From an uncultured Candidatus Saccharibacteria bacterium (GTDB lineage Bacteria; Patescibacteriota; Minisyncoccia; Phycocordibacterales; UBA9973), in the NCBI GenBank assembly GCA_964544225.1, contig CAZIZK010000001.1, positions 271,477-335,476 on the forward strand: a stretch of 64,000 nt of DNA, written 5' to 3'. This document shows, piece after piece, positions 1 through 64,000 of this stretch. The position numbers were made by a program, and so were the translations under genes. The notes beneath the pieces are model-generated. The model searched no databases. It saw only the letters and a program-made list of their open reading frames with translations, and had not been told where the DNA came from. Positions within the stretch are counted from its first letter, which is position 1. Each line of letters begins with the position of its first letter.

Positions 1-187
1 CTGAATATCCAGATTTTATAAAAAGTATTAATTACAAAACAAAGGTATATTTCTCAGATTCTACTGTTTTGCCAGAAGAATTATTAAAATTAGAAAAATA
101 CCAAGCTTGTATGATTAAAAATAACAACAAATTTGTTGTATCATTAGATTAATATGGGAAACTTAGGATAAATAATATAATAAATAT

Positions 188-1036
188 ATGGAATTTAAAA
201 ACAATTTTAGTCAAATCAAAAAAGCAGTAGAAAATAACAAAATGGAGACAGAAGATAATTCTCTTAAAAAAGATGATAATTGGCCACAATATGATTCACC
301 CCTATATGAATTTGGGGGAACTTTTGTTAAATCAATCCCTGCTGAGTACACAAACCACTTAGATAAAAAAATCTACGCAACCGTAGAAGAAACAGGAGAG
401 CCCTTTAAGCAATATATAGAGGCTACTCTTTCCAAAAGTAAAAATAAAGAGCTTTATGCCGTGGAGTTTGGAGGGTCTGGATCAAGATTGTTCCATGAAT
501 TTTCAAAGGGGTTTTTTGAAAGGACTGTTGGGGTATGTTTGGGAGATGAAAGATATACAGAAGAAAAGTTTAATGATGCAAAGAAAGGTCACGATGTAGT
601 AGAAGGTGATGTGCTTACTGTAAATGGGAATCCTATATATAAAGATATTGAAAACCGATTAGGTACTTCAAAAGTAGATTTAATTATTTCAAGAATGCAG
701 GGCCCTTTGTACTTTCTAGATAAAAATCCGGCAATCATGAATGCTTTGGTGAAGAAGTGGTACAGCATGCTAAACGAAAATGGTATTCTTTTTGCACAGT
801 TTGAATACATGAAAGAGCACAACCCAAATATGGAGCAAAAATATCAGTCAATAATTGAACCGGAAAATATTCGAGATTCTGAAATTCACGCCCAATACTG
901 GGTAGATGAAATAAAAAAGAGATACAATGGTTTAGTTGATGTTCAATTAGGAAGAGGGACTTTACGTCTACATAAAAATTTTGGTGCCCCTGAGGAAATA
1001 GAAAATATGCCAGACATGTTTGAGAAGAATAAATAA
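188..1036 (+). CDS. Hypothetical protein with a Rossmann-fold SAM-dependent methyltransferase-like core
   Basis: The 282-aa ORF carries motif I-like VEFGGSGS, motif II-like VDLIISR and motif III-like LNENGILF in the expected order and spacing. Its stop lies 1 nt before the start of the next gene, so the two are probably translationally coupled. Confidence 0.45.
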   Translation: MEFKNNFSQIKKAVENNKMETEDNSLKKDDNWPQYDSPLYEFGGTFVKSIPAEYTNHLDKKIYATVEETGEPFKQYIEATLSKSKNKELYAVEFGGSGSRLFHEFSKGFFERTVGVCLGDERYTEEKFNDAKKGHDVVEGDVLTVNGNPIYKDIENRLGTSKVDLIISRMQGPLYFLDKNPAIMNALVKKWYSMLNENGILFAQFEYMKEHNPNMEQKYQSIIEPENIRDSEIHAQYWVDEIKKRYNGLVDVQLGRGTLRLHKNFGAPEEIENMPDMFEKNK

Positions 1037-1037
1037 T

Positions 1038-2753
1038 ATGAACCCTGAAACACGAAACTGCCAGAATTGTAAAACTCCTTTCACTATAGATGGGGATGAT
1101 TTTTCTTTCTATGACAAGATAAAGGTTCCACCACCGACATTCTGCCCCGAGTGCAGGATGGTCAGGCGCCTAATGTGGCGCAATGCTCGTTCGCTCAACA
1201 GGCGCGAATGCGGTATGTGCAACAAGGTGTTAATCAGTATGTACAAGGACGACGGTGTTCCTGTGTACTGTGCAAATTGCTGGAATGGGGGAGGCTGGGA
1301 GCCTATGAGTTATGGGTTCGACTACGATTTTTCCCAGAACTTTTTTATACAACTAAAGGACCTATTCTATAAGGTACCCCGATTTTATTCATATCAATTT
1401 GGCAATTTGGTCAATTCTGAGTATGCGAATTTCTCAAAAGACAATAAGAACGTGTACCTATCCTTTTCAGTTACAGAATGCGAGGATGTAATGTATGTAG
1501 ATACAGTCGATAAATCAAAGAATTCTATCGATGATCTTGCCTGTCAGCGCCTCGATGGATGTTCATGGAATATAAACTGTGAAGGGAACTATAATACTCA
1601 TTATGCTGTTGAATCTCAGAACAATATTGATTCATATTTCATATACGATTGTACCAACTGTTCTAACTGCTACATGTCTTCAAACTTACGTAATCAACAA
1701 TATTATTTTAAGAATCAGAAGTTATCCAGAGAGGATTATTTAGAAGCAATAAAGAGTGTCACCCTTGATACATTTACTGGGATAGAAAATTCAAAGACTG
1801 AATTCAAAGACATGATACAGAATCAGGCAATACACAAATACGCTTTTATTTATTCTGCAGAGAGTGTAAATGGGGATTATATTCACCACGCAAAGAATTT
1901 GAAACATTGTTTTGATTGTAATCAAGCCGAGAACCTTGCTTATAGTGTTCGAGGAATAGAAATAAAAGATTCATACGATATTTCTGGAACAGGTTTTAGT
2001 GCGGAATTAATCTATGAAGCAATGGCGGCGACTGGCAATACGAACTCGTGCTACTTTGCTTATTTGAATTTGTTGGGTTGTCGATCATGTCAGTATTCAT
2101 TGATTTTGAAAAATTGTGCAGATTGTTTTGCTTGTGTTGGCTTAACCAATGCACAGTACTGTATATTTAATAAACAATATACAAAAGAGGAATATTTTGA
2201 AATGGTAGAGAAGATAAAACAACACATGGATGAAATGCCATATGTGGATGAAAAGGGTAGAGTGTTTAAGTATGGTGAATTTTTCCCTTATGACATGTCA
2301 CCATTTGCATACAATGAAGCACAAGTTTTCGAGCTCTTTCCTATTTCAAAAGAGCAAGTAATTGCGAGTGGGTTCAACTGGCGCGATAGGGATGCTCGTG
2401 ATTACAACACGACAATGAATGCAAATGAAATACCAGAAAGTATAAATGATATTAGTGACAATATTACAAGTGAAGTGATAGCTTGCCCTTCAAATGGTAA
2501 CCAAATGACTCAATGCACAACCGCATATAGGATCATGCCAGATGAATTTATCTTTTATAAAAACAAAGGGTTACCTATACCCCGATATTGTCCAAACTGT
2601 AGGCATTATGAACGCCTATGTTACCGCAACACCATGAGGCTTTACCATAGGGAGTGTACGAATGGTTGTGGTAACACTTTCGACACAACTTTCGATCCAG
2701 GAAGGCCCGAGAAGGTGTATTGCGAGAGGTGTTATCAGCAAGAAGTACTGTAG
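1038..2753 (+). CDS. Large cysteine-rich protein with homologous N- and C-terminal zinc-ribbon modules and internal Cys-containing repeats; function unknown
   Basis: The 572-aa ORF starts at the ATG at 1038, directly after the upstream stop. The N-terminal module (FSFYDKIKVPPPTFCPECRMVRRLMWRNARSLNRREC...VYCANCW) is duplicated at the C-terminus (FIFYKNKGLPIPRYCPNCRHYERLCYRNTMRLYHREC...VYCERCY). The middle contains repeated ~22-aa units with CxxC/CxNC motifs. A terminator follows. Confidence 0.55.
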   Translation: MNPETRNCQNCKTPFTIDGDDFSFYDKIKVPPPTFCPECRMVRRLMWRNARSLNRRECGMCNKVLISMYKDDGVPVYCANCWNGGGWEPMSYGFDYDFSQNFFIQLKDLFYKVPRFYSYQFGNLVNSEYANFSKDNKNVYLSFSVTECEDVMYVDTVDKSKNSIDDLACQRLDGCSWNINCEGNYNTHYAVESQNNIDSYFIYDCTNCSNCYMSSNLRNQQYYFKNQKLSREDYLEAIKSVTLDTFTGIENSKTEFKDMIQNQAIHKYAFIYSAESVNGDYIHHAKNLKHCFDCNQAENLAYSVRGIEIKDSYDISGTGFSAELIYEAMAATGNTNSCYFAYLNLLGCRSCQYSLILKNCADCFACVGLTNAQYCIFNKQYTKEEYFEMVEKIKQHMDEMPYVDEKGRVFKYGEFFPYDMSPFAYNEAQVFELFPISKEQVIASGFNWRDRDARDYNTTMNANEIPESINDISDNITSEVIACPSNGNQMTQCTTAYRIMPDEFIFYKNKGLPIPRYCPNCRHYERLCYRNTMRLYHRECTNGCGNTFDTTFDPGRPEKVYCERCYQQEVL

Positions 2754-2762
2754 TTTGTAGTT

Positions 2763-2810
2763 ATCCCCACCAAAAAATGTTAATTTTTTGGTGGGGATTT
2801 TTCTTTATTT
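2763..2810 (+). terminator. Rho-independent terminator
   Basis: Hairpin atccccaccaaaaaa/ttttttggtggggat followed by a T-rich tract, located after the stop at 2753. Confidence 0.6.
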
Positions 2811-2868
2811 TTGGTATTCGAAAATACGCGAGTAGGCAAGGTTTTTTTCAGGAAATTTTATAAAAATA

Positions 2869-2951
2869 TTGACGATTTTAGCGAGACTTTTCATAGTGTT
2901 GTGTTTATGGTTTGTACACTTGCTGGGGGTTCGTGCTCGGGGGTATAATGT
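2869..2951 (+). promoter_or_regulatory. Putative nrdA promoter region
   Basis: TTGACG at 2869-2874 with a 17-bp spacer to CATAGT. Downstream, gctcggggg/ctcccgag forms an imperfect inverted repeat with TATAAT in its loop at 2944-2949, 55-60 bp upstream of the nrdA ATG. Confidence 0.3.
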
Positions 2952-3006
2952 ACTCCCGAGAAAAAGATTTTCACCTATTTATTATTAGCTTTAGTCACAA
3001 ATTGTC

Positions 3007-5682
3007 ATGAGTATAACAATCGCAAAACGCAACGGTTCACGCGAGGCATTTAATGCCGACCGTATTAACAAATCTATCGAAAAGGCCTGCTTTGGCCTTA
3101 CAGATCCTGTATCAAAGGTGACTCAGATCGCCTCTGAGACTCGTCTTACACTGTATGACGGCATTACGACTGACGAGATGGATCAAGCTACCATCAATGC
3201 GGCCCTACAAAACGCTCAAGAGGATTTGGAATTCGACAAGATTGCGACACGATTGTTCCTAAAGACAATATACAAGCAGGTACTAGGTGACTTCGATACT
3301 AAAGAAGAGCTTGCAACAATGCATAAAGGACACTTCAAGCACTATATCCGCCTGGGGGTAGAGCTTGGCCTTTTGGACAAGCGCTTGGACTCACTCTTTG
3401 ACCTTGATGACCTAGGCCGTCACCTAAAGGTAGAACGCGATGAACTGTATAAATACTCTGGTGTGTCTACTATGCGTGACCGTTATCTTATAAAGGACAA
3501 GGAACAGAAGCCACTAGAAACTCCACAATACTTCTGGATGCGTGTGGCCATGGGTATGTCATTAAAGGAAAAGAACCCGACAGAATGGGCTATGAAGTTC
3601 TACGACAAGATGTCACGTCTCGAATACCTATCAGCTGGCTCTACCAATATCGGTGCGGGTACTACACGCCCATCACTTTCTAACTGTTACCTAATGCAGA
3701 TCGAAGACGATATGGCCCACATAGGTAAGACTGTGTCAGATGTATTGATGCTATCAAAGGCTACAGGGGGTATCGGTCTATCAGTTACAAAGCTTCGCGC
3801 AAATGGCTCAGTACTAAAGTCTAACAACACTGTGTCTTCAGGCCCAGTACCATTTATGCATATTATCGACTCTGCTGTGCGTGCTGTTCAGCGCGGTGGC
3901 AAGAAGAAGGGGGCACTATGCTTCTATATGGAGAACTGGCACTTAGACTTCCAAGACTTTATAGACCTGAAGCAGAACGCAGGTGACGACTATCGCCGTA
4001 CTCGTACAGCCAATACTGCTGTATACATATCTGACGAATTCATGATGCGTGTAAAGGAGGACAAGGATTGGTACCTATTCGACCCAAATGAAGTTCCAGA
4101 CTTGGTGGAGCTATACGGCCAAGCCTTTTCAAAGCGTTACAACGAATACTGCGATATGGCTGAAAAGGGTGAACTAAAGATGTGGAAGAAGCTACCAGCT
4201 CGCCAACAATACAAGAACATCCTCGTATCACTTCAGACAACATCACACCCATGGCTAACATGGAAGGACACTATCAATGTACGTGCACTGAACAACAATA
4301 CTGGTACTATCCACGCATCGAACCTATGTACTGAAGTGACACTTCCTCAGAACAAGGAAAATATTGCTGTATGTAACTTGGTATCTATTAACTTACCTCA
4401 ACACGTAGTAGGCAAGCAGATCGATTGGGCAAGGCTCGAGGATTCAGCACGTCTTGCTGTGCGCCAGCTCGATAACCTGATCGATGTGAACAAGTTGCCA
4501 ATAGCTGAAGCTATAAAGGCTGACACAGAGAACCGCGCAATAGGGTTGGGCCTCATGGGACTGTCAGATACATTTGAACGCATGGGTTACTCATACGAAG
4601 ATACAGAAGCTCATGACCTAACTGACAAAGTTTTCGAATTTATTTCATACATGGCAATAGACGAGAGTGCAAAGCTCGCATCTGAACGTGGGGCATACAA
4701 GAACTTCCAAGGTTCTGGCTGGTCAAAGGGTATGGTACCTATCGACACATTGAAAATGCTCGAGGAGGGCAGATCCGAGAAGTTGTCAGTAGTTACAGGT
4801 AGTGTAAAGATGATCCCCGAGCTTGATTGGGAGGAGCTTCGCAAGAAGGTTCGCAAAGGTGTTCGCAATGCCACAGTTATGGCTATCGCGCCAAATGCTA
4901 ACATTGGTTTGGTTGCTGGTACTTCCCCAGGTATAGACCCACGCTTTGCTCAGATGTTCTCTCGTAACAAGATCTCTGGTAAATACCTCGAAGTTAACCC
5001 AAACTTGGTTCACGATTTGAAAGCTCTTGGCTTATGGGAGAGTAACAGGGAAGAGCTGCTAATGAGTCACGGCAGTCTCGAGCATATGGACAATATTCCA
5101 GAAAATATAAAGAAGATTTACAAGACATCATTTATAACTTCACCATATGCATTTATCGAAGTTGCCGCTCGTGCACAGAAGTGGGTGGATCAGGCAATAT
5201 CTCGTAACATGTATCTAGACGTGCAGAATGTGAACCAGGTTATCGACATATATAGCAATGCTTGGGAGAAGGGCCTAAAGACCACATACTACCTACATGT
5301 AAAGCCAAAGCACACAGCTGAACAGTCAACCACAAAGGTAAACAAGGGGCAAGCGATGGGCAAGATCGGTTTCGCCGCTATATTCAACAAACAGCCAGCA
5401 GTTACTGCAACAGTTGCAACGCCAGAGCCTGAGGTAAAGAAAGTAGAGCAAGTTGTCCTACCCGACCAGAAGCCCGAAGTAGTGGTAGTAGATGAAGTTG
5501 TAGAAGAAGTTGTAATAAAAAAAGAAGAGCCACAAACAGTTGCACAGACTACAACATCGCCAGTTGCAAGCCCGGTCAGTGCACAGCCAGCAGAAGTTGC
5601 GAAGCGTAGAATGCAAGAAGAATTAGTTATCCACGGGCCAGTCGATCCAATGGATGCACTATTGTGTGAAGGGTGCCAATAA
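3007..5682 (+). CDS. nrdA: Ribonucleotide reductase class Ia large subunit (ATP-cone N-terminus; C-terminal low-complexity linker plus CxxC tail)
   Basis: N-terminal ATP-cone (KRNGSREAFNADRINKSI). Class I catalytic motifs SNCYLMQIEDD, SNLCTEV and CNLVSINL. C-terminal CEGCQ redox pair. The beta subunit gene is adjacent. Confidence 0.92.
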   Translation: MSITIAKRNGSREAFNADRINKSIEKACFGLTDPVSKVTQIASETRLTLYDGITTDEMDQATINAALQNAQEDLEFDKIATRLFLKTIYKQVLGDFDTKEELATMHKGHFKHYIRLGVELGLLDKRLDSLFDLDDLGRHLKVERDELYKYSGVSTMRDRYLIKDKEQKPLETPQYFWMRVAMGMSLKEKNPTEWAMKFYDKMSRLEYLSAGSTNIGAGTTRPSLSNCYLMQIEDDMAHIGKTVSDVLMLSKATGGIGLSVTKLRANGSVLKSNNTVSSGPVPFMHIIDSAVRAVQRGGKKKGALCFYMENWHLDFQDFIDLKQNAGDDYRRTRTANTAVYISDEFMMRVKEDKDWYLFDPNEVPDLVELYGQAFSKRYNEYCDMAEKGELKMWKKLPARQQYKNILVSLQTTSHPWLTWKDTINVRALNNNTGTIHASNLCTEVTLPQNKENIAVCNLVSINLPQHVVGKQIDWARLEDSARLAVRQLDNLIDVNKLPIAEAIKADTENRAIGLGLMGLSDTFERMGYSYEDTEAHDLTDKVFEFISYMAIDESAKLASERGAYKNFQGSGWSKGMVPIDTLKMLEEGRSEKLSVVTGSVKMIPELDWEELRKKVRKGVRNATVMAIAPNANIGLVAGTSPGIDPRFAQMFSRNKISGKYLEVNPNLVHDLKALGLWESNREELLMSHGSLEHMDNIPENIKKIYKTSFITSPYAFIEVAARAQKWVDQAISRNMYLDVQNVNQVIDIYSNAWEKGLKTTYYLHVKPKHTAEQSTTKVNKGQAMGKIGFAAIFNKQPAVTATVATPEPEVKKVEQVVLPDQKPEVVVVDEVVEEVVIKKEEPQTVAQTTTSPVASPVSAQPAEVAKRRMQEELVIHGPVDPMDALLCEGCQ

Positions 5683-5720
5683 AAATTACGAATTATTAAT
5701 TTAAAATTACGAATTACAAT

Positions 5721-6722
5721 ATGTTAGTAGGAAAACCAGAACCAAAAGATACATCACTTCACCCAATGAAGTACAAGTGGGCTTATGAATTGTATAACCA
5801 AGCAGTGCGTAATACTTGGTTCCCACACGAGATCCCACTAGGTGAGGATATCAAGGATTGGAACGACATGACAGAGGACGAACGTCATGCTGTGAAGTTC
5901 CTTATGGCATTCTTCAACCCAGCCGAATTGATAGTGAACAGGTCACTTGCATTAGGTGTGTATCCATACCTAAAGTCTCCCGAGTGTCACCTATATATTG
6001 CAAAGCAGATGTGGGAAGAGGCGAACCACTGTGTAGCTTTTGAATACGTGCTCGAGACTTTCCCTATGGATCGTGAAGAGGTTTATAAAGTGCATACATC
6101 CACAGCCTCTATGGTTGCAAAGGAAGACTATATAAACAAATACCTAAAGCGTATGACCGAGGTAACTTTAAATGTGGAAACAGCCGAAGGTAAGAAGGAT
6201 TTCATCCGTAACCTAGTTGCTACCAATATAGTTATGGAGGGTATCTGGTTCTACTCTGGCTTTATGGTTATATTCTCATTCCGTCAACGTAACAAATTGC
6301 GCAACTTCGGTTCTATGCTCAACTGGGTTTTGCGTGACGAGTCACTACACTTGAAGTTCGGTATGAATCTAATACTCAATATCTTGGAAGAGAATCCAGA
6401 ATTATTAACTTCCGAGTTTGCCGAGGAAATCCGCCAGATCATTATCGAGGGTGTGGAGTTGGAGACTGCTTACAATAAAGATCTATTCCCAAATGGAATA
6501 CTTGGCCTGAATTCTGATTACGTGAACCAATACGTTCAGTACGTAGCAGACCGTCGTTTGGAAGAGATGGGTATGCCTGTACAATACAATGTATCTAACC
6601 CTGCAAAATGGATGGCTACATCTACTGATGTGTACGAATTGGTGAACTTCTTTGAGGCCCAGAACACAGCTTACGAGGTAGATGCCCACGGCCACTCTGA
6701 GGATAAAAAAGAGGATAAATAA
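5721..6722 (+). CDS. nrdB: Ribonucleotide reductase class I small subunit (ferritin-like di-iron protein)
   Basis: KYKWAYELYNQAVRNTWFPHEIPL, EEANHCVAFEY and SLHLKFG are typical R2 iron ligand and Tyr-radical region motifs. It lies immediately downstream of nrdA. Confidence 0.92.
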   Translation: MLVGKPEPKDTSLHPMKYKWAYELYNQAVRNTWFPHEIPLGEDIKDWNDMTEDERHAVKFLMAFFNPAELIVNRSLALGVYPYLKSPECHLYIAKQMWEEANHCVAFEYVLETFPMDREEVYKVHTSTASMVAKEDYINKYLKRMTEVTLNVETAEGKKDFIRNLVATNIVMEGIWFYSGFMVIFSFRQRNKLRNFGSMLNWVLRDESLHLKFGMNLILNILEENPELLTSEFAEEIRQIIIEGVELETAYNKDLFPNGILGLNSDYVNQYVQYVADRRLEEMGMPVQYNVSNPAKWMATSTDVYELVNFFEAQNTAYEVDAHGHSEDKKEDK

Positions 6723-6739
6723 TATTAAATATCGTTACT

Positions 6740-6783
6740 ACACATAAATAAAACACCATGTATATGGTGTTTTATTTATGTGT
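6740..6783. terminator. 20-bp perfect inverted repeat, likely a bidirectional terminator
   Basis: acacataaataaaacaccat-gtat-atggtgttttatttatgtgt is a perfect 20-bp stem with a 4-nt loop and U-rich flanks. Confidence 0.6.
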
Positions 6784-6795
6784 TATAATGGGTAT

Positions 6796-7188
6796 ATGAA
6801 AAATAAAGCTACAAAATTTGTATTATTTATATTAATCCTTATTGCTTTGGTTATAGGTATGGGCATGTTGGCAAATAAGTCTGCTGGCCCTGGTAAATAT
6901 GATCAATTCGCTCAGTGTCTACGTGACTCAGGCACTAAATTCTTTGGCGCATTCTGGTGTCCACACTGCCAAGCTCAGAAGAAGGCTTTTGGCTCATCCG
7001 CAAAATTCCTAAACTATATTGAATGCTCTAACCCAGACAAGAGCCAGATTCAGGTGTGTATCGACAACAAGATCGAAGGATATCCGACTTGGGTATTCCC
7101 GGACCAATCACGCCTAACAGGGGAGGTGACTTTCGAAACTCTAGCCGAGAAGTCCCAATGTGTTTTACCAAAAGAAGAATCTAAATAA
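6796..7188 (+). CDS. Membrane-anchored thioredoxin-fold thiol-disulfide oxidoreductase (DsbA/BdbD-like)
   Basis: N-terminal transmembrane helix. WCPHCQ active-site motif in a thioredoxin-like domain. The neighbouring gene is DsbB-like. The start is taken at the internal Met (MKNK). Confidence 0.65.
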   Translation: MKNKATKFVLFILILIALVIGMGMLANKSAGPGKYDQFAQCLRDSGTKFFGAFWCPHCQAQKKAFGSSAKFLNYIECSNPDKSQIQVCIDNKIEGYPTWVFPDQSRLTGEVTFETLAEKSQCVLPKEESK

Positions 7189-7189
7189 T

Positions 7190-7747
7190 ATGCCAGCATA
7201 CGTAACAACATTTAACCAAACATTGGCTATAGGGACCATACTAATGCATGTATTCCTTGGACTACTATTGTTCTCATTTGCTTGGAACCCACGCCGTTCA
7301 AATAAATTCCTGATACTTATTGATAAGTATGCTATCGAAGCCTGCTTCTCGATTGCCTTTATCGCTATGATATCGAGCTTGTTCTACTCTGAAATAATAG
7401 GTTTCCCTCCGTGTGAATTGTGCTGGTTGCAACGAGTGCTTATCTACCCACAGGTAATATTGTTTGGTATTATGATGTGGCGCAGACGTATCGACAAGGA
7501 CCGTATCATGAAGGCAAGTGTGGTCTTGGCAGGGTTTGGAACACTCGTTTCTTTGTATCATATATATATTGAACACGGTGGATCATCACCACTACCATGT
7601 GTTATTCCGAACGAAACTACAGTGTCTTGCGCGACACGATATGTATATGAATTTGGTTATGTGAGCATGCCGGTGATGGCACTGACAACATCTCTTACCA
7701 TCCTGGTATTACTTGTGATACACAGGAGCATATCTCGCAGTCGTTAA
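7190..7747 (+). CDS. Disulfide bond formation protein B (DsbB/BdbC family)
   Basis: A multi-pass membrane protein carrying the PCELCWLQR motif characteristic of DsbB/BdbC and a second Cys pair (LPCV). The start is chosen at MPAYV so it does not overlap the upstream gene. Confidence 0.7.
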   Translation: MPAYVTTFNQTLAIGTILMHVFLGLLLFSFAWNPRRSNKFLILIDKYAIEACFSIAFIAMISSLFYSEIIGFPPCELCWLQRVLIYPQVILFGIMMWRRRIDKDRIMKASVVLAGFGTLVSLYHIYIEHGGSSPLPCVIPNETTVSCATRYVYEFGYVSMPVMALTTSLTILVLLVIHRSISRSR

Positions 7748-7765
7748 TAGTTAATTTATATATTT

Positions 7766-8170
7766 ATGATAATAGATAAAGTTTCACCCGACAAGGCTGT
7801 CTTCGTATACACAACATGTGGTTCGAAAGACGAGGCCCGTTCTATAGGCCTTGCTTGTATCAACGAGCATCTGGCTGTTTGTGCCGACTTTTGGCCTATT
7901 GAATCTGTGTACCCATGGCAGGGCGTTATAGAAAATGTGGAACAGTATATGCTCGTACTCACTACTCAAGCCTCTTTAGCGGAAAAATTGGCTCCTTTTA
8001 TATTGTCATTACACTCTTACACCACACCTATGATATCGACTGTTGATATTTCTAAAATGAATTCGGACTATAGGTTCTGGGCGCAGAAAATTTTGAATGA
8101 AAAAGGCCCATACCCCGATTTTATACCACCTGCCATAGACCCAGACTATGAACCAGGAAGACTAAAATAG
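7766..8170 (+). CDS. cutA: Divalent-cation tolerance protein CutA (with a C-terminal extension)
   Basis: VFVYTTCGSKDEARSIGLACINEHLAVCADFWPIESVYPWQG....YMLVLTT matches the CutA1 fold signature. Confidence 0.75.
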   Translation: MIIDKVSPDKAVFVYTTCGSKDEARSIGLACINEHLAVCADFWPIESVYPWQGVIENVEQYMLVLTTQASLAEKLAPFILSLHSYTTPMISTVDISKMNSDYRFWAQKILNEKGPYPDFIPPAIDPDYEPGRLK

Positions 8171-8209
8171 CCTTAGACCTAAAAGCTTATTTCTGTTATA
8201 CTGGCCTAT

Positions 8210-8860
8210 ATGAGAAATATTCAAGATTTATATATAGAGTGTCAGGTAATGCCAAATATAGCTGTCCATATGTATAAAGTGGCCGCAGTGGCAGATATTA
8301 TCAATGACCACTTCAAACCCCTAATAGACAAGAAGACTATTATAGATGCATGCTTGCTACATGATATAGGCAAGATTGTAGATATAGATTTGAATAAATT
8401 TCCCGAGTTTGTGGAGCCAGAGGGGCTCGCACATTGGGAAAATGTAAAGAAATCTTTTATCGACAAGTATCATACAGTCAACGAGCACGATGCCACACTG
8501 GCTATAGCTACAGATTTGGGGGTGAATTTTGGAGTTCTTGAGATACTACATATTGCGTCATATCTTGAAACAATGACAGTAAAGGAGTCTAAGGAGCATG
8601 AGAAGATGATCGCACTATATGCCGACATGCGTGTGGGTGTGAATGGGGTTACAACATTGCAAGAAAGGCTCGATGATCTACATATAAGATACAAAACCCA
8701 CCCATCATCAATATCAGAAGAGAGGCGCGCCGTGATAGAGAATGCCTTGAAAGAAATAGAAGAAGAAATATTCAAGAACACCGACATCACTCCCGACTTC
8801 ATAACAGACGCACTCGTTACAGAACGTATACCAAAATTAAAAGAAATAAAAATAGGATAA
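8210..8860 (+). CDS. HD-domain phosphohydrolase
   Basis: LLHDIGK motif and downstream His/Asp residues typical of the HD superfamily. Confidence 0.65.
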   Translation: MRNIQDLYIECQVMPNIAVHMYKVAAVADIINDHFKPLIDKKTIIDACLLHDIGKIVDIDLNKFPEFVEPEGLAHWENVKKSFIDKYHTVNEHDATLAIATDLGVNFGVLEILHIASYLETMTVKESKEHEKMIALYADMRVGVNGVTTLQERLDDLHIRYKTHPSSISEERRAVIENALKEIEEEIFKNTDITPDFITDALVTERIPKLKEIKIG

Positions 8861-8863
8861 TAT

Positions 8864-10150
8864 ATGGATAAAATCAAAAATATTTTAGAACAAACAAAGA
8901 GCAAGGCCAAAACTTGGTCAATCCGTAGAAAAGTTTTCTACGGATTTCTACTGGTAATAGCGATACTTTTATTAATAAAGGTTTTTGGTGGTAGCACGAG
9001 CCAGACGTATGTTTTCGATAGTGTTGTCCGTACTGATTTGTTGCAGAGCGTGAAGGCAACAGGCAGGGTAACTTCAAAGACTGACTTGTCACTGTCATTT
9101 AATTCATCGGGTGTGGTGAAGTCTGTTCGAGTTGAGGTAGGGAGCAAGGTATATCAGGGCCAAATACTTGCAACTCTCGACCAAGGAGCAGAGTCTGCTG
9201 ACGTAACTGTAGCTCGTGGCGCACTTGCTTCCGCCCAGGCAAAGTACAACAAGACTATTAGTGCTTATACAAATGAAGACATAGCTCTTACTCGAGTATT
9301 GTTAGACAATGCAAAGAAGGCTTATGACACAACTGTAGCTGAGCAGAACTCAATTGTAGAAAAATATTTTAATGAATTTTGGAAACAAAACGTAGACAAA
9401 CGTTATGTAGGTGCATACGATGAAGTAAGTAATGCTGAAAAGGCTCGTGATTCTGCTGTAGCCTCTGCTCAGGCATTGGTTGACCAACGCCAGGCTGAGC
9501 TCAATGTAAAGCTGGCATCTGCCAATAGTGCCGACGTTGCACTTGCAAATGCCGAGATAACTCAAGCCCAAGGCAAGCTAGAAGCAGCCCTTGCAAAGCT
9601 CGAGGACACAATCATCCGTGCTCCTGCAAACGGTACTATAACCAAAGTTGATACAAAGATCGGTGAATTATCACAAGTAAATACAGAAGTGATAGTCCTA
9701 CAAGATATATCTAATTTGTATATTGAGTCCGATATTAACGAAGCCAATATTGCCAATGTAAAGTTGGACCAAGTTGCAAAGTTTAGCTTCGACGCAATGC
9801 CAGGCAAAGATTTTATAGGTAAAGTGGTGCATATTGACCCATCTGCTACAACATCAGACGGTGTAGTGAACTACAAGATCAAGTCATCTATCCCAAAAAG
9901 TGATGTCGACATCCGTGTCGGTATGAATGCCAATGTAGTCGTGATAGGCGGGGAGAAGCCGGGGGTACTAGCCCTACCAAAACAAGCTGTAAATGTTGTT
10001 GATGGTAAGAGTATGGTAAAGAAAGTTCTAAATGAAAAGAAGAAAACATTTCAGGATACAGAGGTGGTTACAGGCTTTCTGGGTGATGGTAACTTGATCG
10101 AGATAGTGAGTGGTCTGAATGAAGGTGACCGCATCACTTATACAAAATAA
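8864..10150 (+). CDS. Efflux transporter periplasmic adaptor subunit (HlyD/MacA family)
   Basis: N-terminal transmembrane anchor, long coiled-coil region and beta-barrel/lipoyl-like regions. It is followed by an FtsX-type permease and an ABC ATPase in a MacAB-like arrangement. Confidence 0.75.
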   Translation: MDKIKNILEQTKSKAKTWSIRRKVFYGFLLVIAILLLIKVFGGSTSQTYVFDSVVRTDLLQSVKATGRVTSKTDLSLSFNSSGVVKSVRVEVGSKVYQGQILATLDQGAESADVTVARGALASAQAKYNKTISAYTNEDIALTRVLLDNAKKAYDTTVAEQNSIVEKYFNEFWKQNVDKRYVGAYDEVSNAEKARDSAVASAQALVDQRQAELNVKLASANSADVALANAEITQAQGKLEAALAKLEDTIIRAPANGTITKVDTKIGELSQVNTEVIVLQDISNLYIESDINEANIANVKLDQVAKFSFDAMPGKDFIGKVVHIDPSATTSDGVVNYKIKSSIPKSDVDIRVGMNANVVVIGGEKPGVLALPKQAVNVVDGKSMVKKVLNEKKKTFQDTEVVTGFLGDGNLIEIVSGLNEGDRITYTK

Positions 10151-10156
10151 TTTATT

Positions 10157-11431
10157 ATGAATAAAGTTTTAAAGGAAAATTCTTTCTCGCGCAATATTAG
10201 CGTTGGTTGGTTCTTGGCCAAGCGCGATATTCGTCGTGCCAATACATGGACTACGATACTGATCGTTGCAGTGATGACATTTACTTTTCTGAACTTAGTG
10301 GTTGTGTCGGGGATATTGATAGGACTTATCCAGGGGTCCGAAGATGCCCAGAAGCGCTATGCAATAGGGGACATAGTTATATCATCATTCTTGAATCGCT
10401 CATATATCGAGCAGACTCCACAAGTGGTAGATGTAGTGAAGACTATTCCAGGGTACAAGAACCATACAGTTCGCTATGGAGGCTCAGCTTTTGTGCAGAG
10501 TGATTATAGAAGTACCATAAAGCCGGGGGAGACACGCAATGGTGCCAATGGATCGCTCTTAGGTATAGACCCAATACAAGAGGAAAAATTTTCTGGAGTT
10601 TCCAAGTTCGTAATTCGTGGTAGTTACCTGCGCCCCGAAGACCAAGACAGCATACTGATAGGCAAGAACTTGTTATACGAATTTACTCCTATCGAGGCCC
10701 CAGGTTTTCAAACACTGAAGAATGTAGAGGTTGGATCTCGGATCAAGATATCTGTGGGCGATGTATCAAAGGAATATTTTGTAAAAGGTATTATATCTAG
10801 CAAGGTGGACGAGTTCGACACATCTATTGTGGCACTCGATTCAGAAGTTCGTAAACTCACAGGCCGTGGCGACTTGAATGCTAGCACCATAGCTATCCAA
10901 TTATTGCCTGGCACCGATCTTGCCTTTGCAAAGAACTTCCTGATCAATAATGATGTGGATAAATACGCTCGTGTACAAACAGCCGAGGAGGCCTTCCCTA
11001 AATTCCTAAAGGATATAAAGAACACTTTTGGAATATTGGGTAACGCTATTTCAGGTATTGGCCTGGTTGTTGCATCTATCACAATATTTATCGTTATATT
11101 TGTGAACGCTATTACCCGTCGCCGATACATAGGTATATTGAAGGGTATAGGTATTAATAGGAAGGCCATACTTTATTCATACGTTTACCAGGCTGTGATA
11201 TATGCATTACTCGGTGTAGCTATCGGCATGATACTTGTCTTTGGATTTATCAAGCCATACTTTGTAACCAACCCTATTAACTTCCCATTTTCTGACGGTA
11301 TACTAGTGGCTACACTTTCTGGTACGTTGTGGCGTGGGTTGATACTACTGATTACTACCATGATCGCTGGATTCATCCCCGCAAAGATAGTTATAAAGCA
11401 GAACACATTAAGTGCAATATTAGGAAGATAA
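10157..11431 (+). CDS. ABC transporter permease (FtsX/MacB-like)
   Basis: N-terminal transmembrane helix, large periplasmic domain and three C-terminal transmembrane helices. Operon context with the adaptor and ATPase. Confidence 0.75.
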   Translation: MNKVLKENSFSRNISVGWFLAKRDIRRANTWTTILIVAVMTFTFLNLVVVSGILIGLIQGSEDAQKRYAIGDIVISSFLNRSYIEQTPQVVDVVKTIPGYKNHTVRYGGSAFVQSDYRSTIKPGETRNGANGSLLGIDPIQEEKFSGVSKFVIRGSYLRPEDQDSILIGKNLLYEFTPIEAPGFQTLKNVEVGSRIKISVGDVSKEYFVKGIISSKVDEFDTSIVALDSEVRKLTGRGDLNASTIAIQLLPGTDLAFAKNFLINNDVDKYARVQTAEEAFPKFLKDIKNTFGILGNAISGIGLVVASITIFIVIFVNAITRRRYIGILKGIGINRKAILYSYVYQAVIYALLGVAIGMILVFGFIKPYFVTNPINFPFSDGILVATLSGTLWRGLILLITTMIAGFIPAKIVIKQNTLSAILGR

Positions 11432-11438
11432 AATATTT

Positions 11439-12116
11439 ATGATAGAAGTAAAAAATTTAACTAAAAAGTTTCAGAATGGTGATCAACTAATTGTTGCTTT
11501 GAATAATGTTAGCTTTTCTGTACCAGAAGGGCAGTTCCTAACAGTGTCTGGTAAATCAGGATCTGGTAAGTCTACATTGCTTTATCAGATGGGTCTACTG
11601 GACATGCCATCTGGTGGGCAAGTTTTAATAGACGGAACTGACTTTGTACAAATGCCCGAGAACGACAGGACTCTGACACGCCTAAATGACTTGGGTTATA
11701 TATTCCAAGACTATGCGATACTACCATCATTAACCGCACTGGAAAATACGGTATTACCACTTCTAATGCAAGGTTACGATATAAAAGAGGCCGAGGAGAA
11801 GGCAACGCAGGCATTGGTAAAGCTCGGTATTTCTGACCGTATGAACAACCTACCTAGCCAGCTTTCTGGTGGCCAACAACAGCGTGTGTCTATTGCCCGT
11901 GCCATAGCCCATAACCCAAAGATAATCTTTGCCGACGAACCCACAGCGAACCTGGACTCGGAAACTTCCGAGCAGGTTATCCAAGCCTTCCTGGCACTCA
12001 ATAAAGAAGGGCAGACTATCATCATGGTGACTCACGAACCCGAGTATGCAAAGCTTGCTCACCGCACCATATTCATGACCGACGGTGCTATAACAAGTGA
12101 CATAATGAACAAATAA
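11439..12116 (+). CDS. ABC transporter ATP-binding protein
   Basis: Walker A (GKSGSGKST), ABC signature (LSGGQQQRVSIARA) and Walker B (IIFADEPT). Confidence 0.92.
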   Translation: MIEVKNLTKKFQNGDQLIVALNNVSFSVPEGQFLTVSGKSGSGKSTLLYQMGLLDMPSGGQVLIDGTDFVQMPENDRTLTRLNDLGYIFQDYAILPSLTALENTVLPLLMQGYDIKEAEEKATQALVKLGISDRMNNLPSQLSGGQQQRVSIARAIAHNPKIIFADEPTANLDSETSEQVIQAFLALNKEGQTIIMVTHEPEYAKLAHRTIFMTDGAITSDIMNK

Positions 12117-12150
12117 AAATCCCCATTCCATTTCTAGAAGGGGATTTTGA
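12115..12150. terminator. Bidirectional rho-independent terminator between convergent genes
   Basis: aaaatcccc-attccatttctagaa-ggggatttt. Confidence 0.65.
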
Positions 12151-12170
12151 ATATTGTTTACAAGGCCTAA

Positions 12171-13598
12171 CTACGACCGATTGAATTCCAATCGCATTCC
12201 AGACTTGTCGGTGGTAATTCCACCATCTTTTTTGTTGTCATAAACCATTTCACCATTTACCCAGGTTTTTAAAACCTTTGCAGATAACTGAGTGTTATAA
12301 AGAGGGCTCCAGGCACATTTGTATAGGATGTTTTCCGAAGAAACTCTCCATGACTCTTTCATGTCCACTAAAACCAAGTCTGCCCAGTATCCCTCAGTAA
12401 TGTATCCACGATCTTTGACCTGGAAACATATAGCAGGATTGTGACACATCTTCTGTACAACTTCTTGAAGTTTTATTTCACCAAGGTTTGCTAAATGTAA
12501 CATTACCGGTAGGGTATGCTGTACAAGCGGTGCACCAGATGGACTTGCGTAACCCATCTGTTTTTCTTCCCACGTGTGTGGGGCATGGTCGCTGGCTATC
12601 ACATCTATGTAATCCTGCCTCACTGCTTGCATAAGCAATTTTCTTCCAAAGTTATCCAATTTTACTGCAGGGTTCCATTTTATCAGTGTTTCCAAACGGT
12701 CATAATCTTCTACTGTGAAATACAGATGGTGAACGCAGGCTTCTGCTGTAATACGCTTATCTTTTAAAGGGATATCGTTTTTAAACAAACTGTAAGCTTC
12801 TTCTGTGGAAGAAATATGTAATACATGCAATCTTGTATTAAACTTCTTTGCAAGATGGGTTGCGAATTTGGATGACAGATAGCATGCTTCTGTACTCCTA
12901 ATTATTGGATGCATTTGCACGGGAATGTTTTCTATCATAAAGAATTCTTTTAATACCTTTTCCGTATTCCTTTTAATAGTAGCTTCGTCCTCGCAATGTG
13001 TGGCGATGAGCATAGGGGAGTTTGCAAAAATGTTTTCCAATGTTTGAGGGCTGTCTACTAGCATGTTACCTGTAGATGAACCCATAAATATTTTCAAACC
13101 ACACACATCATGCATGTGTTCATTTGCTACACGTAGTGCAAGATCTGCATTGTCGTTGCTTACTCCCATATAGAATGAGTAATTTGCCACAGAATTCCTA
13201 GAAGCAATTGCATATTTTTCTTCAAGCAGTGCTTCTGTTAAGGTTTGTGGAACTGTGTTTGGCATTTCCATAAATGAGGTGACTCCACCGGCAACTGCTG
13301 CCCGGCTTTCTGTGTAGATATCTGCTTTGTTGGTAAGACCTGGTTCACGAAAGTGAACTTGATCATCAATTACTCCAGGAAGGAGGTACTTACCCTTGCA
13401 ATCAATTATCTTAACTGATTTAGGTACTTCTTCTGAAGATTGCATTAATTTTGCAATTCTTCCATTTTCGATTAGCAAGGAACCTTCGAAGATTCCATTT
13501 CCGTTTACAATGCGTGCATTGATCAATAAAATTTTGTTCATGGTTTGGTTTTTAATTTTGTTTGTGCTCATATTAGGTCTTTTTAGACTAAAATGCAA
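12171..13598 (-). CDS. Cyclic amidohydrolase, dihydroorotase-like (PyrC/allantoinase family)
   Basis: Metal-binding signature GVIDDQVHFREPG and overall length match the multifunctional-type dihydroorotase/allantoinase family. The true start may be the internal Met (MNKILLINARIV). It sits divergent to a pyrD-like gene. Confidence 0.7.
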   Translation of the reverse strand: MHFSLKRPNMSTNKIKNQTMNKILLINARIVNGNGIFEGSLLIENGRIAKLMQSSEEVPKSVKIIDCKGKYLLPGVIDDQVHFREPGLTNKADIYTESRAAVAGGVTSFMEMPNTVPQTLTEALLEEKYAIASRNSVANYSFYMGVSNDNADLALRVANEHMHDVCGLKIFMGSSTGNMLVDSPQTLENIFANSPMLIATHCEDEATIKRNTEKVLKEFFMIENIPVQMHPIIRSTEACYLSSKFATHLAKKFNTRLHVLHISSTEEAYSLFKNDIPLKDKRITAEACVHHLYFTVEDYDRLETLIKWNPAVKLDNFGRKLLMQAVRQDYIDVIASDHAPHTWEEKQMGYASPSGAPLVQHTLPVMLHLANLGEIKLQEVVQKMCHNPAICFQVKDRGYITEGYWADLVLVDMKESWRVSSENILYKCAWSPLYNTQLSAKVLKTWVNGEMVYDNKKDGGITTDKSGMRLEFNRS

Positions 13599-13654
13599 GG
13601 GGATTGTATGTTTGTCAAATACCTGCTAAACTTCGGAAAAACAAATAAATAGTT

Positions 13655-14707
13655 ATGGAAAAGACACAAAACCACTTCGTTTCGCCGGTGATAGCATCAT
13701 CTGGCATGATGGGTTTCTTTGGTGAGGGGTATCCTTATCACAAGTACCTATACCCATTTAAATTAGCATTTAGATTGATCACCTTTCAGTCCAAGACCGC
13801 AACTGCTGATATTGATGGCAGGCTAGGTAATATGGATATGGAAGAAGATTGGCTTACGCCAAAAAACTTCCAACCTAATTGTATTAGTGCAGATCTTTGG
13901 CATGCCGTTGGAGTAAACAATATTTCCCTGACCAACATGGGTCTGAAAAAACTTTTGGAAAAAGATATCTGGCAAAGTATGGAAGGCGAGGTTCACATAT
14001 CCATTACGCTTCTTGGCAAAACTTTGGAAGAAAGAATGGAGGAAGCTCATTTTATCGCAAAGTGTTTTATGGATGAAATTAAAAAAGGAGGTTTCAAGAA
14101 AGCCAAAGTGTTCCTGCATTGGAATATTTCGTGCCCAAACACTGGGCATGATGCACAGCAGGATTTTTTGGAAAGCTTTCATGATGAGTATCTGATGCTC
14201 GCCCAGATAGGGTGGCCTATCATGTTGAAAGTGGGGTGGCAGTTTCCATTTGAAGTTGCAAGGGAGATTCAAAAACTAGATAGAATATATGGCTTTGTTG
14301 CTATAAATACTATCCCTTTTGATGAATTACCTGAAGAGGATAAGGAGAAATATTTCAAAAGCAAACGTAAAGTTTTAGCTATTGATAAATATCGTGACTC
14401 GTATATAAAAAGGGAGTATGTGTCTCCATTAGATAAACACCAAAACTCCTTTCGTGTAAAAGGTCGCGGTGGTGTATCTGGCAGGCCTATCCGTAAATAC
14501 GCACTTGAATGGATCAAAACTGCACGAAAATGTGGAATTACAAAGCCAATCGTTGGTGGTGGTGGCATCCTTAATCTGTACAATGTATGGCAGTTTAAAA
14601 AGGCTGGTGCGACAGCAATTAGCCCAGGGTCCATAACATTTTTACGACCATGGAATCTACTATTAGTTGTTCTAACTGCAAAGTTTTTGTTCCGTAAGGG
14701 ACATTAA
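13655..14707 (+). CDS. Dihydroorotate dehydrogenase-like TIM-barrel oxidoreductase (class 1 PyrD-like, divergent)
   Basis: SPVIASSGMMG (class-1 N-terminal motif), NISCPNTGHD (class 1A active-site Cys motif, compare NLSCPN) and C-terminal IVGGGGI FMN-binding motif. Confidence 0.6.
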   Translation: MEKTQNHFVSPVIASSGMMGFFGEGYPYHKYLYPFKLAFRLITFQSKTATADIDGRLGNMDMEEDWLTPKNFQPNCISADLWHAVGVNNISLTNMGLKKLLEKDIWQSMEGEVHISITLLGKTLEERMEEAHFIAKCFMDEIKKGGFKKAKVFLHWNISCPNTGHDAQQDFLESFHDEYLMLAQIGWPIMLKVGWQFPFEVAREIQKLDRIYGFVAINTIPFDELPEEDKEKYFKSKRKVLAIDKYRDSYIKREYVSPLDKHQNSFRVKGRGGVSGRPIRKYALEWIKTARKCGITKPIVGGGGILNLYNVWQFKKAGATAISPGSITFLRPWNLLLVVLTAKFLFRKGH

Positions 14708-14731
14708 TTTAAATTTTAAAAATTGATTTTC

Positions 14732-14760
14732 AAAAGGCTCAGGAAACTGGGCCTTTTATT
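14732..14760 (+). terminator. Rho-independent terminator (GNRA-type tetraloop)
   Basis: aaaaggctcag-gaaa-ctgggcctttt after the stop at 14707. Confidence 0.6.
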
Positions 14761-14828
14761 TATGGTATAATAGACCTACAAGACAACATTATTAGTAATA
14801 AAATGGCGATTGGTTCGTCAATAACAAT

Positions 14829-15623
14829 ATGGAAACACTTACAACAAATAAGAAATTTATAAAGGTATGTACAATACTAGGCGGATTGCTCGCTTTGTTT
14901 GTACTAATATTAATAATCAATGGGTTAAAGGAAAGTCGCTATATAGGCCATGGTCAGGGTGGGGTAAACACTATCACTGTATCTGCCGATGCTGACATAA
15001 CTGCTGTACCAGATATTGCTGTAATAACAGTAAATCTAGAGAAAGAGGGCAAGACTTCAAAGGAGGCAAGTGCAAGCTTGAATACTTTGATCACAAAGAC
15101 TATGGATTATTTAAAATCTCAAAAGATCGAGGACAAGGATATAAAGAGTGAATACGGTGGAGTAACACCAAAATATGATTATGGTCAGGCACCTTGTTTG
15201 GTTGGTTACCCATGTCCTACTAAGTCACCAAGTATAGTAGGGTACACAGCAACACAATCTATCACTATAAAGGTTCGTGTCGCTGACAATGCAAACGAAG
15301 TTCGCACAGGTTTGTCTGGTGTTGGTATCACCAATATTTCTGGACCTACATTCTCTATCGATGATGAGGATATGCTAAAGGATCAGGCTCGTGCAAAGGC
15401 TATAGTAAATGCCAGGGAGAAGGCGGAAGTATTAGCAAAGCAACTAGGTGTGCACTTAGGCAATGTTGTTAGCTTCTCTGAAAACTCTGGAGGCTACCCT
15501 ATGATGTATGCCACAAAGGCTATGGATGGCGGTGTTTCAGCTATGGCAGAACGTGCACCAGAATTACCAAAGGGCGAGAATAAGATCACTTCAAACGTAA
15601 CTATTACTTACGAAATACGCTAG
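14829..15623 (+). CDS. SIMPL-domain (DUF541) secreted/periplasmic protein
   Basis: N-terminal signal/anchor, then ITVSADADITAVPDIAVITVNLEKEGKTSKEA, typical of the SIMPL/YggE family. Confidence 0.6.
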   Translation: METLTTNKKFIKVCTILGGLLALFVLILIINGLKESRYIGHGQGGVNTITVSADADITAVPDIAVITVNLEKEGKTSKEASASLNTLITKTMDYLKSQKIEDKDIKSEYGGVTPKYDYGQAPCLVGYPCPTKSPSIVGYTATQSITIKVRVADNANEVRTGLSGVGITNISGPTFSIDDEDMLKDQARAKAIVNAREKAEVLAKQLGVHLGNVVSFSENSGGYPMMYATKAMDGGVSAMAERAPELPKGENKITSNVTITYEIR

Positions 15624-15729
15624 ATCAGTCACAAGTTACCCCGCCTACGGCGGGGTTGACTTATGGGTGATATTTGGGTAGTATATCTATATATACGCCC
15701 GCAGGGTGTTTTTTAATATAAACAAACAT

Positions 15730-15915
15730 ATGAGTAAAACAATAGAATTTCTAAAGGAGACAAAGGCCGAAATGAGTAATGTGAAGTGGCCATCAAAGAA
15801 ACAATCAATCACTTCTACAGTGGCTGTTATTGCTATATCTGTTATTGTTTCTTATTTTCTTGGCTTTTTTGACTTTATATTCAAGACAGGTTTGGAACGT
15901 TTACTTACTAAATAA
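15730..15915 (+). CDS. secE: Preprotein translocase subunit SecE
   Basis: Short single-transmembrane protein (KWPSKKQSITSTVAVIAISVIVSYFLGFFDF) directly upstream of nusG in the conserved secE-nusG-rplK order. Confidence 0.75.
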   Translation: MSKTIEFLKETKAEMSNVKWPSKKQSITSTVAVIAISVIVSYFLGFFDFIFKTGLERLLTK

Positions 15916-15931
15916 CCCAAATTAATTTTAT

Positions 15932-16477
15932 ATGGCAAAACAAGAATTAAGAGGCGAGAGGAATTGGTACGCAATACACACATATGCAGGGTATGAAAAT
16001 GCGGTTCTTCGTAATCTTCGTCAACGTATCGATAGCCTAGGTATGAACGACAAGATATTCAATGTTATCGTTCCTACAGAAAAGAAGATCAAGATCAAGG
16101 GTAACAAGAGGGTAGAGGTAGAGGAAAAGGTGTACCCAGGTTATATCCTCGTAGACATGATAGTGGACGACAACTCTTGGTATGTAGTTCGTAACACACC
16201 TCGTGTTACAGGGTTCGTAGGTGCAGGTGTTAACCCAGTGCCACTAAACAAGCAGGAGGTAGACGACCTATTTGGCCGTATGGAGGGCAATGAAGCAAAG
16301 CATCAGATCGATCTTGTTATAGAGGAAATAGTTCGTATCAACGATGGCCCATTCAAGGACTTGGAAGGCAAGGTATCAGAGATAGATCAGGATCGTGGTA
16401 AGGTAAAAGTATTGGTATCAATGTTCGGACGCGAGACACCAGTAGAGCTTGATTTCCTTCAGATACGCAAGATGTAA
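15932..16477 (+). CDS. nusG: Transcription antitermination factor NusG
   Basis: NGN domain (WYAIHTYAGYENAV) and C-terminal KOW domain. Conserved context. Confidence 0.9.
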   Translation: MAKQELRGERNWYAIHTYAGYENAVLRNLRQRIDSLGMNDKIFNVIVPTEKKIKIKGNKRVEVEEKVYPGYILVDMIVDDNSWYVVRNTPRVTGFVGAGVNPVPLNKQEVDDLFGRMEGNEAKHQIDLVIEEIVRINDGPFKDLEGKVSEIDQDRGKVKVLVSMFGRETPVELDFLQIRKM

Positions 16478-16560
16478 ATACCGGACTACCCACTTATAAG
16501 CTTCTCATTAAGTTGGTAGATTGATAAAGTAAAATTATAATTTAAATTTTTAAAAAATAT

Positions 16561-16986
16561 ATGGCAAAGAAAGTAATAAAGAAAGTAAAACTTCAGATCC
16601 AGGCCGCAAAGGCAACTCCTGCGCCACCACTAGGTCCAGCACTCGGTCAGGCAGGTGTGAACATCGCAGAATTCTGTCAGAAGTTCAACGCAGCCACAGC
16701 TGACATGGCAGGTGACAAGGTAGGTGTACAGATATTCGTTTACGAAGATCGTACTTATGACTTCGTAGTGAAGACTCCACCAGTAGCAGGCCTAATATTC
16801 AAAGCAGCAGGTATCGAGAAGGGTTCAGGCAAGCCAAACACTTCAAAGGCAGGTAAGATAACAAAGGCACAAGTACGTGCTATAGCCGAGAAGAAGATGC
16901 CCGACTTGAACGCAAAGAACATCGAAGGCGCAATGAAGATCATCGAAGGTTCAGCCCGCTCAGCAGGTATTACAGTAGTAGAATAG
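16561..16986 (+). CDS. rplK: 50S ribosomal protein L11
   Basis: [27 protein letters not shown] is the conserved L11 N-terminal domain. Confidence 0.95.
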
Positions 16987-16995
16987 TTTACATAA

Positions 16996-17034
16996 AAATA
17001 AAATCCCGACATTGTGTCGGGATTTTATTTTGTT
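16996..17034. terminator. Bidirectional terminator after rplK
   Basis: aaaatcccgac-attgt-gtcgggatttta. Confidence 0.65.
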
Positions 17035-18268
17035 AGAATTTTAATGTAGCAAAGTAGTCATCTAGCGTTTCTGCTCGTCGGATTAATTTAATCTCCTTAT
17101 TTTCTTTTAGAAGAATTTCAGCACTGCGTAATGTTGCATTATAGTTAAATCCCATCGAATGGCCATGAGCTCCTGTATCATGTATCACTACAATGTCACC
17201 GATTTCTATTTTTGGTAGGGGCCGATTAATCGCAAATTTGTCATTGTTTTCACACAGTGACCCTGTTACATCATATGTTTCTGTATGAGGTATGTCTTCT
17301 TTACCAAGAACTGTTATATGGTGATATGATCCATACATACCAGGGCGCATTAGGTTTGCCATAGTAGCATCAAGTCCAACATACTTTTTATAAATATCTT
17401 TTTTGTGTATAACAGTACTTATTAGGTATCCATGTGGGCCTGTAATATACCGGCCACACTCCATAAATAGTGCGAGTGGTGGTAGACCACTTCCAATTAT
17501 TTTTTCTTCATAGATATTTTTAATACCTTGGGCCAATTTATCAATATCTATTTCCTCCTCGTCTGGCTGATAGGGGATACCAATACCACCCCCGAGGTTT
17601 ATAAATTCAAAATTTATTCCTACACTTTTGCTTATTTCGGAAGCCAGGTCGAAAATCATCTCGGCTGTTTTCAAGAAATACTTTTCATTTAATTCATTTG
17701 ATGCCACCATTGCATGAAGTCCAAATCTTTTTACACCCTTTTCCTTCATTGTTTTGTATGCTAAAAATATTTGGTCTTTTGTAAGGCCAAATTTTGCTTC
17801 CTTTGGTTCACCTATGATTGTATTGCCATGTCTCTCTTCACCAGGGTTGTATCTAAAGGAAATAATATCTGGAATTCCTGCATTTATTTCCAGATATTCT
17901 ATATGTGAAATATCATCTAGGTTTATTATTGCCCCAAGTTCTTTTGCCTTTTGGTATTCTTCTTTAGGAGTGTTATTCGAGGTAAACATAATGTTTTTAC
18001 CTAATACTCCCACTTTTTCTGCAAGCACTAATTCACCCATAGAGCTTGTGTCGAGCCCGCAACCTTCACTCTTTAAAATTTCTAATATATTCGGATTTGG
18101 TAATGCTTTGACGGCAAAATATTCCCGGAAACCTTCGTTCCAGGAAAACGCGTTCAATAATTTCTTAACAGTTTTTCGAATCCCAGCTTCATCATAAAGA
18201 TAAAACGGAGTTGGGTGTGTGGATATTATTTTTTCTATTTCTTTCTTTGTAAAAGGTAATTGTCTCAT
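17033..18268 (-). CDS. PLP-dependent decarboxylase, alanine-racemase fold (diaminopimelate/ornithine decarboxylase family, LysA-like)
   Basis: N-terminal PLP-lysine region YFAVKALPN, Gly-rich loop FINLGGGIG and C-terminal beta-domain motifs. About 410 aa. Confidence 0.65.
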   Translation of the reverse strand: MRQLPFTKKEIEKIISTHPTPFYLYDEAGIRKTVKKLLNAFSWNEGFREYFAVKALPNPNILEILKSEGCGLDTSSMGELVLAEKVGVLGKNIMFTSNNTPKEEYQKAKELGAIINLDDISHIEYLEINAGIPDIISFRYNPGEERHGNTIIGEPKEAKFGLTKDQIFLAYKTMKEKGVKRFGLHAMVASNELNEKYFLKTAEMIFDLASEISKSVGINFEFINLGGGIGIPYQPDEEEIDIDKLAQGIKNIYEEKIIGSGLPPLALFMECGRYITGPHGYLISTVIHKKDIYKKYVGLDATMANLMRPGMYGSYHHITVLGKEDIPHTETYDVTGSLCENNDKFAINRPLPKIEIGDIVVIHDTGAHGHSMGFNYNATLRSAEILLKENKEIKLIRRAETLDDYFATLKF

Positions 18269-18804
18269 TAGAACTTATTTTTCCACATCATTGATTCTTT
18301 TGGCAGTGCTTCTTGGTGTGAATATTTTGCATTGTCCTTCTTGTGATATAGTCTTTCCACCTCACCATCTACAACATAATATATTACTTGGCCTATTGGC
18401 ATCCCAGCATAAACTCGTACGGGGATAGATGTAGATATTTCCAGTGTCCAGTATCCGCAGAAACCCACATCACCCTTACCAGCTGTGGCATGGATATCGA
18501 TACCTAGGCGTCCAGTAGAGGATTTACCCTCTAGGAACGGTACATGCTTGTGACTCTCGGTATATTCAAATGTAGAGCCCAGGTATAATTGACCTGGTTG
18601 CAATACAAAGCCTTCTTCAGGGATCTCAAAGTGTCTAACTTCATTGTGCTTCTTTGCATCGAGTTCTGTGTCTATGTATTGGGCTAGGTGTTTAGAAAGG
18701 TGTACATCGTATGAGTTGCCACCCATGTTGGAAATATCAAATGGCTCTATCTTTATCTCACCATTCTCCATGCACTCTAGTATCTTTTTGTCTGAAAGTA
18801 TCAT
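18268..18804 (-). CDS. dcd: dCTP deaminase
   Basis: GKSSTGRLGI motif and dUTPase-like fold motifs. It sits in a thyA-folA-dcd cluster. Confidence 0.85.
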   Translation of the reverse strand: MILSDKKILECMENGEIKIEPFDISNMGGNSYDVHLSKHLAQYIDTELDAKKHNEVRHFEIPEEGFVLQPGQLYLGSTFEYTESHKHVPFLEGKSSTGRLGIDIHATAGKGDVGFCGYWTLEISTSIPVRVYAGMPIGQVIYYVVDGEVERLYHKKDNAKYSHQEALPKESMMWKNKF

Positions 18805-18839
18805 AATTGTAATTGTACTTTTAAATTATTAATTTGCAA

Positions 18840-18909
18840 CCCCGTTAGAAGCCGCCCTCCTGAGTACAGGAGTGCACGGTCACCTAGGGGCGACCTGCTT
18901 CTAACGGGG
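18840..18909 (-). other. Nested inverted-repeat RNA structure in the folA-dcd intergenic region, overlapping the folA 3' end
   Basis: A 13-bp perfect outer stem (ccccgttagaagc / gcttctaacgggg) encloses a 5-bp stem (cgccc/gggcg) and a tcctg-agta-cagga hairpin. Confidence 0.35.
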
Positions 18910-19423
18910 CAACCTTTTCATAAACTACAAATGAGTGGGGGAATTTGTTGAACTCGTCACTTTCATGACTTACTTTGGATACTTCCTTCCATTCAGGCCC
19001 TATAGTGGGGAAGTGGGCATCGGCTTCGAACTTTTGGTGTACATGAGTTATGTACAATCTGTTTGCTTTTTCTATTGCTTGTTTATATATTTCAGCACCA
19101 CCTATCACAAACACTTCTACCTCTTCCTGATTCTCTTCGAAGTTCCTACCATGTTCTAGAATTGCCAGGCGAAGTGCTTCATCGAGAGAGTTGGCTACTT
19201 CAATACCGTCTTTCATATATGTAACATCACGAGTGATTATTATGTTGCGTCTTTTTGGCAGTGGGCGCCCTATAGATTCGAAAGTCTTTCTACCCATTAT
19301 TACTGGGTGGCCGGCTGTAGTCTCGCGAAAGTGCTTCATGTCGCGTGGCAAGTCCCATAGTAGGGCATTACCCAACCCTATTTCATTATTTTCCCCAATG
19401 GCTGATATAAGTGAAAGTATCAT
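18884..19423 (-). CDS. folA: Dihydrofolate reductase
   Basis: ISAIGENNEIGLGNALLWDLPRDMKHFRETTAGHPVIMGRKTFESIG is the canonical DHFR signature. Confidence 0.92.
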   Translation of the reverse strand: MILSLISAIGENNEIGLGNALLWDLPRDMKHFRETTAGHPVIMGRKTFESIGRPLPKRRNIIITRDVTYMKDGIEVANSLDEALRLAILEHGRNFEENQEEVEVFVIGGAEIYKQAIEKANRLYITHVHQKFEADAHFPTIGPEWKEVSKVSHESDEFNKFPHSFVVYEKVAPLEAGRP

Positions 19424-19427
19424 ATGT

Positions 19428-20369
19428 TTATACTGCGATAGGTGCTTTGATTGAGTCGTGGGGGTTGTAGTCTACAAGTTCAAAGTCGTCGATAGTAAAG
19501 TCCTCGATGTTTTTAATATTTGGGTTTATCTTTAATGTTGGAAGAGGGCGGATATCGGAACGGCGTGATAGTTGGAGGTTGGCTTGGTCGAGGTGGTTCT
19601 TGTACAAGTGCACATCGCCACCTGTCCATACGAACTCACCAGGTTGTAACCCAGTTACTTGCGCTACCATCATGATCAGTGCCGAGTATGATGCAATATT
19701 GAACGGAACTCCTAGGAATGTATCACAAGAACGCTGATATAGCTGGCAAGAAAGTTTGCCATCGGCTACATAGAATTGGAATAGGCAGTGGCAAGGGGGA
19801 AGGCCTGCTTTTGCCATCTCATCTATGTCTGCAACATTCCAAGCCGACACTATCATACGGCGTGAGTCGGGATTATTTTTTATTTGTTCGATCACACCCT
19901 TTATCTGGTCAATATGGCCACCATTTGGTGTAGGCCAGTTGCGCCACTGGTATCCGTATATTGGACCCAAGTTACCATAATCTTTTGCGAATGCGTCATC
20001 ACTTTTTATCTTCTCTATGAATTCTTTTATTCCATTATTCCATTCCTCGCTACCTGTTGCAGGTACAGAGATATTGTTCCTCTGTAGGTATGCTTTATAT
20101 GGCCATTCATCCCAGATATGGACATTGTTGTCGGCTAGATATTTCAAATTGCTATCGCCACGTACGAACCAAATTAGCTCATGAAGGATTGCTTTCATAG
20201 GGACCTTTTTAGTTGTGAGTAGGGGAAAGCCTTTTGAAAGATCAAAACGCATTTGGTGGCCGAGGAGTGAAAGGGTGCCAGTACCTGTACGATCACTCTT
20301 TACATTACCTTCGCGCATAATACGCTCTATTAAATCCAAGTAAACATTGTCTGCATGTGTTTTATCCAT
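19428..20369 (-). CDS. thyA: Thymidylate synthase (ThyA type)
   Basis: [12 protein letters not shown] active-site Cys motif, plus NVHIWDEW and [14 protein letters not shown]. Confidence 0.95.
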
Positions 20370-20500
20370 AGATAAATTATACCCTATACAATACCTTTTT
20401 TACACTTTGACACATGGGTATTTTGTGCTGGAATTGTAGCTTTTTTGTTTACCTACAGTGTGGTAAAATTTGGCTATTAACACATAGCTTAAAAATTAAC

Positions 20501-21757
20501 ATGTATATCGATCAACAAGACAAAGAGGTGTGGGATGCAATAAAGGGTGAGGAGAAGAGGGAGGAGGATGGCCTGGAATTGATACCATCTGAGAACTATG
20601 TATCACTTGCTGTTCGCGAAGCGAATGGCTCTGTATTTACTAACAAATATTCCGAGGGGTACCCAGGCCGTCGATATTACGGTGGGCAGGAATTTACCGA
20701 TGTTGTAGAGCGCCTAGCTATTGATCGTGCATGCCAACTTTTCAATTGTAAATTTGCCAATGTTCAGCCGCACTCAGGTGCACCTGCGAACCTGGCTGTA
20801 TACGCAGCACTACTTGCGCCAGGTGACACAGTGATGGGCATGGATCTTTCACACGGTGGGCACCTTACTCATGGCCACCCTATGACACTGCCAGCAAAGA
20901 TTTATAAATTCGTAACTTACAAGATGAAGGACCCAGAGACAGGCGAGATCGATTACGATGATATGATGCGTGTTGCAAAGGAAGAGAAGCCAAAATTAAT
21001 TATTGCCGGATTCTCTGCATACCCACGTACTCTTGATTATAAAAAGTTCGTAGACATAGCACACGAAGTGGGTGCTATCACTATGGCAGACATGGCGCAT
21101 ATTGCAGGCCTGATCGCAGGCAAGGCAGCACAGAACCCATTTGATTATGGTTTTGATATTATTACTACCACAACTCACAAGACACTTCGTGGTCCACGTG
21201 GAGGCATGATCCTTGTTCGAGAGAATGAGGAGATAGCAAAGAAGATCGATAAAAGTATCTTCCCAGGTATCCAGGGTGGCCCACACATGCACACAATAGC
21301 GGCAAAGGCTGTAGCCTTTGGTGAGGCAATGACACCTGCATACCAAGCCTATACACAGCAAGTATTGAAGAATGCAAAGGCAATGGAAGAAGTGTTTCGG
21401 GCAGAAGGTGTACGCATGATAGGTGGAGGTACAGACAACCACCTTATCCTTGCAGACGTTTTCGGTTCACTTGGTGTAACTGGCAAGGAGGCCCAGACAG
21501 TGCTAGACGAAGTGGGTATCACACTAAACATGAACTCGATAGCAGGGGACACTCGCAAGCCTTTGGACCCATCTGGTATCCGATTCGGAACACCAGCTAT
21601 CACTACTCGTGGATTCAAAGAAGAGGATTGTAAAGAGGTGGCAAGGTTGTTGATCCAGACTTTAAAGAACAAAGACAATACAGAGATGAAGGCCGAAATA
21701 AAAGCAAAAATAAAAACTCTCGCCCACTCTCACCCAATCCCAGAGAAGTTTGTGTAA
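20501..21757 (+). CDS. glyA: Serine hydroxymethyltransferase
   Basis: LIPSENYVS, YSEGYPGRRYYGG and the PLP-lysine region TTTTHKTLRGPRGG. The start is chosen at MYIDQQDKEVW. Confidence 0.95.
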   Translation: MYIDQQDKEVWDAIKGEEKREEDGLELIPSENYVSLAVREANGSVFTNKYSEGYPGRRYYGGQEFTDVVERLAIDRACQLFNCKFANVQPHSGAPANLAVYAALLAPGDTVMGMDLSHGGHLTHGHPMTLPAKIYKFVTYKMKDPETGEIDYDDMMRVAKEEKPKLIIAGFSAYPRTLDYKKFVDIAHEVGAITMADMAHIAGLIAGKAAQNPFDYGFDIITTTTHKTLRGPRGGMILVRENEEIAKKIDKSIFPGIQGGPHMHTIAAKAVAFGEAMTPAYQAYTQQVLKNAKAMEEVFRAEGVRMIGGGTDNHLILADVFGSLGVTGKEAQTVLDEVGITLNMNSIAGDTRKPLDPSGIRFGTPAITTRGFKEEDCKEVARLLIQTLKNKDNTEMKAEIKAKIKTLAHSHPIPEKFV

Positions 21758-22295
21758 GAATATGCAAGAAAATCCATTTAAAAATCAAGAAAATTCTGAA
21801 CCAGTTTTTACCCCTGAGCTTAAACAAAAGCTGTCAGATTCTTTTATGCAGTCTTTAAATGAAGGTAAGATTGAAATAAAAGAACGAGAGCATCTGCTTA
21901 GGAACGTAATAGGAGCCCCAGAATCTTTTATTGAAGCAGAGCATGGACTTAGTATTTTTAGAAATGCATTATACAAATTAATAAAAAACTCAGATTTTCC
22001 TGATTGTAAAAATAAAATGATTTTACGTCAAAGTGTTGGTTTCGACCTGAGTACACTTTCTCTAAGATCTTTTTTAGATAAGTTAAATAAAGGAGAAATT
22101 TCTAAAGAAGATTTTCATTCAATTGAATCAATAAAGGCTATGCATTCTTATTTGAACAGTGTTAATTTGACTCTCTCTACATTAAAAGAAATATTGACTC
22201 CAGAAGTTAATGTCGCTATTCATGCATACGCTGAAGAAATCTTTATAAAACCGTATAAACAGGCTATTGAAAACTTTAAAGAGACTAAAGAATAA
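21750..22295 (+). CDS. Hypothetical protein
   Basis: 181-aa ORF with coding-like composition and no recognisable motif. It overlaps the glyA stop by a few nt. Confidence 0.35.
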   Translation: MCKNMQENPFKNQENSEPVFTPELKQKLSDSFMQSLNEGKIEIKEREHLLRNVIGAPESFIEAEHGLSIFRNALYKLIKNSDFPDCKNKMILRQSVGFDLSTLSLRSFLDKLNKGEISKEDFHSIESIKAMHSYLNSVNLTLSTLKEILTPEVNVAIHAYAEEIFIKPYKQAIENFKETKE

Positions 22296-22578
22296 TTTTA
22301 TGGAACAGACAGATAAAAAACTTTGGTTCAAGAGGAAGCCTTATGGATGGGGTTGGGTACCTGTGTCATGGCAGGGGTGGGTGGTGGTGTTGGTTTATAT
22401 TTTATTGATGCTGAGTGCTTCGTATATGAACCAAACACAATTTCCAGACGGCAATTTTTTTATTGGTTTTGTATTTCCATTTATTATATTTACCTCTATC
22501 CTTATTTTTATTTGTTATAAAAAGGGGGAGAGTCCAAGATGGCAATGGGGTAATAAAGATAATAATTTAGATAAATAA
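22267..22578 (+). CDS. Hypothetical small membrane protein
   Basis: 103-aa ORF with two predicted hydrophobic helices, located between two genes on the same strand. Confidence 0.35.
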   Translation: MKTLKRLKNNFMEQTDKKLWFKRKPYGWGWVPVSWQGWVVVLVYILLMLSASYMNQTQFPDGNFFIGFVFPFIIFTSILIFICYKKGESPRWQWGNKDNNLDK

Positions 22579-22579
22579 T

Positions 22580-23047
22580 ATGGCACATATTCATGAAAAA
22601 ATAGATTTTACAGTAGAGGTATTTATTGTCCACAAGGATAAAGTGCTTCTTCGTATGCATGACAAGTTTAAATTCTGGCTTTCTATTGGTGGACATATCG
22701 AGCTCGATGAGGATCCAATACAGGCAGCGTATAGGGAAGTGAAAGAGGAGGTAGGTTTAGATATTAAAATAATAGGTAATGCAGAACCTGAAAGTATACG
22801 TACCGATGATTTCTACCCACTTATAAACCCTAGGTTCTTATGTAGGCATTTTGTGAACCCAACTCACGAGCATATTTGTTTTGTGTATTTTGCCACTACC
22901 GATAACCCAGAGACCCTCGATTCAGTGCTTGAACATGAACAAGGGGCAGAGACGAAGTGGTTTACAATGGATGATTTAGATAATACGGATTTGGTTCCAA
23001 ATGTCCGCTTCTACGCCAAAGAAGCCTTAAAAGAACTGGGTTCGTAG
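22580..23047 (+). CDS. Nudix hydrolase
   Basis: Nudix box GGHIELDEDPIQAAYREVKEEVG. Confidence 0.8.
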   Translation: MAHIHEKIDFTVEVFIVHKDKVLLRMHDKFKFWLSIGGHIELDEDPIQAAYREVKEEVGLDIKIIGNAEPESIRTDDFYPLINPRFLCRHFVNPTHEHICFVYFATTDNPETLDSVLEHEQGAETKWFTMDDLDNTDLVPNVRFYAKEALKELGS

Positions 23048-23065
23048 ATATGATATAATTCTCGT

Positions 23066-23758
23066 ATGAAGAAAGGCAAACTAATTGTAATAGACGGCAC
23101 AGATGGAAGTGGCAAGGCGACACAGGTCGCCCTTTTGAGTAAGAGGTTGGTGAAGGACGGGTACAAGGTAAAGAATGTAGACTTTCCAGAATATTACAAA
23201 AACTTTTTTGGTAAATTTATCGGCCACTGTTTGAGTGAGCAGTATTATAATTGGGTAAATATTCACCCAAAGATTGCATCGATTGCCTATGCTGCTGACA
23301 GATGGGAATCTTCAGAAGAGGTGAAGAAGTGGCTAGACAAAGGCTACATAATCCTTGCGAACCGTTATGTTAGTTCAAACCAAATCCACCAAGGTGGCAA
23401 GATAAAGAGTGCAGTAAAAAGGCAGGCATTTATCGAGTGGCTCGACGAAATGGAATACAAAGTTTTCAAGATTCCACGACCAGATGTCGTACTTTACTTG
23501 AGTTTATCAATGCCATTTATCAATAAACTAATAAAAGAGAGGAATAAGAACCAGAGTCGCGCATACCTAGGCAAGAAGAAGGATATAGTAGAAGGTGATA
23601 AGGAGTATATGTCCAATTCAATAAAGAGTGCATTGTGGCTTGCCAAGACCCAGAAGAATTATATGCAGATCGATTGTGCCCCGAAGAATGTATTGCGTAC
23701 CCGCGAAGATATCCATGAAGAAGTTTACAAAAATGTTTTAAAAGTTTTAAAGAAGTAA
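23066..23758 (+). CDS. tmk: Thymidylate kinase-like nucleoside monophosphate kinase
   Basis: P-loop IVIDGTDGSGKATQ at the N-terminus, DRW/ANRYVSS region and LID-like segment. Size is about 230 aa. Confidence 0.7.
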   Translation: MKKGKLIVIDGTDGSGKATQVALLSKRLVKDGYKVKNVDFPEYYKNFFGKFIGHCLSEQYYNWVNIHPKIASIAYAADRWESSEEVKKWLDKGYIILANRYVSSNQIHQGGKIKSAVKRQAFIEWLDEMEYKVFKIPRPDVVLYLSLSMPFINKLIKERNKNQSRAYLGKKKDIVEGDKEYMSNSIKSALWLAKTQKNYMQIDCAPKNVLRTREDIHEEVYKNVLKVLKK

Positions 23759-23787
23759 ATATTATAAATTAATTTTTTAGATAAATT

Positions 23788-24117
23788 ATGGAACTAAATG
23801 AATATCAAAAGAAGGCACTAACTACTGCTATGCACCCAGAGAAATATAATATTATTTATCCAGCACTTGGTTTGGGTAATGAAGCGGGGGAGGTTATGGG
23901 CAAGATAAAGAAGTGGCTCCGGGGTGATGATGGTGAACAGATGAGTGATGAAAGGAAGGATGCATTGAAAGGTGAGTTGGGTGATGTATTGTGGTACCTA
24001 GCAGTTTTGGCACATGATTTAGGGATAGAACTTGATGATGTTGCAAAATCAAATGTAGATAAACTTCAATCAAGAAAAGAGAGGGGGACAATACAAGGCG
24101 ATGGAGATATAAGATAA
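23788..24117 (+). CDS. MazG-like nucleoside triphosphate pyrophosphohydrolase (all-alpha NTP-PPase)
   Basis: EYQKKALTTA...LGLGNEAGEV...ELGDVLWYLAVLAHDLGIEL...KLQSR matches the MazG/HisE-like EExxE/D metal-binding helices. Confidence 0.75.
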   Translation: MELNEYQKKALTTAMHPEKYNIIYPALGLGNEAGEVMGKIKKWLRGDDGEQMSDERKDALKGELGDVLWYLAVLAHDLGIELDDVAKSNVDKLQSRKERGTIQGDGDIR

Positions 24118-24120
24118 AAT

Positions 24121-24153
24121 AAAAAATCCGAGACAAGTCTCGGATTTTTTATT
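24121..24153. terminator. Bidirectional rho-independent terminator
   Basis: aaaaaatccgagac-aa-gtctcggatttttt. Confidence 0.7.
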
Positions 24154-24377
24154 TATACACCTGCGGGCTTTTGGCCCGGTTCGTTGTCGGTGCGTTTTTT
24201 AGGGGCACTTTCTTGATGTTGTTCTTCATCTGGCTTTTCTTGTGGGGCAGGGGCTGGCTGAGCGGCTTGATCACCCATACTTTCGGGTGTTTTAAATTCA
24301 AATTTTTCCATACACACATCTTCTGCTTTTATGGGTGAAATGTCAACATATTGGCAAAAATATGTTAAAGTGGCTTT

Positions 24378-26105
24378 ATGATACAAGACGAGATAAAAGC
24401 TCATATAGGTAAAGCCTTGCAGACTTTAGGGATAGAGGCAGGGGCTATAATACTCGAGCACCCAGCTGATATGGCCAATGGTGACTATTCGACCAATGTG
24501 GCTATGGCTTATGCCAAGGTGGCAGGCAAGAACCCAAAGGTTCTAGCAGAAGAAATAAAGCTCGAGATAGAGAAGGATCTACCAAAAGAAATAGAAAAGG
24601 TCACAGTAGCAGGTGCAGGATTTATTAACTTTTATTTATCTCGTGAATTTTTTACAAATGAAATTAGTGATATTTTAAATAAAGGTGGGGAGTGGGGCAA
24701 GAGTGAGATATCAAAAGGTAAAAAGATAATGGTAGAGTATACCGACCCAAACCCTTTCAAGCCTTTCCATATTGGCCACCTTATGACCAATGCCATAGGT
24801 GAGTCAGTGGCACGTATTGTCGAGTTCTCCGGGGCTACAACTGTCCGTGCAAATTATCAGGGCGATGTAGGCATGCACGTAGCAAAAGCAATATACGGTA
24901 TGTACAAGGCCGGCTCTCCGGCAGATGAATCTGCATCGGCTTCAGTTCTAGCTCAATACATAGGTGATTGTTATGCGAAGGGTAGCGATGCTTATGATAA
25001 TGACCCTGAGGCTAAAAAAGAAATCGAAGCTCTGAATAAAAAAGTTTACGACAGGAGCGATGCCGAAGTAAATAAAATATATGACTGGGGTCGCGAGGTG
25101 ACTCTAGAAGCATTCGAAGAAATATATAAAATCCTTGGGACAAAATTTAAACATTACTTTTTTGAAAGTGTGATGGCCCCAATAGGGGAGAAAATTGTAA
25201 GGGGTAATATGCCAAATGTTTTCGAGGAGTCCGATGGGGCAATAGTTTTTAAAGCAGAGAACTATGACCCAAAGTTGCATACCCGTGTATTCATTACATC
25301 ACTAGGCATACCATTGTACGAGACAAAGGAAATAGGCCTAACCATGACAAAGTTCGAAAAGGAGCAGGACCTAGACTTATCTATAGTAGTGACCGCTATT
25401 GAACAAGGCGAGTATATGAAAGTAGTAGCAAAGGCTATATCACTTATCCACCCAGAGTACGAGGCACGCATGAAGCATATTACTCACGGCATGATGCGCC
25501 TAACAAGTGGCAAGATGAGTTCACGCAAGGGTAATATTATTACTGGAGAGTCATTATTGCGCGACTCTATCGACACTGTTTATGAAAAGATGTCCGAGAG
25601 GGATTTGAGCGATGATGAGAAGAAGAGTATTGCAGAAGTAGTAGGTGTATCCGCACTAAAATATTCCATACTACGTTCATCACTAGGGTCGGATATTATT
25701 TATGATTCTGAAAAGTCTATATCTTTCGAAGGTGACTCGGGCCCGTACCTACAATACACAGCGGTGCGTGCACGAGCGATTCTGAACAAGATAGAAGAAT
25801 CGCAATTACAAATTACGAATGACGAATTACGAAACAAAGCCCCAGAATCTACAACTGTTTTGGAGAAAATGTTGTATCAATTCCCCGAAGTTGTTGCCCG
25901 CACGTATACAGAACTTGAGCCACATCATATAGCAACATACGCTACCGAGCTTGCAAGTAGCTTCAATAGTTTCTATGGCAATACTCATATACTAAATGAT
26001 GAAAATGAACATAAGGTTTACCACCTAGCTCTTGTGCAAGCTTTCCACACTACAATGCAAAACGCCCTCTACCTCCTAGGCATCCAAACCCCAAATAAAA
26101 TGTAA
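24378..26105 (+). CDS. argS: Arginyl-tRNA synthetase
   Basis: Class I HIGH motif (PFHIGHL), KMSSRKGN (KMSKS-like) and the ArgRS anticodon-binding C-terminus. Confidence 0.93.
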   Translation: MIQDEIKAHIGKALQTLGIEAGAIILEHPADMANGDYSTNVAMAYAKVAGKNPKVLAEEIKLEIEKDLPKEIEKVTVAGAGFINFYLSREFFTNEISDILNKGGEWGKSEISKGKKIMVEYTDPNPFKPFHIGHLMTNAIGESVARIVEFSGATTVRANYQGDVGMHVAKAIYGMYKAGSPADESASASVLAQYIGDCYAKGSDAYDNDPEAKKEIEALNKKVYDRSDAEVNKIYDWGREVTLEAFEEIYKILGTKFKHYFFESVMAPIGEKIVRGNMPNVFEESDGAIVFKAENYDPKLHTRVFITSLGIPLYETKEIGLTMTKFEKEQDLDLSIVVTAIEQGEYMKVVAKAISLIHPEYEARMKHITHGMMRLTSGKMSSRKGNIITGESLLRDSIDTVYEKMSERDLSDDEKKSIAEVVGVSALKYSILRSSLGSDIIYDSEKSISFEGDSGPYLQYTAVRARAILNKIEESQLQITNDELRNKAPESTTVLEKMLYQFPEVVARTYTELEPHHIATYATELASSFNSFYGNTHILNDENEHKVYHLALVQAFHTTMQNALYLLGIQTPNKM

Positions 26106-26133
26106 GCTTTACTTTTTGCCATAAAATGGTAGT

Positions 26134-27198
26134 TTGGAAGAAAAACAAACGATCATTATGGAAACACCAAAAATTGCCATTATTGGCGCGACAGGTCTTG
26201 TAGGCCAAACTCTTTTGAGTTTAATGGGGGAAAAGGATTTCTTTCATAAATTCATTCTAAAGGACAAGCTACTACTCGTGGCTTCGGACAATTCAGTAAA
26301 AAACAAATTAAAGTGTGATGTGCTGAATCACCAAATTCAGGTTATTACACTGGAAGAAGCTTTGAAAGAAAAGCCCGACATTGTAATAATGTCCGCAGGA
26401 GAGAAAATTTCCGCAGAGTGGGCAATTAAGTTCAGGAATGCGAACAAAGATTCGTGGGTGATAGATAATTCACCGCAATGGAGAATGAAGGATCATATTC
26501 CACTAACACTTCCGCATCTCAACTGGAGTCCCAACAAAAAGCACCGGATCATTCCAGTACCGAACTGCGTAGCTGTAATGCTTGCAACAGCATTATACCC
26601 GCTTACAAAAGAGGATTTGAAATTGTATTACGTGTCTGCAACAGTAATGCAAAGTGTATCTGGCACAGGCAATACTGGTATCGATGCTTGGGAAAAGGAG
26701 TTGGAGAATGGTGGCAATAAAAAAGCCAAAGATTCCCCATATCTTTTTCAGTCTTTAGGGAACATTCAGCAGGCAACCCGTGTAAAGGAAGGGGAAAATT
26801 ATAATGATGAAGAGAAAAAAGTGATTGCAGAAATGCAGAAACTTTTTTATCCGAACTTTCAGAAATTTCCAATCAGTCCATCGTGCTTCCGTGATGGTGT
26901 AAAGGTAGGGCACTGGGCACGTGTTCGTGTAAAGATGCCACTTCGTGCAACACTAAAGCGTGTAAAAGGCGCCTTGAGTATGGGTTCTATAGTGAAATAT
27001 ACCGATAAGCCAACTGACATTTTGTCGGTGGTCGGTAAAAATTATGCCTTGGTGTACGACCTTCGTGTAGATGAACACGCCGGTGATGCAAATTATGCAT
27101 GGTATGAATTTACCGTAGTCTCTGACAATTTGCGTTTAGGTGCTGCATCTACCGCACTATTGTGTGCGGAAAAAATAATCAAAAAGTTCTACAAGTAA
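26134..27198 (+). CDS. asd: Aspartate-semialdehyde dehydrogenase
   Basis: N-terminal NAD(P)-binding IIGATGLVGQ, active-site Cys motif PNCVAVMLATAL (compare GGNCTVSLM) and VMQSVSGTG. Confidence 0.7.
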   Translation: MEEKQTIIMETPKIAIIGATGLVGQTLLSLMGEKDFFHKFILKDKLLLVASDNSVKNKLKCDVLNHQIQVITLEEALKEKPDIVIMSAGEKISAEWAIKFRNANKDSWVIDNSPQWRMKDHIPLTLPHLNWSPNKKHRIIPVPNCVAVMLATALYPLTKEDLKLYYVSATVMQSVSGTGNTGIDAWEKELENGGNKKAKDSPYLFQSLGNIQQATRVKEGENYNDEEKKVIAEMQKLFYPNFQKFPISPSCFRDGVKVGHWARVRVKMPLRATLKRVKGALSMGSIVKYTDKPTDILSVVGKNYALVYDLRVDEHAGDANYAWYEFTVVSDNLRLGAASTALLCAEKIIKKFYK

Positions 27199-27221
27199 AA
27201 TGGTAGAACGAATCATAAAAG

Positions 27222-27252
27222 GCTTGTCCATGTGACAGGTCTTTTTTTTCTT
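27222..27252 (+). terminator. Putative terminator after asd
   Basis: cttgtc-catgt-gacagg hairpin followed by tcttttttttc. Confidence 0.4.
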
Positions 27253-27284
27253 GCAAAATTTGGGTTTTAGGGTATGATTTGGGT

Positions 27285-27465
27285 ATAAGTCATTAGAGGC
27301 TATCACCTCTAGAGCTTGCAATCTTGCAGGCAGGCTTTGGGAAGAAAGCCGTAAGGGCCGTAGAACCCACGAAATGAGAGCCCGAGAGGGAAACAAGGTG
27401 GTACCGCGAGAAGCTCGTCCTTGTATAACAATTTGTATTGTTGTACGTGGACGAGTTTTTTTTAT
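27285..27465 (+). promoter_or_regulatory. T-box riboswitch leader (Ile specifier) upstream of ileS
   Basis: Conserved T-box sequence aaacaaGGTGGTACCGCGag at 27391-27410. Terminator stem ctcgtcc...ggacgag plus a U8 run at 27414-27463. The small Stem-I hairpin tagaggctATCAcctcta presents AUC followed by a purine. Confidence 0.75.
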
Positions 27466-27484
27466 TAACCCAAATTATTTTATT

Positions 27485-30400
27485 ATGAACACACAAAAAG
27501 GAAATCAAGACCCCGAAAGAACTAACGATTCACTAAGTGAATCTACTTCTAACGGGGTAGGTAAATCTACAAACGCAAAAAGGGAAGAGAGTGTATTGGA
27601 GTTTTGGAAAGAGAATGACACTTTCAACAAGTCTCTGACAAAGGAGGCTCCAAAGGGAACTTACGTTTTCTACGATGGGCCACCATTTGCCACTGGCTTG
27701 CCACACTACGGCCACATACTAGGTAGTACTGCAAAGGATGTAATAGGGCGCTATCAGACAATGCGTGGCTTCCACGTGCCTAGGCGCTGGGGTTGGGATT
27801 GTCATGGTCTACCTATCGAGAATATTGTCGAGAAGGAACTAGGCATATCAGGGCGTAAAGCTATCGAGGAATTCGGCGTAGATAAATTCGCCGAGCATGC
27901 ACGCAGTGCTGTTTTGAAATATGTAGGCGAATGGAAGAAGACGGTGGACCGCATGGGTCGCTGGGTAGACTTCGACAACTCTTACAAGACCATGGACAAT
28001 AGCTTTATCGAGAGTGTCTGGTGGGCACTGGGGCAGATGAATGATAAAGAACTACTTTACGAGGGTGTGCGTGTATTGGCATACTGTCCACGTTGTGAGA
28101 CTCCAATAGCCAATAGTGAAATTGCTATGGATAACAGTTATAAAGATATAACTGATATTTCTGTTTATGTAAAGTTCAAAGTTGTTGGGCAGGATCATAC
28201 ATATCTACTAGCTTGGACTACAACACCGTGGACTTTGCCGGGTAACACTGCAATAGCGGTAAATAAAGATATTGATTATGTTTATGTGAAGACTAAAAAT
28301 AATGGTGGTGGGCACGACCATCTAATAGTGGCAAAGAACCTTTTTGATAAATTGAAAGATAAATTTACAGATCCGGAGATATTGAAGGAAGTGAAGGGGA
28401 GTGAATTGGTAGGCATGCAATACGAACCGGTGTTTGATTATTATAAAGATGTGGATATGCCAAACAAGGAAAATATTTGGCGTGTATGGCATGCAGATTT
28501 TGTAACAGATGACGCCGGTACAGGTATTGCCCACGAGGCCCCAGCATTTGGTGAGGATGATATGAACCTGGCAAAGGAACACAATATTCCATTTATAAGG
28601 CACGTAGAACCGAACGGGTTCTTTACCAAAGAGGTTACCGACTTCCCCGATGTAAAGGCCAAGCCAAAGGAGGACCCACAATCAACCGATGTATTGGTGA
28701 TAAAATATTTAGCACACAAAGGCTCACTATTTGCAAAGGAAAAGATCGTGCACTCATACCCACACTGCTATCGCTGCGATACGCCACTTCTGTATTACGC
28801 ATTGCCTTCATGGTTCATAAATGTGCAGAAGGTAAAGGCCGATGCATTGAAGAATGCCGAGGCTATGAATTGGGTCCCAAGCCATCTGAAAGAGGGTAGG
28901 TTCAAGCATATTATGGAGGGGGCGCCGGATTGGACAATATCTCGCAATCGATTTTGGGCGAGCCCTTTGCCATTCTGGAAGTCCGAGGGTGGTAAATTGA
29001 TGATAGTAAACTCTCTTGATGACCTGAAGAGCAAGGTAAAGAGGAGTGGAAACAGGTATTTCATAGTGCGTCATGGTGAAGCACAACACAATGTAGATAA
29101 TAGAATAAGTTATAAAGACGAGGCAGGCGACTTGCTTACTGACAAGGGCATAGCGCAGGCGGTAGATGTGGCTGATAAATTAAAACACTTTAATGTTACA
29201 AAAGTTTTTGCATCACGATTTGCCCGTACAAACCAAACAGCAGAAATAATTGTAGACAGTATCGGTGTAGCAAAAGACAGTATAAAGCACGATGAAAGAC
29301 TGATAGAGTTGAATCCAGGAGTTTATGATGGCCAAACATGGGAGAAGAGAAATGATTGGGCGTATAATCAACCGAGTTACTATCATGCAGCACCCGAGGG
29401 TGGCGAGAGTCATCAGGATGCAAAGAATAGATTTGGAGATTTTATTTACGAATTAGAAAGTAAGTATCAGAATGAAAATATATTGATCGTTACTCATGGT
29501 ATTGGCCTTGAAGTTTTGCCAGCAGTAGCATTGGCTGCTGATGAGGTAACATCATTCAATATATATAGGGACAACCCACACAACCCATGCACATTGATTG
29601 ATCTAGATTTCTTTCCACTACCACATAATGCACACTACGAGCTTGATTTACACAGGCCATATATTGACGCGATAAAGTTAGTAGACCATGAGGGTACCGA
29701 GTATACTCGTGTTCCTGAAGTTATCGACTGTTGGTTCGAGTCGGGTTCGATGCCTTTTGCCCAGGACCACTATCCATTTGAAAGGCCAAATTGGGAGAAG
29801 GAGAACTTCCCAGCAGGGTTCGTGGCTGAATATATTGCCCAGACACGTACATGGTTCTACTACACACATATAATATCGAGCACTTTGTTTGGTCATGCAC
29901 CATTCCAGAATGTGGTAACCACAGGAACCATACTTGCCGAAGATGGTAGCAAGATGAGTAAGTCAAAGAATAATTATCCAGACCCACAAATACTTTTTGA
30001 TAAGTATGGGGTAGATGCATTGCGCTTCTACCTTATGTCTTGCCCTGTAATGAAGGGGGAGGATGTAGCCTTTACCGAGAAGACTGTGCAAGAGATATCG
30101 AGCAAGATAGTAGGCAGATTGGAAAATGTTACAACATTTTATGAACTTTATAGAGATGTAAAACTAGAAACTAGCAACAAGAACCTAAAACCTAATAATG
30201 TTTTGGACAAGTGGATCTTGTCACGTCTTGCTGAGTTGGTTGTGGAAGTAACCGACGGCATGGAGGCATATGATATGGTTCTAGCCACACGACCTTTTGA
30301 ATTGTTTATTGAAGATTTGTCTACATGGTACCTACGCCGATCACGAGATAGACTGAAGGATGGTGACACTGAAGCCTTGGCTACTTTGTACCACGTACTG

Positions 30401-30997
30401 AAAACTACAGTTACACTCATAGCACCATTTACACCATTTATAGCCGAGGATATCTGGCAGAGGTTGAAGCTTGGTAATGATGTGGAGAGTGTGCACCTAG
30501 CAGACTGGCCCGCAGCAGATGGCGAGGCAGATAAAGTTGTATTGGAAGAGATGCAAGAAGTGCGCGACATAGTAACAGTAGGTTTGCAAATGAGACAGAA
30601 AGCGGGTATCAAAGTTCGCCAGCCACTTTCAAAAATAATTGTTACAAAATCAAATCTTACTTCTGAATACAAAGAAATATTGAAAGATGAATTGAATGTA
30701 AAGGATGTAGTAGTGGGTGATGAACTAGGTTTGGATACCGAGATAACTCCTGATCTAAAGCGCGAGGGTGATTATCGCGAGCTTGTTCGTGCTGTCCAAG
30801 ATGGCAGGAAGAACATGGGTCTAATACCTGCCGATGTGGTGATTGTAACTATATCTGTAAATGCACAAGATTTAGTAGAAGAATTTATAACCGAGTTCAA
30901 AAAGACAGTGGGTGCAGGTGCTGTAAACTTTGCCGATAATGATGGAGACGAGGTAAAGGTAGGGGATATGAAGGTTAATATAAAGATTGAAAAATAA
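27485..30997 (+). CDS. ileS: Isoleucyl-tRNA synthetase (type 2) with an inserted histidine-phosphatase (PGAM-like) domain
   Basis: HIGH motif (PHYGHIL), CP1 editing-domain motifs (TGIAHEAPAFGEDD, WTISRNRFWASPLPFW) and KMSKS. A ~195-aa insert between MIVNSLDDLKSKVK and ELDLHRPYID carries RHGEAQHN and LIVTHGIGLEV. The real start is at 27485; the upstream in-frame stretch is the T-box leader. Confidence 0.93.
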   Translation: MNTQKGNQDPERTNDSLSESTSNGVGKSTNAKREESVLEFWKENDTFNKSLTKEAPKGTYVFYDGPPFATGLPHYGHILGSTAKDVIGRYQTMRGFHVPRRWGWDCHGLPIENIVEKELGISGRKAIEEFGVDKFAEHARSAVLKYVGEWKKTVDRMGRWVDFDNSYKTMDNSFIESVWWALGQMNDKELLYEGVRVLAYCPRCETPIANSEIAMDNSYKDITDISVYVKFKVVGQDHTYLLAWTTTPWTLPGNTAIAVNKDIDYVYVKTKNNGGGHDHLIVAKNLFDKLKDKFTDPEILKEVKGSELVGMQYEPVFDYYKDVDMPNKENIWRVWHADFVTDDAGTGIAHEAPAFGEDDMNLAKEHNIPFIRHVEPNGFFTKEVTDFPDVKAKPKEDPQSTDVLVIKYLAHKGSLFAKEKIVHSYPHCYRCDTPLLYYALPSWFINVQKVKADALKNAEAMNWVPSHLKEGRFKHIMEGAPDWTISRNRFWASPLPFWKSEGGKLMIVNSLDDLKSKVKRSGNRYFIVRHGEAQHNVDNRISYKDEAGDLLTDKGIAQAVDVADKLKHFNVTKVFASRFARTNQTAEIIVDSIGVAKDSIKHDERLIELNPGVYDGQTWEKRNDWAYNQPSYYHAAPEGGESHQDAKNRFGDFIYELESKYQNENILIVTHGIGLEVLPAVALAADEVTSFNIYRDNPHNPCTLIDLDFFPLPHNAHYELDLHRPYIDAIKLVDHEGTEYTRVPEVIDCWFESGSMPFAQDHYPFERPNWEKENFPAGFVAEYIAQTRTWFYYTHIISSTLFGHAPFQNVVTTGTILAEDGSKMSKSKNNYPDPQILFDKYGVDALRFYLMSCPVMKGEDVAFTEKTVQEISSKIVGRLENVTTFYELYRDVKLETSNKNLKPNNVLDKWILSRLAELVVEVTDGMEAYDMVLATRPFELFIEDLSTWYLRRSRDRLKDGDTEALATLYHVLKTTVTLIAPFTPFIAEDIWQRLKLGNDVESVHLADWPAADGEADKVVLEEMQEVRDIVTVGLQMRQKAGIKVRQPLSKIIVTKSNLTSEYKEILKDELNVKDVVVGDELGLDTEITPDLKREGDYRELVRAVQDGRKNMGLIPADVVIVTISVNAQDLVEEFITEFKKTVGAGAVNFADNDGDEVKVGDMKVNIKIEK

Positions 30998-31950
30998 TGC
31001 TAGAAGAAAAATCATATGGAATAATATTGGTCCTTCGTAAAGAGAATGAAGAGGACCGTTATTTGATATTGAAGCAAAATACAAATACACAACACTGGAG
31101 CTATCCAAAAGGTCACGCTGAGGGTGATGAAGGGAAGAAAGAAACTGCACTTCGTGAATTAGAAGAGGAGACAGGTATTACAGATATAAAGTTTGCGAAC
31201 CTACCAAGCTTGTTCGAGAATTATCAGCATGAGAAAGATGGAAAGGTTTACAATAAAACAAATGAGTTTTTTATCGCGTTTACTGATAGTGACAAAGTAA
31301 CAATTCAAGCAGAGGAAGTTTTGGAATATAAATGGGCTACATATGATGAAGCCATGCAGACTTTTACATATGAAGAGCCAAAGAAACTTTTGAAAAATGT
31401 TCGTGAATATCTGGACCCAAATGGTTTAGGTAAAGATCTGGGTGTATTAAATGAATTTAATTTAACCGAATCTGATATAAAAAACTTTAAGTATCGTTAT
31501 GTTGCTCGTGCCGTGGTTGTAACACCAGAAGGTAATATAGTCCTTGTAAATACTACAAAGTGGGGAACTTATATTATTCCAGGTGGTGGTATAGAAGATA
31601 TGGAGACAATACTCGAAGCTACTATTCGTGAAGTAAAAGAGGAAACAGGTTATGATGCTGAAGTTATAAGACCTTTGGGCAATTTGTCTGTATACATACC
31701 GGAAAATGATTCACATAAAGGGCGTATATCGAAAACTTTTACATATCTTATGCGTGCAGTAGGTGAAAAGGGGGAGACGATGTATACCGAAGATGAGTTA
31801 TCTTTTGATTATGCTGTCAGCTCGCACCCGTACGATGAAGCATATGAATTATTATTGAAAGATGCAAAGAAGTTGGGGTTAAACAGTCATGCAAATAGGT
31901 CGCTCGTATTCTTTGAAGAAGCAAAGAAGTACTTAGAAAATGGAAAATAA
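30997..31950 (+). CDS. Tandem-Nudix hydrolase (two Nudix domains)
   Basis: Two Nudix boxes: KGHAEGDEGKKETALRELEEETGI and PGGGIEDMETILEATIREVKEETGY. The start codon overlaps the ileS stop (TAATG). Confidence 0.8.
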   Translation: MLEEKSYGIILVLRKENEEDRYLILKQNTNTQHWSYPKGHAEGDEGKKETALRELEEETGITDIKFANLPSLFENYQHEKDGKVYNKTNEFFIAFTDSDKVTIQAEEVLEYKWATYDEAMQTFTYEEPKKLLKNVREYLDPNGLGKDLGVLNEFNLTESDIKNFKYRYVARAVVVTPEGNIVLVNTTKWGTYIIPGGGIEDMETILEATIREVKEETGYDAEVIRPLGNLSVYIPENDSHKGRISKTFTYLMRAVGEKGETMYTEDELSFDYAVSSHPYDEAYELLLKDAKKLGLNSHANRSLVFFEEAKKYLENGK

Positions 31951-32569
31951 AAAGCAAAAAATTGTAATGTTTGATTTTGATGGAGTGTTGGTTAACACTT
32001 GTGAATTTTGGTATAAGATACACAAGGATAAAAATGAAGGCCTAACATGGGAAAGGTTTTCTTCTATGAGTAATGGTAACTTTATTGAGACACAAAATGA
32101 GATGATGGAAAAGAATGAATATGTTTGGCCTATAGGTTCAGAGGCTCATTATATAGAAGCATTAAATTCGGTCTTTTCTATCGAAGACATCCTTCATGAT
32201 TGCGTGTTAAATCTATCAAATAATTATATTGTTGTAATTGTTTCTTCAGCTTCAAATAAAGTGATATCAGGTTTTTTAGAAAAGGAAAATTTACGTGAAT
32301 GCTTCTCAGATGTTTTTGGGTATGAGTTTCATTACAAGAAAACAGAAAAGATAAAACATTTACTGGATAAATATAATCTGAGCCCAAAGGATGCTGTATT
32401 TATTACTGACACATTAGGTGATGTGGTAGAGGCAACGGAATGCGGTGTCAGGTCTATAGCTATTACATGGGGTTTACACAAGGCAGATACTTTTAAGAGG
32501 GGTAACCCAGAGTTGATTTTAGATGACCCAACAAAACTTCAAGAAGAAATAGAAAAAATGCTTCCGTAA
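31940..32569 (+). CDS. HAD-superfamily phosphatase/hydrolase
   Basis: Motif I MFDFDGVLVNT, motif II-like VVIVSSAS and motif IV-like ITDTLGDV. It overlaps the Nudix gene end, so the two are probably coupled. Confidence 0.8.
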   Translation: MENKKQKIVMFDFDGVLVNTCEFWYKIHKDKNEGLTWERFSSMSNGNFIETQNEMMEKNEYVWPIGSEAHYIEALNSVFSIEDILHDCVLNLSNNYIVVIVSSASNKVISGFLEKENLRECFSDVFGYEFHYKKTEKIKHLLDKYNLSPKDAVFITDTLGDVVEATECGVRSIAITWGLHKADTFKRGNPELILDDPTKLQEEIEKMLP

Positions 32570-32626
32570 ATACGGAAGCATTTTGAATTTACATCCAGCT
32601 CCTTAGGCGCTGAATAGGGATGAAAA

Positions 32627-32866
32627 TCATCTTAGGTCTTGAAAGGCCCAGCCACGGTTAATTGTGGATTCATTGAATTTTTTTCTTTCCATCTCCTCTT
32701 TTTCTTTACATTTTTGCTCATAGCGCAATTTGTACTTTGGAGAGAAAAAGCAAAGAATCTTGGTTGGTATATCTTTTATATACCACAAGATGAATACAAT
32801 TAGTAATAGAAGGGCAAATAGAAATAGCCCAAGTAAACCAGCGATGTTGTTGATGATGTTTTTCAT
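32627..32866 (-). CDS. Hypothetical small membrane protein
   Basis: 79-aa ORF with one transmembrane helix (LLGLFLFALLLLIVFILWYI) and a charged C-terminus. Confidence 0.3.
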   Translation of the reverse strand: MKNIINNIAGLLGLFLFALLLLIVFILWYIKDIPTKILCFFSPKYKLRYEQKCKEKEEMERKKFNESTINRGWAFQDLR

Positions 32867-33080
32867 ATGTTTTTATTTAGTTGTGAATGTGCAATTGTTT
32901 ACCCTAATTAAAAAGGCCAGCCATTTGAGGGCTGGTGTTTAAGATCAAACAATAGGAGATATTTAAACGCAAAAACCAGCCATCAAATTGTATGCTGGCG
33001 GTACCGGAGAACTATTAACTATTTTTGCGTAAATATTCATTACCTATATAATATAGCAATCCCAGTAACCATTGTCAAAT

Positions 33081-33100
33081 AAGGGTTTTGCCAGCTGTGA
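33081..33100 (+). promoter_or_regulatory. Extended -10 promoter for the MBL-fold gene
   Basis: TGaTATAAT lies 13 nt upstream of the ATG at 33113. Confidence 0.3.
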
Positions 33101-33112
33101 TATAATATTTAT

Positions 33113-33754
33113 ATGAAAATCAAGAAATTAGGGCATTGTTGTTTTGTGGTAGATGTAAATGGCAAAAGGGTAATGACTGACCCTGGGTCATATTCGTATT
33201 TACAAAATGAAGAAAAAGGTGTTGATTTGATCGTTATAACTCACGAGCATCCAGACCACCTTCATATTGAATCTTTGAAAAAAGTTTTAGAAAATAATCC
33301 AAATATAAAGATAGTTACAAATAGCTCGGTTGGTAAATTACTAGCAGATGCAGGTATTACGTTTGAGTTATTAGAAGAAGGGGGTAGTGGTGAATATGAT
33401 GGAGTTCATCTAGAAGCCCATGGAAAGATCCATGAGGAAATATATAAGGAGTTTGGCCGGGTACAAAATACTGGGTATTTTATAGGGCATGATTTATTCT
33501 ATCCAGGGGACGCTTTTACAAATCCAGGTAAACCTGTAAGTGTACTAGCTTTACCTGTTGCTGGGCCTTGGATGAAAATAAAGAGCGCTATAGATTACGC
33601 ACTGGAGTTAAAGCCACGAATTTGCTTCCCCATACACGACGGAATGATAGAGATTGATAAGCCGGGTCCAATATATATGCTACCAACAAAAATTCTAACA
33701 GAAAATAATATTGAGTTTAAAAAGTTAGAAATAGGTAAAGAGGAAGAATTGTAA
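33113..33754 (+). CDS. Metallo-beta-lactamase-fold hydrolase
   Basis: ITHEHPDH metal-binding motif plus downstream His/Asp ligands. Confidence 0.8.
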   Translation: MKIKKLGHCCFVVDVNGKRVMTDPGSYSYLQNEEKGVDLIVITHEHPDHLHIESLKKVLENNPNIKIVTNSSVGKLLADAGITFELLEEGGSGEYDGVHLEAHGKIHEEIYKEFGRVQNTGYFIGHDLFYPGDAFTNPGKPVSVLALPVAGPWMKIKSAIDYALELKPRICFPIHDGMIEIDKPGPIYMLPTKILTENNIEFKKLEIGKEEEL

Positions 33755-33758
33755 TTAA

Positions 33759-34349
33759 ATGGCTCAGCATCATATACATCATACAGAGGGTATAGTGATC
33801 GGCTCGCGCAACAGGGGCGAGGCGAATAAATTATTTACCATTTATACACTCGAGCATGGATTGGTATATGCCATGGCGCAGGGGATACGACTTCATAAAT
33901 CTAAACTTCGTTATTCAATGCAGGAGTTGTCGTACGTAAGTTTGGATCTGGTGCACGGCAGGGATATCTGGCGAGTAACTTCAGCTACTCACATAAATTC
34001 ATTTGCATACGCGCGCAAGGATATGAAGTCTATCGCCCTTATGATGCGTGTTTGTAAATTGCTAGAGAGGCTCTGTGCAGGTGAAGAGGGTAACAAGGAA
34101 ATATTCTACGATGTTGTGCAGACTTTTACTACACTCGATACTGAGAATCCTGATCCACAAATGCGTGACGCCCTGGAACTGCAATTAGTATTGCGCATAT
34201 TACACAGGCTAGGTTATATAGGTGAAAGCGAGGATATTGAACATTGCCTGGGTGAGAACTCGGTTCCCGAAGATGTCATGAAAGTCCTCAACAGCAAGAA
34301 GCCAATAATATTGGCTATCAATAAGGCTTTACGTGAAAGTCAGCTGTAA
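33759..34349 (+). CDS. recO: DNA repair protein RecO (short form)
   Basis: N-terminal OB-fold pattern EGIVIGSRNRGEANKLFTIYTLEHGLVYAMAQGIR...K. Confidence 0.55.
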   Translation: MAQHHIHHTEGIVIGSRNRGEANKLFTIYTLEHGLVYAMAQGIRLHKSKLRYSMQELSYVSLDLVHGRDIWRVTSATHINSFAYARKDMKSIALMMRVCKLLERLCAGEEGNKEIFYDVVQTFTTLDTENPDPQMRDALELQLVLRILHRLGYIGESEDIEHCLGENSVPEDVMKVLNSKKPIILAINKALRESQL

Positions 34350-34381
34350 AATAGGTAGCCTTATGTGTTATAATATAGCCC

Positions 34382-36283
34382 ATGGCAGAATCTAAGAACC
34401 CACTGCATAGAATCGAAGATATAAAGCGTAAACTCTACGAAAGAGGCTTTTCTTCCGAGTTGCACCACAAGGAGGGTGTATTGCATGCGGTACCTCATGA
34501 TGTACCAAATACTTGGGAGGGGGCCGAAGGTAATACACTAAAAAGCACTCATGTATCTATTGCAAAGAAGTTCTTCATCGGGGCGGTACTGTTCTTCATC
34601 GGGGCGATATTCTTCGGTGTATATATGTATATGAGCGGGACTCGCACAGTGTCCAGTGACAATATCGAGATCAATATATTAGGTAATGCCTTTACCGAAG
34701 GTGGCGAGGAGTTGCCACTACAGATAGAGATAATCAATCACAACAATGCCGCACTCGAACTTGCAAATATGGTTATCGAATATCCAAAAGGTGCTTCGAC
34801 CTCGGCTGTGGAAACACCTGACTCACTAATACGTCTACCAAAAGAAAATATTGGAACTATCCCCGCAGGTGGCAGGGTGGAGAAGGCGAAGAAGGTCACA
34901 TTGTATGGCGACCAGAACACGGTCCGCAATGTAAAGGTTATCCTGGAGTACCACCCAGCTGGCTCGAATGCAATATTTACAAAAGAAAAGATTTATCCAG
35001 TTACTATTAACTCTTCACCGATTACACTATCTGTTGATGGTCCAATACAGACAACTTCCGGACAGGAGATCACCCTGAATATTACAGCCACATTAAATAC
35101 TACATTACCAGAGGGCGACACCATGTTGTCAGTAGCATATCCAAATGGATTCAAATTTACTAATGCAGTGCCACAGCCAGTGTTCGGAAGTTCAGTGTGG
35201 AACCTAAATGCTCTTGCAGTAGGCAAGCCTATATCTATTGCCATAAAGGGTACTATGAATGGCCAGAACGGTGACGAGCAAGCCTTTCATATATATGTAG
35301 GTACTACAAAAGGCATGAACAAATCCGTTGTCGATGTTGTTTACAATTCACTACTACACACTGTGTCACTACAGAAGCCTTTCTTGCAGGCAACGATACT
35401 TCTCGACGGGGCGAACCTGGATACTTATTCTACATCGGGCGGGCGTATGATACGTGGACAAGTATTGTGGGCCAACAATTTGCAATCAACCATTTTAGAT
35501 GGCGAAGTGAGTGTTACATTTAGTGGTAATATTTTTGATAAGGAGTCTGTGGTACCTGAAGAAGGCTTCTATGACTCTGTAAATAATCGTATTGTATGGA
35601 ATAGGAATACTACTCCAGAATTTGCGACGCTAGCACCAGGGGCAACAGGGTATCTTAATTTTGAATTCACCCCTGCATCTGTTATAGGTTCGAACCAGAC
35701 TATTCGTGATCCCCAAGTAGTGCTCGATGTTAGTATCAAAGGGCGCGAATCTACATCGGGATCAACAATATCTGAAATCAACAATTTCGCAAAGAAGATA
35801 GTCCGCCTTGCATCAGACTTTCAGCTAGTAGCACGTGCAAATTATGCAAGTGGGGAACTGCCTCCAAAAGCCGAGAAGGATACCGTATACACTATATACT
35901 GGACACTATCGAACTCTATCAACCCTGTATCACAGGCCGAGGCCAGGGCAGAACTGCCTGTGTATATGGACTGGGTGGGTATGGCCAATGGTAGCAAAGA
36001 GGCCGTAACATATGATAAACTAACTCGTCAGATAGTATGGAATATAGGTACAGTCAGGCAGAACACTGGGTTCGGGTCCAACAACAGGGAAGCCGCTTTT
36101 AATATAAAGCTTCGCCCATCTGTATCCCAAGTAGGTAGCGTGCCAAATATTATAAAAGAGGTCACTCTGACTGGTATTGACTCGTTCTCCAACAGTGGAC
36201 TACGATCTGTAAAGCAGTCACTTAGTACCAGACTGGAAAATGATTCCAATTTCCAAAACGGCGATGAAAAGGTAATAAGATAA
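34382..36283 (+). CDS. Membrane-anchored large extracellular beta-rich protein (hypothetical surface protein)
   Basis: Short cytoplasmic N-terminus, one transmembrane helix (FFIGAVLFFIGAIFFGVYMYM) and ~550 aa of repetitive Thr/Ser/Asn-rich beta-strand-like sequence. Confidence 0.55.
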   Translation: MAESKNPLHRIEDIKRKLYERGFSSELHHKEGVLHAVPHDVPNTWEGAEGNTLKSTHVSIAKKFFIGAVLFFIGAIFFGVYMYMSGTRTVSSDNIEINILGNAFTEGGEELPLQIEIINHNNAALELANMVIEYPKGASTSAVETPDSLIRLPKENIGTIPAGGRVEKAKKVTLYGDQNTVRNVKVILEYHPAGSNAIFTKEKIYPVTINSSPITLSVDGPIQTTSGQEITLNITATLNTTLPEGDTMLSVAYPNGFKFTNAVPQPVFGSSVWNLNALAVGKPISIAIKGTMNGQNGDEQAFHIYVGTTKGMNKSVVDVVYNSLLHTVSLQKPFLQATILLDGANLDTYSTSGGRMIRGQVLWANNLQSTILDGEVSVTFSGNIFDKESVVPEEGFYDSVNNRIVWNRNTTPEFATLAPGATGYLNFEFTPASVIGSNQTIRDPQVVLDVSIKGRESTSGSTISEINNFAKKIVRLASDFQLVARANYASGELPPKAEKDTVYTIYWTLSNSINPVSQAEARAELPVYMDWVGMANGSKEAVTYDKLTRQIVWNIGTVRQNTGFGSNNREAAFNIKLRPSVSQVGSVPNIIKEVTLTGIDSFSNSGLRSVKQSLSTRLENDSNFQNGDEKVIR

Positions 36284-36307
36284 TTATAGTTAATAATTTA
36301 AATAAAT

Positions 36308-37639
36308 ATGGAAGACACAGATAATAACAAAATGGAGAAGCTAACATCGCTTGCAAAGCGTCGCGGATTCATATACCAGGGGTCCGAAGTGTATGGTGGG
36401 CTTGCTGGTACTTTTGACTATGGGCCACTGGGTGTTGCATTAAAGAATAATATAAAGAACTCTTGGTGGAAGAAGTTCGTAGATTCGCGCGACGATATGT
36501 ATGGGGTGGATGCAGCGATACTTATGAATGCAAAAGTGTGGCAGTCTACTGGCCATGTCGAAAACTTTTCTGACCCGATGGTGGAATGTACTGAATGCAA
36601 GAAGCGTTTCCGTGCAGACCAGATAGACACTAGCGCCGGCTGTCCTGAATGCGGAAGTAAATTAGGCGAGGAGAAGAATTTCAATATGATGTTCTCTACC
36701 CAGATAGGTGCTGTAGCCGACTCTGCATCGACAGTATATTTGCGTCCAGAAACAGCCCAGGGTATGTTCGTGAATTTCAAGAATGTGATGGACTCTATAC
36801 ACCCAAAGTTACCATTTGGACTCGCACAGATCGGTAAAGCATTTCGCAACGAGATCACTCCACGTGACTTTATCTTTCGTGTTCGTGAACTCGAGCAGAT
36901 GGAGATAGAGTATTTCCTAAAGCCTGAAGAGTGGAAGAAATATTTCGAATATTTCCGAGCCGAGATGCTGTCTTGGATGGAGTCTATCGGTATCGACATG
37001 AACCATGTTCATGAGCTGGAAGTAGGTGATGGTGATCGCGCTCATTATTCTGACCGCACTATCGACTTTGAGTTCGACTTTCCATTTGGTAGGAAGGAAC
37101 TGTATGGTTTGGCTTATCGTTCCGACTTTGACCTGGCTCGCCATTCAAAGGGTAGTGGGCAGGACCTAACATATTTCGACGAAGAAAGTGGCGAAAGGTT
37201 CACTCCGCATGTTATCGAGCCTTCATTTGGACTCGAGCGTACAGTTCTGGCACTTCTAACAAGTGCTTATAAAGAGGATGCAAAAGGTGACGAAGTTCGA
37301 CCATATTTAGCATTTGAACCAAGCATGGCCCCTGTGATATGTGCAGTGTCACCGTTGCTAAAGAACAAGCAAGAGTTGCGTGATTATGCACACAAAGTAT
37401 ACCGAACTCTCAAAGATGAATTCGGCCGTGTAATGTGGGATGACAATGGCAACATAGGCAAGAGGTATCGCAGACAAGACGAGATAGGTACACCATTCTG
37501 CATCGTTATAGACTTCGACACACTAGGCGAGAACCCAGACTTGATCGATACAGTTACAATCCGTGACCGTGATACCGGTGCCCAAGAACGCATCGCAGTA
37601 TCTGAACTCGTAGAACATATAAAAGAGAAGTTAAACTAA
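36308..37639 (+). CDS. glyQS: Glycyl-tRNA synthetase (alpha2 dimeric type)
   Basis: YQGSEVYGGLAGTFDYGPLG, class II motifs, zinc-ribbon insertion CTECKK...CPECG and C-terminal anticodon-binding domain. Confidence 0.9.
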   Translation: MEDTDNNKMEKLTSLAKRRGFIYQGSEVYGGLAGTFDYGPLGVALKNNIKNSWWKKFVDSRDDMYGVDAAILMNAKVWQSTGHVENFSDPMVECTECKKRFRADQIDTSAGCPECGSKLGEEKNFNMMFSTQIGAVADSASTVYLRPETAQGMFVNFKNVMDSIHPKLPFGLAQIGKAFRNEITPRDFIFRVRELEQMEIEYFLKPEEWKKYFEYFRAEMLSWMESIGIDMNHVHELEVGDGDRAHYSDRTIDFEFDFPFGRKELYGLAYRSDFDLARHSKGSGQDLTYFDEESGERFTPHVIEPSFGLERTVLALLTSAYKEDAKGDEVRPYLAFEPSMAPVICAVSPLLKNKQELRDYAHKVYRTLKDEFGRVMWDDNGNIGKRYRRQDEIGTPFCIVIDFDTLGENPDLIDTVTIRDRDTGAQERIAVSELVEHIKEKLN

Positions 37640-37651
37640 TATAAATTAAAT

Positions 37652-38923
37652 ATGCAAAAGCCAAAGAAGACAACATTGAATAATGGGTTGCGGGTAGTGA
37701 CTGTGCCTATGAAGGATAACCCGACTGTGACAGTACTTGTATTGGTAGGTACAGGTAGCGACTATGAGGACAAGAGCGTAGGTGGTATATCGCACTTCCT
37801 AGAGCATATGTGCTTCAAGGGAACTAGCAAGAGGCCTACACCACAGAGTATCTCGCACGAGCTAGATTCACTAGGCTCTGTATACAATGCATTTACTGAC
37901 CACGAGATGACAGGCTACTATGCAAAGGCTGATAGTAAACATTTCAAAAAGATTTTTGAAATCATTTCCGATATTTATCTAAACTCGACATTTCCACAAA
38001 GTGAAATCGACAAGGAGAAGGGTGTAATAGTAGAGGAGATCAATATGTACGAGGATATGCCACACCGCCATGTACATGACTTGTTCGACGAGCTTCTGTA
38101 TGGTGACCAGCCAGCAGGGCGCAATATTGCCGGTACTCGCGAGATAGTGAAGAGCCTAAATAGGGAAGACTTTGTAAAGTATAAGAACACACATTATGTA
38201 TCAGGCGCCACCACTATATTTGTAGTGGGTAATGTGAAGGAGATGGATGTAAAGAATGAGGTTAAAAAATATTTTAAAGATATACCAACAAAGAAACAAT
38301 CAAAGAAGGTGAAGACTAAGGAGGCCCAAACAAAGCCAGAAGTATTGATCAAGCATAAAGTTACCGACCAGACACACTTTGTTCTGGGTGTTCGAAGCTT
38401 TGATATATTTGATAAACGCAATACAACGCTCGGAGTACTCGGTGCAGTACTTGGCGCGGGCATGAGCTCACGATTATTTATCAAGCTACGCGAGGAGATG
38501 GGTGTCGCGTATTATGTAAATGCTTACAATGACACAAGCCTTGATCATGGAGTGTTCAAGATATCGGCTGGAGTTTCCAATGATAGGGTAGAGGAAGTAT
38601 TGAAAGAAATATTAAAAGAGTGTAATAGGCTGTGTACCGAGGATGTATCAAAGAAGGAGCTCGACAAAGTAAAGTCACTGATAATAGGTAATACGAAGCT
38701 CGCCCTGGAAGCTACCGATGACATAGCCACATATTTCGGCCGTCAGGAGATACTGAAAGGCGAGATGAAGACAATAGAGGAAAGGGCAAAGATGGTAAAT
38801 GCTGTCACAGCGAAAGATATAAAGAAATTGGCCAAGACAATCTTTACCGAAAAGGCTTTAAACCTAACATTGATAGGCCCTTTTAAGGATAAAGCCAAAT
38901 TTACCAAATTGCTGACATTCTAG
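37652..38923 (+). CDS. M16-family zinc peptidase (insulinase-like)
   Basis: Inverted zinc motif HFLEHMCFKGT plus a downstream Glu. Confidence 0.85.
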   Translation: MQKPKKTTLNNGLRVVTVPMKDNPTVTVLVLVGTGSDYEDKSVGGISHFLEHMCFKGTSKRPTPQSISHELDSLGSVYNAFTDHEMTGYYAKADSKHFKKIFEIISDIYLNSTFPQSEIDKEKGVIVEEINMYEDMPHRHVHDLFDELLYGDQPAGRNIAGTREIVKSLNREDFVKYKNTHYVSGATTIFVVGNVKEMDVKNEVKKYFKDIPTKKQSKKVKTKEAQTKPEVLIKHKVTDQTHFVLGVRSFDIFDKRNTTLGVLGAVLGAGMSSRLFIKLREEMGVAYYVNAYNDTSLDHGVFKISAGVSNDRVEEVLKEILKECNRLCTEDVSKKELDKVKSLIIGNTKLALEATDDIATYFGRQEILKGEMKTIEERAKMVNAVTAKDIKKLAKTIFTEKALNLTLIGPFKDKAKFTKLLTF

Positions 38924-38929
38924 GATATT

Positions 38930-40015
38930 GTGGTATTATCTAGGTATATGTCAGACAATAATAGAAATGTATCAATAAATATATCAACAAGCACACTGTT
39001 TAAGATAGTGCTTATTGGTGTGCTCATATTAGCAATAGTAAAGTTACGTTCGTTAGTATTGGTTATATTAACAGCTATCGTTGTTGCTTCTTTTATCACA
39101 TCGGCTGTTGATAAAATGAAGAAATATATTAAAAACAGAACATTATCTGTCTTCTTGATATACCTAGTATCATTTGGTATTGTCGCAGGATTATTCTCAG
39201 TCTTCATACCAGTCTTTATAGAGGAAATGTCCACATTGGTAGCACAATTAGGGAATTATATCCCAAAGACAAGTATATTTTCTACCTTTGAGCCAGACAC
39301 AACTAGCGCCGCAAAAGATGTAGTAGAAAGTTTGTCCGGCAAGGGGTCACTAAAAGATGTAATCCAAAGTACCCAAGGCTTAATGCAGAGCATCTCGGGT
39401 GGGTTCTTCAATGTGTTCGGAACAGCCTTTGGGGGAGTCCTCAATATGGTTTTGATAGTTATTATATCTTTTTATTTATCAATAAAAGAAAAAGGCATCG
39501 AGGGGTTCTTGCGCATCATTACACCTGCATCACACGAAGAGTATGTAATAGGTTTGTGGCAAAGAACCGAGAGGAAGATTGGTTTGTGGATCCAAGGCCA
39601 GATGTTATTGGGTTTGATAATAGGTACGCTTACATATCTAGGGCTAACTATATTGGGTGTAAAGTATGCTTTCGTATTAGCACTTATAACTGCATTTACC
39701 GAATTGATACCTTTTGGACTTCTGATCGCTATTGTTCCAGCTGTTATGTTTAGTTATCTAGATGGGGGTATTACACTATCACTTATGACATTTGGCTTGT
39801 ATATGATATTGCATCAATTTGAAACATATCTAATCCAACCACTAATTGTAAAGAAGGTTACAGGGGTCCCACCACTTGTGGTTATATTATCTGTTTTAAT
39901 AGGTTACGAATTGGCCGGATTCTGGGGTATTATATTGGCTATGCCTGTAGCCGTATTCCTATTAGAATTTGTGGACGACCTAGAGAAGAAGAAGATATTG
40001 TCCCGAACGAATTAG
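38930..40015 (+). CDS. AI-2E family transporter (UPF0118/PerM-like membrane protein)
   Basis: Eight predicted transmembrane helices and conserved C-terminal region LIGYELAGFWGIILAMPVAVFL. Confidence 0.7.
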   Translation: MVLSRYMSDNNRNVSINISTSTLFKIVLIGVLILAIVKLRSLVLVILTAIVVASFITSAVDKMKKYIKNRTLSVFLIYLVSFGIVAGLFSVFIPVFIEEMSTLVAQLGNYIPKTSIFSTFEPDTTSAAKDVVESLSGKGSLKDVIQSTQGLMQSISGGFFNVFGTAFGGVLNMVLIVIISFYLSIKEKGIEGFLRIITPASHEEYVIGLWQRTERKIGLWIQGQMLLGLIIGTLTYLGLTILGVKYAFVLALITAFTELIPFGLLIAIVPAVMFSYLDGGITLSLMTFGLYMILHQFETYLIQPLIVKKVTGVPPLVVILSVLIGYELAGFWGIILAMPVAVFLLEFVDDLEKKKILSRTN

Positions 40016-40016
40016 T

Positions 40017-41468
40017 ATGAACAATAAAGTATTTTATATTACGACAACATTACCATACGTAAATGCACCATTGCACATGGGGCACGCTCTTGAGTTCGTG
40101 CGTGTAGACACCATAGCCCGCTACAAGAAGCTGGTAGGGTACGATGTGTATTTCAACACTGGTACCGACGAGCATGGAGTAAAAATATTTGAGAAAGCAC
40201 AAGAGAATAATCTAACAGCTCAAGAGTTCGTAGACCAAGGCTTCGCTACTTTCAAAGAACAGTTGGTAATGTTCGGCGTTACCGATGATGTACACTTTAT
40301 CCGCACTACAGACAAGCATCATGAAAAGGCCGCCCAGGAATTGTGGAAGAGGGTACAAGAAAATGGCTATATCTACAAGAAGAACTATGAGGCTAAATAT
40401 TGTGTTGGTTGCGAGAGCGAGAAGACTGATTCAGAATTGAATGATGACGGCGAATGTCCCGACCACCCAGGCCGACCACTTGAGACAATAAATGAAGAGA
40501 ACTATTTCTTTAAATATTCTGCATTTACCGACAAGCTCCTAGACTTTTATGCAAAGAATCCAAATTTTGTAATACCCGAATTCCGATATAACGAGATGAA
40601 GAGTTTCGTATCTGGAGGACTCCAAGACTTTTCTATATCACGTATCAAATCAAAGATGCCTTGGGGTATACCTGTGCCAGGCGACGACACTCAGGTGATG
40701 TACGTATGGTTCGATGCATTGACCAACTATATATCTACACTGGGCTGGCCCGACGAGGCAAGTGACTTCGATAAATACTGGGTCAATGGTAACCCTACAC
40801 AGTACTGTGGCAAGGATAATACCCGATTCCAGAGCGCAATGTGGCAAGCCATGCTCATGGCAGCAGGGGTACCAAATAGTCACCAGATAGTGGTAAACGG
40901 CTTCATAACAGCCGATGGGGGCCTGAAGATGAGTAAGACTCTGGGTAATGTTGTAGACCCGCGTGATGTAGTGGCCGAATATGGAACTGATGCATTGCGC
41001 TACTTCCTACTGCGAGAAATCAGTAATTTCGAGGACAGCCCGTTTACTATTGAAAGATTCAAAGATGCGTATAATTCGGGTCTGGCCAATGGTATTGGTA
41101 ACTTATCTTCACGCTTGTTGAACTTGTCTGAGAAATATTTAGACAAGGTAGAAATATCAGAACTGAATGAGGATTTAATATACAAAGAATTCTTCAATCA
41201 TTTGGATAATTTCCAAATCAATAAAGCTATGGATATGGTGTGGGTAAAGATAGGGGATTTGGACAAGAAGATCCAAGAGACAGAACCATTTAAGGTGATA
41301 AAAGTAGATCCTGATCGAGGTAAAGGTTTGATACACGAGATGGTAGTAGAGCTATATTCTATTGCTCGTATGCTCGCACCGATCATGCCAGAAACAAGCC
41401 ATAAACTTATGGAATATATTGTAGATAACAAAAAGCCAACTGAGCCACTATTTTTAAGAAAAGATTAA
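40017..41468 (+). CDS. metG: Methionyl-tRNA synthetase
   Basis: PYVNAPLHMGHA (HIGH-type), zinc knuckle CVGCESEK...CPDH and KMSKTLGN (KMSKS). Confidence 0.95.
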   Translation: MNNKVFYITTTLPYVNAPLHMGHALEFVRVDTIARYKKLVGYDVYFNTGTDEHGVKIFEKAQENNLTAQEFVDQGFATFKEQLVMFGVTDDVHFIRTTDKHHEKAAQELWKRVQENGYIYKKNYEAKYCVGCESEKTDSELNDDGECPDHPGRPLETINEENYFFKYSAFTDKLLDFYAKNPNFVIPEFRYNEMKSFVSGGLQDFSISRIKSKMPWGIPVPGDDTQVMYVWFDALTNYISTLGWPDEASDFDKYWVNGNPTQYCGKDNTRFQSAMWQAMLMAAGVPNSHQIVVNGFITADGGLKMSKTLGNVVDPRDVVAEYGTDALRYFLLREISNFEDSPFTIERFKDAYNSGLANGIGNLSSRLLNLSEKYLDKVEISELNEDLIYKEFFNHLDNFQINKAMDMVWVKIGDLDKKIQETEPFKVIKVDPDRGKGLIHEMVVELYSIARMLAPIMPETSHKLMEYIVDNKKPTEPLFLRKD

Positions 41469-41469
41469 T

Positions 41470-42309
41470 ATGAATTTTAAATACATAGACATACATTCAC
41501 ATACAAACTTCAAAGCCTTTGATGAGGATAGGGACGAAGTGATAAAGAGGGCACTTGATGCGGGCGTTATGGTTATCAATGTGGGTACACAGATCGATAC
41601 TTCACGCAAAGCGGTAGAGATGGCACATCAATACGATGGCGTGTATGCGATCATAGGGCTACACCCAATACACACAGGCGCATCGTATCACGATACGAAG
41701 GAGCTAGGTGAAGAGGGTAAGGCGTTCACTTCTCGTGGTGAAGTTTTCGACTACGAAGCTTACAAAGAACTATTAAAAGACCCAAAGGTGGTAGCAATAG
41801 GTGAGTGTGGGCTCGACTATTATCGTTGCACAGAAGAAACAATTGCAAAGCAGAAGGAGGCTTTTATAATGCAGATAGAATTGGCCAATGAATTCAACAA
41901 GCCACTGATGCTACATATTCGCAATAATCCAGAAGACAACTCTCGCAATGCATATGCCGACGCATTGGCAATACTAAAGGAGTACGCAAAGGTAAAGGGT
42001 GATGTGCATTTCTTTGCAGGTACACTTGTGGATGCGAAAGCCTTCAATGATTTTGGCTTTACACTTTCATTTACCGGAGTGGTAACATTTACCCATGATT
42101 ATGATGAAGTAGTACGCCAGACACCATTGGATATGATAATGTCGGAAACCGATTCACCATATATCACCCCTGTACCATACCGAGGCAAGCGCAATGAGCC
42201 TGTGTATGTTATAGAAGTGGTGAAAAAGATAGCTGAAATAAAGGGCCTATCCGAGGCCGAGGTAGCCGAGGCCCTAATGGCCAATGCTAAGAGGGTTTTT
42301 GACATATAG
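41470..42309 (+). CDS. tatD: TatD-family metal-dependent deoxyribonuclease/hydrolase
   Basis: IDIHSHTNF and GECGLDYY motifs. The gene directly follows metG, as in many bacteria. Confidence 0.85.
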   Translation: MNFKYIDIHSHTNFKAFDEDRDEVIKRALDAGVMVINVGTQIDTSRKAVEMAHQYDGVYAIIGLHPIHTGASYHDTKELGEEGKAFTSRGEVFDYEAYKELLKDPKVVAIGECGLDYYRCTEETIAKQKEAFIMQIELANEFNKPLMLHIRNNPEDNSRNAYADALAILKEYAKVKGDVHFFAGTLVDAKAFNDFGFTLSFTGVVTFTHDYDEVVRQTPLDMIMSETDSPYITPVPYRGKRNEPVYVIEVVKKIAEIKGLSEAEVAEALMANAKRVFDI

Positions 42310-42334
42310 GCACTTTTTTGGTAATATAACCCCA

Positions 42335-42400
42335 CATCTCGTTTGTCTTGGCTCTGAATCCAAGACACTTTGGTCCGTAGCGGGGTGGTATTATTAAATT
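42335..42400 (+). promoter_or_regulatory. Candidate structured leader upstream of rpsF (possible S6:S18-binding autoregulatory element)
   Basis: 7-bp hairpin gtcttgg-ctctgaat-ccaagac, flanked by ccc/ggg-pairing segments and a CCG-containing tract, immediately 5' of rpsF. Confidence 0.25.
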
Positions 42401-42418
42401 AAAATTAAACGTATTTCT

Positions 42419-42886
42419 ATGGAAAAAGAAGCAAAAATGACCGTATATGAAGTCGGATACCTTTTGGTACCAACTATCGCGGAAGAAAATGTAGGTGGTG
42501 AAGTTACAAACTTGAAGGATATGCTAGCTTCAAATGGGGCACAATTCATCTCTGATGAGTTCCCAAAGATGATGGAGCTTGCGTACCAGATGTCACGTGA
42601 CATTGCCAACAAGAAGAACAAGTTTACTACAGGCTACTTTGGCTGGGTAAAGTTCGAACTTCCAACCGAGAACGCTTTGACTGTAAAAGGCAATCTTGAT
42701 CGAAATGAGTCTATTATAAGATACCTTATGATAAAGACAGTTCGTGAGAGTACAATGTCTACAAAGCGTACTTATACAAAGGATGCTACAAAGCGCCGTA
42801 CTACACCAAGTGCAGATGCAGCCCCAGTAGAGCCAATGAATGAAGAAGTTATAGACAAGGAAATAGACGCTCTTGTGTTAGAATAA
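42419..42886 (+). CDS. rpsF: 30S ribosomal protein S6 (with acidic C-terminal extension)
   Basis: The YEVGYLLVP...MELAYQM...GYFGWVKFE...RYLMIK pattern matches S6, and it is the first gene of an rpsF-ssb-rpsR operon. The start may be the second ATG at 42437. Confidence 0.85.
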   Translation: MEKEAKMTVYEVGYLLVPTIAEENVGGEVTNLKDMLASNGAQFISDEFPKMMELAYQMSRDIANKKNKFTTGYFGWVKFELPTENALTVKGNLDRNESIIRYLMIKTVRESTMSTKRTYTKDATKRRTTPSADAAPVEPMNEEVIDKEIDALVLE

Positions 42887-42915
42887 AGTTATTAGTCACC
42901 TAATTAACTAAATAT

Positions 42916-43371
42916 ATGTATCTAAACAAAGCATTGATAATAGGGAACCTGACTCGTGATCCAGAGCTAAAGACTCTCCCTTCAGGTATAAAGGTGTGTA
43001 GTTTCTCAGTAGCAACGAACCGTGTTTGGAAGGACCAAAACGGTGCTCGTCAAGAAGCTGCTGATTATCACAATGTAGTCGTATTCGGTCGCCAAGCCGA
43101 GACAGTTGCCCAGTATATGAAGAAGGGTAGCAACCTATTGGTAGAGGGCCGTATGCAGACACGTAGTTGGGATGATCAAGCTACAGGTACAAAGAAGTAT
43201 CGTACAGAAGTAGTTGCAGATCGTGTACAGTTTGGTAACGCAGGTGGTGCAGGGGGAACACAGGGTTCTGCCCCAAAGCAGTCAGCTCCACAAGGAGAAA
43301 GTGAAGACAGTAATCTCGACACTATCGACTACCCACAAGACGACATCACTTCCGAGGACATTCCGTTCTAA
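42916..43371 (+). CDS. ssb: Single-stranded DNA-binding protein
   Basis: N-terminal OB fold (NKALIIGNLTRDPELK), Gly-rich tail and acidic C-terminus ending DIPF. Confidence 0.92.
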   Translation: MYLNKALIIGNLTRDPELKTLPSGIKVCSFSVATNRVWKDQNGARQEAADYHNVVVFGRQAETVAQYMKKGSNLLVEGRMQTRSWDDQATGTKKYRTEVVADRVQFGNAGGAGGTQGSAPKQSAPQGESEDSNLDTIDYPQDDITSEDIPF

Positions 43372-43397
43372 ACAATTAAAAGTTAAATTATAAAATT

Positions 43398-43598
43398 ATG
43401 AAACAAGATTATTTCTCTTCAAACAATATAAAGCATATTGACTACAAGGATACAGAACTACTTCGCCGTTTCCTTGCCCCAAACGCTCGTATGATGGCAC
43501 GCCGCCGTACAAACGTTACAGCAAAGAACCAGCGCAAGCTATCTGAAGCTATCAAGCGCGCCCGCTTTATGGGCCTACTCCCATTCGTAGCAAAATAA
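43398..43598 (+). CDS. rpsR: 30S ribosomal protein S18
   Basis: DYKDTELLRRFL...ARRRTNVTAKNQRKLSEAIKRARFMGLLPF. Confidence 0.95.
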   Translation: MKQDYFSSNNIKHIDYKDTELLRRFLAPNARMMARRRTNVTAKNQRKLSEAIKRARFMGLLPFVAK

Positions 43599-43606
43599 GC
43601 TAAAAT

Positions 43607-43640
43607 AAAAATCCCCACATTGTGGGGATTTTTATTTTGT
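43607..43640. terminator. Bidirectional rho-independent terminator between the convergent rpsR and efp genes
   Basis: aaaaatcccca-cattg-tggggatttttatttt. Confidence 0.7.
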
Positions 43641-43643
43641 ATT

Positions 43644-44222
43644 TTATTCAGTTACTCTTTCTACGTAGTCGCCAGTTTCGGTGTTGATACGGATCTTGTC
43701 ACCAGTGTTTAGGAAGAAGGGGACATTTATATTGATACCATTCTCCAATACTACTACCTTGCCTCCGCCATTGGCTGTGTTGCCTTTTATAGATGGGGGA
43801 GCCTCCTTTATGATAAACTCCATCTTTACTGGCAATTTGATGCTGATTATCTGATCCTCACCATCATTGTCCCAGACAAGAGCTGTAACATTTTCATTTG
43901 GCTTTAGGAATTTTGTAGATGTACCTAACACAGCTTCAGATAATTGGAAGCGGTCCTTTGGGTTTGTAGGGTCGCAGAACCAGTATTCACCCTTGTTCGC
44001 AAATAGGAACTTGACCTCCTTTTTGTTTACATCTGCTTCGTGGGCTTTGTCGGAAGCATGGAAGGTAGTGTTCACTGTACGACCAGTAATAAGACTCTTC
44101 AGCTTTACCTGGTTCTGAGGCTTCCTCTGCTGAGTGCGGGCTACATGACTCTCGAGCACTTCACAAGGCTCATCCTCGTATATAATAATCTTCTTTTCTT
44201 TGATTTCTGAATATTCTAACAT
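43644..44222 (-). CDS. efp: Elongation factor P (atypical modification loop)
   Basis: The three-domain EF-P pattern aligns with E. coli EF-P over the full length, including KGDTAGTGGK-like GNTANGGGK. The KPGKGQA loop is replaced by RTQQRKP. Confidence 0.88.
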   Translation of the reverse strand: MLEYSEIKEKKIIIYEDEPCEVLESHVARTQQRKPQNQVKLKSLITGRTVNTTFHASDKAHEADVNKKEVKFLFANKGEYWFCDPTNPKDRFQLSEAVLGTSTKFLKPNENVTALVWDNDGEDQIISIKLPVKMEFIIKEAPPSIKGNTANGGGKVVVLENGININVPFFLNTGDKIRINTETGDYVERVTE

Positions 44223-44267
44223 AGGCTTTTTATAACAAATTTATAATATAAAAACAAGTAAAATAAA

Positions 44268-44381
44268 AGTATTACATAGTCTCTTTGTAGGGGGTTTTGC
44301 GAGCGACTGGCGAGCAAACTTCAGGATTTTTTAAGCTTCAAAAAATCCGTACCCGGAAAAGAGAGCTATGTAATACTTTTT
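44268..44381. repeat. Long imperfect inverted repeat (18-bp arms, ~75-nt spacer) with an internal 9-bp hairpin, between recA and efp
   Basis: agtattacatagtctctt ... aagagagctatgtaatact form the outer arms, with an internal ggatttttt-aagcttc-aaaaaatcc hairpin. Confidence 0.4.
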
Positions 44382-44387
44382 TAATAA

Positions 44388-45434
44388 CTATTCTCCACTA
44401 CTTACTACCTGGATCTCGCCAAAGCGAGAGCGGACTTCCTTTAGGATACTGTCAGCAACTTTCTTATTTTCCTTTAGCCATGTGCGTGTAGCGTCATAGC
44501 CACGACCCATAGATACTTTGTTACCTTCTTTGTCTTTCATAGAGTATGAAGCACCAGACTTTTCTATTATGCCTAGCTTCTCACCGAGTGCCATGATCTC
44601 ACCCTCGCGTGAGATACCCTCACCATACAGTATATCGAACTCTGTTTGCTTGAATGGGGCAGCGACTTTATTCTTTACCACCTTTACACGTGTACGGCTA
44701 CCTACAACCTCTTCACCCTTCTTTATCTGGGCGATACGGCGGATGTCTAGGCGAATAGATGTATAGAACTTCAAAGCCTTACCACCCGGAGTAGTCTCTG
44801 GATTACCAAACATGATACCGATCTGCATACGGATCTGGTTGATAAATATCACAACAGTGTTTGAACGGGCTACAATGGCAGTCAATTTGCGGAGTGCTTG
44901 TGACATAAGACGAGCTTGCTTACCCACATGGCTCTGACCCATATCACCCTCGATCTCATCTTTTGGAGTCAACGCTGCTACAGAGTCGATAACAATAACG
45001 TCTATCTTGCCAGAACGAACCAGACTCTCTGTAATCTCTAGGCCTTGTTCACCAGTGTCTGGCTGTGATATTAGAAGTTCTTTTATATTTACACCCAACT
45101 TCTTTGCATACTCTGGGTCCATTGCATGTTCAGCATCTATATATGCACATACGCCACCCTTTTTCTGAGCTTCGGCTACTATATGTAGGGCTAGGGTTGT
45201 CTTACCAGATGACTCTGGGCCAAATATCTCGATCATTCTTCCGCGTGGTACACCACCTACACCAAGAGCCATGTCTAGACCAATAGATCCAGTAGGGATC
45301 ACGTCTATATCTACCTTTGGAGCGTCACCCATCTTCATGATCGCACCTTCACCGAACTTTGTCTGGATAGAACGGATTGTATCTTCTATCGCTCCGCCCA
45401 TCTCCTTTGGGGCCTTTTTTGCTTTCTTTTGCAT
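44388..45434 (-). CDS. recA: Recombinase RecA
   Basis: Walker [25 protein letters not shown]1/L2 loop motifs and the N-terminal [17 protein letters not shown]. Confidence 0.97.
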
Positions 45435-45452
45435 ATATTATTTAAAATTAAT

Positions 45453-45851
45453 TTATAAATTTGTATTTGTTACTTGGTATGCGACTGATTTGTTGTTGGC
45501 TGTGTACACTTGCATCGTCTTTTCTTTCATCTTTCCGAATTGGTCTGTAGCGGTGAGTGTAATAATGGAGAATCCAGAGGGGAGAGCAACACTATCTGTA
45601 AATGACCCATCTTTGTCTATGTATATCTCTCGGCCATTGATAGCAAAGTGCACAGCATTCTTTGCAAAGCCCGATATCTGGGACACACCAGTGTTCTCTG
45701 TATAATTGTTTATATTTGCTTTTATGTTCACACCGTAGAATATCTCGCGCATCTGTACAAAACTATAAACACTGATAGTAACAAACAGGAATACTGACAA
45801 AGATGCCCGTACCCAGAATGCTATATTTTTGTTGTTTATACTTTTTTTCAT
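45453..45851 (-). CDS. Hypothetical membrane-anchored small protein
   Basis: 132-aa ORF with an N-terminal transmembrane helix (LSVFLFVTISVYSF), tightly packed between recA and ftsK. Confidence 0.4.
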   Translation of the reverse strand: MKKSINNKNIAFWVRASLSVFLFVTISVYSFVQMREIFYGVNIKANINNYTENTGVSQISGFAKNAVHFAINGREIYIDKDGSFTDSVALPSGFSIITLTATDQFGKMKEKTMQVYTANNKSVAYQVTNTNL

Positions 45852-45856
45852 AATAT

Positions 45857-48067
45857 TTATTCCATAGGGGCTGTGTGATCCATAGACTTTTCTAATACAT
45901 CACGAGGCTTGGATCCGTTACCAGGGCCCACAACTCCACGCTCTTCGAGCATGTCGATCAATTTTGCAGCACGAGCGTATCCAACACCTAGCTTGCGTTG
46001 TAGGAATGATGTACTTGCTTTGCCAGAGTCTATAACTGTCATGCGGGCGTCTTCATACAAGTCATCGTCGGCGTTGTCATCCATACTTGCGTTAAATAGG
46101 TTATTGCCACCTTCTATATTGCCGGAAAGTTCTATCTCATCTGGAAGCTCGTCTTGATAAGCCCTCCTTAGATATTGTACCACTTTTTTCACTTCTTCTT
46201 CAGAGATAAAGGCACTCTGTAGGCGCTCTGGCTGACTCATCTCACCTGAGGCATATAGCATGTCTCCGGCACCTAGCAACTTCTCTGCACCAGCAGCGTC
46301 CAATATAGTACGTGAGTCGATCTGTGATGACACCTGTAGGGCAACACGAGTAGGGACATTGGCCTTGATAAGCCCTGTAATAACGTTTACAGAAGGGCGC
46401 TGTGTGGAAAGTATAAGGTGTATACCCACAGCACGGGACATCTGAGCTAGGCGTACGATAGCACTCTCAAGCTCTCTTGGGTATGACTGCATTATGTCGG
46501 CCAACTCATCGATAATGATCACGATATATGGCATACGCTCGGCGTTATCTTCAGCCTTCTTCTTTGGTAGTACTGTATTGTGGTAACTCTCAATATCACG
46601 CACAGCCTCACTCTCCAGGATGTCATAACGGCGATCCATCTCTTTTGCTGCCCATTTGAGCGCTAGGATACATTTCTTTGCATCAGTGATAACAGGGGTT
46701 AGCAGGTGGGGGATCTTGTTATATAGGGTCAACTCTACACGCTTTGGGTCCACCATGATCATGCGCATATCCTCAGGACCATTGCGGTAAAGGAGTGATG
46801 TGATGACTGAATGGATAGTTACAGACTTACCAGAACCTGTCGCACCAGCGATCAATGCATGAGGCATCTTTGCCAGGTTACCGAAATACGCACGTCCAGA
46901 TAGGCCCTTACCTAGGGCTACTGTTAGAGGCTTGCCTGCATTTTGGAATTTCTCATCAGACAGTAGTGTTGCAAGGCCGACTGTAGACTTGACCTTGTTC
47001 GGGATCTCGATACCTACAAGAGACTTGCCAGGGATAGGGGCTTCGATACGGATAGGGTGTGCAGCGAGCGCCAGCGCCAGGTCGTTCTGTAGGCCTACTA
47101 TACGTGATAGCTTCATACCTTGGGCAGGCTTCAGTGCGTAGCGAGTAACAGTAGGGCCGATAGTTACCTCGTCCATCTCTACTTGGATACCAAAGTTCGC
47201 AAGAGTGCGCTGGATGATGTTCATGTTGGCTTTGATATCACCAACATTTGGCTTGCCTTTGTCGCGTTCAAGGAGTGTAAGTGGGGGAGGGACATATGCA
47301 CCTGCCACCTTTCTCTTCTTTGGAACAAAGTCTTCGTCAAAATTTTCTTCAGGTATCTCGTCTGTTGTTTCGATCTGCTTTACCTCTTCTTTTGGCTCCT
47401 CTTTTATTTCTTCATCTTCGTAATTGTATTCATCATAAGACTCTTCTTTTTTACTAAAGAGTGACAAGTTCAACTTTTGAGTAAAGAAACTTTTTACACT
47501 ATTCCATACACCTATTAGGTTCGGCTTGTTGTCGAACAGTACAATGAGTGAGATTATAAGTATCGCACCTAGGAAAAGCAGGCTCGCGTATATACCAAAT
47601 AGTTTTATAAAAGGCCAAGCGAACAAGCTACCTAGGTACCCACCCATCGCGATATTTTCTGAAGGTCCAGTTCCATTCATTGCAATATCCATAATCGCAA
47701 GTGATGATAACAATACTAATGCACCGGTGACAGCGTGCAGGCGAGCAACCTGTGGTTTGCCTTTACGCATAAATGATACACCTACAACACCCAGAAGTAC
47801 CGGTAGGAAGTAGTACCCCACACCAAAGAATGAATTAAATATCTTGGAAAAGAATGTTCCAGCTACGCCCGCAGATTGGAAGAACGACATAACAATAAAT
47901 ACTCCCAATACAAAGAAGCTAACACCGATAATACTGTGCCTAGTTTCTTCTTTTAGTTCTACTTTTACTTTACCTTTTTTATTAACAGACTTCTTGTTTT
48001 TACGAGGGGACTTTTTAACGTCCTCTTCGTCGAAATCTTCCTCTTCTTCAACAACTTTTTTTGCCAT
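45857..48067 (-). CDS. ftsK: DNA translocase FtsK/SpoIIIE
   Basis: N-terminal transmembrane segments, acidic/Pro linker, motor domain with Walker A GATGSGKSV and Walker B IIIDELAD, and C-terminal gamma wHTH. Confidence 0.9.
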   Translation of the reverse strand: MAKKVVEEEEDFDEEDVKKSPRKNKKSVNKKGKVKVELKEETRHSIIGVSFFVLGVFIVMSFFQSAGVAGTFFSKIFNSFFGVGYYFLPVLLGVVGVSFMRKGKPQVARLHAVTGALVLLSSLAIMDIAMNGTGPSENIAMGGYLGSLFAWPFIKLFGIYASLLFLGAILIISLIVLFDNKPNLIGVWNSVKSFFTQKLNLSLFSKKEESYDEYNYEDEEIKEEPKEEVKQIETTDEIPEENFDEDFVPKKRKVAGAYVPPPLTLLERDKGKPNVGDIKANMNIIQRTLANFGIQVEMDEVTIGPTVTRYALKPAQGMKLSRIVGLQNDLALALAAHPIRIEAPIPGKSLVGIEIPNKVKSTVGLATLLSDEKFQNAGKPLTVALGKGLSGRAYFGNLAKMPHALIAGATGSGKSVTIHSVITSLLYRNGPEDMRMIMVDPKRVELTLYNKIPHLLTPVITDAKKCILALKWAAKEMDRRYDILESEAVRDIESYHNTVLPKKKAEDNAERMPYIVIIIDELADIMQSYPRELESAIVRLAQMSRAVGIHLILSTQRPSVNVITGLIKANVPTRVALQVSSQIDSRTILDAAGAEKLLGAGDMLYASGEMSQPERLQSAFISEEEVKKVVQYLRRAYQDELPDEIELSGNIEGGNNLFNASMDDNADDDLYEDARMTVIDSGKASTSFLQRKLGVGYARAAKLIDMLEERGVVGPGNGSKPRDVLEKSMDHTAPME

Positions 48068-48245
48068 AATATTTGATAATTATATCACGAATACCTGTGA
48101 ATAAGTAAGAAAAAAGTATTGTGGAATAATATGTTTCTGAAGAAAATCATTATTTTAAAAAGGTCTTTTTTCATTGCTTGCATTATGTCCTATGTCCGTT
48201 ATATAATGGTCAGGCAATTTACTAAAATATACTCAAAGACATAAA

Positions 48246-49142
48246 ATGAATTACGAAAAAGACATACAAAATCAAACAGACAACAAGGCCCAGAATCAAA
48301 TGGACAACCATAAAGGACCCTTGTTTTACAGTGCTTTTTCACAATTCGCTACCAAAAAGACACAGAAGCTAGTCACAGCCTTGTACATGGTTACTGACTG
48401 CATGGAGGCCGACGAGGCGCTAAAGTCAAAGATGCGATCATTGGGCGTTGCCTTGTTATCAGACATACATGACCTAGCCCAGCTACGTGCATCGGACAAG
48501 CATTTTACAACAGCTTCATGCGTGTCTCGTATAAACGAAATAATCTCTTTTGTAGAGATAGCTTTCATCATCGGATTCGTGTCAGAAATGAATACTAATA
48601 TACTGAAGAATGAGTTCAATATATTGCGTTCCGAATTGCTGAAATTCCAGGAGAAGAACCAGACAAATGGTCCAGGTAACCCAGCCTTTGCAAGTAGCCC
48701 TGTAACCCACTTTTCTATCAATAGGGAGTCACTGTCAGTACCACTACCAACATACGAAGAGCCACAATCTTTACCAAAGCCTTTTTGGTCCAATGAATTA
48801 AACAATGTCCCTGATATAGCTGAAGAACCTAAAGGACAAATAAAAGACAATAAGGAGCATATGTCCTTTACAAAAAAGCTTGAGATGTTGTCTTTTAAAT
48901 CTAAAATGAACTCTGTATCTAATGATACACAAAAGTCCTTTACTAAAGAAGAAAAGTCCGATAGAAAGACAAAAATAGTTCAATTAATAAAGGATAAAAG
49001 GGAAGTAAGTATAAAGGACATATCATCGTCCTTTACAGATTGCTCGGAAAAGACAATCCAGCGTGAACTCAATGATCTGGTGCTTAATGGACAAATACGC
49101 AAGTCGGGGGAGAAGCGCTGGTCCCGTTACCACAGTATCTAG
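48246..49142 (+). CDS. Hypothetical protein with C-terminal winged-helix DNA-binding domain (DeoR/HTH-like)
   Basis: C-terminal IVQLIKDKREVSIKDISSSFTDCSEKTIQRELNDLVLNGQIRKSGEKRWSRY resembles a wHTH. The N-terminal 200 aa are unassigned. Confidence 0.45.
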   Translation: MNYEKDIQNQTDNKAQNQMDNHKGPLFYSAFSQFATKKTQKLVTALYMVTDCMEADEALKSKMRSLGVALLSDIHDLAQLRASDKHFTTASCVSRINEIISFVEIAFIIGFVSEMNTNILKNEFNILRSELLKFQEKNQTNGPGNPAFASSPVTHFSINRESLSVPLPTYEEPQSLPKPFWSNELNNVPDIAEEPKGQIKDNKEHMSFTKKLEMLSFKSKMNSVSNDTQKSFTKEEKSDRKTKIVQLIKDKREVSIKDISSSFTDCSEKTIQRELNDLVLNGQIRKSGEKRWSRYHSI

Positions 49143-49149
49143 AACTTTT

Positions 49150-49190
49150 AAAATCCCCCGCAAGCGCCTTAGGCGCTTGCGGGGGATTTT
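49150..49190 (+). terminator. Strong rho-independent terminator
   Basis: aaaatcccccgcaagcgcc-tta-ggcgcttgcgggggatttt is a 17-bp GC-rich stem. Confidence 0.8.
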
Positions 49191-49939
49191 CATAATAGTC
49201 TTGTAATAAAAGCCTTTTATATCCGTCTGTATATATAGGTATCGTGTCTGTGGCGAGTATTGTTTCAGAGGTTTAAAACCTCCGAGAATATCTATCCTAC
49301 ACAGGATATCCACACCATTTTCTATATGATTTTTATAGAGATGTGGTGTATAATGTTTTACGTATAGCACTAGTATATTTTCGTATATTGTGCTATCATA
49401 TAACATCTGTGGATATTGTGTATTTATATACAATATATACAGTACCAGCACTGTTTACAGGCGCTGGGGATCATTGAAAATAGAATACTGTATTTTATTG
49501 ATACCGAATCAAAATACAGGTTAGTTGTTTCTCAACTATTACATGCGCCGTTTCTCGGTATGCAGTAATGTGTTTACAATTATCATTCGTTTCAATTGGT
49601 CTGCTACTTGTACTATATATAGTATATGTGGCGTACCGACATAGCGTCGGAACAAGGCCTTTTTTCGAAACTTATTCAGTTTGTTTAAACATTTTATATT
49701 TATCTTGTGATAGAGCTTGATAAAGATAGAATTTATAAATACTCTGATTAGTCACGCTCGTCTTGATCATATTAATACTACTTTGATAGAGAAGTATGAA
49801 ATACGAAAGAGTTCGGGCAAACGATACACCTTTATAAAGTGTATCGAAGAAAATGTTTATATGGTGCTAGTGTAGGAGTCTGGAATAATCCGACCCTCGT
49901 CGAAGCTAGCGTAACCTATAGATATTTAGTTAAACAATT

Positions 49940-51850
49940 ATGTTAAAATTTATACAATCAAAAACTTTCAAGATCGGAGGTTTCGTTGTAGCTTTTGCTT
50001 TCGCGTTCGCGCTTATGGCAAGTGCAGCAACTTACGTTCCAGTTAAGAAGGGTTCAGACGCGACTGCTGTTATGGCAGTTCAGACTCTAGTTGGTGCTAC
50101 AGCGGACGGTAAATACGGTCCAATGACAGCAGCTAAGGTTATGGCATGGCAGGCAGCTAACGGCTTAACAGCTGATGGTAAGTTCGGTCCAATGTCAGCA
50201 GCGAAAGCTAACGGTGGTTCAACAACAACTACAACAAGTACTGTTGCAGGATGTGCACCAGGCGCAATGTTCAGTGCAACAACTGGCATGCCATGTACAA
50301 CAACTACAACAACTACTACTACAACTACTGGTATGACTGGTGGTGCAGGTAGTGCTACTGTTACTGAGCTTTCAACTCCTACATCAAACACAAAGATTGG
50401 TGAAGGTGATACAAATGCAAAGGTTCTTGGTATCGAAGTAGAAGCTGACAACAACTCAGATCTATCAGTTACATCAATGAAAGTTTCATTCGTAAATGGT
50501 GGTTCAGGTTCAAGTAAGCTAAACCGTTACGCAAAGACTGTATCAATCTGGTACAACGATGCAAAGGTAGGTTCAGCTTCAACTGATGATTTCTCTGAGA
50601 CTTCAGGTACTTACTCAAAGTCAATCTCTATAGCTAACGCTATAGTAAAGGCTGACAAAGTTGGTAAGTTCTATGTTGCAGTAGATGCTATCTCAGATAT
50701 TGATTCTGGAAACACAGGCTCATCAAACAACACATGGACAGTTACTCTAAACAGTACACGTTACATGGATGCAACAGGTGCAGTACTAACAGACTCAACA
50801 GGTTCAATCGCAAACACAGCAATATTTGATACTCTTTCAAGTACAAATGATGTTGAAGCAAAGGTTAACCTAGCATCTGATTCAGTTACATCAAAGACAA
50901 TCAAGGTATCTACAACAAACGACACAAACCAAGTTGAGCTTATGAAGTTTACAATCAAGGCTCAAGGTTCAAAGATGGTTGTTGACCAGATCCCAGTATT
51001 GTTCACAGCTACAGGTACAGCAGCTTCTGATCTAGATCAGATGACTTCTAATGTAACTTTGAAGATCGATGGTCAAACATTCAACGAATCAGTTGTAACA
51101 TCAGCTACAGCTACAGCTACAATTAGTTTCGATGATCTAAACATTGAAGTTTCAGCAGAATCTACTGTAACAGGTACAATCTACGCTGATCTTAACGACA
51201 TCGACACTGGTTTTGCTGAAGGCGACACTCTTACAGCAGCTATCACATCATCTCTTGTAACTACAACAGGTAGTTCAGCAGGTGCTCTTGATATAGAAGA
51301 TTCAAATGGTGACCAGGTTGCAACAGGTGACCGTTCAGGTTCTGCAACAGGTAATGTTCTTACATTCCGTTCAACAGGTGTTAACGCTGTAATGGGTACA
51401 CCATCATACAGCCGTACAACTGATACAAACGGTAAGATAACTTCAGTTACTTACACAGTACCAGTTGCAGTTACTGCTTTTGGTAACACATTGTACATGG
51501 GTCAGTCAGCACAATTCGCTACTACAGCAACAGCATCTAATGCTTTTGCTATAACATTCGAAAATGCTGCTGCTCCAACAACAGCACTTACTTCATCTTC
51601 AACACAATCAATAACTCTATCTAGTTCAAATGCAACTATAGAGACTAATGGTTTCCGTCTAGATGATGGTACAACAAAGAACTTTACTATCACTGTTAAC
51701 CTAACAGACCCAAATGCATATGATGCATCATTCCGTGTTCGTCTAGCGCAAGCTCGCACATTCACAGAAGCATGGTTGTCTACAGGTACAAATAGTACTC
51801 TTCTACCACAAACTGACTACAGAACAGGATTTGAACTTATCAACAACTAA
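49940..51850 (+). CDS. Secreted Thr/Ser-rich cell-surface protein with N-terminal peptidoglycan-binding-like domain and poly-Thr linkers
   Basis: Signal peptide (FVVAFAFAFALMASA). PG_binding_1-like double motif VQTLVGATADGKYGPMTAAKVMAWQAANGLTADGKFGPMSAAKA. Cys-loop CAPGAMFSATTGMPC flanked by T4-T11 runs. A ~500-aa Ser/Thr-rich beta-type region follows. Confidence 0.65.
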   Translation: MLKFIQSKTFKIGGFVVAFAFAFALMASAATYVPVKKGSDATAVMAVQTLVGATADGKYGPMTAAKVMAWQAANGLTADGKFGPMSAAKANGGSTTTTTSTVAGCAPGAMFSATTGMPCTTTTTTTTTTTGMTGGAGSATVTELSTPTSNTKIGEGDTNAKVLGIEVEADNNSDLSVTSMKVSFVNGGSGSSKLNRYAKTVSIWYNDAKVGSASTDDFSETSGTYSKSISIANAIVKADKVGKFYVAVDAISDIDSGNTGSSNNTWTVTLNSTRYMDATGAVLTDSTGSIANTAIFDTLSSTNDVEAKVNLASDSVTSKTIKVSTTNDTNQVELMKFTIKAQGSKMVVDQIPVLFTATGTAASDLDQMTSNVTLKIDGQTFNESVVTSATATATISFDDLNIEVSAESTVTGTIYADLNDIDTGFAEGDTLTAAITSSLVTTTGSSAGALDIEDSNGDQVATGDRSGSATGNVLTFRSTGVNAVMGTPSYSRTTDTNGKITSVTYTVPVAVTAFGNTLYMGQSAQFATTATASNAFAITFENAAAPTTALTSSSTQSITLSSSNATIETNGFRLDDGTTKNFTITVNLTDPNAYDASFRVRLAQARTFTEAWLSTGTNSTLLPQTDYRTGFELINN

Positions 51851-51917
51851 TAATTCATTAGTTTAGATAGTTTGAACTTGATCTAAGGTTAAGTTAACCA
51901 AAAAGCCACCCATATGG

Positions 51918-53975
51918 GTGGCTTTTTGGTTTTTCTGGTATAATATCTGCATGAATATAAAGGATAAAATACTACAATATACATCTTTTGCCCTGGTCTT
52001 ATTGGCCCCATTGATTTATTGGTCACATAGGCTATTCCCATACATATCTTCTAAAACCTATTTCCTGTATGGATCAATAGAAGTTATATTTTTTATTTGG
52101 CTTTATACAGCTATTGTGGATAGGTCATACAGGCTTACTAAGCAAAATATATTATGGTTCACACCAGCACTCTTGTTTGTTTTGTGGATGACAGTTGCGG
52201 GGTTGTTTGGATATAACCTCGAGATGTCTTTTTGGTCATCATTTGCTCGGGGAACAGGGTTGCTCACTTTGTATCATTGTTTAGCTTTTTCAATTGTTAT
52301 AGCTTCTTTAGTAAATAAACATGGTATTAATTATCTAAATAAGTTTATAAATTATTTTTTAATAGGATCTTTTATACTTTCTATTAGTATTTGGCTGGGA
52401 GACAATTTTTTTATAAATAGATTAGAGATGTTAAAGTTTAGTAACGAGGGAGGGTTGATGGGGCAGTCCACACTAGCAGCAACATACCTAACATTTGCTC
52501 TCGCTTTTTCAATTTTTATGTTCTTTAAAAAAGACGTAACAAATAGAATGCGATACTGGCTCGTGTTTGTTATTTTGACAATATTGGCATCCCCACTATT
52601 TTTCAGCCTATTGAATCTATTTAAAGGAACAAGTGTTCTTGGTAGTGCGCGTGCTGCGATACTATCAATACCAGTTATAATTGTGGTTGCGTACACTTTC
52701 TACCTAAGTTTGAGTAATAAGAAAATTATTAGGAATATAGGTATTAGTATGTGCATAATAGGTATCGCAAGCTTTTCTATTTTTTGGGTGCAACTTATGA
52801 ACCCGAGTACGAAAATCCACAATGCCTTTGCACAAGAAGCTCGCGAGACTCGATTTATCTTTTGGGATATAGCTGATAAAGCTTTGAGTACACACCCATT
52901 ATTAGGTTATGGTCCAGAGAACTACATGGTTGCCTTTCAAGAGAATTTCAACCCAGACCTACTTTTGTCACAAAATAATACAGAGGGGTGGGATGATCGT
53001 GCTCATAATATATATTATGATATAGGTGTATCAGGTGGGTATCCCGCAATAGCCTTCTATGCTTTATTTTTATTAAGTACACTTGTTTTAATATATAAAG
53101 CGAAAAATATAAATAAGATTAATCGAGCACAAGCATCAGTCTTAGGAGCGTTAGTTATAGGGTATGTCTTTCAGAATTTATTTGCTTTTGACTCCAATTT
53201 GTCTATTTTTGTCATTTTTATGCTATTTGGTGTTCTTAATTCTTTAGCTTTTTTGGACAAAGAAGGTTATGTGGCATCACCTAAAATTAAAGATAACGAT
53301 AAGTATTTACTCTTATTTGGTATTACTATTTTATTTGCTGTATCTTGGGTATTTTTTACATACATGCCTACCCGTAAATCAAAAGCTTTTGCAGAAACAT
53401 TTGCATCTACCATAGACAAACGTTCACAATTATACCCAGATTTATTAAAAGGTTCTGTCGTTGGACAAGGGTGGGATGTGAGTGGATTGGCCTTTGATTC
53501 ATATAGGGAGTATGTTTCAAATGCAATACAATTAAAAAATAATAAGCAAATATTACCTTATTTAGTAAATAATTTAAATTCATTATTAGATTATTTATAT
53601 AAAGTTGCTGAGAACAATACTACTGATTATCGTTTATACATTACTATTGGTTATTTGGAAAATACACTTACTTATATGTCTGATAGACCGTATACACCAG
53701 AACTCAAAGCCAGATTATTAAGTGTTCTCGATAAGGCTCAGAAGTTAGCACCTAATAACCCCAATGTGTATTGGGGTATAGCTCAGGCTAAGGTATGGTC
53801 TGGAGACTTTGCTGGTACCGAGGAGGCGTACAGGAAAGCTATGGAAGTTGCGCCTAATTTACCAGGGTCTTACACATTATTTATGAAATACGCACAAGCT
53901 TTAGGTAATCAGAAGCTATTTAATGAAATTGCCTCTGAAGCACAGAAGAATGTAGCAGACTTTAAATATAATTAA
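51918..53975 (+). CDS. O-antigen ligase/Wzy_C-family polytopic membrane protein with C-terminal TPR domain (candidate O-oligosaccharyltransferase or polymerase)
   Basis: About 10 transmembrane helices with a large extracytoplasmic loop of the Wzy_C type. The ~230-aa C-terminal soluble region carries TPR-like repeats (NPNVYWGIAQAKVWSGDFAGTEEAYRKAMEVAPN). Confidence 0.6.
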   Translation: MAFWFFWYNICMNIKDKILQYTSFALVLLAPLIYWSHRLFPYISSKTYFLYGSIEVIFFIWLYTAIVDRSYRLTKQNILWFTPALLFVLWMTVAGLFGYNLEMSFWSSFARGTGLLTLYHCLAFSIVIASLVNKHGINYLNKFINYFLIGSFILSISIWLGDNFFINRLEMLKFSNEGGLMGQSTLAATYLTFALAFSIFMFFKKDVTNRMRYWLVFVILTILASPLFFSLLNLFKGTSVLGSARAAILSIPVIIVVAYTFYLSLSNKKIIRNIGISMCIIGIASFSIFWVQLMNPSTKIHNAFAQEARETRFIFWDIADKALSTHPLLGYGPENYMVAFQENFNPDLLLSQNNTEGWDDRAHNIYYDIGVSGGYPAIAFYALFLLSTLVLIYKAKNINKINRAQASVLGALVIGYVFQNLFAFDSNLSIFVIFMLFGVLNSLAFLDKEGYVASPKIKDNDKYLLLFGITILFAVSWVFFTYMPTRKSKAFAETFASTIDKRSQLYPDLLKGSVVGQGWDVSGLAFDSYREYVSNAIQLKNNKQILPYLVNNLNSLLDYLYKVAENNTTDYRLYITIGYLENTLTYMSDRPYTPELKARLLSVLDKAQKLAPNNPNVYWGIAQAKVWSGDFAGTEEAYRKAMEVAPNLPGSYTLFMKYAQALGNQKLFNEIASEAQKNVADFKYN

Positions 53976-53976
53976 T

Positions 53977-54882
53977 ATGTATAAAACAATCGTTACAGGA
54001 GGGGCAGGGTTTATAGGGTCGCATATTGTGGACGCTCTTGTGGATCTTGGCCACGAGGTTCATATTGTAGACAATATGTTTGCAGGTAAAAAAGAAAATA
54101 TTAACCCAAAGGCCGTGTTGCATACTGTAGATATTCGCGATTTGGATAGATTAAAGGACCTATTTCATGGTGCTACCTATGTTTTCCACCAGGCTGCGTT
54201 GCCACAAGTGCAATATTCTATCGAGAATCCGATCGAAACAAATGAAGTAAATGTAGTTGGTACATTAAATGTATTGGAAGCTTGTAGGGTAAATAATGTA
54301 AAGAGGGTAATATTTGCCTCTACTTGTGCAATCTATGGTAGTAGTGAAATACTCCCTTTTATCGAAGACACACAATCCTCACCTATGTCTCCATACGCAA
54401 TTCATAAATATGTTGGGGAGTCGTATATGAAATTGTATTCACAAATTTATAATCTGGAAACAGTTTGTCTAAGGTATTTCAATGCATATGGAAATAGGGC
54501 AAGTGTAAACGGATCGTATCCATTAGTAATTGCAAAATTTCTAGATTCAAGGAAGCAAAACAAGCCACTACTAATAACAGGCGATGGAAACAATACGCGT
54601 GATTATGTAAACGTTCTAGATATTGCACGGGCCAATATTGTGGCAATGAATTGCGACAATGTGGGCAAAGGGGAGGTGATCAATATTGCTTGTGGTAAAG
54701 AATACTCGGTAAATCAAATCGCCGAATTAATAGGCGGGGAAATTGAATATATTGCACCTAGGATAGAGCCAAAAAAGGCTGTGGCTGATATTACAAAAGC
54801 AAAAAATTTGTTGGGTTGGGAGCCAAGCATCAAGCTCGAGGATGCCTTGTTAGAATTGAAGAAGTATAATAATATAGCTTAA
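53977..54882 (+). CDS. NAD-dependent sugar-nucleotide epimerase/dehydratase (SDR family, GalE-like)
   Basis: [10 protein letters not shown] Rossmann motif and YxxxK catalytic pair (YAIHK). Confidence 0.85.
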
Positions 54883-54883
54883 T

Positions 54884-55945
54884 ATGGATAAAATAAAGAA
54901 AGCATTGATAATAGGTATCACAGGGCAGGATGGGTCATATCTAGCCGAGTTTTTGCTTGCAAAGGGCTATGAAGTGCATGGTATTATTCGTCGCTCATCG
55001 AGCTTTAATACAGCGCGCCTCGATAAAATATATCAGGATCCACATGTAGACAATCGCAATCTAATACTTCACTATGGGGATCTATCAGATTCATACAGTC
55101 TACACAATATAATAAAGAAGGCTCAGCCGGATGAAGTCTACAATCTGGGTGCGCAGAGTCATGTGCGTGTCAGCTTCGATATACCCGAATACACAGCCGA
55201 TATAGATGCACTAGGAACCTTGCGGTTGCTTGATGCAGTGAAGGAAAGTGGCTTGCCGATACGCTTTTACCAAGCAGGGTCTTCTGAAATGTTCGGTAAA
55301 GTCCTAGAAACTCCCCAGAAAGAAACAACTCCTTTTAACCCAGCAAGTCCCTACGGATGCGCGAAAGTTTTCTCGCATCATATTTGTGTCAATTATCGTG
55401 AGTCATATGGAATGTTTATCTGTAACGGCATATTGTTCAATCACGAGTCACCTCGTCGTGGCCGAACTTTCGTCACAAAGAAGATAGTAGAAGGTTTGGT
55501 GGATATAAAGCTCGGCAAGAAAGACAAGATATTTCTCGGCAATCTAGATGCAAAGCGTGACTGGGGTTATGCTCATGACTATGTAGAGGCTATGTGGCTC
55601 ATGCTTCAGCAGGATACTCCCGATGACTATGTAATAGCCACAGGCGAGACACACTCTGTCCGCGAGTTTGTGGAATATGCATCTTCACTTATTGGGTACA
55701 AGATAAACTGGAGTGGATTTGGGCTTGCTGAAGTGGGTACAGACGAGTCAACAGGTAAAGATATTATAAATATCGACGAGCAGTATTACAGACCAAGCGA
55801 AGTTGACTTGTTATTAGGTGACCCAAGTAAGGCAAAGAGTAAACTAAACTGGGACACAAAGGTAAAATTCAAAGATTTGGTGGACATAATGATGAAGGAA
55901 GAGTTCGAGGAACGTGGTTTTAAAAGTAGTGATTATATAAAATAA
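54884..55945 (+). CDS. gmd: GDP-mannose 4,6-dehydratase
   Basis: [36 protein letters not shown] is the canonical Gmd N-terminus. Also YGCAKVF and NHESPRRG. Confidence 0.95.
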
Positions 55946-55946
55946 T

Positions 55947-56885
55947 ATGAACAAGGATTCAAAGATATATGTAGCAGGACACAGGGGGCTTGCAGGTTCT
56001 GCAATAATGCGTGGTTTGCAAACTGCTGGTTATACAAACATAGTAGTCCGGACACATGCCGAGCTAGACTTAACTTCTGAAGACGCTGTTAAAAACTTTT
56101 TTATTTCTGAAAAGCCCGAGTATGTTTTCCTTGCTGCTGCAAAAGTGGGTGGAATCAATGCTAACAATACACAACCAGCTCTCTTTATAAGGCAAAATTT
56201 ACAAATACAAACCAATGTTATAGATCAGTCTTATAAAAATAATGTGAAGAAGTTATTGTTTCTTGGCAGTTCTTGTATTTATCCAAAGCTTGCACCGCAA
56301 CCAATGAAAGAAGAGTGTTTATTAACAAGCGAACTTGAGCCTACAAGTAGGCCATATGCAATAGCAAAGATAGCAGGTATTATAATGTGCCAGTCTTATA
56401 CTAAACAGTACGGCATGCCTACTATAAGTGTTATGCCAGCCAATTTGTATGGGGAAAATGACAATTTTAATTTAGAAACATCTCATGTTATGCCGGCGCT
56501 TATTCGTAAATTCCATGAAGCAAAAATAAATAATACAAAAGAGGTGGTAGCATGGGGTACAGGTAGTCCGATGCGTGAGTTCCTACATGTAGATGATTTG
56601 GCATCTGCATGTATATTTCTAATGAATAATTATAATGATCCAGAGATTATCAATATTGGTACAGGCGAGGATGTAACCATCCGTGAACTAACAGAAATGG
56701 TAAAAAAGATTGTCGGATATGAAGGCAATATTGTGTGGGATTCATCGAAGCCCGATGGTACTCCAAGGAAGGTGATGGACGTATCTAAACTGCATAATTT
56801 AGGGTTTAGACACACCACCTCGCTTGAGCATGGTATACAATTAACTTACCAATGGTATAAAGAAAATCAAGGATTAAGACAATGA
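55947..56885 (+). CDS. fcl: GDP-L-fucose synthase (GDP-4-keto-6-deoxymannose 3,5-epimerase/4-reductase)
   Basis: [21 protein letters not shown] and YAIAKIAG are typical Fcl/WcaG motifs. It lies directly downstream of gmd. Confidence 0.9.
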
Positions 56886-57772
56886 TCGTAGTTAGGTTAA
56901 AAGGTGGGTTAGGTAATCAGATGTTCCAATACGCATTGGGCAGGATTTTGTCTATCAAAAATAATACCGAACTAGTATTTAACATCGAAGCCTACGAAGA
57001 CAAGAGCCCTAGACTTTTTAAGAGCAATTTTGCAATGCGTGACTATGATTTGGGTGTTTTTAATATAAAAGGTCGCATTGCTAAAAAGTCTGAAATACCA
57101 TTGCTATATAGGATGTATGGTAAAGGTAAACTGATGGTCCTAATAGATGCTGTTAGGCGAAGAATCTTCAAGCATAAAGCTCAAGAGTTATATACTCAAA
57201 GGTTTAATCCTTATATGTTATCACTAGGCAAGGACTCATATATAGATGGTTTTTTTCAGTCACCAAAATATTTTATTGGATATGAAGATATTATTAGGCA
57301 AGATTTTAAATTAAGAAATGAACCTAGTGATAATATAAAACAAATGTATAAAGATATTTCGAATCATGAGTCTTTGTGTATGCATGTGAGGCGTGGAGAT
57401 TTCATAGGTAACCCTAATCATGATGTTTTAGATAGTGATTATTATAATAAAGCTATTTCTCTTTTAGAAGGCAAGACAAATATTGATACAATTTATATTT
57501 TTTCTGATGATATACAATGGTGCAAAGATAATATGCATTTCAATTACCCGACAGTATTTGTATCTGAGGGGTATGCTGGACTAAAAGGGGAGGGGCATAT
57601 GTACCTTATGAGTGCCTGCAAGAATTTTATAATACCAAACAGTACTTTCTCTTGGTGGGGAGTTTGGCTTTCGGAAAACAAAAACAAGAAGGTGGTGACC
57701 CCAAAGATATGGACAAAAGACCCTAATAACAATATGGGGGATTTAATATTAGAAGACTGGATAAGGATTTAA
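56882..57772 (+). CDS. Alpha-1,2-fucosyltransferase (glycosyltransferase family 11)
   Basis: GT11 motif [14 protein letters not shown], motif II HVRRGDF and C-terminal [13 protein letters not shown]. Confidence 0.85.
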
Positions 57773-57777
57773 TTTTT

Positions 57778-58614
57778 ATGATTTTTAAAAAGTTTCATAA
57801 AATAAATTCAAATTTTTGTGAAAATATATTTTTACACAAAGTTGTTGATATTTTACATAAACATTTAGACGATAATTATAATCTTATTTTAACTAATAAT
57901 GAAGATATTGATTTACTTGATTTTAATGACAAGTGTATAAATATTGTTATATTTATTTCAGATGAAGAGGGGATTATTCCAGTTTGGGTAAATAAAGTAG
58001 ATTTTATTTTTAGAACTTACGGAAATAATGATATTTGCGATTATAAAAAGATATTTCCAATTCCTTGTGGTTTTGTTGGCCCTTTTAAAATTGATGGTCT
58101 AGATAATACTTATTTAGGAGAATTAGAAAAGACCCCTTTAACTCAAAGAGAGTATGATTTATTTTATTCTGGTCAAAAAGCTCTAAATAGAATAATTTTC
58201 ATGTTTTTTGTAAATAGAATTAAGAATAAATTTAATTCATTTATAAATCAGACTATAGGTTTCAGAAAGGGATTATCAATACAAAAATATTTTTCAATTA
58301 TGAATAATTCAAAAATTGCCTTGGTCCCAAGAGGTGCAGTTATTCCGGAATCTTTTAGATACATGGAAGCTTTTGAATCTAATTGTATTGTTATTACAAG
58401 TTACCCAAGGCATTTAAGTAAATATAATATGTGGTATTATGAAAATTCCCCAGCTGTTTTTATAAAGAATTGGTGGAGTTTAAAACCAAGATTAATTGAT
58501 AAATTATTATCAAAAGAAAACTTGGAACTTTCTTTTGAAAAAAATAAGAAGTATTATGATGAATACCTGTCTACAAAAGCTGTTGCAGATTATATAATAA
58601 ACAATTTAAAATAA
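57778..58614 (+). CDS. Exostosin (GT47)-like glycosyltransferase (tentative)
   Basis: C-terminal half has LFYSGQ...SKIALVPRGAVIPESFRYMEAFESNCIVI, resembling the exostosin/GT47 FCLxPxG....RxxEAxxxGC[IV]PV core. The gene is very AT-rich. Confidence 0.4.
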   Translation: MIFKKFHKINSNFCENIFLHKVVDILHKHLDDNYNLILTNNEDIDLLDFNDKCINIVIFISDEEGIIPVWVNKVDFIFRTYGNNDICDYKKIFPIPCGFVGPFKIDGLDNTYLGELEKTPLTQREYDLFYSGQKALNRIIFMFFVNRIKNKFNSFINQTIGFRKGLSIQKYFSIMNNSKIALVPRGAVIPESFRYMEAFESNCIVITSYPRHLSKYNMWYYENSPAVFIKNWWSLKPRLIDKLLSKENLELSFEKNKKYYDEYLSTKAVADYIINNLK

Positions 58615-58615
58615 T

Positions 58616-59443
58616 ATGAATAAATTAGTCTCAGTAATATTACCTACATACAATGGCTCTAGTTGGATCCAAAGGGCTATAGAAAGCGTTATAAGCCAAT
58701 CCTACAAGGATTGGGAGCTTATCGTGGTAGATGATGGCTCTACCGACAATACAGGGCAAATAGTGGCCAATATGAGCCAAAATGACAGTAGGATCAGGTA
58801 TATAAAGAACGATGTAAATTCAGGTATCCAGAAGACATTGAATAATGGCCTAAACGTGGCCAAAGGTGAATATATTGCCCGTATTGATGACGATGATTAT
58901 TGGGTAGATATTGATAAATTACAGAAACAAGTAGACTTTATGGATGGCAATCCTGACTATGTGTTGGTAGGCACAGGAGTGATTATTGTAAATGAAAAGG
59001 GTGATGAACTTTTTAAATATCTAGTACCAGAAACTAATGAACAAATAAAGAAGCGTCTTTTGGGGAAGAACTGTTTTGTACACTCAAGTGTAATGTTTAA
59101 AAAGAGTGCGGTTATGCAGTTTGGTGGTTATAGTGAAGGCGTAGAGGAGAAGCATTTTGAGGATTATGATCTATGGTTGAAGCTCGGTACTATCGGCAAG
59201 CTCGCGAACCTACCAATATATGGATTGAAGTATACTATGCGTGAAGGTAGCCTAAGCGCAGTAAATAGAGTAGAAGTATTCCGTAAAATATTGAAGCATT
59301 TAAAGAAGTACAAGAGCTCCTACAAGGGGTATTGTGGAGCAATAATTCGTGCTTATGCAAGATTTGTCGTATATGGATTATTTTTAAAATCCCCAATTAA
59401 GTTTTCTTTAAATAAAATTATAAAGTTTTATAAAGAGCATTAA
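58616..59443 (+). CDS. Glycosyltransferase family 2
   Basis: VSVILPTYNG......VVDDGSTDNT and DDDD/ED motifs of the GT-A fold. Confidence 0.85.
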   Translation: MNKLVSVILPTYNGSSWIQRAIESVISQSYKDWELIVVDDGSTDNTGQIVANMSQNDSRIRYIKNDVNSGIQKTLNNGLNVAKGEYIARIDDDDYWVDIDKLQKQVDFMDGNPDYVLVGTGVIIVNEKGDELFKYLVPETNEQIKKRLLGKNCFVHSSVMFKKSAVMQFGGYSEGVEEKHFEDYDLWLKLGTIGKLANLPIYGLKYTMREGSLSAVNRVEVFRKILKHLKKYKSSYKGYCGAIIRAYARFVVYGLFLKSPIKFSLNKIIKFYKEH

Positions 59444-59450
59444 TTTGTGG

Positions 59451-60374
59451 CTACCTTATAATTTTCTTTATATATGTACGTGCTAACGATTTTAGAATCT
59501 CTATTTTAACGATAGATAGTAAGTAAATATATTTTATAAGTAGATTACCAGATGGATATTGGTTTGCAAGTTTATTTATTATTACTAGACTCTTCTTTAT
59601 AATTATATATAAATCTTTTAGATGTAATTCTTTTTTTGAGTGGAATTTATAAAATATCTCTGAATTATCAAGCGAGCCCGTATAGTATTTGTAATTGTCT
59701 TCGAATATAGTATAAACACTTTTATTTATGTTTTCTTTTGCTGTGTTTGAATAATTCGATCCATGCTGTCTATAATCTAAAAGTATCTTGTGTATATTAA
59801 AACCTGCATGCTTTTTAATGGCTTTTGCCAAGAAGGCAAAATCTTCACAGGGGACTTCTGGGTAGTGGGGGACAGTATTTAATATTTCTTTCCTAAACAT
59901 GACACTCGGGTTACAGAAATATATGTCACTAATAAATCTCCAAGCTAGGCGCAAGCTATTACTTGGGTGAAATACTTTAATACCATCACAATTGTTGCCA
60001 AATAATTGATACCCTCCACCTACTATGTCTATATGTTTATTTTTATATAAAAAGTCTACCTGAGTTTCAAGCCTGTATGGCCTTTGAATATCATCAGCAT
60101 CTGCTTTGGCTATATAAGCACCTTGAGCTATGTCTAGGCCTGTATTTGACGCACCATGGATACCTTTATTGTATTTATTGTTTACTAATATAACTCTTTT
60201 ATCTTTTTGAGCCCAATTATTTATAATATCTACCGAATTGTCCGTAGAGCAATCGTTTATGATTATCAATTCAAAATTTGTATATGTTTGATTTAATATA
60301 CTTTGTATAGTTTCATCTAAATACAAGCTGGCATTATAAACTGGCATTATTATACTTACTTTTTCTTTTGTCAT
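59451..60374 (-). CDS. Glycosyltransferase family 2
   Basis: VSIIMPVYNA......IIINDCSTDNS and ADADD. Confidence 0.85.
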   Translation of the reverse strand: MTKEKVSIIMPVYNASLYLDETIQSILNQTYTNFELIIINDCSTDNSVDIINNWAQKDKRVILVNNKYNKGIHGASNTGLDIAQGAYIAKADADDIQRPYRLETQVDFLYKNKHIDIVGGGYQLFGNNCDGIKVFHPSNSLRLAWRFISDIYFCNPSVMFRKEILNTVPHYPEVPCEDFAFLAKAIKKHAGFNIHKILLDYRQHGSNYSNTAKENINKSVYTIFEDNYKYYTGSLDNSEIFYKFHSKKELHLKDLYIIIKKSLVIINKLANQYPSGNLLIKYIYLLSIVKIEILKSLARTYIKKIIR

Positions 60375-60380
60375 AAATAA

Positions 60381-61136
60381 TTAAAAAAATCTTTTTATTA
60401 TTAAACTGCTTACTAGTATAGGATTCTTTGTCTGGTATAATAATTTTTTATAAAATTTAAAAAGCCCTACAATTTGCTTCGTCCGGCTCTTGCTATTATT
60501 TAGAGGGTGTCTTCGTATATGAACTAGTACTTCATCTATATAATCTATGTTGTATTTATTTGATATTCTGAGCCACATTTCCCAGTCTTCAGCATAGCGT
60601 AAACTTTCATCAAAAGTCCCCACATGATCAAACACATCCTTTTTAATCAAAACACAACTAGCACTACCTAATATTTTATTTGCTTTCAGTAGTGCTGAGT
60701 AGGCGTTCCTCCTATAATTATTATCAATATTTAAAACCTTTTCCGTGCTAGGCCCACCATTCTCATTAATAGTGTCATATCTACCATACACAAGCCCCAA
60801 GTTATCAAATGGGCTATTATTAAATACCTCCATTTGTTTTGCTAGCTTATTACTTACCCATACGTCATCTGCATCCAAGAATGCTATATATTCTGCTTCT
60901 GAATGGCTAAGGCCATTATTACGAGCACTATTTGGTCCAGCATTGTTTTGTTTTATATATACAATATCTATGTTAAGTAGTTCTTTGCAAGAGGCAATAA
61001 CCTGGGCCGTGTTATCTGTCGAACCATCATCAACAACAAATACTTTATTTACAGCTAAAGTTTGTTCGCTTACTGACCATAAAGCCTCTTTTAGGTATTT
61101 ACCATTATTGTATGTTGGGATTATTACATCTATCAT
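60381..61136 (-). CDS. Glycosyltransferase family 2
   Basis: IDVIIPTYNN......VVDDGSTDNT and LDADD. Confidence 0.85.
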   Translation of the reverse strand: MIDVIIPTYNNGKYLKEALWSVSEQTLAVNKVFVVDDGSTDNTAQVIASCKELLNIDIVYIKQNNAGPNSARNNGLSHSEAEYIAFLDADDVWVSNKLAKQMEVFNNSPFDNLGLVYGRYDTINENGGPSTEKVLNIDNNYRRNAYSALLKANKILGSASCVLIKKDVFDHVGTFDESLRYAEDWEMWLRISNKYNIDYIDEVLVHIRRHPLNNSKSRTKQIVGLFKFYKKLLYQTKNPILVSSLIIKRFF

Positions 61137-61137
61137 A

Positions 61138-62103
61138 TTAGTACCAATTTTTTATATTTATAATATCTTGATATTTATCCAGTGGTATACCCGGGATATC
61201 TTCATTGTAGAATATTTTACAGAATAGAGCATATCTATCTAGGGCACAATGAACATAAGATTCACTGACATTTTTTACAGCTTCACGATTATTGTAAAAG
61301 TTCATGCCCGACCCTACGCAGGAAAAGTGTACGAGCTTGTTACCAAAGTCTATTTTATAAGGGGTAGGGAAGTTGTTGATGTTTTTAAATATATTGTCTC
61401 TTTTGCCGTATTTATCACAACCACCCACATCATCTTCTGATAGGTGATGTATACGTGCACCATTATATATCATTTCAAACATAACTTGATCAAAAAAGTC
61501 CAATGTCTTGAATGTATACAATGGGTATGAACCATATATTTTTTGTGCGAATTCACTGAGTGGAAATTTTCCTAAGAGTTTTTTGATTTGGTATTTTATA
61601 TGTTTAAATATAAATGAAGGATTTAAATCTGATATTTTTAAAACTGATTTTTGAAGATTTATTTTGTCTTTTTTAAATAAAATACAATTAGTTTGGCATA
61701 GATCAGCAAGATGCCTAACATCATCTCTTTCACAAGGGTTATGGTGATAATTGCGTATTGGTCCTATGATGTCATAATCCTTTGCTAGGGTTAATATTTC
61801 ATCAATAATGTTTTCACGAAATATAGTATCACTATCAAAATGAATTATTTGATTATGTTCTGTTTCCAATATTGCCTTTTCCCACAACATAGCTGTGCCA
61901 CGATGACCGTATTTAAAAGCATTTAAAATATTTGCTTCAATTTCAATAAATACATTATTTGGGTGAGTATCTATATACTTGAAGTCTTTTTTAGTGCCAT
62001 AAATATGTACTTTGTAATTATGGTATTTATGAAAAGAGTTCAGTGCAATTTTACCGATTTTGCCACAATTTACTATCTCTGTAAATATAAATGTATTATC
62101 CAT
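61138..62103 (-). CDS. Putative nucleotide-sugar-dependent glycosyltransferase (GT-A-like, DxD), family unassigned
   Basis: IIHFDSDTIF DxD-like motif. It sits inside a glycosyltransferase cluster, and no stronger match was recognised. Confidence 0.3.
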   Translation of the reverse strand: MDNTFIFTEIVNCGKIGKIALNSFHKYHNYKVHIYGTKKDFKYIDTHPNNVFIEIEANILNAFKYGHRGTAMLWEKAILETEHNQIIHFDSDTIFRENIIDEILTLAKDYDIIGPIRNYHHNPCERDDVRHLADLCQTNCILFKKDKINLQKSVLKISDLNPSFIFKHIKYQIKKLLGKFPLSEFAQKIYGSYPLYTFKTLDFFDQVMFEMIYNGARIHHLSEDDVGGCDKYGKRDNIFKNINNFPTPYKIDFGNKLVHFSCVGSGMNFYNNREAVKNVSESYVHCALDRYALFCKIFYNEDIPGIPLDKYQDIINIKNWY

Positions 62104-63082
62104 GGATTATTTTTTTAAATTTATTTAATATTTTATACACAAACTTTGTTTTTTCTGGGTATAGGGTAACTTCTACTTTATCAAGATTATTTTTATGATC
62201 ATTTATGTACTCACAAAGCATAGGGAATATCTGGTATTTATCCAAGATTAGGTTTTTTGCTATTTTCAATTCACCTTCGGATCGTTCATAAAGGTCACTT
62301 TGGATTATATATTTTATTGTATTTATCGCCTCATCTGTATTATCTATATCTATTACAGATAAAGTATCTTTTGTAAAATAATCATATATATTAGTACACC
62401 CATAGTATATAGGGTATGCCCCAGCAAGGAAAGTATCTGTCAATTTTTCTGTCCAATAATCATTTGTAGAGCTATTTTCAAGTACTATGTGATATTTATA
62501 CGGTGCTATACCATCCCATTTGTCATCTAAGGTATTTGACCCTAAGCCATAAATATCTATTTGATCACCCAATTCATTTTTGAGTTTATTTAGGAAATCA
62601 TGTCTTTTTTTATGTCCTTTTGTAAATGTCTTATTCGATACAATAATAGAGGCTAATTTTGTTTTAATAGGTGTTGGTAAGGCTTTTAATTCATCATAAG
62701 TTTTATAATATTTATCTTCACCACTTTGCATCTTGTAACCAATCCACCAAGGTAATGCTTGTTGTTGGTGGATAATATTTGGGTGCTTGATTCCTTTCTG
62801 ACATGTTACTATTGCACCAAATTGTTTGGTGAATTGATGGTTGTATTTATGTACAGATTCGGGTTCGGTTGTTATTAGTACAATATTTTCCTTTGCAACT
62901 TTTGTTCCTTCTTCTTTTTCTAATCCACCATACACAACCCACAGATCGCACTCATCAATATCTTCATTGATGTAGAATTCACAATTACCCCATACTGGAT
63001 TCAAAGAGGGAAGCTGTTTAATGAATGGTTTACCACCACCAGCTGTAGATATTTTAATTTTAAAAATATTTTTCTCATTCAT
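62096..63082 (-). CDS. Alpha-1,3/4-fucosyltransferase-family glycosyltransferase (GT10)
   Basis: IVSNK...R..FLNKL.....IDIYGLGSN....YKYHIVLENSSTNDYWTEKLTDTFLAGAYPIYYG matches the GT10 FucT motifs (compare YKFNLCFENTQGYGYVTEKI...PIYWG). The start is taken at MNEKNIF. Confidence 0.7.
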   Translation of the reverse strand: MNEKNIFKIKISTAGGGKPFIKQLPSLNPVWGNCEFYINEDIDECDLWVVYGGLEKEEGTKVAKENIVLITTEPESVHKYNHQFTKQFGAIVTCQKGIKHPNIIHQQQALPWWIGYKMQSGEDKYYKTYDELKALPTPIKTKLASIIVSNKTFTKGHKKRHDFLNKLKNELGDQIDIYGLGSNTLDDKWDGIAPYKYHIVLENSSTNDYWTEKLTDTFLAGAYPIYYGCTNIYDYFTKDTLSVIDIDNTDEAINTIKYIIQSDLYERSEGELKIAKNLILDKYQIFPMLCEYINDHKNNLDKVEVTLYPEKTKFVYKILNKFKKIIHG

Positions 63083-63084
63083 AA

Positions 63085-63840
63085 TTAATTTTTTGTAAAC
63101 CAAAAACAACCACAACCGTATCGTTGGGAATCTGCTAAAGATTTTGATGCATTATATATGATACCTTCTTCCTGCCCATTATCGGGGATTAATGTAAACT
63201 CTTTTAATGTAAGCTCAGAAAAATATTGCATTATTTGATCATATGAATATATGCGATGCGCATTAAATTGAACCATGGGTTTACCTATAGGGCTTACAAA
63301 TAAAAGATTTCCATTCGGAGCAAGAACTCGCACCAACTCTTTTATTGATTTAATATCTGCATCTGGGTCTATTGGGTCACCATATCGCCCAAGCCCAATA
63401 TGCTCTATTGTGTGCATGCAAGATATTGAATCAACACTATTGTCCTCGAATGGCAATGCAAGTAAGTTTCCTTCTTTAGAGGACAAATTGTCCAGCTTTA
63501 CATTGGCTGGTCTATAATCATAAAACTCTACAGGTATAAAAGCGGATACGATAGTGGAAAAATGTAATGTCGAAGATACATCTATATGTTTAGTTGGTTT
63601 AGTTTTTGATAAAATTCTTGCTGCCCAGGCTGGATGATAGATATAGTGTGCATCGAATAATGTTTTCTCTGTTTTATCAAAGAATTGTGGACATCGATTT
63701 TTCCAATCTACACTAAGTCTAGGATTTTTTTTAGCTTCTTTTTGGAATAATCTAAACTCTTTTAAGAAAGAAATATAAAGATATGTTTCTTTAATAAACT
63801 TCTTGATAAAACTTGGAATAATTTTTTTTATTATTTGCAT
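63085..63840 (-). CDS. Class I SAM-dependent methyltransferase-like protein (DUF268-type)
   Basis: LPFEDNSVDSISCMHTIEHI and LAPNGNLLFVSP resemble methyltransferase motifs. It may O-methylate the glycan. Confidence 0.5.
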   Translation of the reverse strand: MQIIKKIIPSFIKKFIKETYLYISFLKEFRLFQKEAKKNPRLSVDWKNRCPQFFDKTEKTLFDAHYIYHPAWAARILSKTKPTKHIDVSSTLHFSTIVSAFIPVEFYDYRPANVKLDNLSSKEGNLLALPFEDNSVDSISCMHTIEHIGLGRYGDPIDPDADIKSIKELVRVLAPNGNLLFVSPIGKPMVQFNAHRIYSYDQIMQYFSELTLKEFTLIPDNGQEEGIIYNASKSLADSQRYGCGCFWFTKN

Positions 63841-63843
63841 AAA

Positions 63844-64000
63844 TTATAACTTTAATGTTTTTGTAATTGTTTTACTAAAATTTTCAGGCAGGAATACCTT
63901 GTACTGATCACTTTTTAAAAATTGCTCGATAGCTTTTGTGTACATATTATATTTATTCTCATCTATTGATTCTAGAAATTCCAAAAGTTCTCTATCGTTT
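63844..64000 (-). CDS. 3' end of a gene extending beyond the window (partial; hypothetical)
   Basis: Only one reverse frame is open across 63847-64000 (…NDRELLEFLESIDENKYNMYTKAIEQFLKSDQYKVFLPENFSKTITKTLKL*), with its stop at 63844-63846. Confidence 0.3.
   Translation of the reverse strand, partial: NDRELLEFLESIDENKYNMYTKAIEQFLKSDQYKVFLPENFSKTITKTLKL

Follow-up and report, generated by a model that had tools for sequence, protein, structure and literature searches.

Patescibacteria have tiny genomes in which a large fraction of the genes has no known function. The closest described relatives of ORF2, the Cys-rich protein considered here, are the zinc-finger families zf_Tbcl (PF13451) and zf_Tbcl_2 (PF23477)/TIGR04272, known so far from small proteins that stand alone and from tags at the C-terminus of other proteins. 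A CxxC-x17-CxxC domain has been found to bind zinc by ICP-MS in small proteins of Methanosarcina mazei (PMC12704099). Each end of ORF2 carries a tandem pair of such fingers, a zf_Tbcl-type finger (CxxC...CxxC with an F-x-F-Y-x-K...P-x-P-x-x-C-P-x-C-R signature) and a zf_Tbcl_2/TIGR04272-type finger (CxxC-x16/17-CxxC); in contrast to the known proteins, the two tandems flank a repeat core of 390 residues.

Other systems that bear comparison with the locus include the hexapeptide-repeat β-helix enzymes, with which the ORF2 core shares short regular repeats; the type IV coupling proteins (TraD/VirD4/TrwB) and FtsK/HerA translocases, which belong to the same superfamily as P-loop ATPases encoded beside ORF2 relatives; and the class I SAM methyltransferases and spermidine synthases, whose succession of hydrophobic strands and motifs I–V has a putative counterpart in the upstream neighbour, ORF1.

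Layout of the locus and its transcription unit

ORF1 and ORF2 lie near the start of the 64-kb stretch of DNA that was analysed (the window). Their junction reads TAA-T-ATG, a 1-nt spacer, as the initial annotation had it. That annotation described a two-gene operon with a terminator; the 3′ terminator is present, but the unit has four genes, and its first gene lies before the window. Locus L001, which consists of the window and 3 kb of upstream sequence, gives the order as a 558-aa paralogue of ORF2 (‘A’) upstream of the window start, a 197-aa gene, ORF1 and ORF2 (paralogue ‘B’), with gaps of 3 and 35 nt in the upstream part. Residues 149–197 of the 197-aa gene match window positions 3–149 at 100% (tblastn), and a 64%-identical orthologue of this gene is found within the paralogue cluster of a second locus, L002.

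The only strong terminators that a terminator scan detected in L001 are those flanking all four genes, so the unit comprises four genes rather than two, and it can be said with high confidence that ORF2 is its last gene in this genome. The terminator hairpin contains G+C (L001 5763–5798, equivalent to window 2763–2798). ORF2 is Cys-rich, as first described (33 Cys, pI 5.1), although it is 571 and not 572 residues long.

Table 1. Positions of the features in the window, with residue ranges of the encoded proteins.
Feature	Position	Strand	Description	Source
197-aa gene, 3′ end	1–152	+	second gene of the four-gene unit	
ORF1	188–1036	+	282 aa, ATG start	ORF listing and sequence
ORF1 methyltransferase-like core (candidate)	449–817	+	ORF1 residues ~88–210	
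ORF2	1038–2753	+	571 aa, ATG at 1038, stop 2751–2753	ORF listing and sequence
N-terminal double zinc module (predicted)	1038–1322	+	aa 1–95; pLDDT 92–95	
Central module 1	1323–1823	+	aa 96–262; helix, repeats, helical hairpin	
Central module 2	1824–2234	+	aa 263–399; second 12-residue repeat copy, ends NCADCFACVGLTNAQYCIFNKQYTKEEY and helix	
Acidic α/β domain	2235–2477	+	aa 400–480; pI 4.2; pLDDT 94–97	
C-terminal double zinc module (predicted)	2478–2750	+	aa 481–571; homologous to N-terminal module	
Intrinsic terminator	2763–2808	+	16-bp stem ATCCCCACCAAAAAAT / ATTTTTTGGTGGGGAT, then T run; ends the four-gene unit	

Architecture of ORF2

The order of domains in ORF2 is assigned with high confidence: a double Cys4 module, two copies of a β-rich module of 12-residue repeats with a helical cap, an acidic domain and another double Cys4 module. 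Judging from the domain matches, the Cys residues would group into four zinc sites. In the N-terminal module, site 1 (C8/C11/C36/C39) is zf_Tbcl-like and site 2 (C58/C61/C78/C81, CxxC-x16-CxxC) is zf_Tbcl_2-like, with a basic helix, CRMVRRLMWRNARSLNRREC, between them. Sites 3 (C483/C493/C518/C521) and 4 (C540/C544/C562/C565) occupy the C-terminal module, and the spacing of site 4, C540xxxC544-x17-C562xxC565, is close to the C58xxC61-x16-C78xxC81 of site 2. Two CxxC pairs at a spacing of about 17 residues, as in zf_Tbcl_2, are thus present, and zinc binding is predicted. The 16 Cys of the terminal modules (eight per end) are 99–100% conserved in alignments A1 and A3, and all eight of the N-terminal module are invariant in both.

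The initial proposal that the two ends are homologous, zinc-ribbon-like modules is borne out: profile self-alignment with hhalign pairs residues 11–83 with 493–567 (97.7% probability, E 2e-12), and paralogue N-termini cross-match C-termini in BLASTP, down to E 8e-11. ORF2 itself has a direct Pfam match to zf_Tbcl_2 (residues 539–569, E 0.007, 16.5 bits against a cut-off of 27) and none to zf_Tbcl, and stays below the curated gathering thresholds of both. Its paralogues reach 24.1 and 19.7 bits on the zf_Tbcl/zf_Tbcl_2 models; among 55 diverse paralogues, 19 match zf_Tbcl and 15 zf_Tbcl_2 at E<1 (best 1.8e-6). On sequence grounds ORF2 is probably a distant, and not a formal, member of these families.

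A more remote likeness is to LIM domains. Residues 518–570 of the family profile A3 align to the LIM domains of CRP1/CRP2 (E 3.6e-4), so the local CxxC...CxxC spacing is akin to that of LIM. However, the match spans only C518–C565, so that site 4 is covered in full but site 3 only in its latter half; ORF2 has neither the His ligand pattern nor the two-residue linker between fingers, and the Pfam LIM model matches only 2 of the 55 paralogues (E 0.0085).

Between the zinc modules, a module of ~145 residues is duplicated (residues 99–242 align to 252–394, hhalign E 8e-10). Module 1 consists of about nine 12-residue repeats (residues ~117–224) ending in CxxCxxC (C205/C208/C211); the motif NxQYxFxNxxLSxE(D/E)Y comes next, and then a helical hairpin. 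The motif (I/Y)FN(K/x)QY(S/T)KEEY marks the end of the central repeat module. Cys-bearing repeats had been recognised at the outset, with a period of ~22 residues; the repeats are real and conserved in homologues, but the period is 12 (module 1, z = 8.1–13.2; module 2, z about 6; harmonics occur at 24 and 36 residues). The acidic domain that follows contains the motifs MPY, YGEFFP and P-Y-N-E, with M397, Y412, G413, E414, F415, F416, P417, Y425, N426, E427 and W448 (near-)invariant.

An AlphaFold (AF2) model of ORF2 (pLDDT 88.9, pTM 0.90) places a strand every 12 residues in module 1 (157, 169, 176, 188, 200 and 212; pLDDT 77–93). A solenoid-like central part is suggested by its period, by the predicted secondary structure and by weak Foldseek matches, all to left-handed β-helix proteins (best E 2.0, TM≤0.1). 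As in the hexapeptide-repeat enzymes (LpxA, γ-carbonic anhydrase, Vat), each short repeat is predicted to contribute one strand, and as in β-helix proteins small or polar side chains (Cys, Asn and Ser) would be stacked. A left-handed hexapeptide β-helix was nevertheless rejected: the period is 12 rather than 6 or 18, the fold matches (E≥2) are not significant, and neither ORF2 nor its diverse paralogues match the Hexapep model of Pfam. Unlike the hexapeptide-repeat enzymes, the family also lacks acyltransferase motifs, is cytoplasmic and has ends predicted to bind zinc. The Cys-rich beetle antifreeze protein has a 12-residue coil, a period equal to that of the ORF2 repeats.

For the central part, searches of Pfam, NCBIfam, PADLOC and PDB sequences, and Foldseek against the PDB, brought up nothing significant, and the A3 profile matches no PDB sequence across the repeat region. 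The initial view that ORF2 fits no characterised family is therefore sustained by profile searches and by Foldseek on the model, and its internal repeats are conserved across homologues, as that view required. With a central fold so far unmatched in Pfam and the PDB, the family is a concrete and tractable target.

The Cys residues of the core bear on another early suggestion, that ORF2 is a metal-cluster protein. Worked out further, it would be an Fe–S or other redox-cluster protein, such as an electron carrier or redox sensor, with the central CxxCxxC motifs as ligands. The 33 Cys, the 85–98% conservation of CxxCxxC 205–211 among diverse paralogues, and the C360/C363/C366/C375 of the B group (CxxCxxC-x8-C) are in keeping with this reading. 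When the spacings are counted, however, the 16 best-conserved Cys form four CxxC...CxxC pairs that fit zinc-finger families. Of the second cluster, C366 (93%) and C375 (82%) are well conserved among diverse paralogues but C360 and C363 are kept in only 31–33%, and paralogue A of this genome lacks C205 and C208. The ORF2 sequence contains neither the ferredoxin CxxCxxCxxxCP nor the radical-SAM CxxxCxxC motif, and no Fe–S family is matched in Pfam or NCBIfam, making a redox role improbable.

A paralogous family and its gene neighbourhood

ORF2 has at least 5,992 homologues (3,530 clusters at 50% identity, E≤1e-3), and among the matches listed the top 120 are 53–67% identical to ORF2 over 99–100% of its length. 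A further search, using the end motif of the central repeat module as pattern, retrieved 557 genomic relatives. Nearly all genome loci of the family are in Nomura-, Paceibacterota, Giovannoni-, Lipton-, Staskawiczbacteria or Minisyncoccia records, or in records whose taxon label is generic or doubtful. There is high confidence that the family is previously undescribed, paralogous and cytoplasmic, and that it is restricted to Paceibacteria/Parcubacteria-type Patescibacteria.

ORF2, which shows full-length homology to the family profile and has the paired terminal modules, represents the ‘B’ orthologue group of this Paceibacteria-wide family. It is 28–39% identical over its full length to five paralogues in L001 and L002, the range seen among paralogues within one genome, whereas orthologues in other genomes are 52–68% identical; divergence within a genome, with orthologues of each group elsewhere, suggests that the paralogy is old and has been retained. 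At least five paralogue groups are conserved, two MAGs hold at least nine copies each, and tandem arrays contain up to ten copies (L052), which is a large investment for genomes of roughly 600–1,000 genes.

The first 30 residues of ORF2 are polar (mean hydropathy −0.9) and include a zinc-site Cys at position 8, and a simple hydropathy test detected no signal peptide or transmembrane segment (maximum 19-residue hydropathy 1.03). Together with the four Cys4 sites, this makes the secreted or adhesin role once considered for ORF2 unlikely. A search of 2.9 million viral contigs returned a single partial relative, and paralogue A has one partial match to phrog_15341 (PHROG). Neither ORF1 nor ORF2 matches PADLOC or PHROG models, and a role for ORF2 as an anti-phage defence or phage protein was rejected on this basis.

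The neighbourhood of the family was sampled in 83 loci with 199 members. Family members often lie, co-oriented and with short gaps, beside grpE, dnaK, dnaJ and genes for soluble TraD/VirD4-like ATPases; the usual arrangement runs rpsI-grpE-[A][B]-(PaaX-like, opposite strand)-dnaK, followed by TraD-like (~700 aa)-[paralogues]-TraD-like (~490 aa)-dnaJ-[paralogue]. Gaps to the family are at most 18 nt from grpE (10 of 10) and at most 43 nt from dnaJ (5 of 5), with a median of 23.5 nt from the TraD-like genes. The ~700-aa ATPase carries a zf_Tbcl_2 finger (50.5 bits), as does the ORF2 family. In many lineages the family is thus interleaved with a normally invariant grpE-dnaK-dnaJ cluster and with unusual ATPases. 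Many other members adjoin unrelated housekeeping genes (uvrABC, ruvX, dnaG-rpoD), and ribonucleotide reductase genes adjoin a family member in this window, which in its 64 kb contains no TraD-like ATPase, dnaK or grpE. Neither the many paralogues of ORF2 nor these gene links were covered by the initial annotation.

The ATPases invite the reading that the family is exported cargo, episymbiont effectors or surface proteins delivered by VirD4/TraD-like coupling proteins. Patescibacteria are mostly host-attached, at 19 of the 83 loci such an ATPase gene is no more than two genes away from a family member, and the tandem multi-copy arrays resemble effector arrays. Walker A and B motifs are intact in these ATPases, but 30 of 34 lack a transmembrane segment and hence the membrane anchor of true coupling proteins. 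They score 44–51 bits against NCBIfam cut-offs of 250–650 and lie in a grpE-dnaK-dnaJ cluster instead of a conjugation or secretion locus, with no other type IV secretion genes seen in the family loci. ORF2 resembles no known type IV coupling substrate or relaxase, the identity of orthologues across genera (53–67%) and the retention of each paralogue group are the opposite of what is seen in fast-evolving effectors, and the Cys4 sites and missing signal peptide point to the cytoplasm. Export of this kind is accordingly considered quite unlikely.

The chaperone genes could instead mean that the family members are zinc-dependent co-chaperones, holdases or obligate Hsp70 clients, the ATPase link being secondary. 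The orthologue group of ORF2 lies between grpE and dnaK, with gaps of at most 18 nt, in five loci (L004, L006, L009, L017 and L018), other paralogues are directly 3′ of dnaJ, and DnaJ binds substrate via Cys4 zinc centres. Gene order is the sole evidence, though: neither sequence nor profile comparison links ORF2 to DnaJ, Hsp33 or another chaperone family, and no chaperone gene is near it in the window, which leaves this explanation rather unlikely.

The favoured explanation, proposed with low confidence as to function, is that the family forms a zinc-stabilised cytoplasmic scaffold working with the TraD-like ATPases and the Hsp70 system. About four structural Zn2+ would keep two mildly basic ends (pI ~8) shaped as binding modules, and the two acidic repeat modules would serve as a rigid spacer. 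Conserved and non-redundant, the paralogues would combine into a hetero-oligomer, a scaffold or adaptor co-expressed with GrpE-DnaK-DnaJ, which would hold a protein or nucleic acid as ligand for the soluble, hexameric-type TraD/VirD4-like ATPases encoded next to them. Hetero-oligomerisation and the ATPase interaction are suggested, at low confidence, by gene order only, and in genomes this small and dense a gene order can stay conserved even where the genes are not functionally coupled. Taken as a whole (family identity, architecture and scaffold mechanism), the explanation is tentative and perhaps not quite probable.

A bolder and doubtful extension is that the paralogues constitute, with both types of soluble TraD/VirD4-like ATPase (one of which shares their zinc finger) and the interleaved GrpE-DnaK-DnaJ genes, an unrecognised Paceibacteria-specific cytoplasmic machine, in which a zinc-clamped hetero-oligomer of repeat proteins would act as scaffold and pass substrates, protein or nucleic acid, on to a hexameric translocase. 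If true, more than 1% of the genes in genomes of roughly 1 Mb would belong to this machine, which would thus be central to Paceibacteria biology. Work on the family, a soluble one with predicted zinc content and clear candidate partners, could bring to light cell biology peculiar to the Parcubacteria lineage.

ORF1, a rare methyltransferase-like neighbour

ORF1 belongs to a rare family in Patescibacteria with 31 homologues, none of which (0 of 31) has a Pfam domain. Its core contains the segments AVEFGGSGS, GVCLGD, GDVL, KVDLIISRM and NENGILFAQF, assigned by eye as putative methyltransferase motifs I–V, of which AVEFGG(S/P)GS, GVCLxD, GDxL and KVDLIISRM are kept across the homologues. In alignment A4, E93, G95, G96, G115, D120, H135, K162, I166, S168, R169, W191 and F202 are (near-)invariant. 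The first motif (E93-F-G95-G96-x-G-S) has a non-canonical glycine spacing; the loop would be of the GGxG type, as in spermidine synthase, and a conserved acidic residue (D120, in GVCLxD) lies at the end of putative strand 2, the place of the residue that binds the SAM ribose in class I enzymes. Unlike class I SAM methyltransferases, the glycine loop reads EFGG(P/S)GS rather than E/DxGxGxG, and a conserved N-terminal region of about 90 residues ahead of motif I (first put at ~95) and a conserved C-terminal region are both without any match.

The initial description of ORF1 as SAM-methyltransferase-like stands as far as the motifs are concerned, whereas profile support is sub-threshold: in the set of 32 proteins, Methyltransf_23 is matched by 4 (best E 3.5e-4), Spermine_synth by 3 and Methyltransf_31 by 2, in each case homologues only. 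ORF1 itself has no Pfam match below E 0.1, no methyltransferase match in Pfam or NCBIfam, and no PDB relative in sequence and profile searches; a significant methyltransferase profile or structure match was not found. Its sequence makes it a candidate for a Rossmann/SAM-methyltransferase-like fold.

The initial annotation also suggested ORF1 as the partner of ORF2; in this reading ORF1 would be a SAM-dependent methyltransferase and ORF2 its dedicated substrate or partner. The 1-nt spacing, the common transcription unit and the conserved motifs are consistent with this, and ORF1 homologues directly adjoin family members in L084, L093 and the P0123 contig (the last judged from neighbour sizes of 580 and 557 aa). 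Across loci, however, the co-occurrence is local, with an ORF1-family gene beside an ORF2-family member in about 4 of about 48 contexts. An ORF1 HMM matches 1 of the 83 family loci, the window's own; an ORF2-family member is nearby in 2 of 45 further ORF1-family loci, and in only 1 of the 36 that have at least 700 nt of flank. The ORF1 family is also far smaller than that of ORF2, ORF1 lacks a significant methyltransferase profile match, and most ORF1 homologues that adjoin a family member are its nearest kin (46–57% identity to ORF1), so that inherited local gene order explains them. A dedicated partnership is therefore very improbable. With high confidence, ORF1 was inserted between ancestrally adjacent A and B genes and is a local insertion, not a partner of the ORF2 family at large; since this neighbour is incidental, attention is better directed at the paralogue and ATPase partners.

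Architecture of the ORF2 protein

ORF2, the cysteine-rich repeat gene, belongs to an undescribed, highly conserved and multi-copy protein family of Paceibacteria with a striking gene neighbourhood, and it is this family, not a methyltransferase/cysteine-rich two-gene module, that the locus represents. The observation that drew attention to it is real and more interesting than at first sight, for a different reason than the one first given.

Counted from the ATG, the protein has 571 residues, not the 572 first stated (a mechanical ORF list gives a longer frame with its 5' end at TTG 1020), and it contains 33 cysteines; the overall pI is 5.1, with mildly basic ends (pI 8.1–8.4) and an acidic centre (pI 4.2–5.5). 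Profile self-alignment of 28 orthologues aligns residues 11–83 to 493–567 (97.7% probability, E 2e-12), which bears out the initial annotation of homologous N- and C-terminal zinc-ribbon-like modules, and residues 99–242 to 252–394 (96.5% probability, E 8e-10). Eight invariant cysteines occur in each terminal module, arranged as CxxC...CxxC followed by CxxC-x16/17-CxxC. The zf_Tbcl_2 match of ORF2 itself is sub-threshold (E 0.007). We infer four structural Cys4 zinc sites because zf_Tbcl (PF13451) matches 19 and zf_Tbcl_2 (PF23477, equivalent to TIGR04272) matches 15 of 55 diverse paralogues, and because the TIGR04272-type domain of Methanosarcina small proteins binds zinc experimentally (PMC12704099).

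The central cysteine-bearing repeats are also real and conserved, but their period by profile autocorrelation is 12 residues and not ~22 (z = 8–13 for module 1, ~6 for module 2; harmonics appear at 24 and 36), and about nine repeats per module follow the register [Y/F/L/W]-x7-[K/E/N]-[N/D]-x-[Y/F]. AlphaFold modelling with 28 close orthologues was poor (pLDDT 56, core ~25) and was cured by adding the A paralogue group, giving a final alignment of 148 sequences and a model with mean pLDDT 88.9 and pTM 0.90. In the model, short strands recur at 12-residue intervals throughout both central modules, each of which is capped by helices; residues 400–480 form an acidic α/β domain with an invariant YGEFFP...YNE motif. 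Only C205/C208/C211 (85–98%), C366 (93%) and C375 (82%) of the central cysteines are broadly conserved across paralogues, and an Fe-S or redox role for the central cysteines is an unlikely alternative. Hydropathy reveals no hydrophobic segment fit for a signal peptide or membrane anchor, so the earlier option of a secreted protein or adhesin is unlikely and a cytoplasmic location is likely.

The protein matches no characterised family, as first suspected: the core has no significant match in Pfam, NCBIfam, PADLOC or PHROGs, the ends give only sub-threshold zinc-finger and LIM matches in single-sequence and profile searches, and the family profile finds among PDB sequences only a LIM-like match (residues 518–570, E 3.6e-4). 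The fold is likewise without significant match so far, since Foldseek against PDB reached a best E-value of 2, with weak matches that are all left-handed β-helix enzymes, and against BFVD returned zinc-ribbon fragments only. The second repeat module of the A paralogue (residues 285–374 of that protein) has a partial match, at E 1.5e-6, to phrog_15341, a phage family of unknown function. A phage or defence-island origin was rejected on PADLOC and PHROG searches and on a single partial relative in 2.9 million viral contigs. No published description of the family was found in literature on Patescibacteria/Parcubacteria and on the zinc-finger accessions.

An old family of retained paralogues

At least 5,992 ORF2 homologues occur in the 5.8 billion proteins searched. 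The top 120 are full-length and 53–67% identical; precomputed Pfam domains are absent from all of them, and those that bear a name are all called hypothetical protein, the source names of top homologues being Patescibacteria, Nomurabacteria and Paceibacterota. When 50%-identity representatives were scanned exhaustively with HMMER, 3,530 clusters matched at E≤1e-3, 1,306 of them also at E≤1e-30, and at least 557 stretches of one-genome-per-species contigs encode relatives. The 79 loci kept derive from Nomura-, Giovannoni-, Lipton- and Staskawiczbacteria, Paceibacterota, Minisyncoccia or generically labelled records. Two family loci carry implausible labels, Burkholderiales (L021, JAMPXW010000002.1) and Bacteroidales (L063, JAVHRJ010000560.1); they are probably mis-binned Patescibacteria contigs, because L021 keeps the typical Paceibacteria order of TraD-like and dnaJ genes.

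Own ORF calling with the family HMM found 199 members in 83 fetched loci, a slight overcount as a few loci overlap. The longest array has 10 copies (L052), two MAGs have at least nine copies each, and the locus of a 67%-identical ORF2 orthologue (L002) has five paralogues in tandem. ORF2 also has a full-length paralogue (38% identity) in the 558-aa gene that lies upstream of the window. With paralogue groups set by best-reference assignment (single-linkage clustering fused them), each of five reference paralogues has orthologues of 52–68% identity in other genomes, against 28–39% between paralogues within a genome, which marks the duplications as old and every copy as retained. Judged from these identities, such a pattern would be expected of non-redundant subunits and not of fast-evolving cargo, which counts against the unlikely alternative that the family proteins are exported cargo.

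Transcription unit and the methyltransferase-like gene

The two-gene operon first described has a 1-nt junction (TAA-T-ATG) and a terminator, as claimed, but L001, a public contig with the same sequence as the window plus 3 kb more upstream, adds two genes. The unit most likely comprises four genes (558-aa A paralogue, 197-aa gene, ORF1 and ORF2) because the only strong terminator-like hairpins in L001 bracket all four (Table).

Table. Coordinates of the genes and features described
Feature	Location	Strand	Description
ORF1	window 188-1036	+	co-directional with ORF2; ATG start, 282 aa
ORF2	window, ATG 1038, stop 2751-2753	co-directional with ORF1	571 aa
Hairpin	window 2763-2808		16 bp, then T run; sequence and terminator scan
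A paralogue	L001 879-2555		558 aa; first gene of unit
197-aa gene	L001 2559-3152; last 49 codons at window 1-152		3 nt after 558-aa gene, 35 nt before ORF1
Strong terminator-like hairpins	L001 801-830 and 5763-5798
Soluble TraD/VirD4-like ATPases (cluster 1)	L004 18072-20186; L021 5834-7303; 32 others		~490 aa, or ~700 aa with CxxC-x17-CxxC finger
Paired ORF1-family segments	L101 3090-4418; L121 643-1520	one strand	two adjoining HMM matches in each
Ribonucleotide reductase	window 3007-5682	+	class I large subunit, 891 aa
Aminoacyl-tRNA synthetase	window 27374-30997	+	class I, isoleucyl-type by domains, 1207 aa
633-aa ORF	window 34382-36283	+	no Pfam match at E≤1e-5; outside ORF2 family

The sequence LIHGKDKTGSSLFSITVA of the 197-aa gene resembles a degenerate P-loop, with a weak Sigma54_activ_2 match (E 0.01), and a 64%-identical orthologue lies inside the L002 paralogue cluster. 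That the protein is a degenerate TraD-like P-loop domain was rejected, as hhalign detected no relationship (with shallow alignments).

The ORF1 family (31 homologues, 33–95% identical) conserves AVEFGG(P/S)GS, GVCLxD, GD(I/V)L, KVDLIISRMxGPL and LNENG(I/L)(L/M)F(A/I)QF; their order is the one that a class I SAM-methyltransferase core would show. A region of ~90 aa N-terminal of these motifs and a C-terminal region after them are conserved as well. The initial annotation as a methyltransferase thus keeps its motifs, but ORF1 itself has no methyltransferase match in Pfam or NCBIfam and no PDB sequence relative was found; as few homologues match methyltransferase models, all weakly (Methyltransf_23 in 4 of 32, best E 3.5e-4; Spermine_synth in 3 of 32; Methyltransf_31 in 2 of 32), only the label 'methyltransferase-like' seems reasonable, though unproven.

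The suggestion that ORF1 is the partner of ORF2 did not hold for the family at large. The ORF1 HMM has no member in the other 82 family loci, and in just two of another 45 ORF1-family loci, L084 and L093, does a family member adjoin the ORF1 homologue; on the P0123 contig, the unannotated neighbours are of 580 aa and 557 aa. Inherited local order explains these adjacencies, because most of them involve the nearest relatives of ORF1, and it is unlikely that the two generally form a methyltransferase-substrate pair. In L101 and L121, the paired segments matching the ORF1-family HMM are either tandem ORF1-type copies or a frameshifted gene.

Neighbouring chaperone and ATPase genes

Clustering the neighbouring ORFs of all loci yielded a recurrent order: rpsI – grpE – A – B – (PaaX-like regulator, opposite strand) – dnaK – TraD/VirD4-like ATPase of ~700 aa – paralogues – (rsmE, opposite strand) – TraD/VirD4-like ATPase of ~490 aa – dnaJ – paralogue. 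A TraD-like ATPase lies no more than two genes from a family member in 19 loci, as do grpE, dnaJ and a PaaX-like regulator in 10 each and dnaK in 8; counted over the whole locus, dnaK is present in 16. Gaps to family genes are operon-like: ≤18 nt from grpE in 10 of 10 cases, ≤43 nt from dnaJ in 5 of 5, and a median of 23.5 nt from TraD-like genes. The B group, to which ORF2 belongs, typically directly follows the A group behind grpE (L004, L006, L009 and L018); in the genome studied here, the A-B pair has been relocated and is interrupted by two inserted genes, and the 64-kb window has no other paralogue, TraD-like ATPase, dnaK or grpE.

In the TraD-like ATPases both Walker motifs, A and B, are intact and transmembrane segments are very rare. 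These proteins score far below every cut-off of the curated TraD, VirD4 and CedD models; they therefore form a distinct soluble branch. A genuine zf_Tbcl_2/TIGR04272 finger, which exceeds the cut-offs with 50.5 and 51.5 bits, is present in the ~700-aa type, and of the family domains sought within these ATPases the zinc finger alone is shared. In Paceibacteria, ATPase genes of both conserved sizes are interspersed with dnaK and dnaJ, and the ATPases match phrog_5156 (unknown function, E 1e-61).

High confidence attaches to the architecture, the zinc-finger kinship of both termini, the probable cytoplasmic location, the size and range of the family, its ancient paralogy, the Hsp70/TraD-like synteny and the incidental nature of ORF1. 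The proteins may each bind about four zinc ions, with paralogues assembling into hetero-oligomers; they would serve the TraD-like ATPases, which share their finger, as rigid, two-ended scaffolds or adaptors and would be co-expressed with the chaperone system. Taken whole, this mechanism is tentative and of low confidence, and a purely chaperone-related role for the family is a less likely alternative.

Elsewhere in the window, the ribonucleotide reductase carries at its C-terminus a long extension of low complexity, rich in Pro, Glu, Val and Lys, that ends in CEGCQ. The synthetase carries a complete histidine-phosphatase domain (His_Phos_1, E 5.9e-30) at residues 563–724, splitting the halves of the catalytic domain at the site that the editing insertion of such synthetases normally occupies.

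Follow-up and report, generated by a model that had tools for sequence, protein, structure and literature searches.

The analysed stretch of 64,000 nucleotides, referred to here as the window, comes from a tiny-genome bacterium (Patescibacteria) and carries the gene for an isoleucyl-tRNA synthetase (IleRS), ileS. This gene is preceded by a T-box leader and followed by a gene for a protein with two Nudix domains and a gene for a HAD phosphatase (Table 1). We placed the ileS start at the ATG at 27485, in agreement with the gene call of the source contig (1170 aa); the mechanically derived start at 27374 runs into the leader. A terminator-like hairpin divides the upstream asd-like gene from the ileS unit. 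The putative promoter of this unit has counterparts in front of the orthologous leaders, where similar TTGC-type -35 and TAT-rich -10 sequences are found in the equivalent position. As the sequence-only reading of this DNA had noted, the ends of the three genes overlap, by a TAATG at the ileS/Nudix junction (30995-30999) and by 11 nt at the Nudix/HAD junction (ATG 31940, TAA 31948-31950).

Table 1. Features of the ileS locus, with positions in the window
Feature	Position	Strand	Remarks
Terminator-like hairpin with T-run	27217-27245	+	downstream of asd-like gene
Promoter-like site	27251-27278	+	TTGCAA-16-TATGAT; consensus match only, putative function
T-box leader	27291-27463	+	5' of ileS
Stem I	27295-27310	+	5-bp hairpin AGAGG/CCUCU, 6-nt apical loop CUAUCA
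Additional hairpin, between Stems I and II	27314-27331	+	in few leaders only (window, L002, L015, L028, L031)
Stem II	27338-27369	+	lower helix UGGG/CCCA; upper helix variable
Stem III	27381-27390	+	CCC-GAGA-GGG; optional, missing from most orthologous leaders
Antiterminator	27394-27423	+	includes T-box motif; 7-nt bulge UGGUACC
Intrinsic terminator	27414-27463	+	hairpin 27414-27455, U8 run 27456-27463
ileS	27485-30997	+	type-2 isoleucyl-tRNA synthetase, 1170 aa
Histidine-phosphatase domain	29006-29626	+	His_Phos_1, PhoE-like; IleRS residues 508-714
Two-Nudix gene, fused	30997-31950	+	317 aa
Nudix domain A	residues 1-145		Nudix box nt 31111-31179
Nudix domain B	residues ~150-317		Nudix box nt 31585-31653
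HAD-IA phosphatase gene	31940-32569	+	COG0546/PGP-PpaX-like, 209 aa; DxD motif D12-F-D14
Palindromic 13-bp hairpin	32555-32584	.	across HAD stop codon
Convergent gene	32627-32866	-	79 aa

No terminator was found between the ileS, Nudix, and HAD reading frames. Since the three frames are packed with overlaps and without an intervening terminator, co-transcription under the T-box would be the natural reading. A single transcription unit would then lead from the promoter through a minimal Ile T-box attenuator, ileS, the two-Nudix gene and the HAD gene to the palindromic hairpin, which is likely a bidirectional terminator common to the HAD gene and the convergent gene. Alternatively, the Nudix and HAD genes could be driven by an internal promoter of their own and be largely independent of the T-box. 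A promoter-like TTGAAA-17-AATCAT is situated on the ileS/Nudix junction (30987-31015), and in some orthologous loci ileS and the Nudix gene are separated by a spacer of 65-89 nt. However, the region contains no more promoter-like matches than chance would give (15 found, 17.0 expected), and overlapping junctions are typical of coupled expression; we regard an internal promoter as unlikely.

All elements of the Ile-specifier T-box leader with terminator claimed by the sequence-only reading could be located. The T-box motif GGTGGTACCGCG has a single exact occurrence (27397-27408). The isoleucine specifier AUC (27302-27304), followed by a purine (A27305), lies in the hairpin loop of Stem I, and the lower helix of Stem II encloses a conserved, S-turn-like internal loop (GAAGAA...GUAGAA). 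In the terminator, CTCGTCC (27414-27420) pairs with GGACGAG (27449-27455), followed directly by the T8 stretch. The CUCGUCC strand is common to terminator and antiterminator, and the leader fold switches between the two forms. Folding energies of -23.7 kcal/mol for the terminator and -69.8 kcal/mol for the full leader (z -6.2) were calculated. The terminator stops 22 nt short of the ileS ATG and covers no ribosome-binding site. The leader has no long Stem I, with no K-turn, AG bulge or distal loop platform recognisable, and Stems II and III are separated by only 11 nt, which cannot form a Stem IIA/B pseudoknot. The Rfam T-box model gave no match in the window at its gathering score; in permissive mode the 3' half of the leader aligns, with 30.6 bits against a gathering score of 93 (RF00230). 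Because the gathering score is not reached, the T-box call rests on comparative evidence.

From orthologous ileS leaders we built a search model (R1). It detected 26 leaders, all directly 5' of ileS (E 1e-23 to 2e-6) and seven of them outside the training set; with four more from independently sampled loci the number rises to 30, spanning IleRS identities down to 42%. The specifier AUC is invariant in all 30 leaders, the next base being A or G, and in 29 of them it lies in the apical loop of a Stem I of 4-5 bp. In the alignment 96.6% of the cells are paired and 12 of 18 pairs show compensatory changes, a level reached by none of 500 shuffles (slid controls stayed at or below 58.6%); such changes were seen in all four modelled pairs of Stem I and in three of four pairs of Stem II (helix 2). 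Terminators of -21 to -40 kcal/mol with a U-run, sharing a strand with the antiterminator, are kept in nearly all leaders. When 26 leaders were read through by eye, four of them (L005, L017, L032, and L037) showed an F-box-like element. The gathering score of RF00230 was passed by none of nine orthologous leaders and by the ileS leader of an Armatimonadota locus (L047, 97.1 bits). About a third of the related ileS loci lack such a leader altogether. Together, conservation and covariation argue for a real T-box of a non-canonical, minimal type.

With the canonical transcriptional T-box (RF00230; e.g. the Armatimonadota L047 leader) the window leader shares the T-box 14-mer, an antiterminator with a 7-nt bulge, a terminator mutually exclusive with it, and a specifier matching the regulated gene; it differs in the missing long Stem I and the low score. 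The actinobacterial "ultrashort Stem I" T-boxes (Sherwood, Grundy & Henkin 2015; 6UFG, 6UFM), as cited in a review (PMC7583486), likewise regulate ileS. They share a truncated Stem I that lacks the elbow-binding double-T-loop platform and displays AUC with a 3' purine in its apical loop, an S-turn-like internal loop in Stem II, and a standard T-box bulge with discriminator. They act on translation, with a sequestrator over the Shine-Dalgarno sequence, and require the Stem IIA/B pseudoknot, whereas the window leader has a strong terminator with U8, cannot form the pseudoknot and belongs to a different phylum, the Patescibacteria. This minimal transcriptional type appears to be undescribed.

Judging from this anatomy and from established T-box biology, the leader would act by transcription attenuation. 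The free 3' NCCA end of uncharged tRNA would pair with UGGU in the T-box bulge and stabilise the antiterminator, blocking the competing terminator; charged tRNA would be unable to pair, and transcription would stop at the U-run. According to the review (PMC7583486), transcriptional T-boxes generally need an elbow-binding long Stem I and those with a short Stem I need the IIA/B pseudoknot. Since both are absent, efficient co-transcriptional capture of the tRNA by the window leader is not assured. Alternatively, the leader could be a decaying or a translational T-box rather than a working attenuator: the Stem I distal platform is missing, the pseudoknot is absent in most members, both elements are regarded as important for tRNA binding, and about a third of the related loci are leaderless, as stated above. 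Sequence and structure are, however, conserved with compensatory changes in 30 leaders of widely diverged synthetases, the terminator with its U-run is retained in nearly all, and its distance from the ATG leaves the ribosome-binding site uncovered. We consider decay or translational control highly improbable.

The synthetase itself was identified with 862 bits (TIGR00392, cut-off 621), and the HYGH, KMSKS, and TTTPWT motifs are invariant in the IleRS sequences. It is colinear with the type-2 IleRS (IleRS2, MupA/MupB-like) of Priestia megaterium (8c8u) in its catalytic, editing, anticodon-binding and C-terminal domains (E 2.9e-218); the cut-offs of the MupA and MupB models themselves were not reached (700 and 670 bits against 1900). 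Unlike 8c8u, it carries about 200 residues in place of a loop of about 10 residues (467-477). This insert splits tRNA-synt_1 and matches Pfam His_Phos_1 (residues 526-687, nt 29060-29545, E 5.6e-30); its nearest solved relative is PhoE (E 1.6e-13). Like the broad-specificity phosphatase PhoE of Geobacillus (1ebb/1h2e) and other phosphatase-type members of the histidine-phosphatase family (TIGAR, CobC, PspA, and fructose-2,6-bisphosphatase), it has the RHG nucleophile motif, a second His, two Arg, and a Glu (R529, H530, R581, E608, R649, H671), but it is nested inside an aminoacyl-tRNA synthetase instead of being free-standing. The insert was modelled at pLDDT 85-94. The full-length model (pTM 0.50) is too poor to show where the phosphatase site lies with respect to the synthetic one. 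The PGAM-like insert had been recognised by the sequence-only reading; its clade-wide spread and the non-canonical, minimal type of the T-box had been missed.

PF00300 is carried by all 120 best IleRS homologs, and the insert is present in all Paceibacteria-type ileS loci sampled and absent from the outgroups; the trait is fixed throughout the clade of Paceibacteria-type IleRS. The catalytic residues were kept in 42 of 42 sequences of one set. In a set of 43 sequences R529, H530, R581, R649, and H671 are retained without exception and E608 in all but one, although outside the closest relatives the domain has drifted to 35-57% identity, a pattern commonly seen at active sites under selection. 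The insert might nevertheless be a pseudo-enzyme recruited as a structural or tRNA-binding appendage. Idiosyncratic insertions in aminoacyl-tRNA synthetases often serve tRNA binding, e.g. the INS subdomain of IleRS2 (preprint 10.64898/2026.02.03.703510), and for the RHG domain of mycobacterial MutT1 no phosphatase activity was detected on pNPP or phospho-NDK (PMC11784022). In view of the retained residues we judge a non-catalytic insert very unlikely. The insert is a PhoE-like domain whose set of catalytic residues is intact, placed within a surface loop of the IleRS catalytic domain. This fusion of synthetase and phosphatase appears to be undescribed. An IleRS with a different additional enzyme domain, an N-acetyltransferase, is represented by NF040702 (ileS_w_GNAT); membership in this family was rejected (343 bits, cut-off 1999).

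The downstream protein contains two complete Nudix boxes (residues 39-61 and 197-219), as predicted. For domain A (residues 1-140) the six best matches among solved structures are all Ap4A hydrolases (E 1.9e-13 to 3.6e-9), comprising CT771, NUDT2, the C. elegans enzyme, and one putative Ap4A hydrolase, which supports the proposed Ap4A-hydrolase type for this domain. With these asymmetrically ApnA-cleaving enzymes it shares PKGH-x-E...RE-x-EE-GI and a conserved Tyr behind the box; this Tyr, 15 residues past the box, is invariant among the intact A-type boxes of the loci. Identity to the NUDT2/CT771 group is low, and unlike in that group the putative hydrolase domain has a second, unrelated Nudix domain as fusion partner. 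The two domains share 29% identity (E 4e-4), and domain B represents a second Nudix lineage. The tandem arrangement is indeed uncommon, with only three colinear full-length representatives among 1.84 billion. Mycobacterial MutT1, with an N-terminal Nudix and a C-terminal RHG domain, also associates a Nudix with a histidine-phosphatase module, and activity on oxidised GTP and diadenosine polyphosphates has been reported for it (PMC11784022); in the window the modules belong to separate polypeptides, the phosphatase being inside IleRS. Membership of the Nudix protein in the MutT1 family was rejected (NCBIfam MutT1, 50.8 bits, cut-off 475). The HAD protein matches HAD_2 with 56.9 bits (cut-off 23.8).

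In the model suggested by the sequence-only reading, the embedded phosphatase would act with the Nudix and HAD enzymes in a dedicated, co-regulated pathway that, with tRNA-Ile uncharged, destroys adenylylated by-products of the synthetase (Ap4A, Ap3A) or damaged nucleotides. The relatives of domain A, its invariant Tyr, and the MutT1 precedent agree with this, as does the outcome of the synteny comparison that the reading had called for: Nudix and HAD orthologs, when present, lie nearly always directly 3' of ileS (Nudix in L057-L060, among the closest metagenome relatives; HAD in four of four sampled). The orthologs are, however, facultative. The Nudix gene adjoins ileS in about 10 and the HAD gene in four of 29 species representatives, and most insert-bearing ileS loci have neither. 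The interval between ileS and recO also holds unrelated small hydrolases (Ser_hydrolase, MBL, HD-like), and in other phyla, where the NUDT2-like Nudix genes are more distant, these do not follow ileS. A T-box is present at 8 of 12 Nudix-adjacent loci compared with about 13 of 19 without an adjacent Nudix gene; the presence of Nudix and HAD is independent of the T-box. Because the whole argS...recO...proS region is syntenic, adjacency alone carries little weight. Furthermore, the substrates of histidine phosphatases are phosphomonoesters, and Ap4A breakdown has no obvious step that would need such an enzyme. The packed reading frames under the T-box and the Ap4A type of domain A thus hold, while a dedicated by-product pathway is doubtful.

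A conserved gene string ileS-[Nudix]-[HAD]-[MBL]-[Ser-hydrolase]-recO, of which different lineages would have lost different members, fits at least as well as a starvation-induced by-product system. Since the reading frames overlap in this genome, Nudix and HAD would be expressed with ileS and come under T-box control, a co-regulation that follows from their position and not from a conserved design. We hold it reasonably probable that one transcription unit, an attenuating minimal T-box, the IleRS-phosphatase fusion and a conserved gene string with losses together explain the locus, the minimal transcriptional T-box and the fusion being its noteworthy parts. That the Nudix and HAD orthologs are so strictly tied to the position behind ileS could also be due to real functional coupling rather than to inherited synteny alone.

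The three genes of the ileS unit, coding for an IleRS, a 317-aa protein with two Nudix domains (here A and B) and a HAD-IA hydrolase, are packed closely together (see table). As the sequence-only reading had stated, the ileS stop codon overlaps the next start codon in a TAATG, and the Nudix gene in turn overlaps the HAD gene by 11 nt. Judged from this gene packing, the simplest account would place the Nudix and HAD genes of this genome under the control of the ileS T-box. We infer cotranscription of the three genes, the steps leading from tRNA binding to read-through and all enzymatic activities discussed below. The mechanically called ORF start of ileS (27374) lies inside the leader. The window belongs to a metagenome contig of Patescibacteria (Paceibacteria/Nomurabacteria-like) origin: a Logan contig of unchanged gene order encodes an identical two-Nudix protein, and the nearest relatives of the IleRS all come from such MAGs. 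An internal promoter was considered and set aside after a scan in which promoter-like matches within the unit were at chance level (15 vs 17.0 expected).

Features of the ileS region (window positions)
Feature	Position or size	Basis or remark
argS	24378-26105	ORF listing and family scans
asd-like gene	26134-27198	ORF listing and family scans
Spacer between asd-like gene and ileS	286 nt	
Terminator-like hairpin after asd-like gene	27217-27245	
Promoter-like TTGCAA-16-TATGAT	27251-27278	
ileS	27485-30997	In-frame ATG 27485 matches gene call of source contig
Nudix protein, 317 aa	30997-31950	
HAD-IA hydrolase, 209 aa	31940-32569	
Palindromic 13-bp hairpin across HAD stop codon	32555-32584	
Convergent gene, 79 aa, then MBL-fold gene and recO	3' of HAD gene	

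The T-box motif GGTGGTACCGCG noticed before ileS occurs only once, at 27397-27408, and is indeed followed by a terminator (CTCGTCC...GGACGAG and eight T residues) ending at 27463. Near-matches to the 12-mer at 8987, 50093 and 53811 are consistent with chance and were discarded. With the Rfam T-box model RF00230 no match was obtained in the window at the gathering score (93 bits), and none of nine orthologous leaders was detected at this score. In permissive mode the window leader reached 30.6 bits vs 93, and only its 3' half, the T-box sequence and the antiterminator, aligned well; here AAGGUGGUACCGCGAG...CUCGUCCUU corresponds to model positions 176-219 with high posterior. As a control, the canonical ileS T-box of an Armatimonadota outgroup locus (L047) passed the gathering score with 97.1 bits.

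Since the gathering search had given no T-box match in the window and in the nine orthologous loci, we built our own covariance model. Fifty ileS loci were fetched from species-representative genomes, and the motif GGTGGTACC[G/A]CG was present 5' of ileS in most of the Paceibacteria-type loci. The model (R1) was trained on 19 leaders and recovered 26, seven of them outside the training set and all located directly 5' of ileS (E 1e-23 to 2e-6). Four further leaders were found in loci sampled later for another reason, giving a total of 30. A second leader copy was not found by R1 in the window. In the alignment of the 26 leaders, which was fitted to the model and hence favours structure, 96.6% of the cells are paired and 12 of the 18 pairs have changed on both sides. 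None of 500 shuffles reached these pairing and covariation values, and slid controls were paired to at most 58.6%. Helices 3-5 are 94-100% paired with compensatory changes present, in agreement with a T-box bulge in an antiterminator helix.

The leaders share a common order of elements. They begin with a Stem I of only 4-5 bp, the 6-nt loop of which reads NN-AUC-R. Next comes Stem II, formed by GGGAAGAA...GUAGAACCC, whose internal loop is S-turn-like and whose upper helix varies. After AAAUGAGA and a small Stem III, which may be absent, stand the T-box bulge with the antiterminator and finally a long terminator with a U-run. From Stem I to the antiterminator the leaders measure about 105-135 nt. 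The Ile specifier AUC is present in all 30 leaders 5' of ileS; the base after it is A in 23 and G in three of the 26 aligned leaders and A in all four later ones. The window leader has no long Stem I carrying an elbow-binding platform at its distal end (AG bulge and distal loop), and the 5' half of RF00230 fails to align to it. Among the leaders the specifier is located in the apical loop of the truncated Stem I with a single exception, L137. A Stem IIA/B pseudoknot with an F-box is not possible in the window because the gap between Stem II and Stem III is only 11 nt (27370-27380). By eye an F-box-like CCCGUUA or a related element was seen in 4 of the 26 leaders (L005, L017, L032, and L037).

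Terminator and antiterminator are mutually exclusive, the strand CUCGUCC being common to both. In the window the terminator has a predicted stability of -23.7 kcal/mol and is followed by U8; in nearly all folded leaders, likewise, the terminator (-21 to -40 kcal/mol) is followed by a U-run and shares the CUCGUCC strand with the antiterminator. When the window leader is cut before the 3' strand of the terminator, the predicted fold contains Stem I, Stem III and the bulged antiterminator as well as an extra hairpin, whereas the terminator forms in the complete leader (-69.8 kcal/mol, z -6.2). The expression platform consists of the hairpin and the U8, with 22 nt between its end and the ileS ATG. 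No start region lies within the helix, and sequestration of the ribosome-binding site by the platform was not found in the window leader. Two further pairings were set aside. The decoding domain could be closed by a long-range pairing of UCAUU (27290-27294) with AAUGA (27373-27377), but this helix is present in the window and L002 only, and the pairing of the specifier region with the T-box motif in the full-length MFE fold is without comparative support.

Apical-loop specifiers in "ultrashort" Stem I's have been described as a feature of the translational ileS T-boxes of actinobacteria (PMC7583486). Transcriptional T-boxes "generally require" a long Stem I with an elbow-binding platform for fast cotranscriptional tRNA capture, and short-Stem-I T-boxes depend on the IIA/B pseudoknot, deletion of which reduces tRNA binding about 1,200-fold (PMC7583486). 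The patescibacterial leaders share the apical-loop specifier on a truncated Stem I with the actinobacterial class, but the window leader lacks both the IIA/B pseudoknot and the sequestrator and has an intrinsic terminator instead. With the canonical T-box of RF00230 it has the UGGN bulge and antiterminator, the terminator and a matching specifier in common, whereas the long Stem I platform is missing. The 30 leaders combine a truncated Stem I with a classical terminator, and most of them appear to be without the pseudoknot. By its core features and predicted mechanism the leader is a T-box, and probably a new structural variant outside both described subclasses. In the literature searched we found no paper joining T-box riboswitches with Patescibacteria or CPR, although such an absence does not prove novelty. 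Few T-box decoding and discriminator units are as compact as these leaders, which provide a natural minimal scaffold on which to ask what is truly needed for tRNA recognition; such minimal Ile T-boxes are missed by Rfam-based annotation.

Some leaders deviate from the common plan. In L137 (1345-1490) a short distal hairpin stands above a side bulge that holds the AUC, the canonical topological position. This arrangement supports homology of the apical loop with the Specifier Loop, and the Stem I of L137 is intermediate and possibly links canonical and apical-loop specifiers in evolution. A minority of leaders carry an extra hairpin between Stem I and Stem II (window 27314-27331, L002, L015, L028, and L031), which in L002 is a perfect 11-bp palindrome. 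The more distant type-2 ileS of L045 (42% identity) lacks the phosphatase insert described below and yet keeps the minimal T-box type (L045:5723-5869; 60 bits with R1, undetected by Rfam), so that leaders of this type can occur independently of the insert. The contig of L055 starts (1-40) with GGACGAGGGAGGACGAGG, 5' of an ileS without detectable leader. This sequence resembles the 3' strand of the terminator, and since the contig is short the T-box may have been cut off.

The ileS product is a type-2 IleRS (TIGR00392, 862.5 bits vs cut-off 621.4) with P. megaterium IleRS2 structures as top PDB matches and with invariant class I signature and editing-domain motifs, H74-Y-G-H77, K823-M-S-K-S827, and T245-T-T-P-W249. 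The PGAM-like insert proposed from the sequence was recovered as Pfam His_Phos_1 (PF00300) at residues 526-687, splitting the tRNA-synt_1 match, with a domain score of 104.9 bits vs a cut-off of 21.7. Residues 508-714 are without counterpart in 8c8u, where about 10 residues (467-477) join the same flanks, and the insertion site lies between the conserved motifs W-x-ISRNR-x-W and DCWFESG. PF00300 was present in all 120 of the best homologs listed (60-97% identity). Among the fetched loci every Paceibacteria-type IleRS carries the insert and no outgroup type-2 IleRS does; the insert is very probably a clade-defining trait of the Paceibacteria-type enzyme.

Outside the closest relatives the insert domain is only 35-57% identical. 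An alignment of 42 proteins shows no variation at R529-H530-G531, R581, E608, R649, and H671, and in 43 locus-derived sequences the RHG nucleophile motif is kept throughout, H671, R581 and R649 are found in 43/43 and E608 in 42/43 (one Asp). The nearest solved relatives are of the phosphatase type, namely PhoE (E 1.6e-13), TIGAR, CobC, PspA, and fructose-2,6-bisphosphatase. From its residues, the insert is very probably an active phosphatase. An AlphaFold2 model of the full-length IleRS (42-sequence alignment) gave a pLDDT of 85-94 for the insert; this model did not reveal where the phosphatase site lies with respect to the synthetic site, with a pTM of 0.50 and a pLDDT below 50 in the catalytic core. 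An IleRS with a histidine phosphatase or PF00300 domain was described neither in the literature searched nor in a 2026 survey of IleRS domain evolution, which by itself is no proof of novelty. A phosphatase domain that is catalytically intact by its residues, is nested in the catalytic domain of an essential aminoacyl-tRNA synthetase and is fixed across a large uncultured lineage suggests an unrecognised second activity coupled to isoleucylation.

The 317-aa protein contains two complete Nudix boxes, as had been claimed (residues 39-61 and 197-219, fitting GX5EX7REUXEEXGU; Pfam NUDIX in two stretches, E 1.4e-33). For domain A (residues 1-140) the six best solved-structure matches are Ap4A hydrolases (CT771, NUDT2, the C. 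elegans enzyme and a putative one), with E-values of only 1e-13 to 4e-9 and no NCBIfam equivalog cut-off reached. A Tyr 15 residues after the box is invariant in all intact A-type boxes of the loci; a conserved Tyr about 15-18 residues after the Nudix box is reportedly the signature of ApnA hydrolases. Domain B gave generic Nudix matches only. An assignment as ADP-ribose-pyrophosphatase-like, based on a Pro 16 residues after the box, was rejected because the Pro is not conserved in homologous B domains. Being only 29% identical (E 4e-4), the two domains are regarded as separate lineages that have been fused. The HMMER search also returned single-domain proteins, of ~140 aa for the A type and ~180 aa for the B type, and the tandem architecture proved as uncommon as had been supposed, with only three colinear full-length relatives found exhaustively among 1.84 billion representatives. 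In L054 (3503-4883) a single A-type Nudix gene (141 aa) and a two-Nudix gene (300 aa) stand in tandem after ileS. The two-Nudix homolog P0126 (L052/L053) has a degenerate Nudix box in its A domain. The third protein of the unit is a HAD-IA hydrolase with the DxD motif FDFDG at residues 11-15 (HAD_2, 56.9 bits vs cut-off 23.8); no specific NCBIfam equivalog matched it at cut-off.

We considered two accounts of the association of these genes with ileS. In 29 species representatives with sequence 3' of ileS, an A-type Nudix gene comes next after ileS in about 10 and a HAD ortholog is present in four. In three loci recO follows immediately, and the remaining slots are occupied by Ser_hydrolase (14), MBL (7), HD-like and other small hydrolase genes. 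The slot order is consistent, ileS-Nudix-HAD-MBL-Ser_hydrolase-recO, with L004 as the one exception. Those rare homologs that have two Nudix domains (P0126, P0124 and P0123) are all encoded directly 3' of an ileS bearing His_Phos, and in three of the four loci the two-Nudix gene is followed by the HAD gene. In the reciprocal comparison, which started from the Nudix gene, the closest metagenome relatives (L057-L060) stand right after a His_Phos-ileS, and in L056 recO follows. Among 75 more distant relatives (32-42% identity) ileS was never found upstream of the Nudix gene; L102 and, weakly, L132 have an ileS-like match downstream instead. From the HAD family, which comprises 384 clusters at E ≤ 1e-10, all four sampled members (44-50% identity) lie immediately after a His_Phos-ileS, with MBL and/or other small genes between the HAD gene and recO.

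The T-box is found in 8 of the 12 Nudix-adjacent loci vs about 13 of the 19 others, and L006, L009, L013, L052/53, and L057 have Nudix and/or HAD without a leader. Presence of the T-box is independent of the gene content 3' of ileS. The proposed co-regulated system for by-products or damaged nucleotides under tRNA-Ile starvation is therefore upheld in one part, as orthologous Nudix and HAD genes keep their adjacency to ileS, and weakened in another, the association being facultative, variable in its slot and independent of the T-box. The most economical reading is that of a gene string inherited vertically, from which reduced genomes have lost different members, and adjacency alone establishes no link because the whole argS...proS region is equally syntenic. 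A real functional link of ileS with the Nudix and HAD genes nevertheless stays in play, given that these genes are strictly locked to ileS in position, that domain A resembles Ap4A hydrolases and that MutT1 sets a precedent for a pairing of Nudix and RHG-phosphatase (PMC11784022). Overall, what had been read from the sequence was confirmed as observation and partly supported as interpretation.

The functional link can be extended, though we regard the extension as improbable, to a class-wide bifunctional IleRS. The substrate of its embedded phosphatase would be a nucleotide or a phosphate at a tRNA 3' end, made at or delivered to the synthetase. The phosphatase would work in sequence with the positionally locked Ap4A-type Nudix and the HAD enzyme in a MutT1-like manner, and all would be switched on by a transcriptional T-box without elbow contact or IIA/B pseudoknot, both of which are regarded as necessary. 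Judged by sequence, the noteworthy parts of the locus are the minimal, putatively transcriptional and Rfam-invisible Ile T-box and the IleRS with its nested, by residues catalytic, histidine-phosphatase domain. The Nudix and HAD neighbours are less remarkable alone and are testable candidates for partner activities.

Further observations concern the neighbourhood of the unit, in which many genes for nucleotide house-cleaning enzymes are interleaved with aminoacyl-tRNA synthetase genes. Upstream of argS (window 22580-24117, from the gene table of L001, offset +20996) lie genes for a single-domain Nudix protein (155 aa), a thymidylate kinase/dNK and a MazG-type NTP pyrophosphohydrolase; in L052 the corresponding position is taken by Tmk and dUTPase. 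The asd-like gene (window 26134-27198), situated between argS and ileS, has a TTG start. Among 50 related loci only L037 has such a gene; apparently it was inserted sporadically where argS and ileS otherwise keep a conserved junction. The 79-aa predicted membrane protein (window 32627-32866, minus strand) converging on the HAD gene is kept in the closest relatives only (L001 and L002) and has the palindromic terminator at 32555-32584 in common with the HAD gene. Directly 3' of recO a protein of ~630 aa without Pfam match is encoded (window 34382-36283). A gene of 624-643 aa with no or a faint Pfam match takes this position in L052, L054, L055, and L136-L138, always 5' of a class II aminoacyl-tRNA synthetase gene.

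Follow-up and report, generated by a model that had tools for sequence, protein, structure and literature searches.

A candidate slg-type protein O-glycosylation locus in a presumed monoderm CPR bacterium, pairing a Thr/Ser-rich surface protein gene with a Wzy_C-TPR enzyme gene

O-oligosaccharyltransferases (O-OTases) such as PglL, TfpO (PilO) and PglS transfer glycans en bloc from Und-PP to serine or threonine residues, with a relaxed specificity for the glycan. Dedicated O-OTases are encoded beside the gene of their acceptor, as in the pilA-tfpO and comP-pglS pairs, and the sequon of ComP sits within a disulfide-bounded loop. CPR bacteria are considered to be LPS-free monoderms, so that the classical acceptor of a WaaL ligase is expected to be missing from such hosts; to our knowledge, WaaL ligases and O-OTases are not separable by sequence or fold. 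The slg clusters of Geobacillus and Paenibacillus join an S-layer gene with Wzm/Wzt, a methyl cap, a WbaP-like primer and a Wzy_C O-OTase; a TPR domain forms the C-terminus of both WsfB and PglL, and WsaB is preceded by a separate TPR protein, WsaA, encoded upstream (PMC2943079).

Here, we analysed a stretch of 64,000 nucleotides (the window) whose source, judged from its sequence, is a CPR, Nomurabacteria-like, ultra-small bacterium, the homologs being named as Nomurabacteria, Paceibacteria or Patescibacteria. All the open reading frames listed in a sequence-only reading of this DNA were found in place, and the three contiguous elements that it had described (a Thr-rich secreted protein, a Wzy_C-TPR membrane enzyme and a fucose glycan locus) are all present, with the gene families supported by profile searches for all but one DxD protein (Table 1). 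The comparison set consisted of 78 related CPR loci, among which 33 orthologous and 29 distant ones (<33% identity) were counted for pairing, defined as the presence of an S/T-rich secreted protein, 450 aa or longer, encoded at most 1.6 kb from the Wzy_C-TPR gene. We give about an even chance to the proposal that a CPR bacterium, presumed to be monoderm, has here a protein O-glycosylation locus of the slg type, with the Thr/Ser-rich protein (THR) as its putative acceptor.

Table 1. Features of the locus, with positions counted from the first nucleotide of the window.
Feature	Position	Strand	Profile or remark
Leader/promoter region of the THR gene, long and non-coding	49143..49939	+	
TATCCACA box in THR leader	49307-49314		
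TATAAT in THR leader	49349-49354		
Invariant GATCATTGAAAA in THR leader	49469-49480		
Covarying hairpin in THR leader	49488-49519		
THR, Thr/Ser-rich secreted peptidoglycan-binding surface protein, 636 aa	49940..51850	+	PG_binding_1
Strong intrinsic terminator between THR and Wzy_C-TPR genes	51896..51931	+	
TGGTATAAT extended -10-like box	51936..51944	+	6 nt upstream of Wzy_C-TPR ATG
Wzy_C/WaaL-family membrane enzyme, 674 aa, candidate O-oligosaccharyltransferase or ligase	51951..53975	+	
GalE-like NDP-sugar 4-epimerase/dehydratase, SDR family	53977..54882	+	Pfam Epimerase 208 bits
gmd	54884..55945	+	Pfam GDP_Man_Dehyd 494 bits
fcl, GDP-L-fucose synthase	55947..56885	+	NCBIfam GDPFucSynFcl, Pfam Epimerase
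GT11 alpha-1,2-fucosyltransferase-like enzyme	56882..57772	+	Pfam Glyco_transf_11
GT47/RXYLT1-like glycosyltransferase	57778..58614	+	Family profile
GT2 glycosyltransferase GT2a	58616..59443	+	Pfam Glycos_transf_2 132 bits
GT2 glycosyltransferase GT2b	59451..60374	-	Pfam Glycos_transf_2 126 bits
GT2 glycosyltransferase GT2c	60381..61136	-	Pfam Glycos_transf_2 113 bits
Conserved DxD protein	61138..62103	-	Invariant H-F-D-S-D motif
GT10 alpha-1,3/4-fucosyltransferase-like enzyme	62096..63115	-	Pfam Glyco_transf_10
SAM-dependent methyltransferase	63085..63840	-	Pfam DUF268, Methyltransf_11
Second GT10 gene (GT10b), 3' end, last 51 codons	63844..63999	-	Runs off window

The closest known analogue is the slg cluster with its WsaB or WsfB enzyme, as found in Geobacillus stearothermophilus NRS 2004/3a and Paenibacillus alvei CCM 2051T, whose hosts are monoderms, as is presumed here. 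In both cases, a structural surface-protein gene adjoins a glycan cluster that contains nucleotide-sugar genes, several glycosyltransferases, a methyltransferase (which caps the chain in G. stearothermophilus) and a Wzy_C-domain transferase; the Wzm/Wzt exporter and the WbaP-type Bac_transf primer of the slg clusters have counterparts in L081, a near relative. The TPR domain is fused to the transferase in WsfB as it is here, and the WsaA/WsaB split resembles one distant locus, L062, where a separate TPR protein is encoded between the S/T-rich protein and the Wzy_C homolog. Among the differences, the putative acceptor THR belongs to a new family, with a PG_binding_1 anchor instead of an SLH-type one, a Cys-loop/poly-Thr linker and three beta-sandwich domains. 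Moreover, a fucosylated glycan is predicted here (GT11/GT10) in place of a rhamnan or Gal-ManNAc glycan, and the host is a CPR bacterium, whose enzyme is likened to WsaB/WsfB by its domain make-up.

PglL, TfpO and PglS of Neisseria, Pseudomonas and Acinetobacter also have the Wzy_C domain in common with the window enzyme, and the combination of a Wzy_C and a TPR module recurs in PglL, WsfB and the WsaA/WsaB pair. As for dedicated O-OTases, the Wzy_C-TPR gene lies beside the gene of its putative acceptor; however, PglL, TfpO and PglS belong to diderms and act on pilins or periplasmic proteins, whereas no pilin is encoded at this locus. WaaL (PDB 7TPG) resembles the window protein in its 12-TM core, in a conserved His on a large loop that faces outward and in conserved Arg residues. 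The window protein adds to this a 13th TM helix and a TPR domain of about 190 aa, predicted to be extracytoplasmic, and the lipid A-core acceptor is considered to be missing from its CPR host. No LPS genes were seen among the scanned ORFs of the window, which covers 64 kb of the genome.

THR starts with a signal peptide, followed by a PG_binding_1 domain (34 bits, Pfam), a linker and the three beta-sandwich domains. Threonine and serine make up 28.3% of its residues, and it is the sole S/T-rich protein, and the sole carrier of the Cys-loop motif, within the 64-kb window. The linker contains a T5 run, a Cys105-Cys119 loop (CAPGAMFSATTGMPC) and a T11 run, so that of the two tracts described earlier T11 stands and T4 gives way to T5. 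More than 200 CPR homologs were found; the poly-Thr tracts are conserved neither in their position nor in their length, and the Cys-loop motif was present in 101 of 120 homologs. In the AF2 model (pLDDT 81), fold searches related the beta-sandwich domains to adhesin, integrin-calf and cohesin domains. No known S-layer protein was recognised in THR: the fold searches gave generic beta-sandwich or adhesin domains only, and no SLH or CWB2 domain was found by Pfam. In three Paceibacteria, the most highly expressed genes include some for signal-peptide proteins with PG-binding domains (PMC10936435); in Ca. Yanofskyibacterium, the gene of the highly expressed PGBD protein lies apart from the Wzy_C gene. 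THR is a candidate glycan acceptor.

Upstream of THR, a non-coding gap of 357 to 1153 bp was found in all 34 related loci that were measured, with conserved blocks visible in the alignment (A3). The leader hairpin was paired in 91.6% of cells versus 31-46% in slid controls, with compensatory changes at 8 of its 10 pairs; no Rfam family matched this leader. Downstream of THR, the terminator has a 16-bp stem, in which 8 of the pairs are GC, and a T-run behind it, and an equivalent intergenic hairpin appeared in 24 of the 24 related loci that were folded. With such a strong terminator predicted between them, THR and the Wzy_C-TPR gene are separate transcription units. The sequence-only reading had placed the start of the Wzy_C gene at GTG 51918 (a 685-aa ORF), which falls inside this terminator, and the start is instead the ATG at 51951. 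A TATAAT or TATACT box is found a few nucleotides 5' of the Wzy_C-TPR start codon in many related loci, and the proximity of such a -10-like box to the ATG suggests a leaderless-type start.

Both the domain score and the predicted fold assign the Wzy_C protein to the Wzy_C/WaaL O-antigen-ligase superfamily (Pfam PF04932). The Wzy_C match scored 50.6 bits (cutoff 31.7) over aa 240-381 of the 685-aa ORF, and 50.4 bits when translated from the ATG; the best Foldseek match of the AF2 model (pLDDT 89.8, pTM 0.90) was WaaL (7tpg_B, E 2e-5, probability 1.0, TM 0.59 on target), and WaaL was absent from the best 60 of 98 matches at E<=1 in the search with the family profile. Pfam alone did not detect the TPR domain that had been claimed, but the family profile matched TPR proteins (CTPR, E 7e-27) and the C-terminus of the model matched TPR structures, supporting the claim. 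The model shows a WaaL-like 12-TM core, the 13th TM helix and then the C-terminal TPR domain, which the 13 helices, the positive-inside rule and the WaaL-like fold predict to be extracytoplasmic, as the topology check proposed earlier was meant to establish. The outside loops are the most conserved parts of the protein, and loop 284-353 is predicted to lie outside; H352 (in a DRAHN motif), R100, R301, E345 and D349 do not vary, and at least 90% of the sequences retain R234 and H290.

This enzyme is consistently accompanied by an S/T-rich protein, which adjoins the Wzy_C-TPR gene in 32 of the 33 orthologous loci. At 13 of the 29 distant loci, the Wzy_C homolog again has an S/T-rich secreted protein beside it, which in most of these 13 pairings comes from a different family, of 1100-1200 aa. 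In the Nomurabacteria-like group, THR and Wzy_C lie within a larger conserved block (RecA, FtsK, HTH, THR, Wzy_C), so that part of the synteny signal in this group may be phylogenetic inertia. By contrast with this stable pair, the glycan cassette downstream is hypervariable across related loci; its exporter is Wzm/Wzt or Wzx, and a Bac_transf transferase goes with it.

Between 51951 and 59443, neighbouring + strand genes are -4 to +5 nt apart (the GalE-like epimerase gene begins 1 nt past the Wzy_C stop), which makes the Wzy_C enzyme operonic with the glycan genes, its gene standing at the head of the + strand operon. The epimerase scored 173 bits against the NCBIfam galE model, below that model's cutoff, and Fcl scored 490.9 bits over its full length against GDPFucSynFcl (cutoff 500); with Gmd and Fcl both encoded, a GDP-L-fucose pathway is assigned from these profiles. 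Scores and motifs likewise identify GT11 and GT10 as members of fucosyltransferase families (Glyco_transf_11, 102.7 bits, and Glyco_transf_10, 48.5 bits, both against a cutoff of 23.9), NSTFSWWG being among the motifs visible in the GT11 translation and YKYHIVLENSSTNDYWTEK in that of GT10. The GT47-like assignment is supported through its family: the protein alone matched RXYLT1_C at 18.7 bits, below the cutoff of 27, whereas RXYLT1_C was detected in 25 and Exostosin_GT47 in 16 of the 32 aligned members, and the family profile matched solved GT47 proteins (E 1.6e-7) with only the C-terminal half covered. This gene is a strain-specific insertion that is absent in L081 and L041. Searches of Pfam, NCBIfam and the PDB sequences gave nothing for the DxD protein, for which 166 CPR homologs were found. 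The H-F-D-S-D motif is invariant among its homologs, 7 of 28 homologs had weak GT2 matches and one carries GT2 family domains (precomputed Pfam); the protein is probably a divergent GT-A glycosyltransferase. The methyltransferase (DUF268, 52.8 bits; Methyltransf_11, 31.5 bits) is also strain-specific, L081 holding a 65-aa remnant at that place, and is a candidate chain-capping enzyme.

The cluster runs on past 63840, where the sequence-only reading had closed it, since the translation of 63844-63999 matches the C-terminus of a GT10 fragment of L001. That fragment gave 56.6 bits with the Pfam GT10 model and shares 68% identity with the second GT10 of L031. Further genes can be read from L081, whose cassette proteins are 93-97% identical to those of the window and whose order is THR, Wzy_C, Epi, Gmd, Fcl, GT11, three GT2, the DxD protein, GT10, GT10b, Wzt (ABC_tran plus Wzt_C), Wzm (ABC2_membrane) and a Bac_transf initiating transferase of 423 aa, without Wzx. 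An exporter and an initiating phosphoglycosyltransferase, which were to be looked for beyond the window end, are thus encoded in relatives past its equivalent and have no gene within the window, Wzm/Wzt and Bac_transf being also found in L013, L015, L019 and L030. By its gene families, the L081 set is a complete ABC-transporter-dependent, undecaprenyl-linked pathway. Related loci with Wzm/Wzt and Wzt_C near methyltransferases recall E. coli O8/O9a (WbdD cap, Wzt carbohydrate-binding domain), an analogy which suggests that export may be gated by a chain cap; L081 differs in having Wzt_C but not the window's methyltransferase.

Considering that the Pfam Wzy_C family includes polymerases, the enzyme could be a Wzy-type polymerase for capsule or exopolysaccharide repeat units, and its unusual divergence from a near relative (56% identity, when RecA is 94%, EF-P 97% and FtsK 86% identical) is a frequent behaviour of Wzy genes. 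However, it diverged though the cassette is 93-97% identical, and its orthologs precede Wzm/Wzt cassettes in 8 loci, including L081, and Wzx cassettes in 7; where export depends on an ABC transporter, the chain is polymerised in the cytoplasm and a Wzy is not needed. The ortholog is also kept over differing glycosyltransferase sets, whereas a Wzy is specific for its repeat unit. A ligase or OTase of relaxed specificity would account for an enzyme that depends neither on the exporter nor on the type of glycan, and a Wzy polymerase would not; we regard the polymerase as very improbable.

A ligase acting on a non-protein acceptor, either peptidoglycan or a membrane glycolipid, would instead make a cell-wall polysaccharide or a lipoglycan (an LPS-like O-antigen substitute), leaving THR as a mere neighbouring wall protein. 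The sole solved structural relative, WaaL, uses a lipid acceptor, no O-OTase-specific family (including a PglL-specific one) was listed for the Wzy_C protein in Pfam and NCBIfam scans, THR and Wzy_C are in separate transcription units, and the co-location could reflect a shared cell-wall theme as THR binds peptidoglycan. Yet known monoderms ligate wall polymers to peptidoglycan by LCP-family enzymes and not by Wzy_C proteins, an extracytoplasmic TPR is a protein-binding module common to the O-OTases WsfB and PglL, and a lipid or peptidoglycan acceptor would leave the recurrent S/T-rich neighbours, including the non-homologous ones, unexplained; we find such a ligase rather doubtful, while giving it real weight. 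If the acceptor is a protein, the enzyme could still act on many secreted proteins, for instance type IV pilins or other adhesins, with THR as one substrate among many or none: PglL-type O-OTases are often general, several related loci have two or three tandem Wzy_C-TPR paralogs, and the two genes lie apart in Yanofskyibacterium. This generality, which the sequence-only reading had named alongside surface-protein glycosylation, turned out to be no better supported than a dedicated system and we judge it unlikely, since THR has no S/T-rich or Cys-loop competitor in the 64 kb and since the tight recurrent pairing resembles the dedicated pairs pilA-tfpO, comP-pglL and sgsE-slg. Altogether, the presumed lack of LPS and an ABC exporter that argues against a polymerase make transfer to THR the best reading. 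The genes, the topology and the THR/Wzy_C pairing partly support the O-glycosylation or surface-glycan proposal made earlier; with WaaL and O-OTases indistinguishable by sequence or fold, the two genes in separate units and no S-layer fold matched, the transfer to THR is what we infer from them.

For this slg-type O-glycosylation, a mechanism can be proposed, in which the steps up to export come from gene families and near-relative synteny and the transfer to THR comes from context. A Bac_transf phosphoglycosyltransferase, encoded past the window end as in L081, would prime undecaprenyl phosphate, the GalE-like epimerase supplying the UDP-sugar, and on the cytoplasmic face the three GT2 enzymes, together with the DxD protein and the GT47-like enzyme, would lengthen the chain. 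Gmd and Fcl would make GDP-L-fucose, from which GT11 and the two GT10 enzymes would add alpha-1,2- and alpha-1,3/4-linked fucose, and the DUF268-type enzyme would methylate the glycan, possibly as a chain-terminating cap. The finished undecaprenyl-PP-glycan would then be exported by the Wzm/Wzt ABC transporter, whose Wzt has a Wzt_C glycan-binding domain. Outside the membrane, the WaaL-fold Wzy_C enzyme, with catalytic loops and TPR domain both predicted to face outward, would move the glycan en bloc to Ser/Thr residues of THR, held by the TPR domain, most likely in its Thr-rich, disulfide-looped linker; THR itself would be an abundant surface protein that binds peptidoglycan non-covalently. 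If this is true, the organism would carry a fucosylated, strain-variable glycoprotein coat, and it probably does coat its surface with a strain-variable glycoprotein, for which THR is the putative carrier.

The sequence-only reading had assigned a protein at 51918-53975 to the Wzy_C family, and this assignment was confirmed (Pfam, 50.6 bits against a cutoff of 31.7), with a corrected start: the GTG at 51918 falls within a terminator, and the homologs, as well as the protein denoted P0001, begin at the ATG at 51951. An AF2 model of this 674-aa Wzy_C-TPR enzyme, computed with 33 homologs, reached a pLDDT of 89.8 and a pTM of 0.90, and its sole match among solved membrane proteins was WaaL (7tpg_B; E 2e-5, probability 1.0). 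The C-terminal ~190 aa of the model match TPR proteins (the OGT TPR domain, MamA and CTPR), as does the family profile (E 7e-27); at the sequence level, the solved WaaL was not found among the matches listed for that profile. Hydropathy, the helices of the model and the positive-inside rule together predict 13 TM helices and a cytoplasmic N-terminus, a large loop (284-353) facing outside and a TPR domain that the 13th helix (452-470) places outside the membrane. Conservation is highest in the outside loops (0.67-0.81, versus 0.25-0.62 in the cytoplasmic loops, four out of five of which lie at 0.25-0.39), and invariant residues of the family include R100, R301, E345, D349 and H352-N353 (DRAHN motif). 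The enzyme is thereby modelled as an outward-facing WaaL-type active site beside a protein-binding module. Two or three tandem Wzy_C(-TPR) paralogs were seen in 13 related loci, which suggests several ligases with differing acceptor or glycan preferences.

The gene upstream encodes a 636-aa protein, referred to here as THR, with the proposed signal peptide and a PG_binding_1 domain (Pfam). Threonine and serine make up 28.3% of its residues, and it is the only protein of such composition in the window. Its linker reads ...STTTTTST-VAG-C105APGAMFSATTGMPC119-T11-..., so that the T11 tract of the sequence-only reading stands and its short T4 run is in fact T5; a slippage-prone repeat was ruled out, since the Thr codons are mixed (ACA/ACT). 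The search gave over 200 homologs, almost all of them in CPR bacteria and annotated only as 'peptidoglycan-binding', with a conserved architecture made of a signal peptide, PG_binding_1, a Cys-loop linker and three beta-sandwich domains. The linkers contain one to three 15-aa loops (C-x3-G-x-[FY]-S-x-TTG-x2-C) or 11-aa CPNGMTLASNC loops, one form or the other being present in 101 of 120 homologs, with variable poly-Thr alongside. Fold searches with the three beta-sandwich domains (AF2 pLDDT 81) returned integrin calf and thigh domains, Gram-positive adhesins, cohesins and glycosidase accessory domains, and no S-layer protein. A DsbB homolog is encoded at 7160-7747, which is consistent with an extracytoplasmic disulfide as needed by the Cys105-Cys119 loop.

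We then compared the surroundings of Wzy_C-TPR homologs at 78 loci of species-representative genomes, nearly all of which belong to CPR lineages. Orthologous loci (34-56% identity) preserve the arrangement FtsK (-), HTH (+), THR (+), Wzy_C (+). Upstream sequence was sufficient at 33 of these loci, and 32 of them have an S/T-rich ORF of 450 aa or more no further than 1.6 kb from Wzy_C. Across all loci, 251 ORFs reach 450 aa; only 52 of these are as S/T-rich as this, and most of the 52 adjoin a Wzy_C gene; part of this synteny may be inherited gene order. Of 29 distant loci (22-29% identity; e.g. in Staskawiczbacteria and Wolfebacteria), 13 likewise encode a secreted S/T-rich protein beside the Wzy_C homolog, in most cases one from a different family of 1100-1200 aa; members of this second family (S/T 23-28%) were noted in ten loci. 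In both loci examined (L051 and L061), the surface-protein gene is preceded by genes for an ECF sigma factor and for an anti-sigma-like protein, the latter with DUF5667 in L061. The same module precedes a 2079-nt gene, one of the signal-peptide, PG-binding-domain proteins with similar predicted structures that were among the most highly expressed genes in metatranscriptomes of three Paceibacteria (PMC10936435); the Wzy_C gene sits elsewhere in that genome.

Downstream of Wzy_C, the cassette is hypervariable (44 loci mapped): GT11 and one GT2 are the commonest genes, gmd/fcl are present in roughly one of these loci in four, and others carry GT6, GT17, FkbM/CmcI methyltransferases or DegT aminotransferases. 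GT6, to which the blood-group A/B transferases belong, stands alongside GT11 in four loci, and a GT17-like gene (GT17+DUF3431) does so in five; GT6, GT17, GT10, GT11 and GT47 are best known from eukaryotic glycans. Wzm/Wzt exporters were found in 8 loci, Wzx in 7, and a Bac_transf primer at the far end of the cassette in 8. In six loci of one sub-clade, a ~290-aa Gly_rich_2-domain protein is encoded on the opposite strand between Wzy_C and the cassette.

Features of the THR/Wzy_C-TPR region and its glycan cassette (window positions)
Feature	Position	Strand	Remarks
Long non-coding gap	49143-49939		Upstream of THR gene; 357-1153 bp in 34/34 related loci measured
DnaA-box-like TATCCACA	49307-49314		THR leader region
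-10 box TATAAT	49349-49354		THR leader region
Invariant GATCATTGAAAA	49469-49480		THR leader region
Hairpin, conserved UAAUACCAA-like loop	49488-49519		3' of GATCATTGAAAA
THR gene	49940-51850	+	Thr/Ser-rich secreted protein
Terminator	51896-51931		16-bp stem; 3' of THR gene, before Wzy_C-TPR gene
TGGTATAAT box	51936-51944		6 nt upstream of Wzy_C-TPR ATG
Wzy_C-TPR gene	51951-53975	+	
GalE-like SDR epimerase			Directly after Wzy_C gene; profile searches
gmd			494 bits
fcl			NCBIfam, 491 bits (cutoff 500)
GT11			103 bits
GT47-like gene	57778-58614		
GT2			Three genes
DxD protein gene	61138-62103	-	
GT10			48.5 bits
Methyltransferase	63085-63840	-	DUF268/Methyltransf_11
GT10b (second GT10), C-terminus	63844-63999	-	

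All ORFs named by the sequence-only reading are present, and profile searches upheld nearly every one of its family assignments. The 'GT47-like' label is a partial case: the RXYLT1_C match of the protein itself is sub-threshold, and the support comes from its family. An exhaustive search gave 609 relatives, and in an aligned set of 32 (the window protein and 31 relatives) 25 members match RXYLT1_C and 16 match Exostosin_GT47; the family profile matches the solved GT47 proteins 8q8i, 8avq and 8asa at E 1.6e-7 and EXT1 at 5e-5. The DxD protein has 166 CPR homologs with an invariant H-F-D-S-D motif, a few of them with weak GT2 matches, and searches of Pfam, NCBIfam and PDB, including those with its family profile, assigned it to no family. 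Only 1 nt separates the Wzy_C stop from the epimerase start, and the plus-strand genes follow one another at -4 to +5 nt up to 59443, which places the Wzy_C-TPR enzyme in the glycan operon; these genes converge, across a 7-nt gap, on a minus-strand operon of GT10b, the methyltransferase, GT10, the DxD protein, GT2c and GT2b. GC content is 0.30-0.34 across the cassette (56-64 kb) versus 0.35-0.45 in the first 52 kb of the window. The flanking genes are housekeeping ones (RecA, EF-P, SSB, S6, MetRS and FtsK), and the source organism is a Nomurabacteria/Paceibacteria-type CPR bacterium. An HlyD/FtsX-permease/ABC-ATPase set (MacAB-like tripartite efflux genes) is found at 8864-12116 in this presumed monoderm; it was ruled out as the glycan exporter, being MacAB-like and ~40 kb away.

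The cluster does not end at 63840, as had been thought, and runs past the window: the next gene is GT10b, as read from a 100% identical Logan contig (L001). Further context was taken from a near relative, locus L081 (identity of cassette proteins 93-97%), through a 94%-identical homolog (P0241). Its order is THR, Wzy_C, epimerase, Gmd, Fcl, GT11, three GT2, DxD protein, GT10 and GT10b, followed by Wzt (ABC_tran + Wzt_C), Wzm (ABC2_membrane), Bac_transf (423 aa) and an IS200-like transposase. The exporter and initiating transferase that were to be sought past the window end are thus present at the equivalent position in L081, both being seen in relatives only, and from its gene content the L081 pathway is predicted to be complete, ABC-transporter-dependent and undecaprenyl-linked. 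Identity to the near relative (L041/L081) is 83-97% for cassette proteins (Gmd, Fcl and GT2c 97, DxD protein 94, GT10 93), 94% for RecA and 97% for EF-P; over 48246-54882 it is 56% for Wzy_C-TPR, 61% for the epimerase, 69% for the HTH protein and 70-80% for THR. Either the cassette was recently exchanged horizontally (the L081 cluster ends with the transposase), or the surface protein/transferase segment is diversifying. The GT47-like and methyltransferase genes are absent from the otherwise collinear L081, which retains a 65-aa remnant at the methyltransferase site; such strain-specific gain or loss should alter the glycan.

The stem of the hairpin upstream of THR covaries among relatives (91.6% paired versus 31-46% in slid controls), with compensatory changes in 8 of its 10 pairs. 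Neither the window nor the THR leader matched any Rfam family, and no tRNAs were found in the window. The region may encode either a structured 5' leader of ~580 nt, with a proposed transcription start near 49360, or an sRNA. The terminator behind THR recurs in 24/24 related loci folded, and the THR gene is predicted to be a transcription unit separate from the Wzy_C-TPR gene. TATAAT/TATACT boxes similar to the TGGTATAAT box precede the Wzy_C start in many related loci; at 6 nt from the ATG this box leaves no room for a Shine-Dalgarno sequence, suggesting that Wzy_C-TPR mRNAs may be leaderless.

The best reading, to which we give an even chance, is that the Thr-rich surface protein would be O-glycosylated en bloc by the Wzy_C-TPR enzyme, with a fucosylated and probably methylated glycan. 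Transfer to protein is favored because a Wzy polymerase would be superfluous in an ABC-dependent pathway, because the Wzy_C-TPR ortholog is retained over many different cassettes and because CPR bacteria are regarded as devoid of LPS; the outward TPR domain and the S/T-rich neighbor that recurs across loci add to these points. The first two considerations also led us to reject the Wzy_C protein as a polymerase, a role that we judge very improbable. Among the weak points of transfer to THR are that THR and Wzy_C belong to separate transcription units and that WaaL ligases and O-oligosaccharyltransferases (O-OTases) are indistinguishable in silico; ligation of the glycan to peptidoglycan or lipid is a doubtful though serious alternative, and a general O-glycosylation system is unlikely.

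One may tentatively picture, with the chances somewhat against it, a 'protein-anchored O-antigen' of Paceibacteria-type CPR bacteria. At a fixed chromosomal site, a constant regulator, structured leader RNA, major peptidoglycan-bound surface protein and WaaL-like TPR transferase would be followed by a horizontally exchanged low-GC cassette (GT11, GT10, GT6, GT17, GT47) writing a strain-specific glycan on that protein. This glycan could be blood-group-like or Lewis-like fucosylated, and in these episymbionts attachment to host cells, like susceptibility to phages, would depend mainly on the glycoprotein coat.

By analogy, the nearest known counterpart is slg, the cluster for S-layer glycosylation in G. 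stearothermophilus and P. alvei. Such clusters combine a neighboring surface-protein gene, Wzm/Wzt, a methyl cap, a WbaP-like primer and a Wzy_C O-OTase; a C-terminal TPR is found in WsfB and PglL, and WsaB has the TPR protein WsaA encoded upstream (PMC2943079). A separate TPR protein likewise accompanies the Wzy_C gene in locus L062, where a 267-aa one lies between the surface-protein and Wzy_C genes. Our literature search found no paper on O-antigen-ligase/O-OTase proteins, S-layer glycosylation or fucosyltransferases in CPR bacteria, and PMC12911398 mentions no more than phage-borne nucleotide-sugar genes. The parts and logic are known from Firmicutes and Proteobacteria; what is new is the lineage and the acceptor family.

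Should THR prove to be glycosylated, the paradigm of S-layer-type O-glycosylation, known from Firmicutes, would also apply to CPR bacteria, strain-level differences in glycan genes would be accounted for by variation of surface antigens, and fucose and methyl groups would offer lectin and mass-spectrometry handles for sorting or imaging cells. Glycoengineers, too, could find Wzy_C-TPR enzymes attractive as O-OTases with novel sequons. To our knowledge, how ultra-small CPR bacteria build their surface and recognize the cells they live on is largely obscure, and we know of no CPR bacterium of this class that can be studied in pure culture. With an abundant wall-bound surface protein family, a conserved transferase and a hypervariable glycan cassette at a fixed position, this locus offers testable candidates, and CPR surface biology gains a directly testable candidate glycoprotein together with a hypervariable glycan locus.
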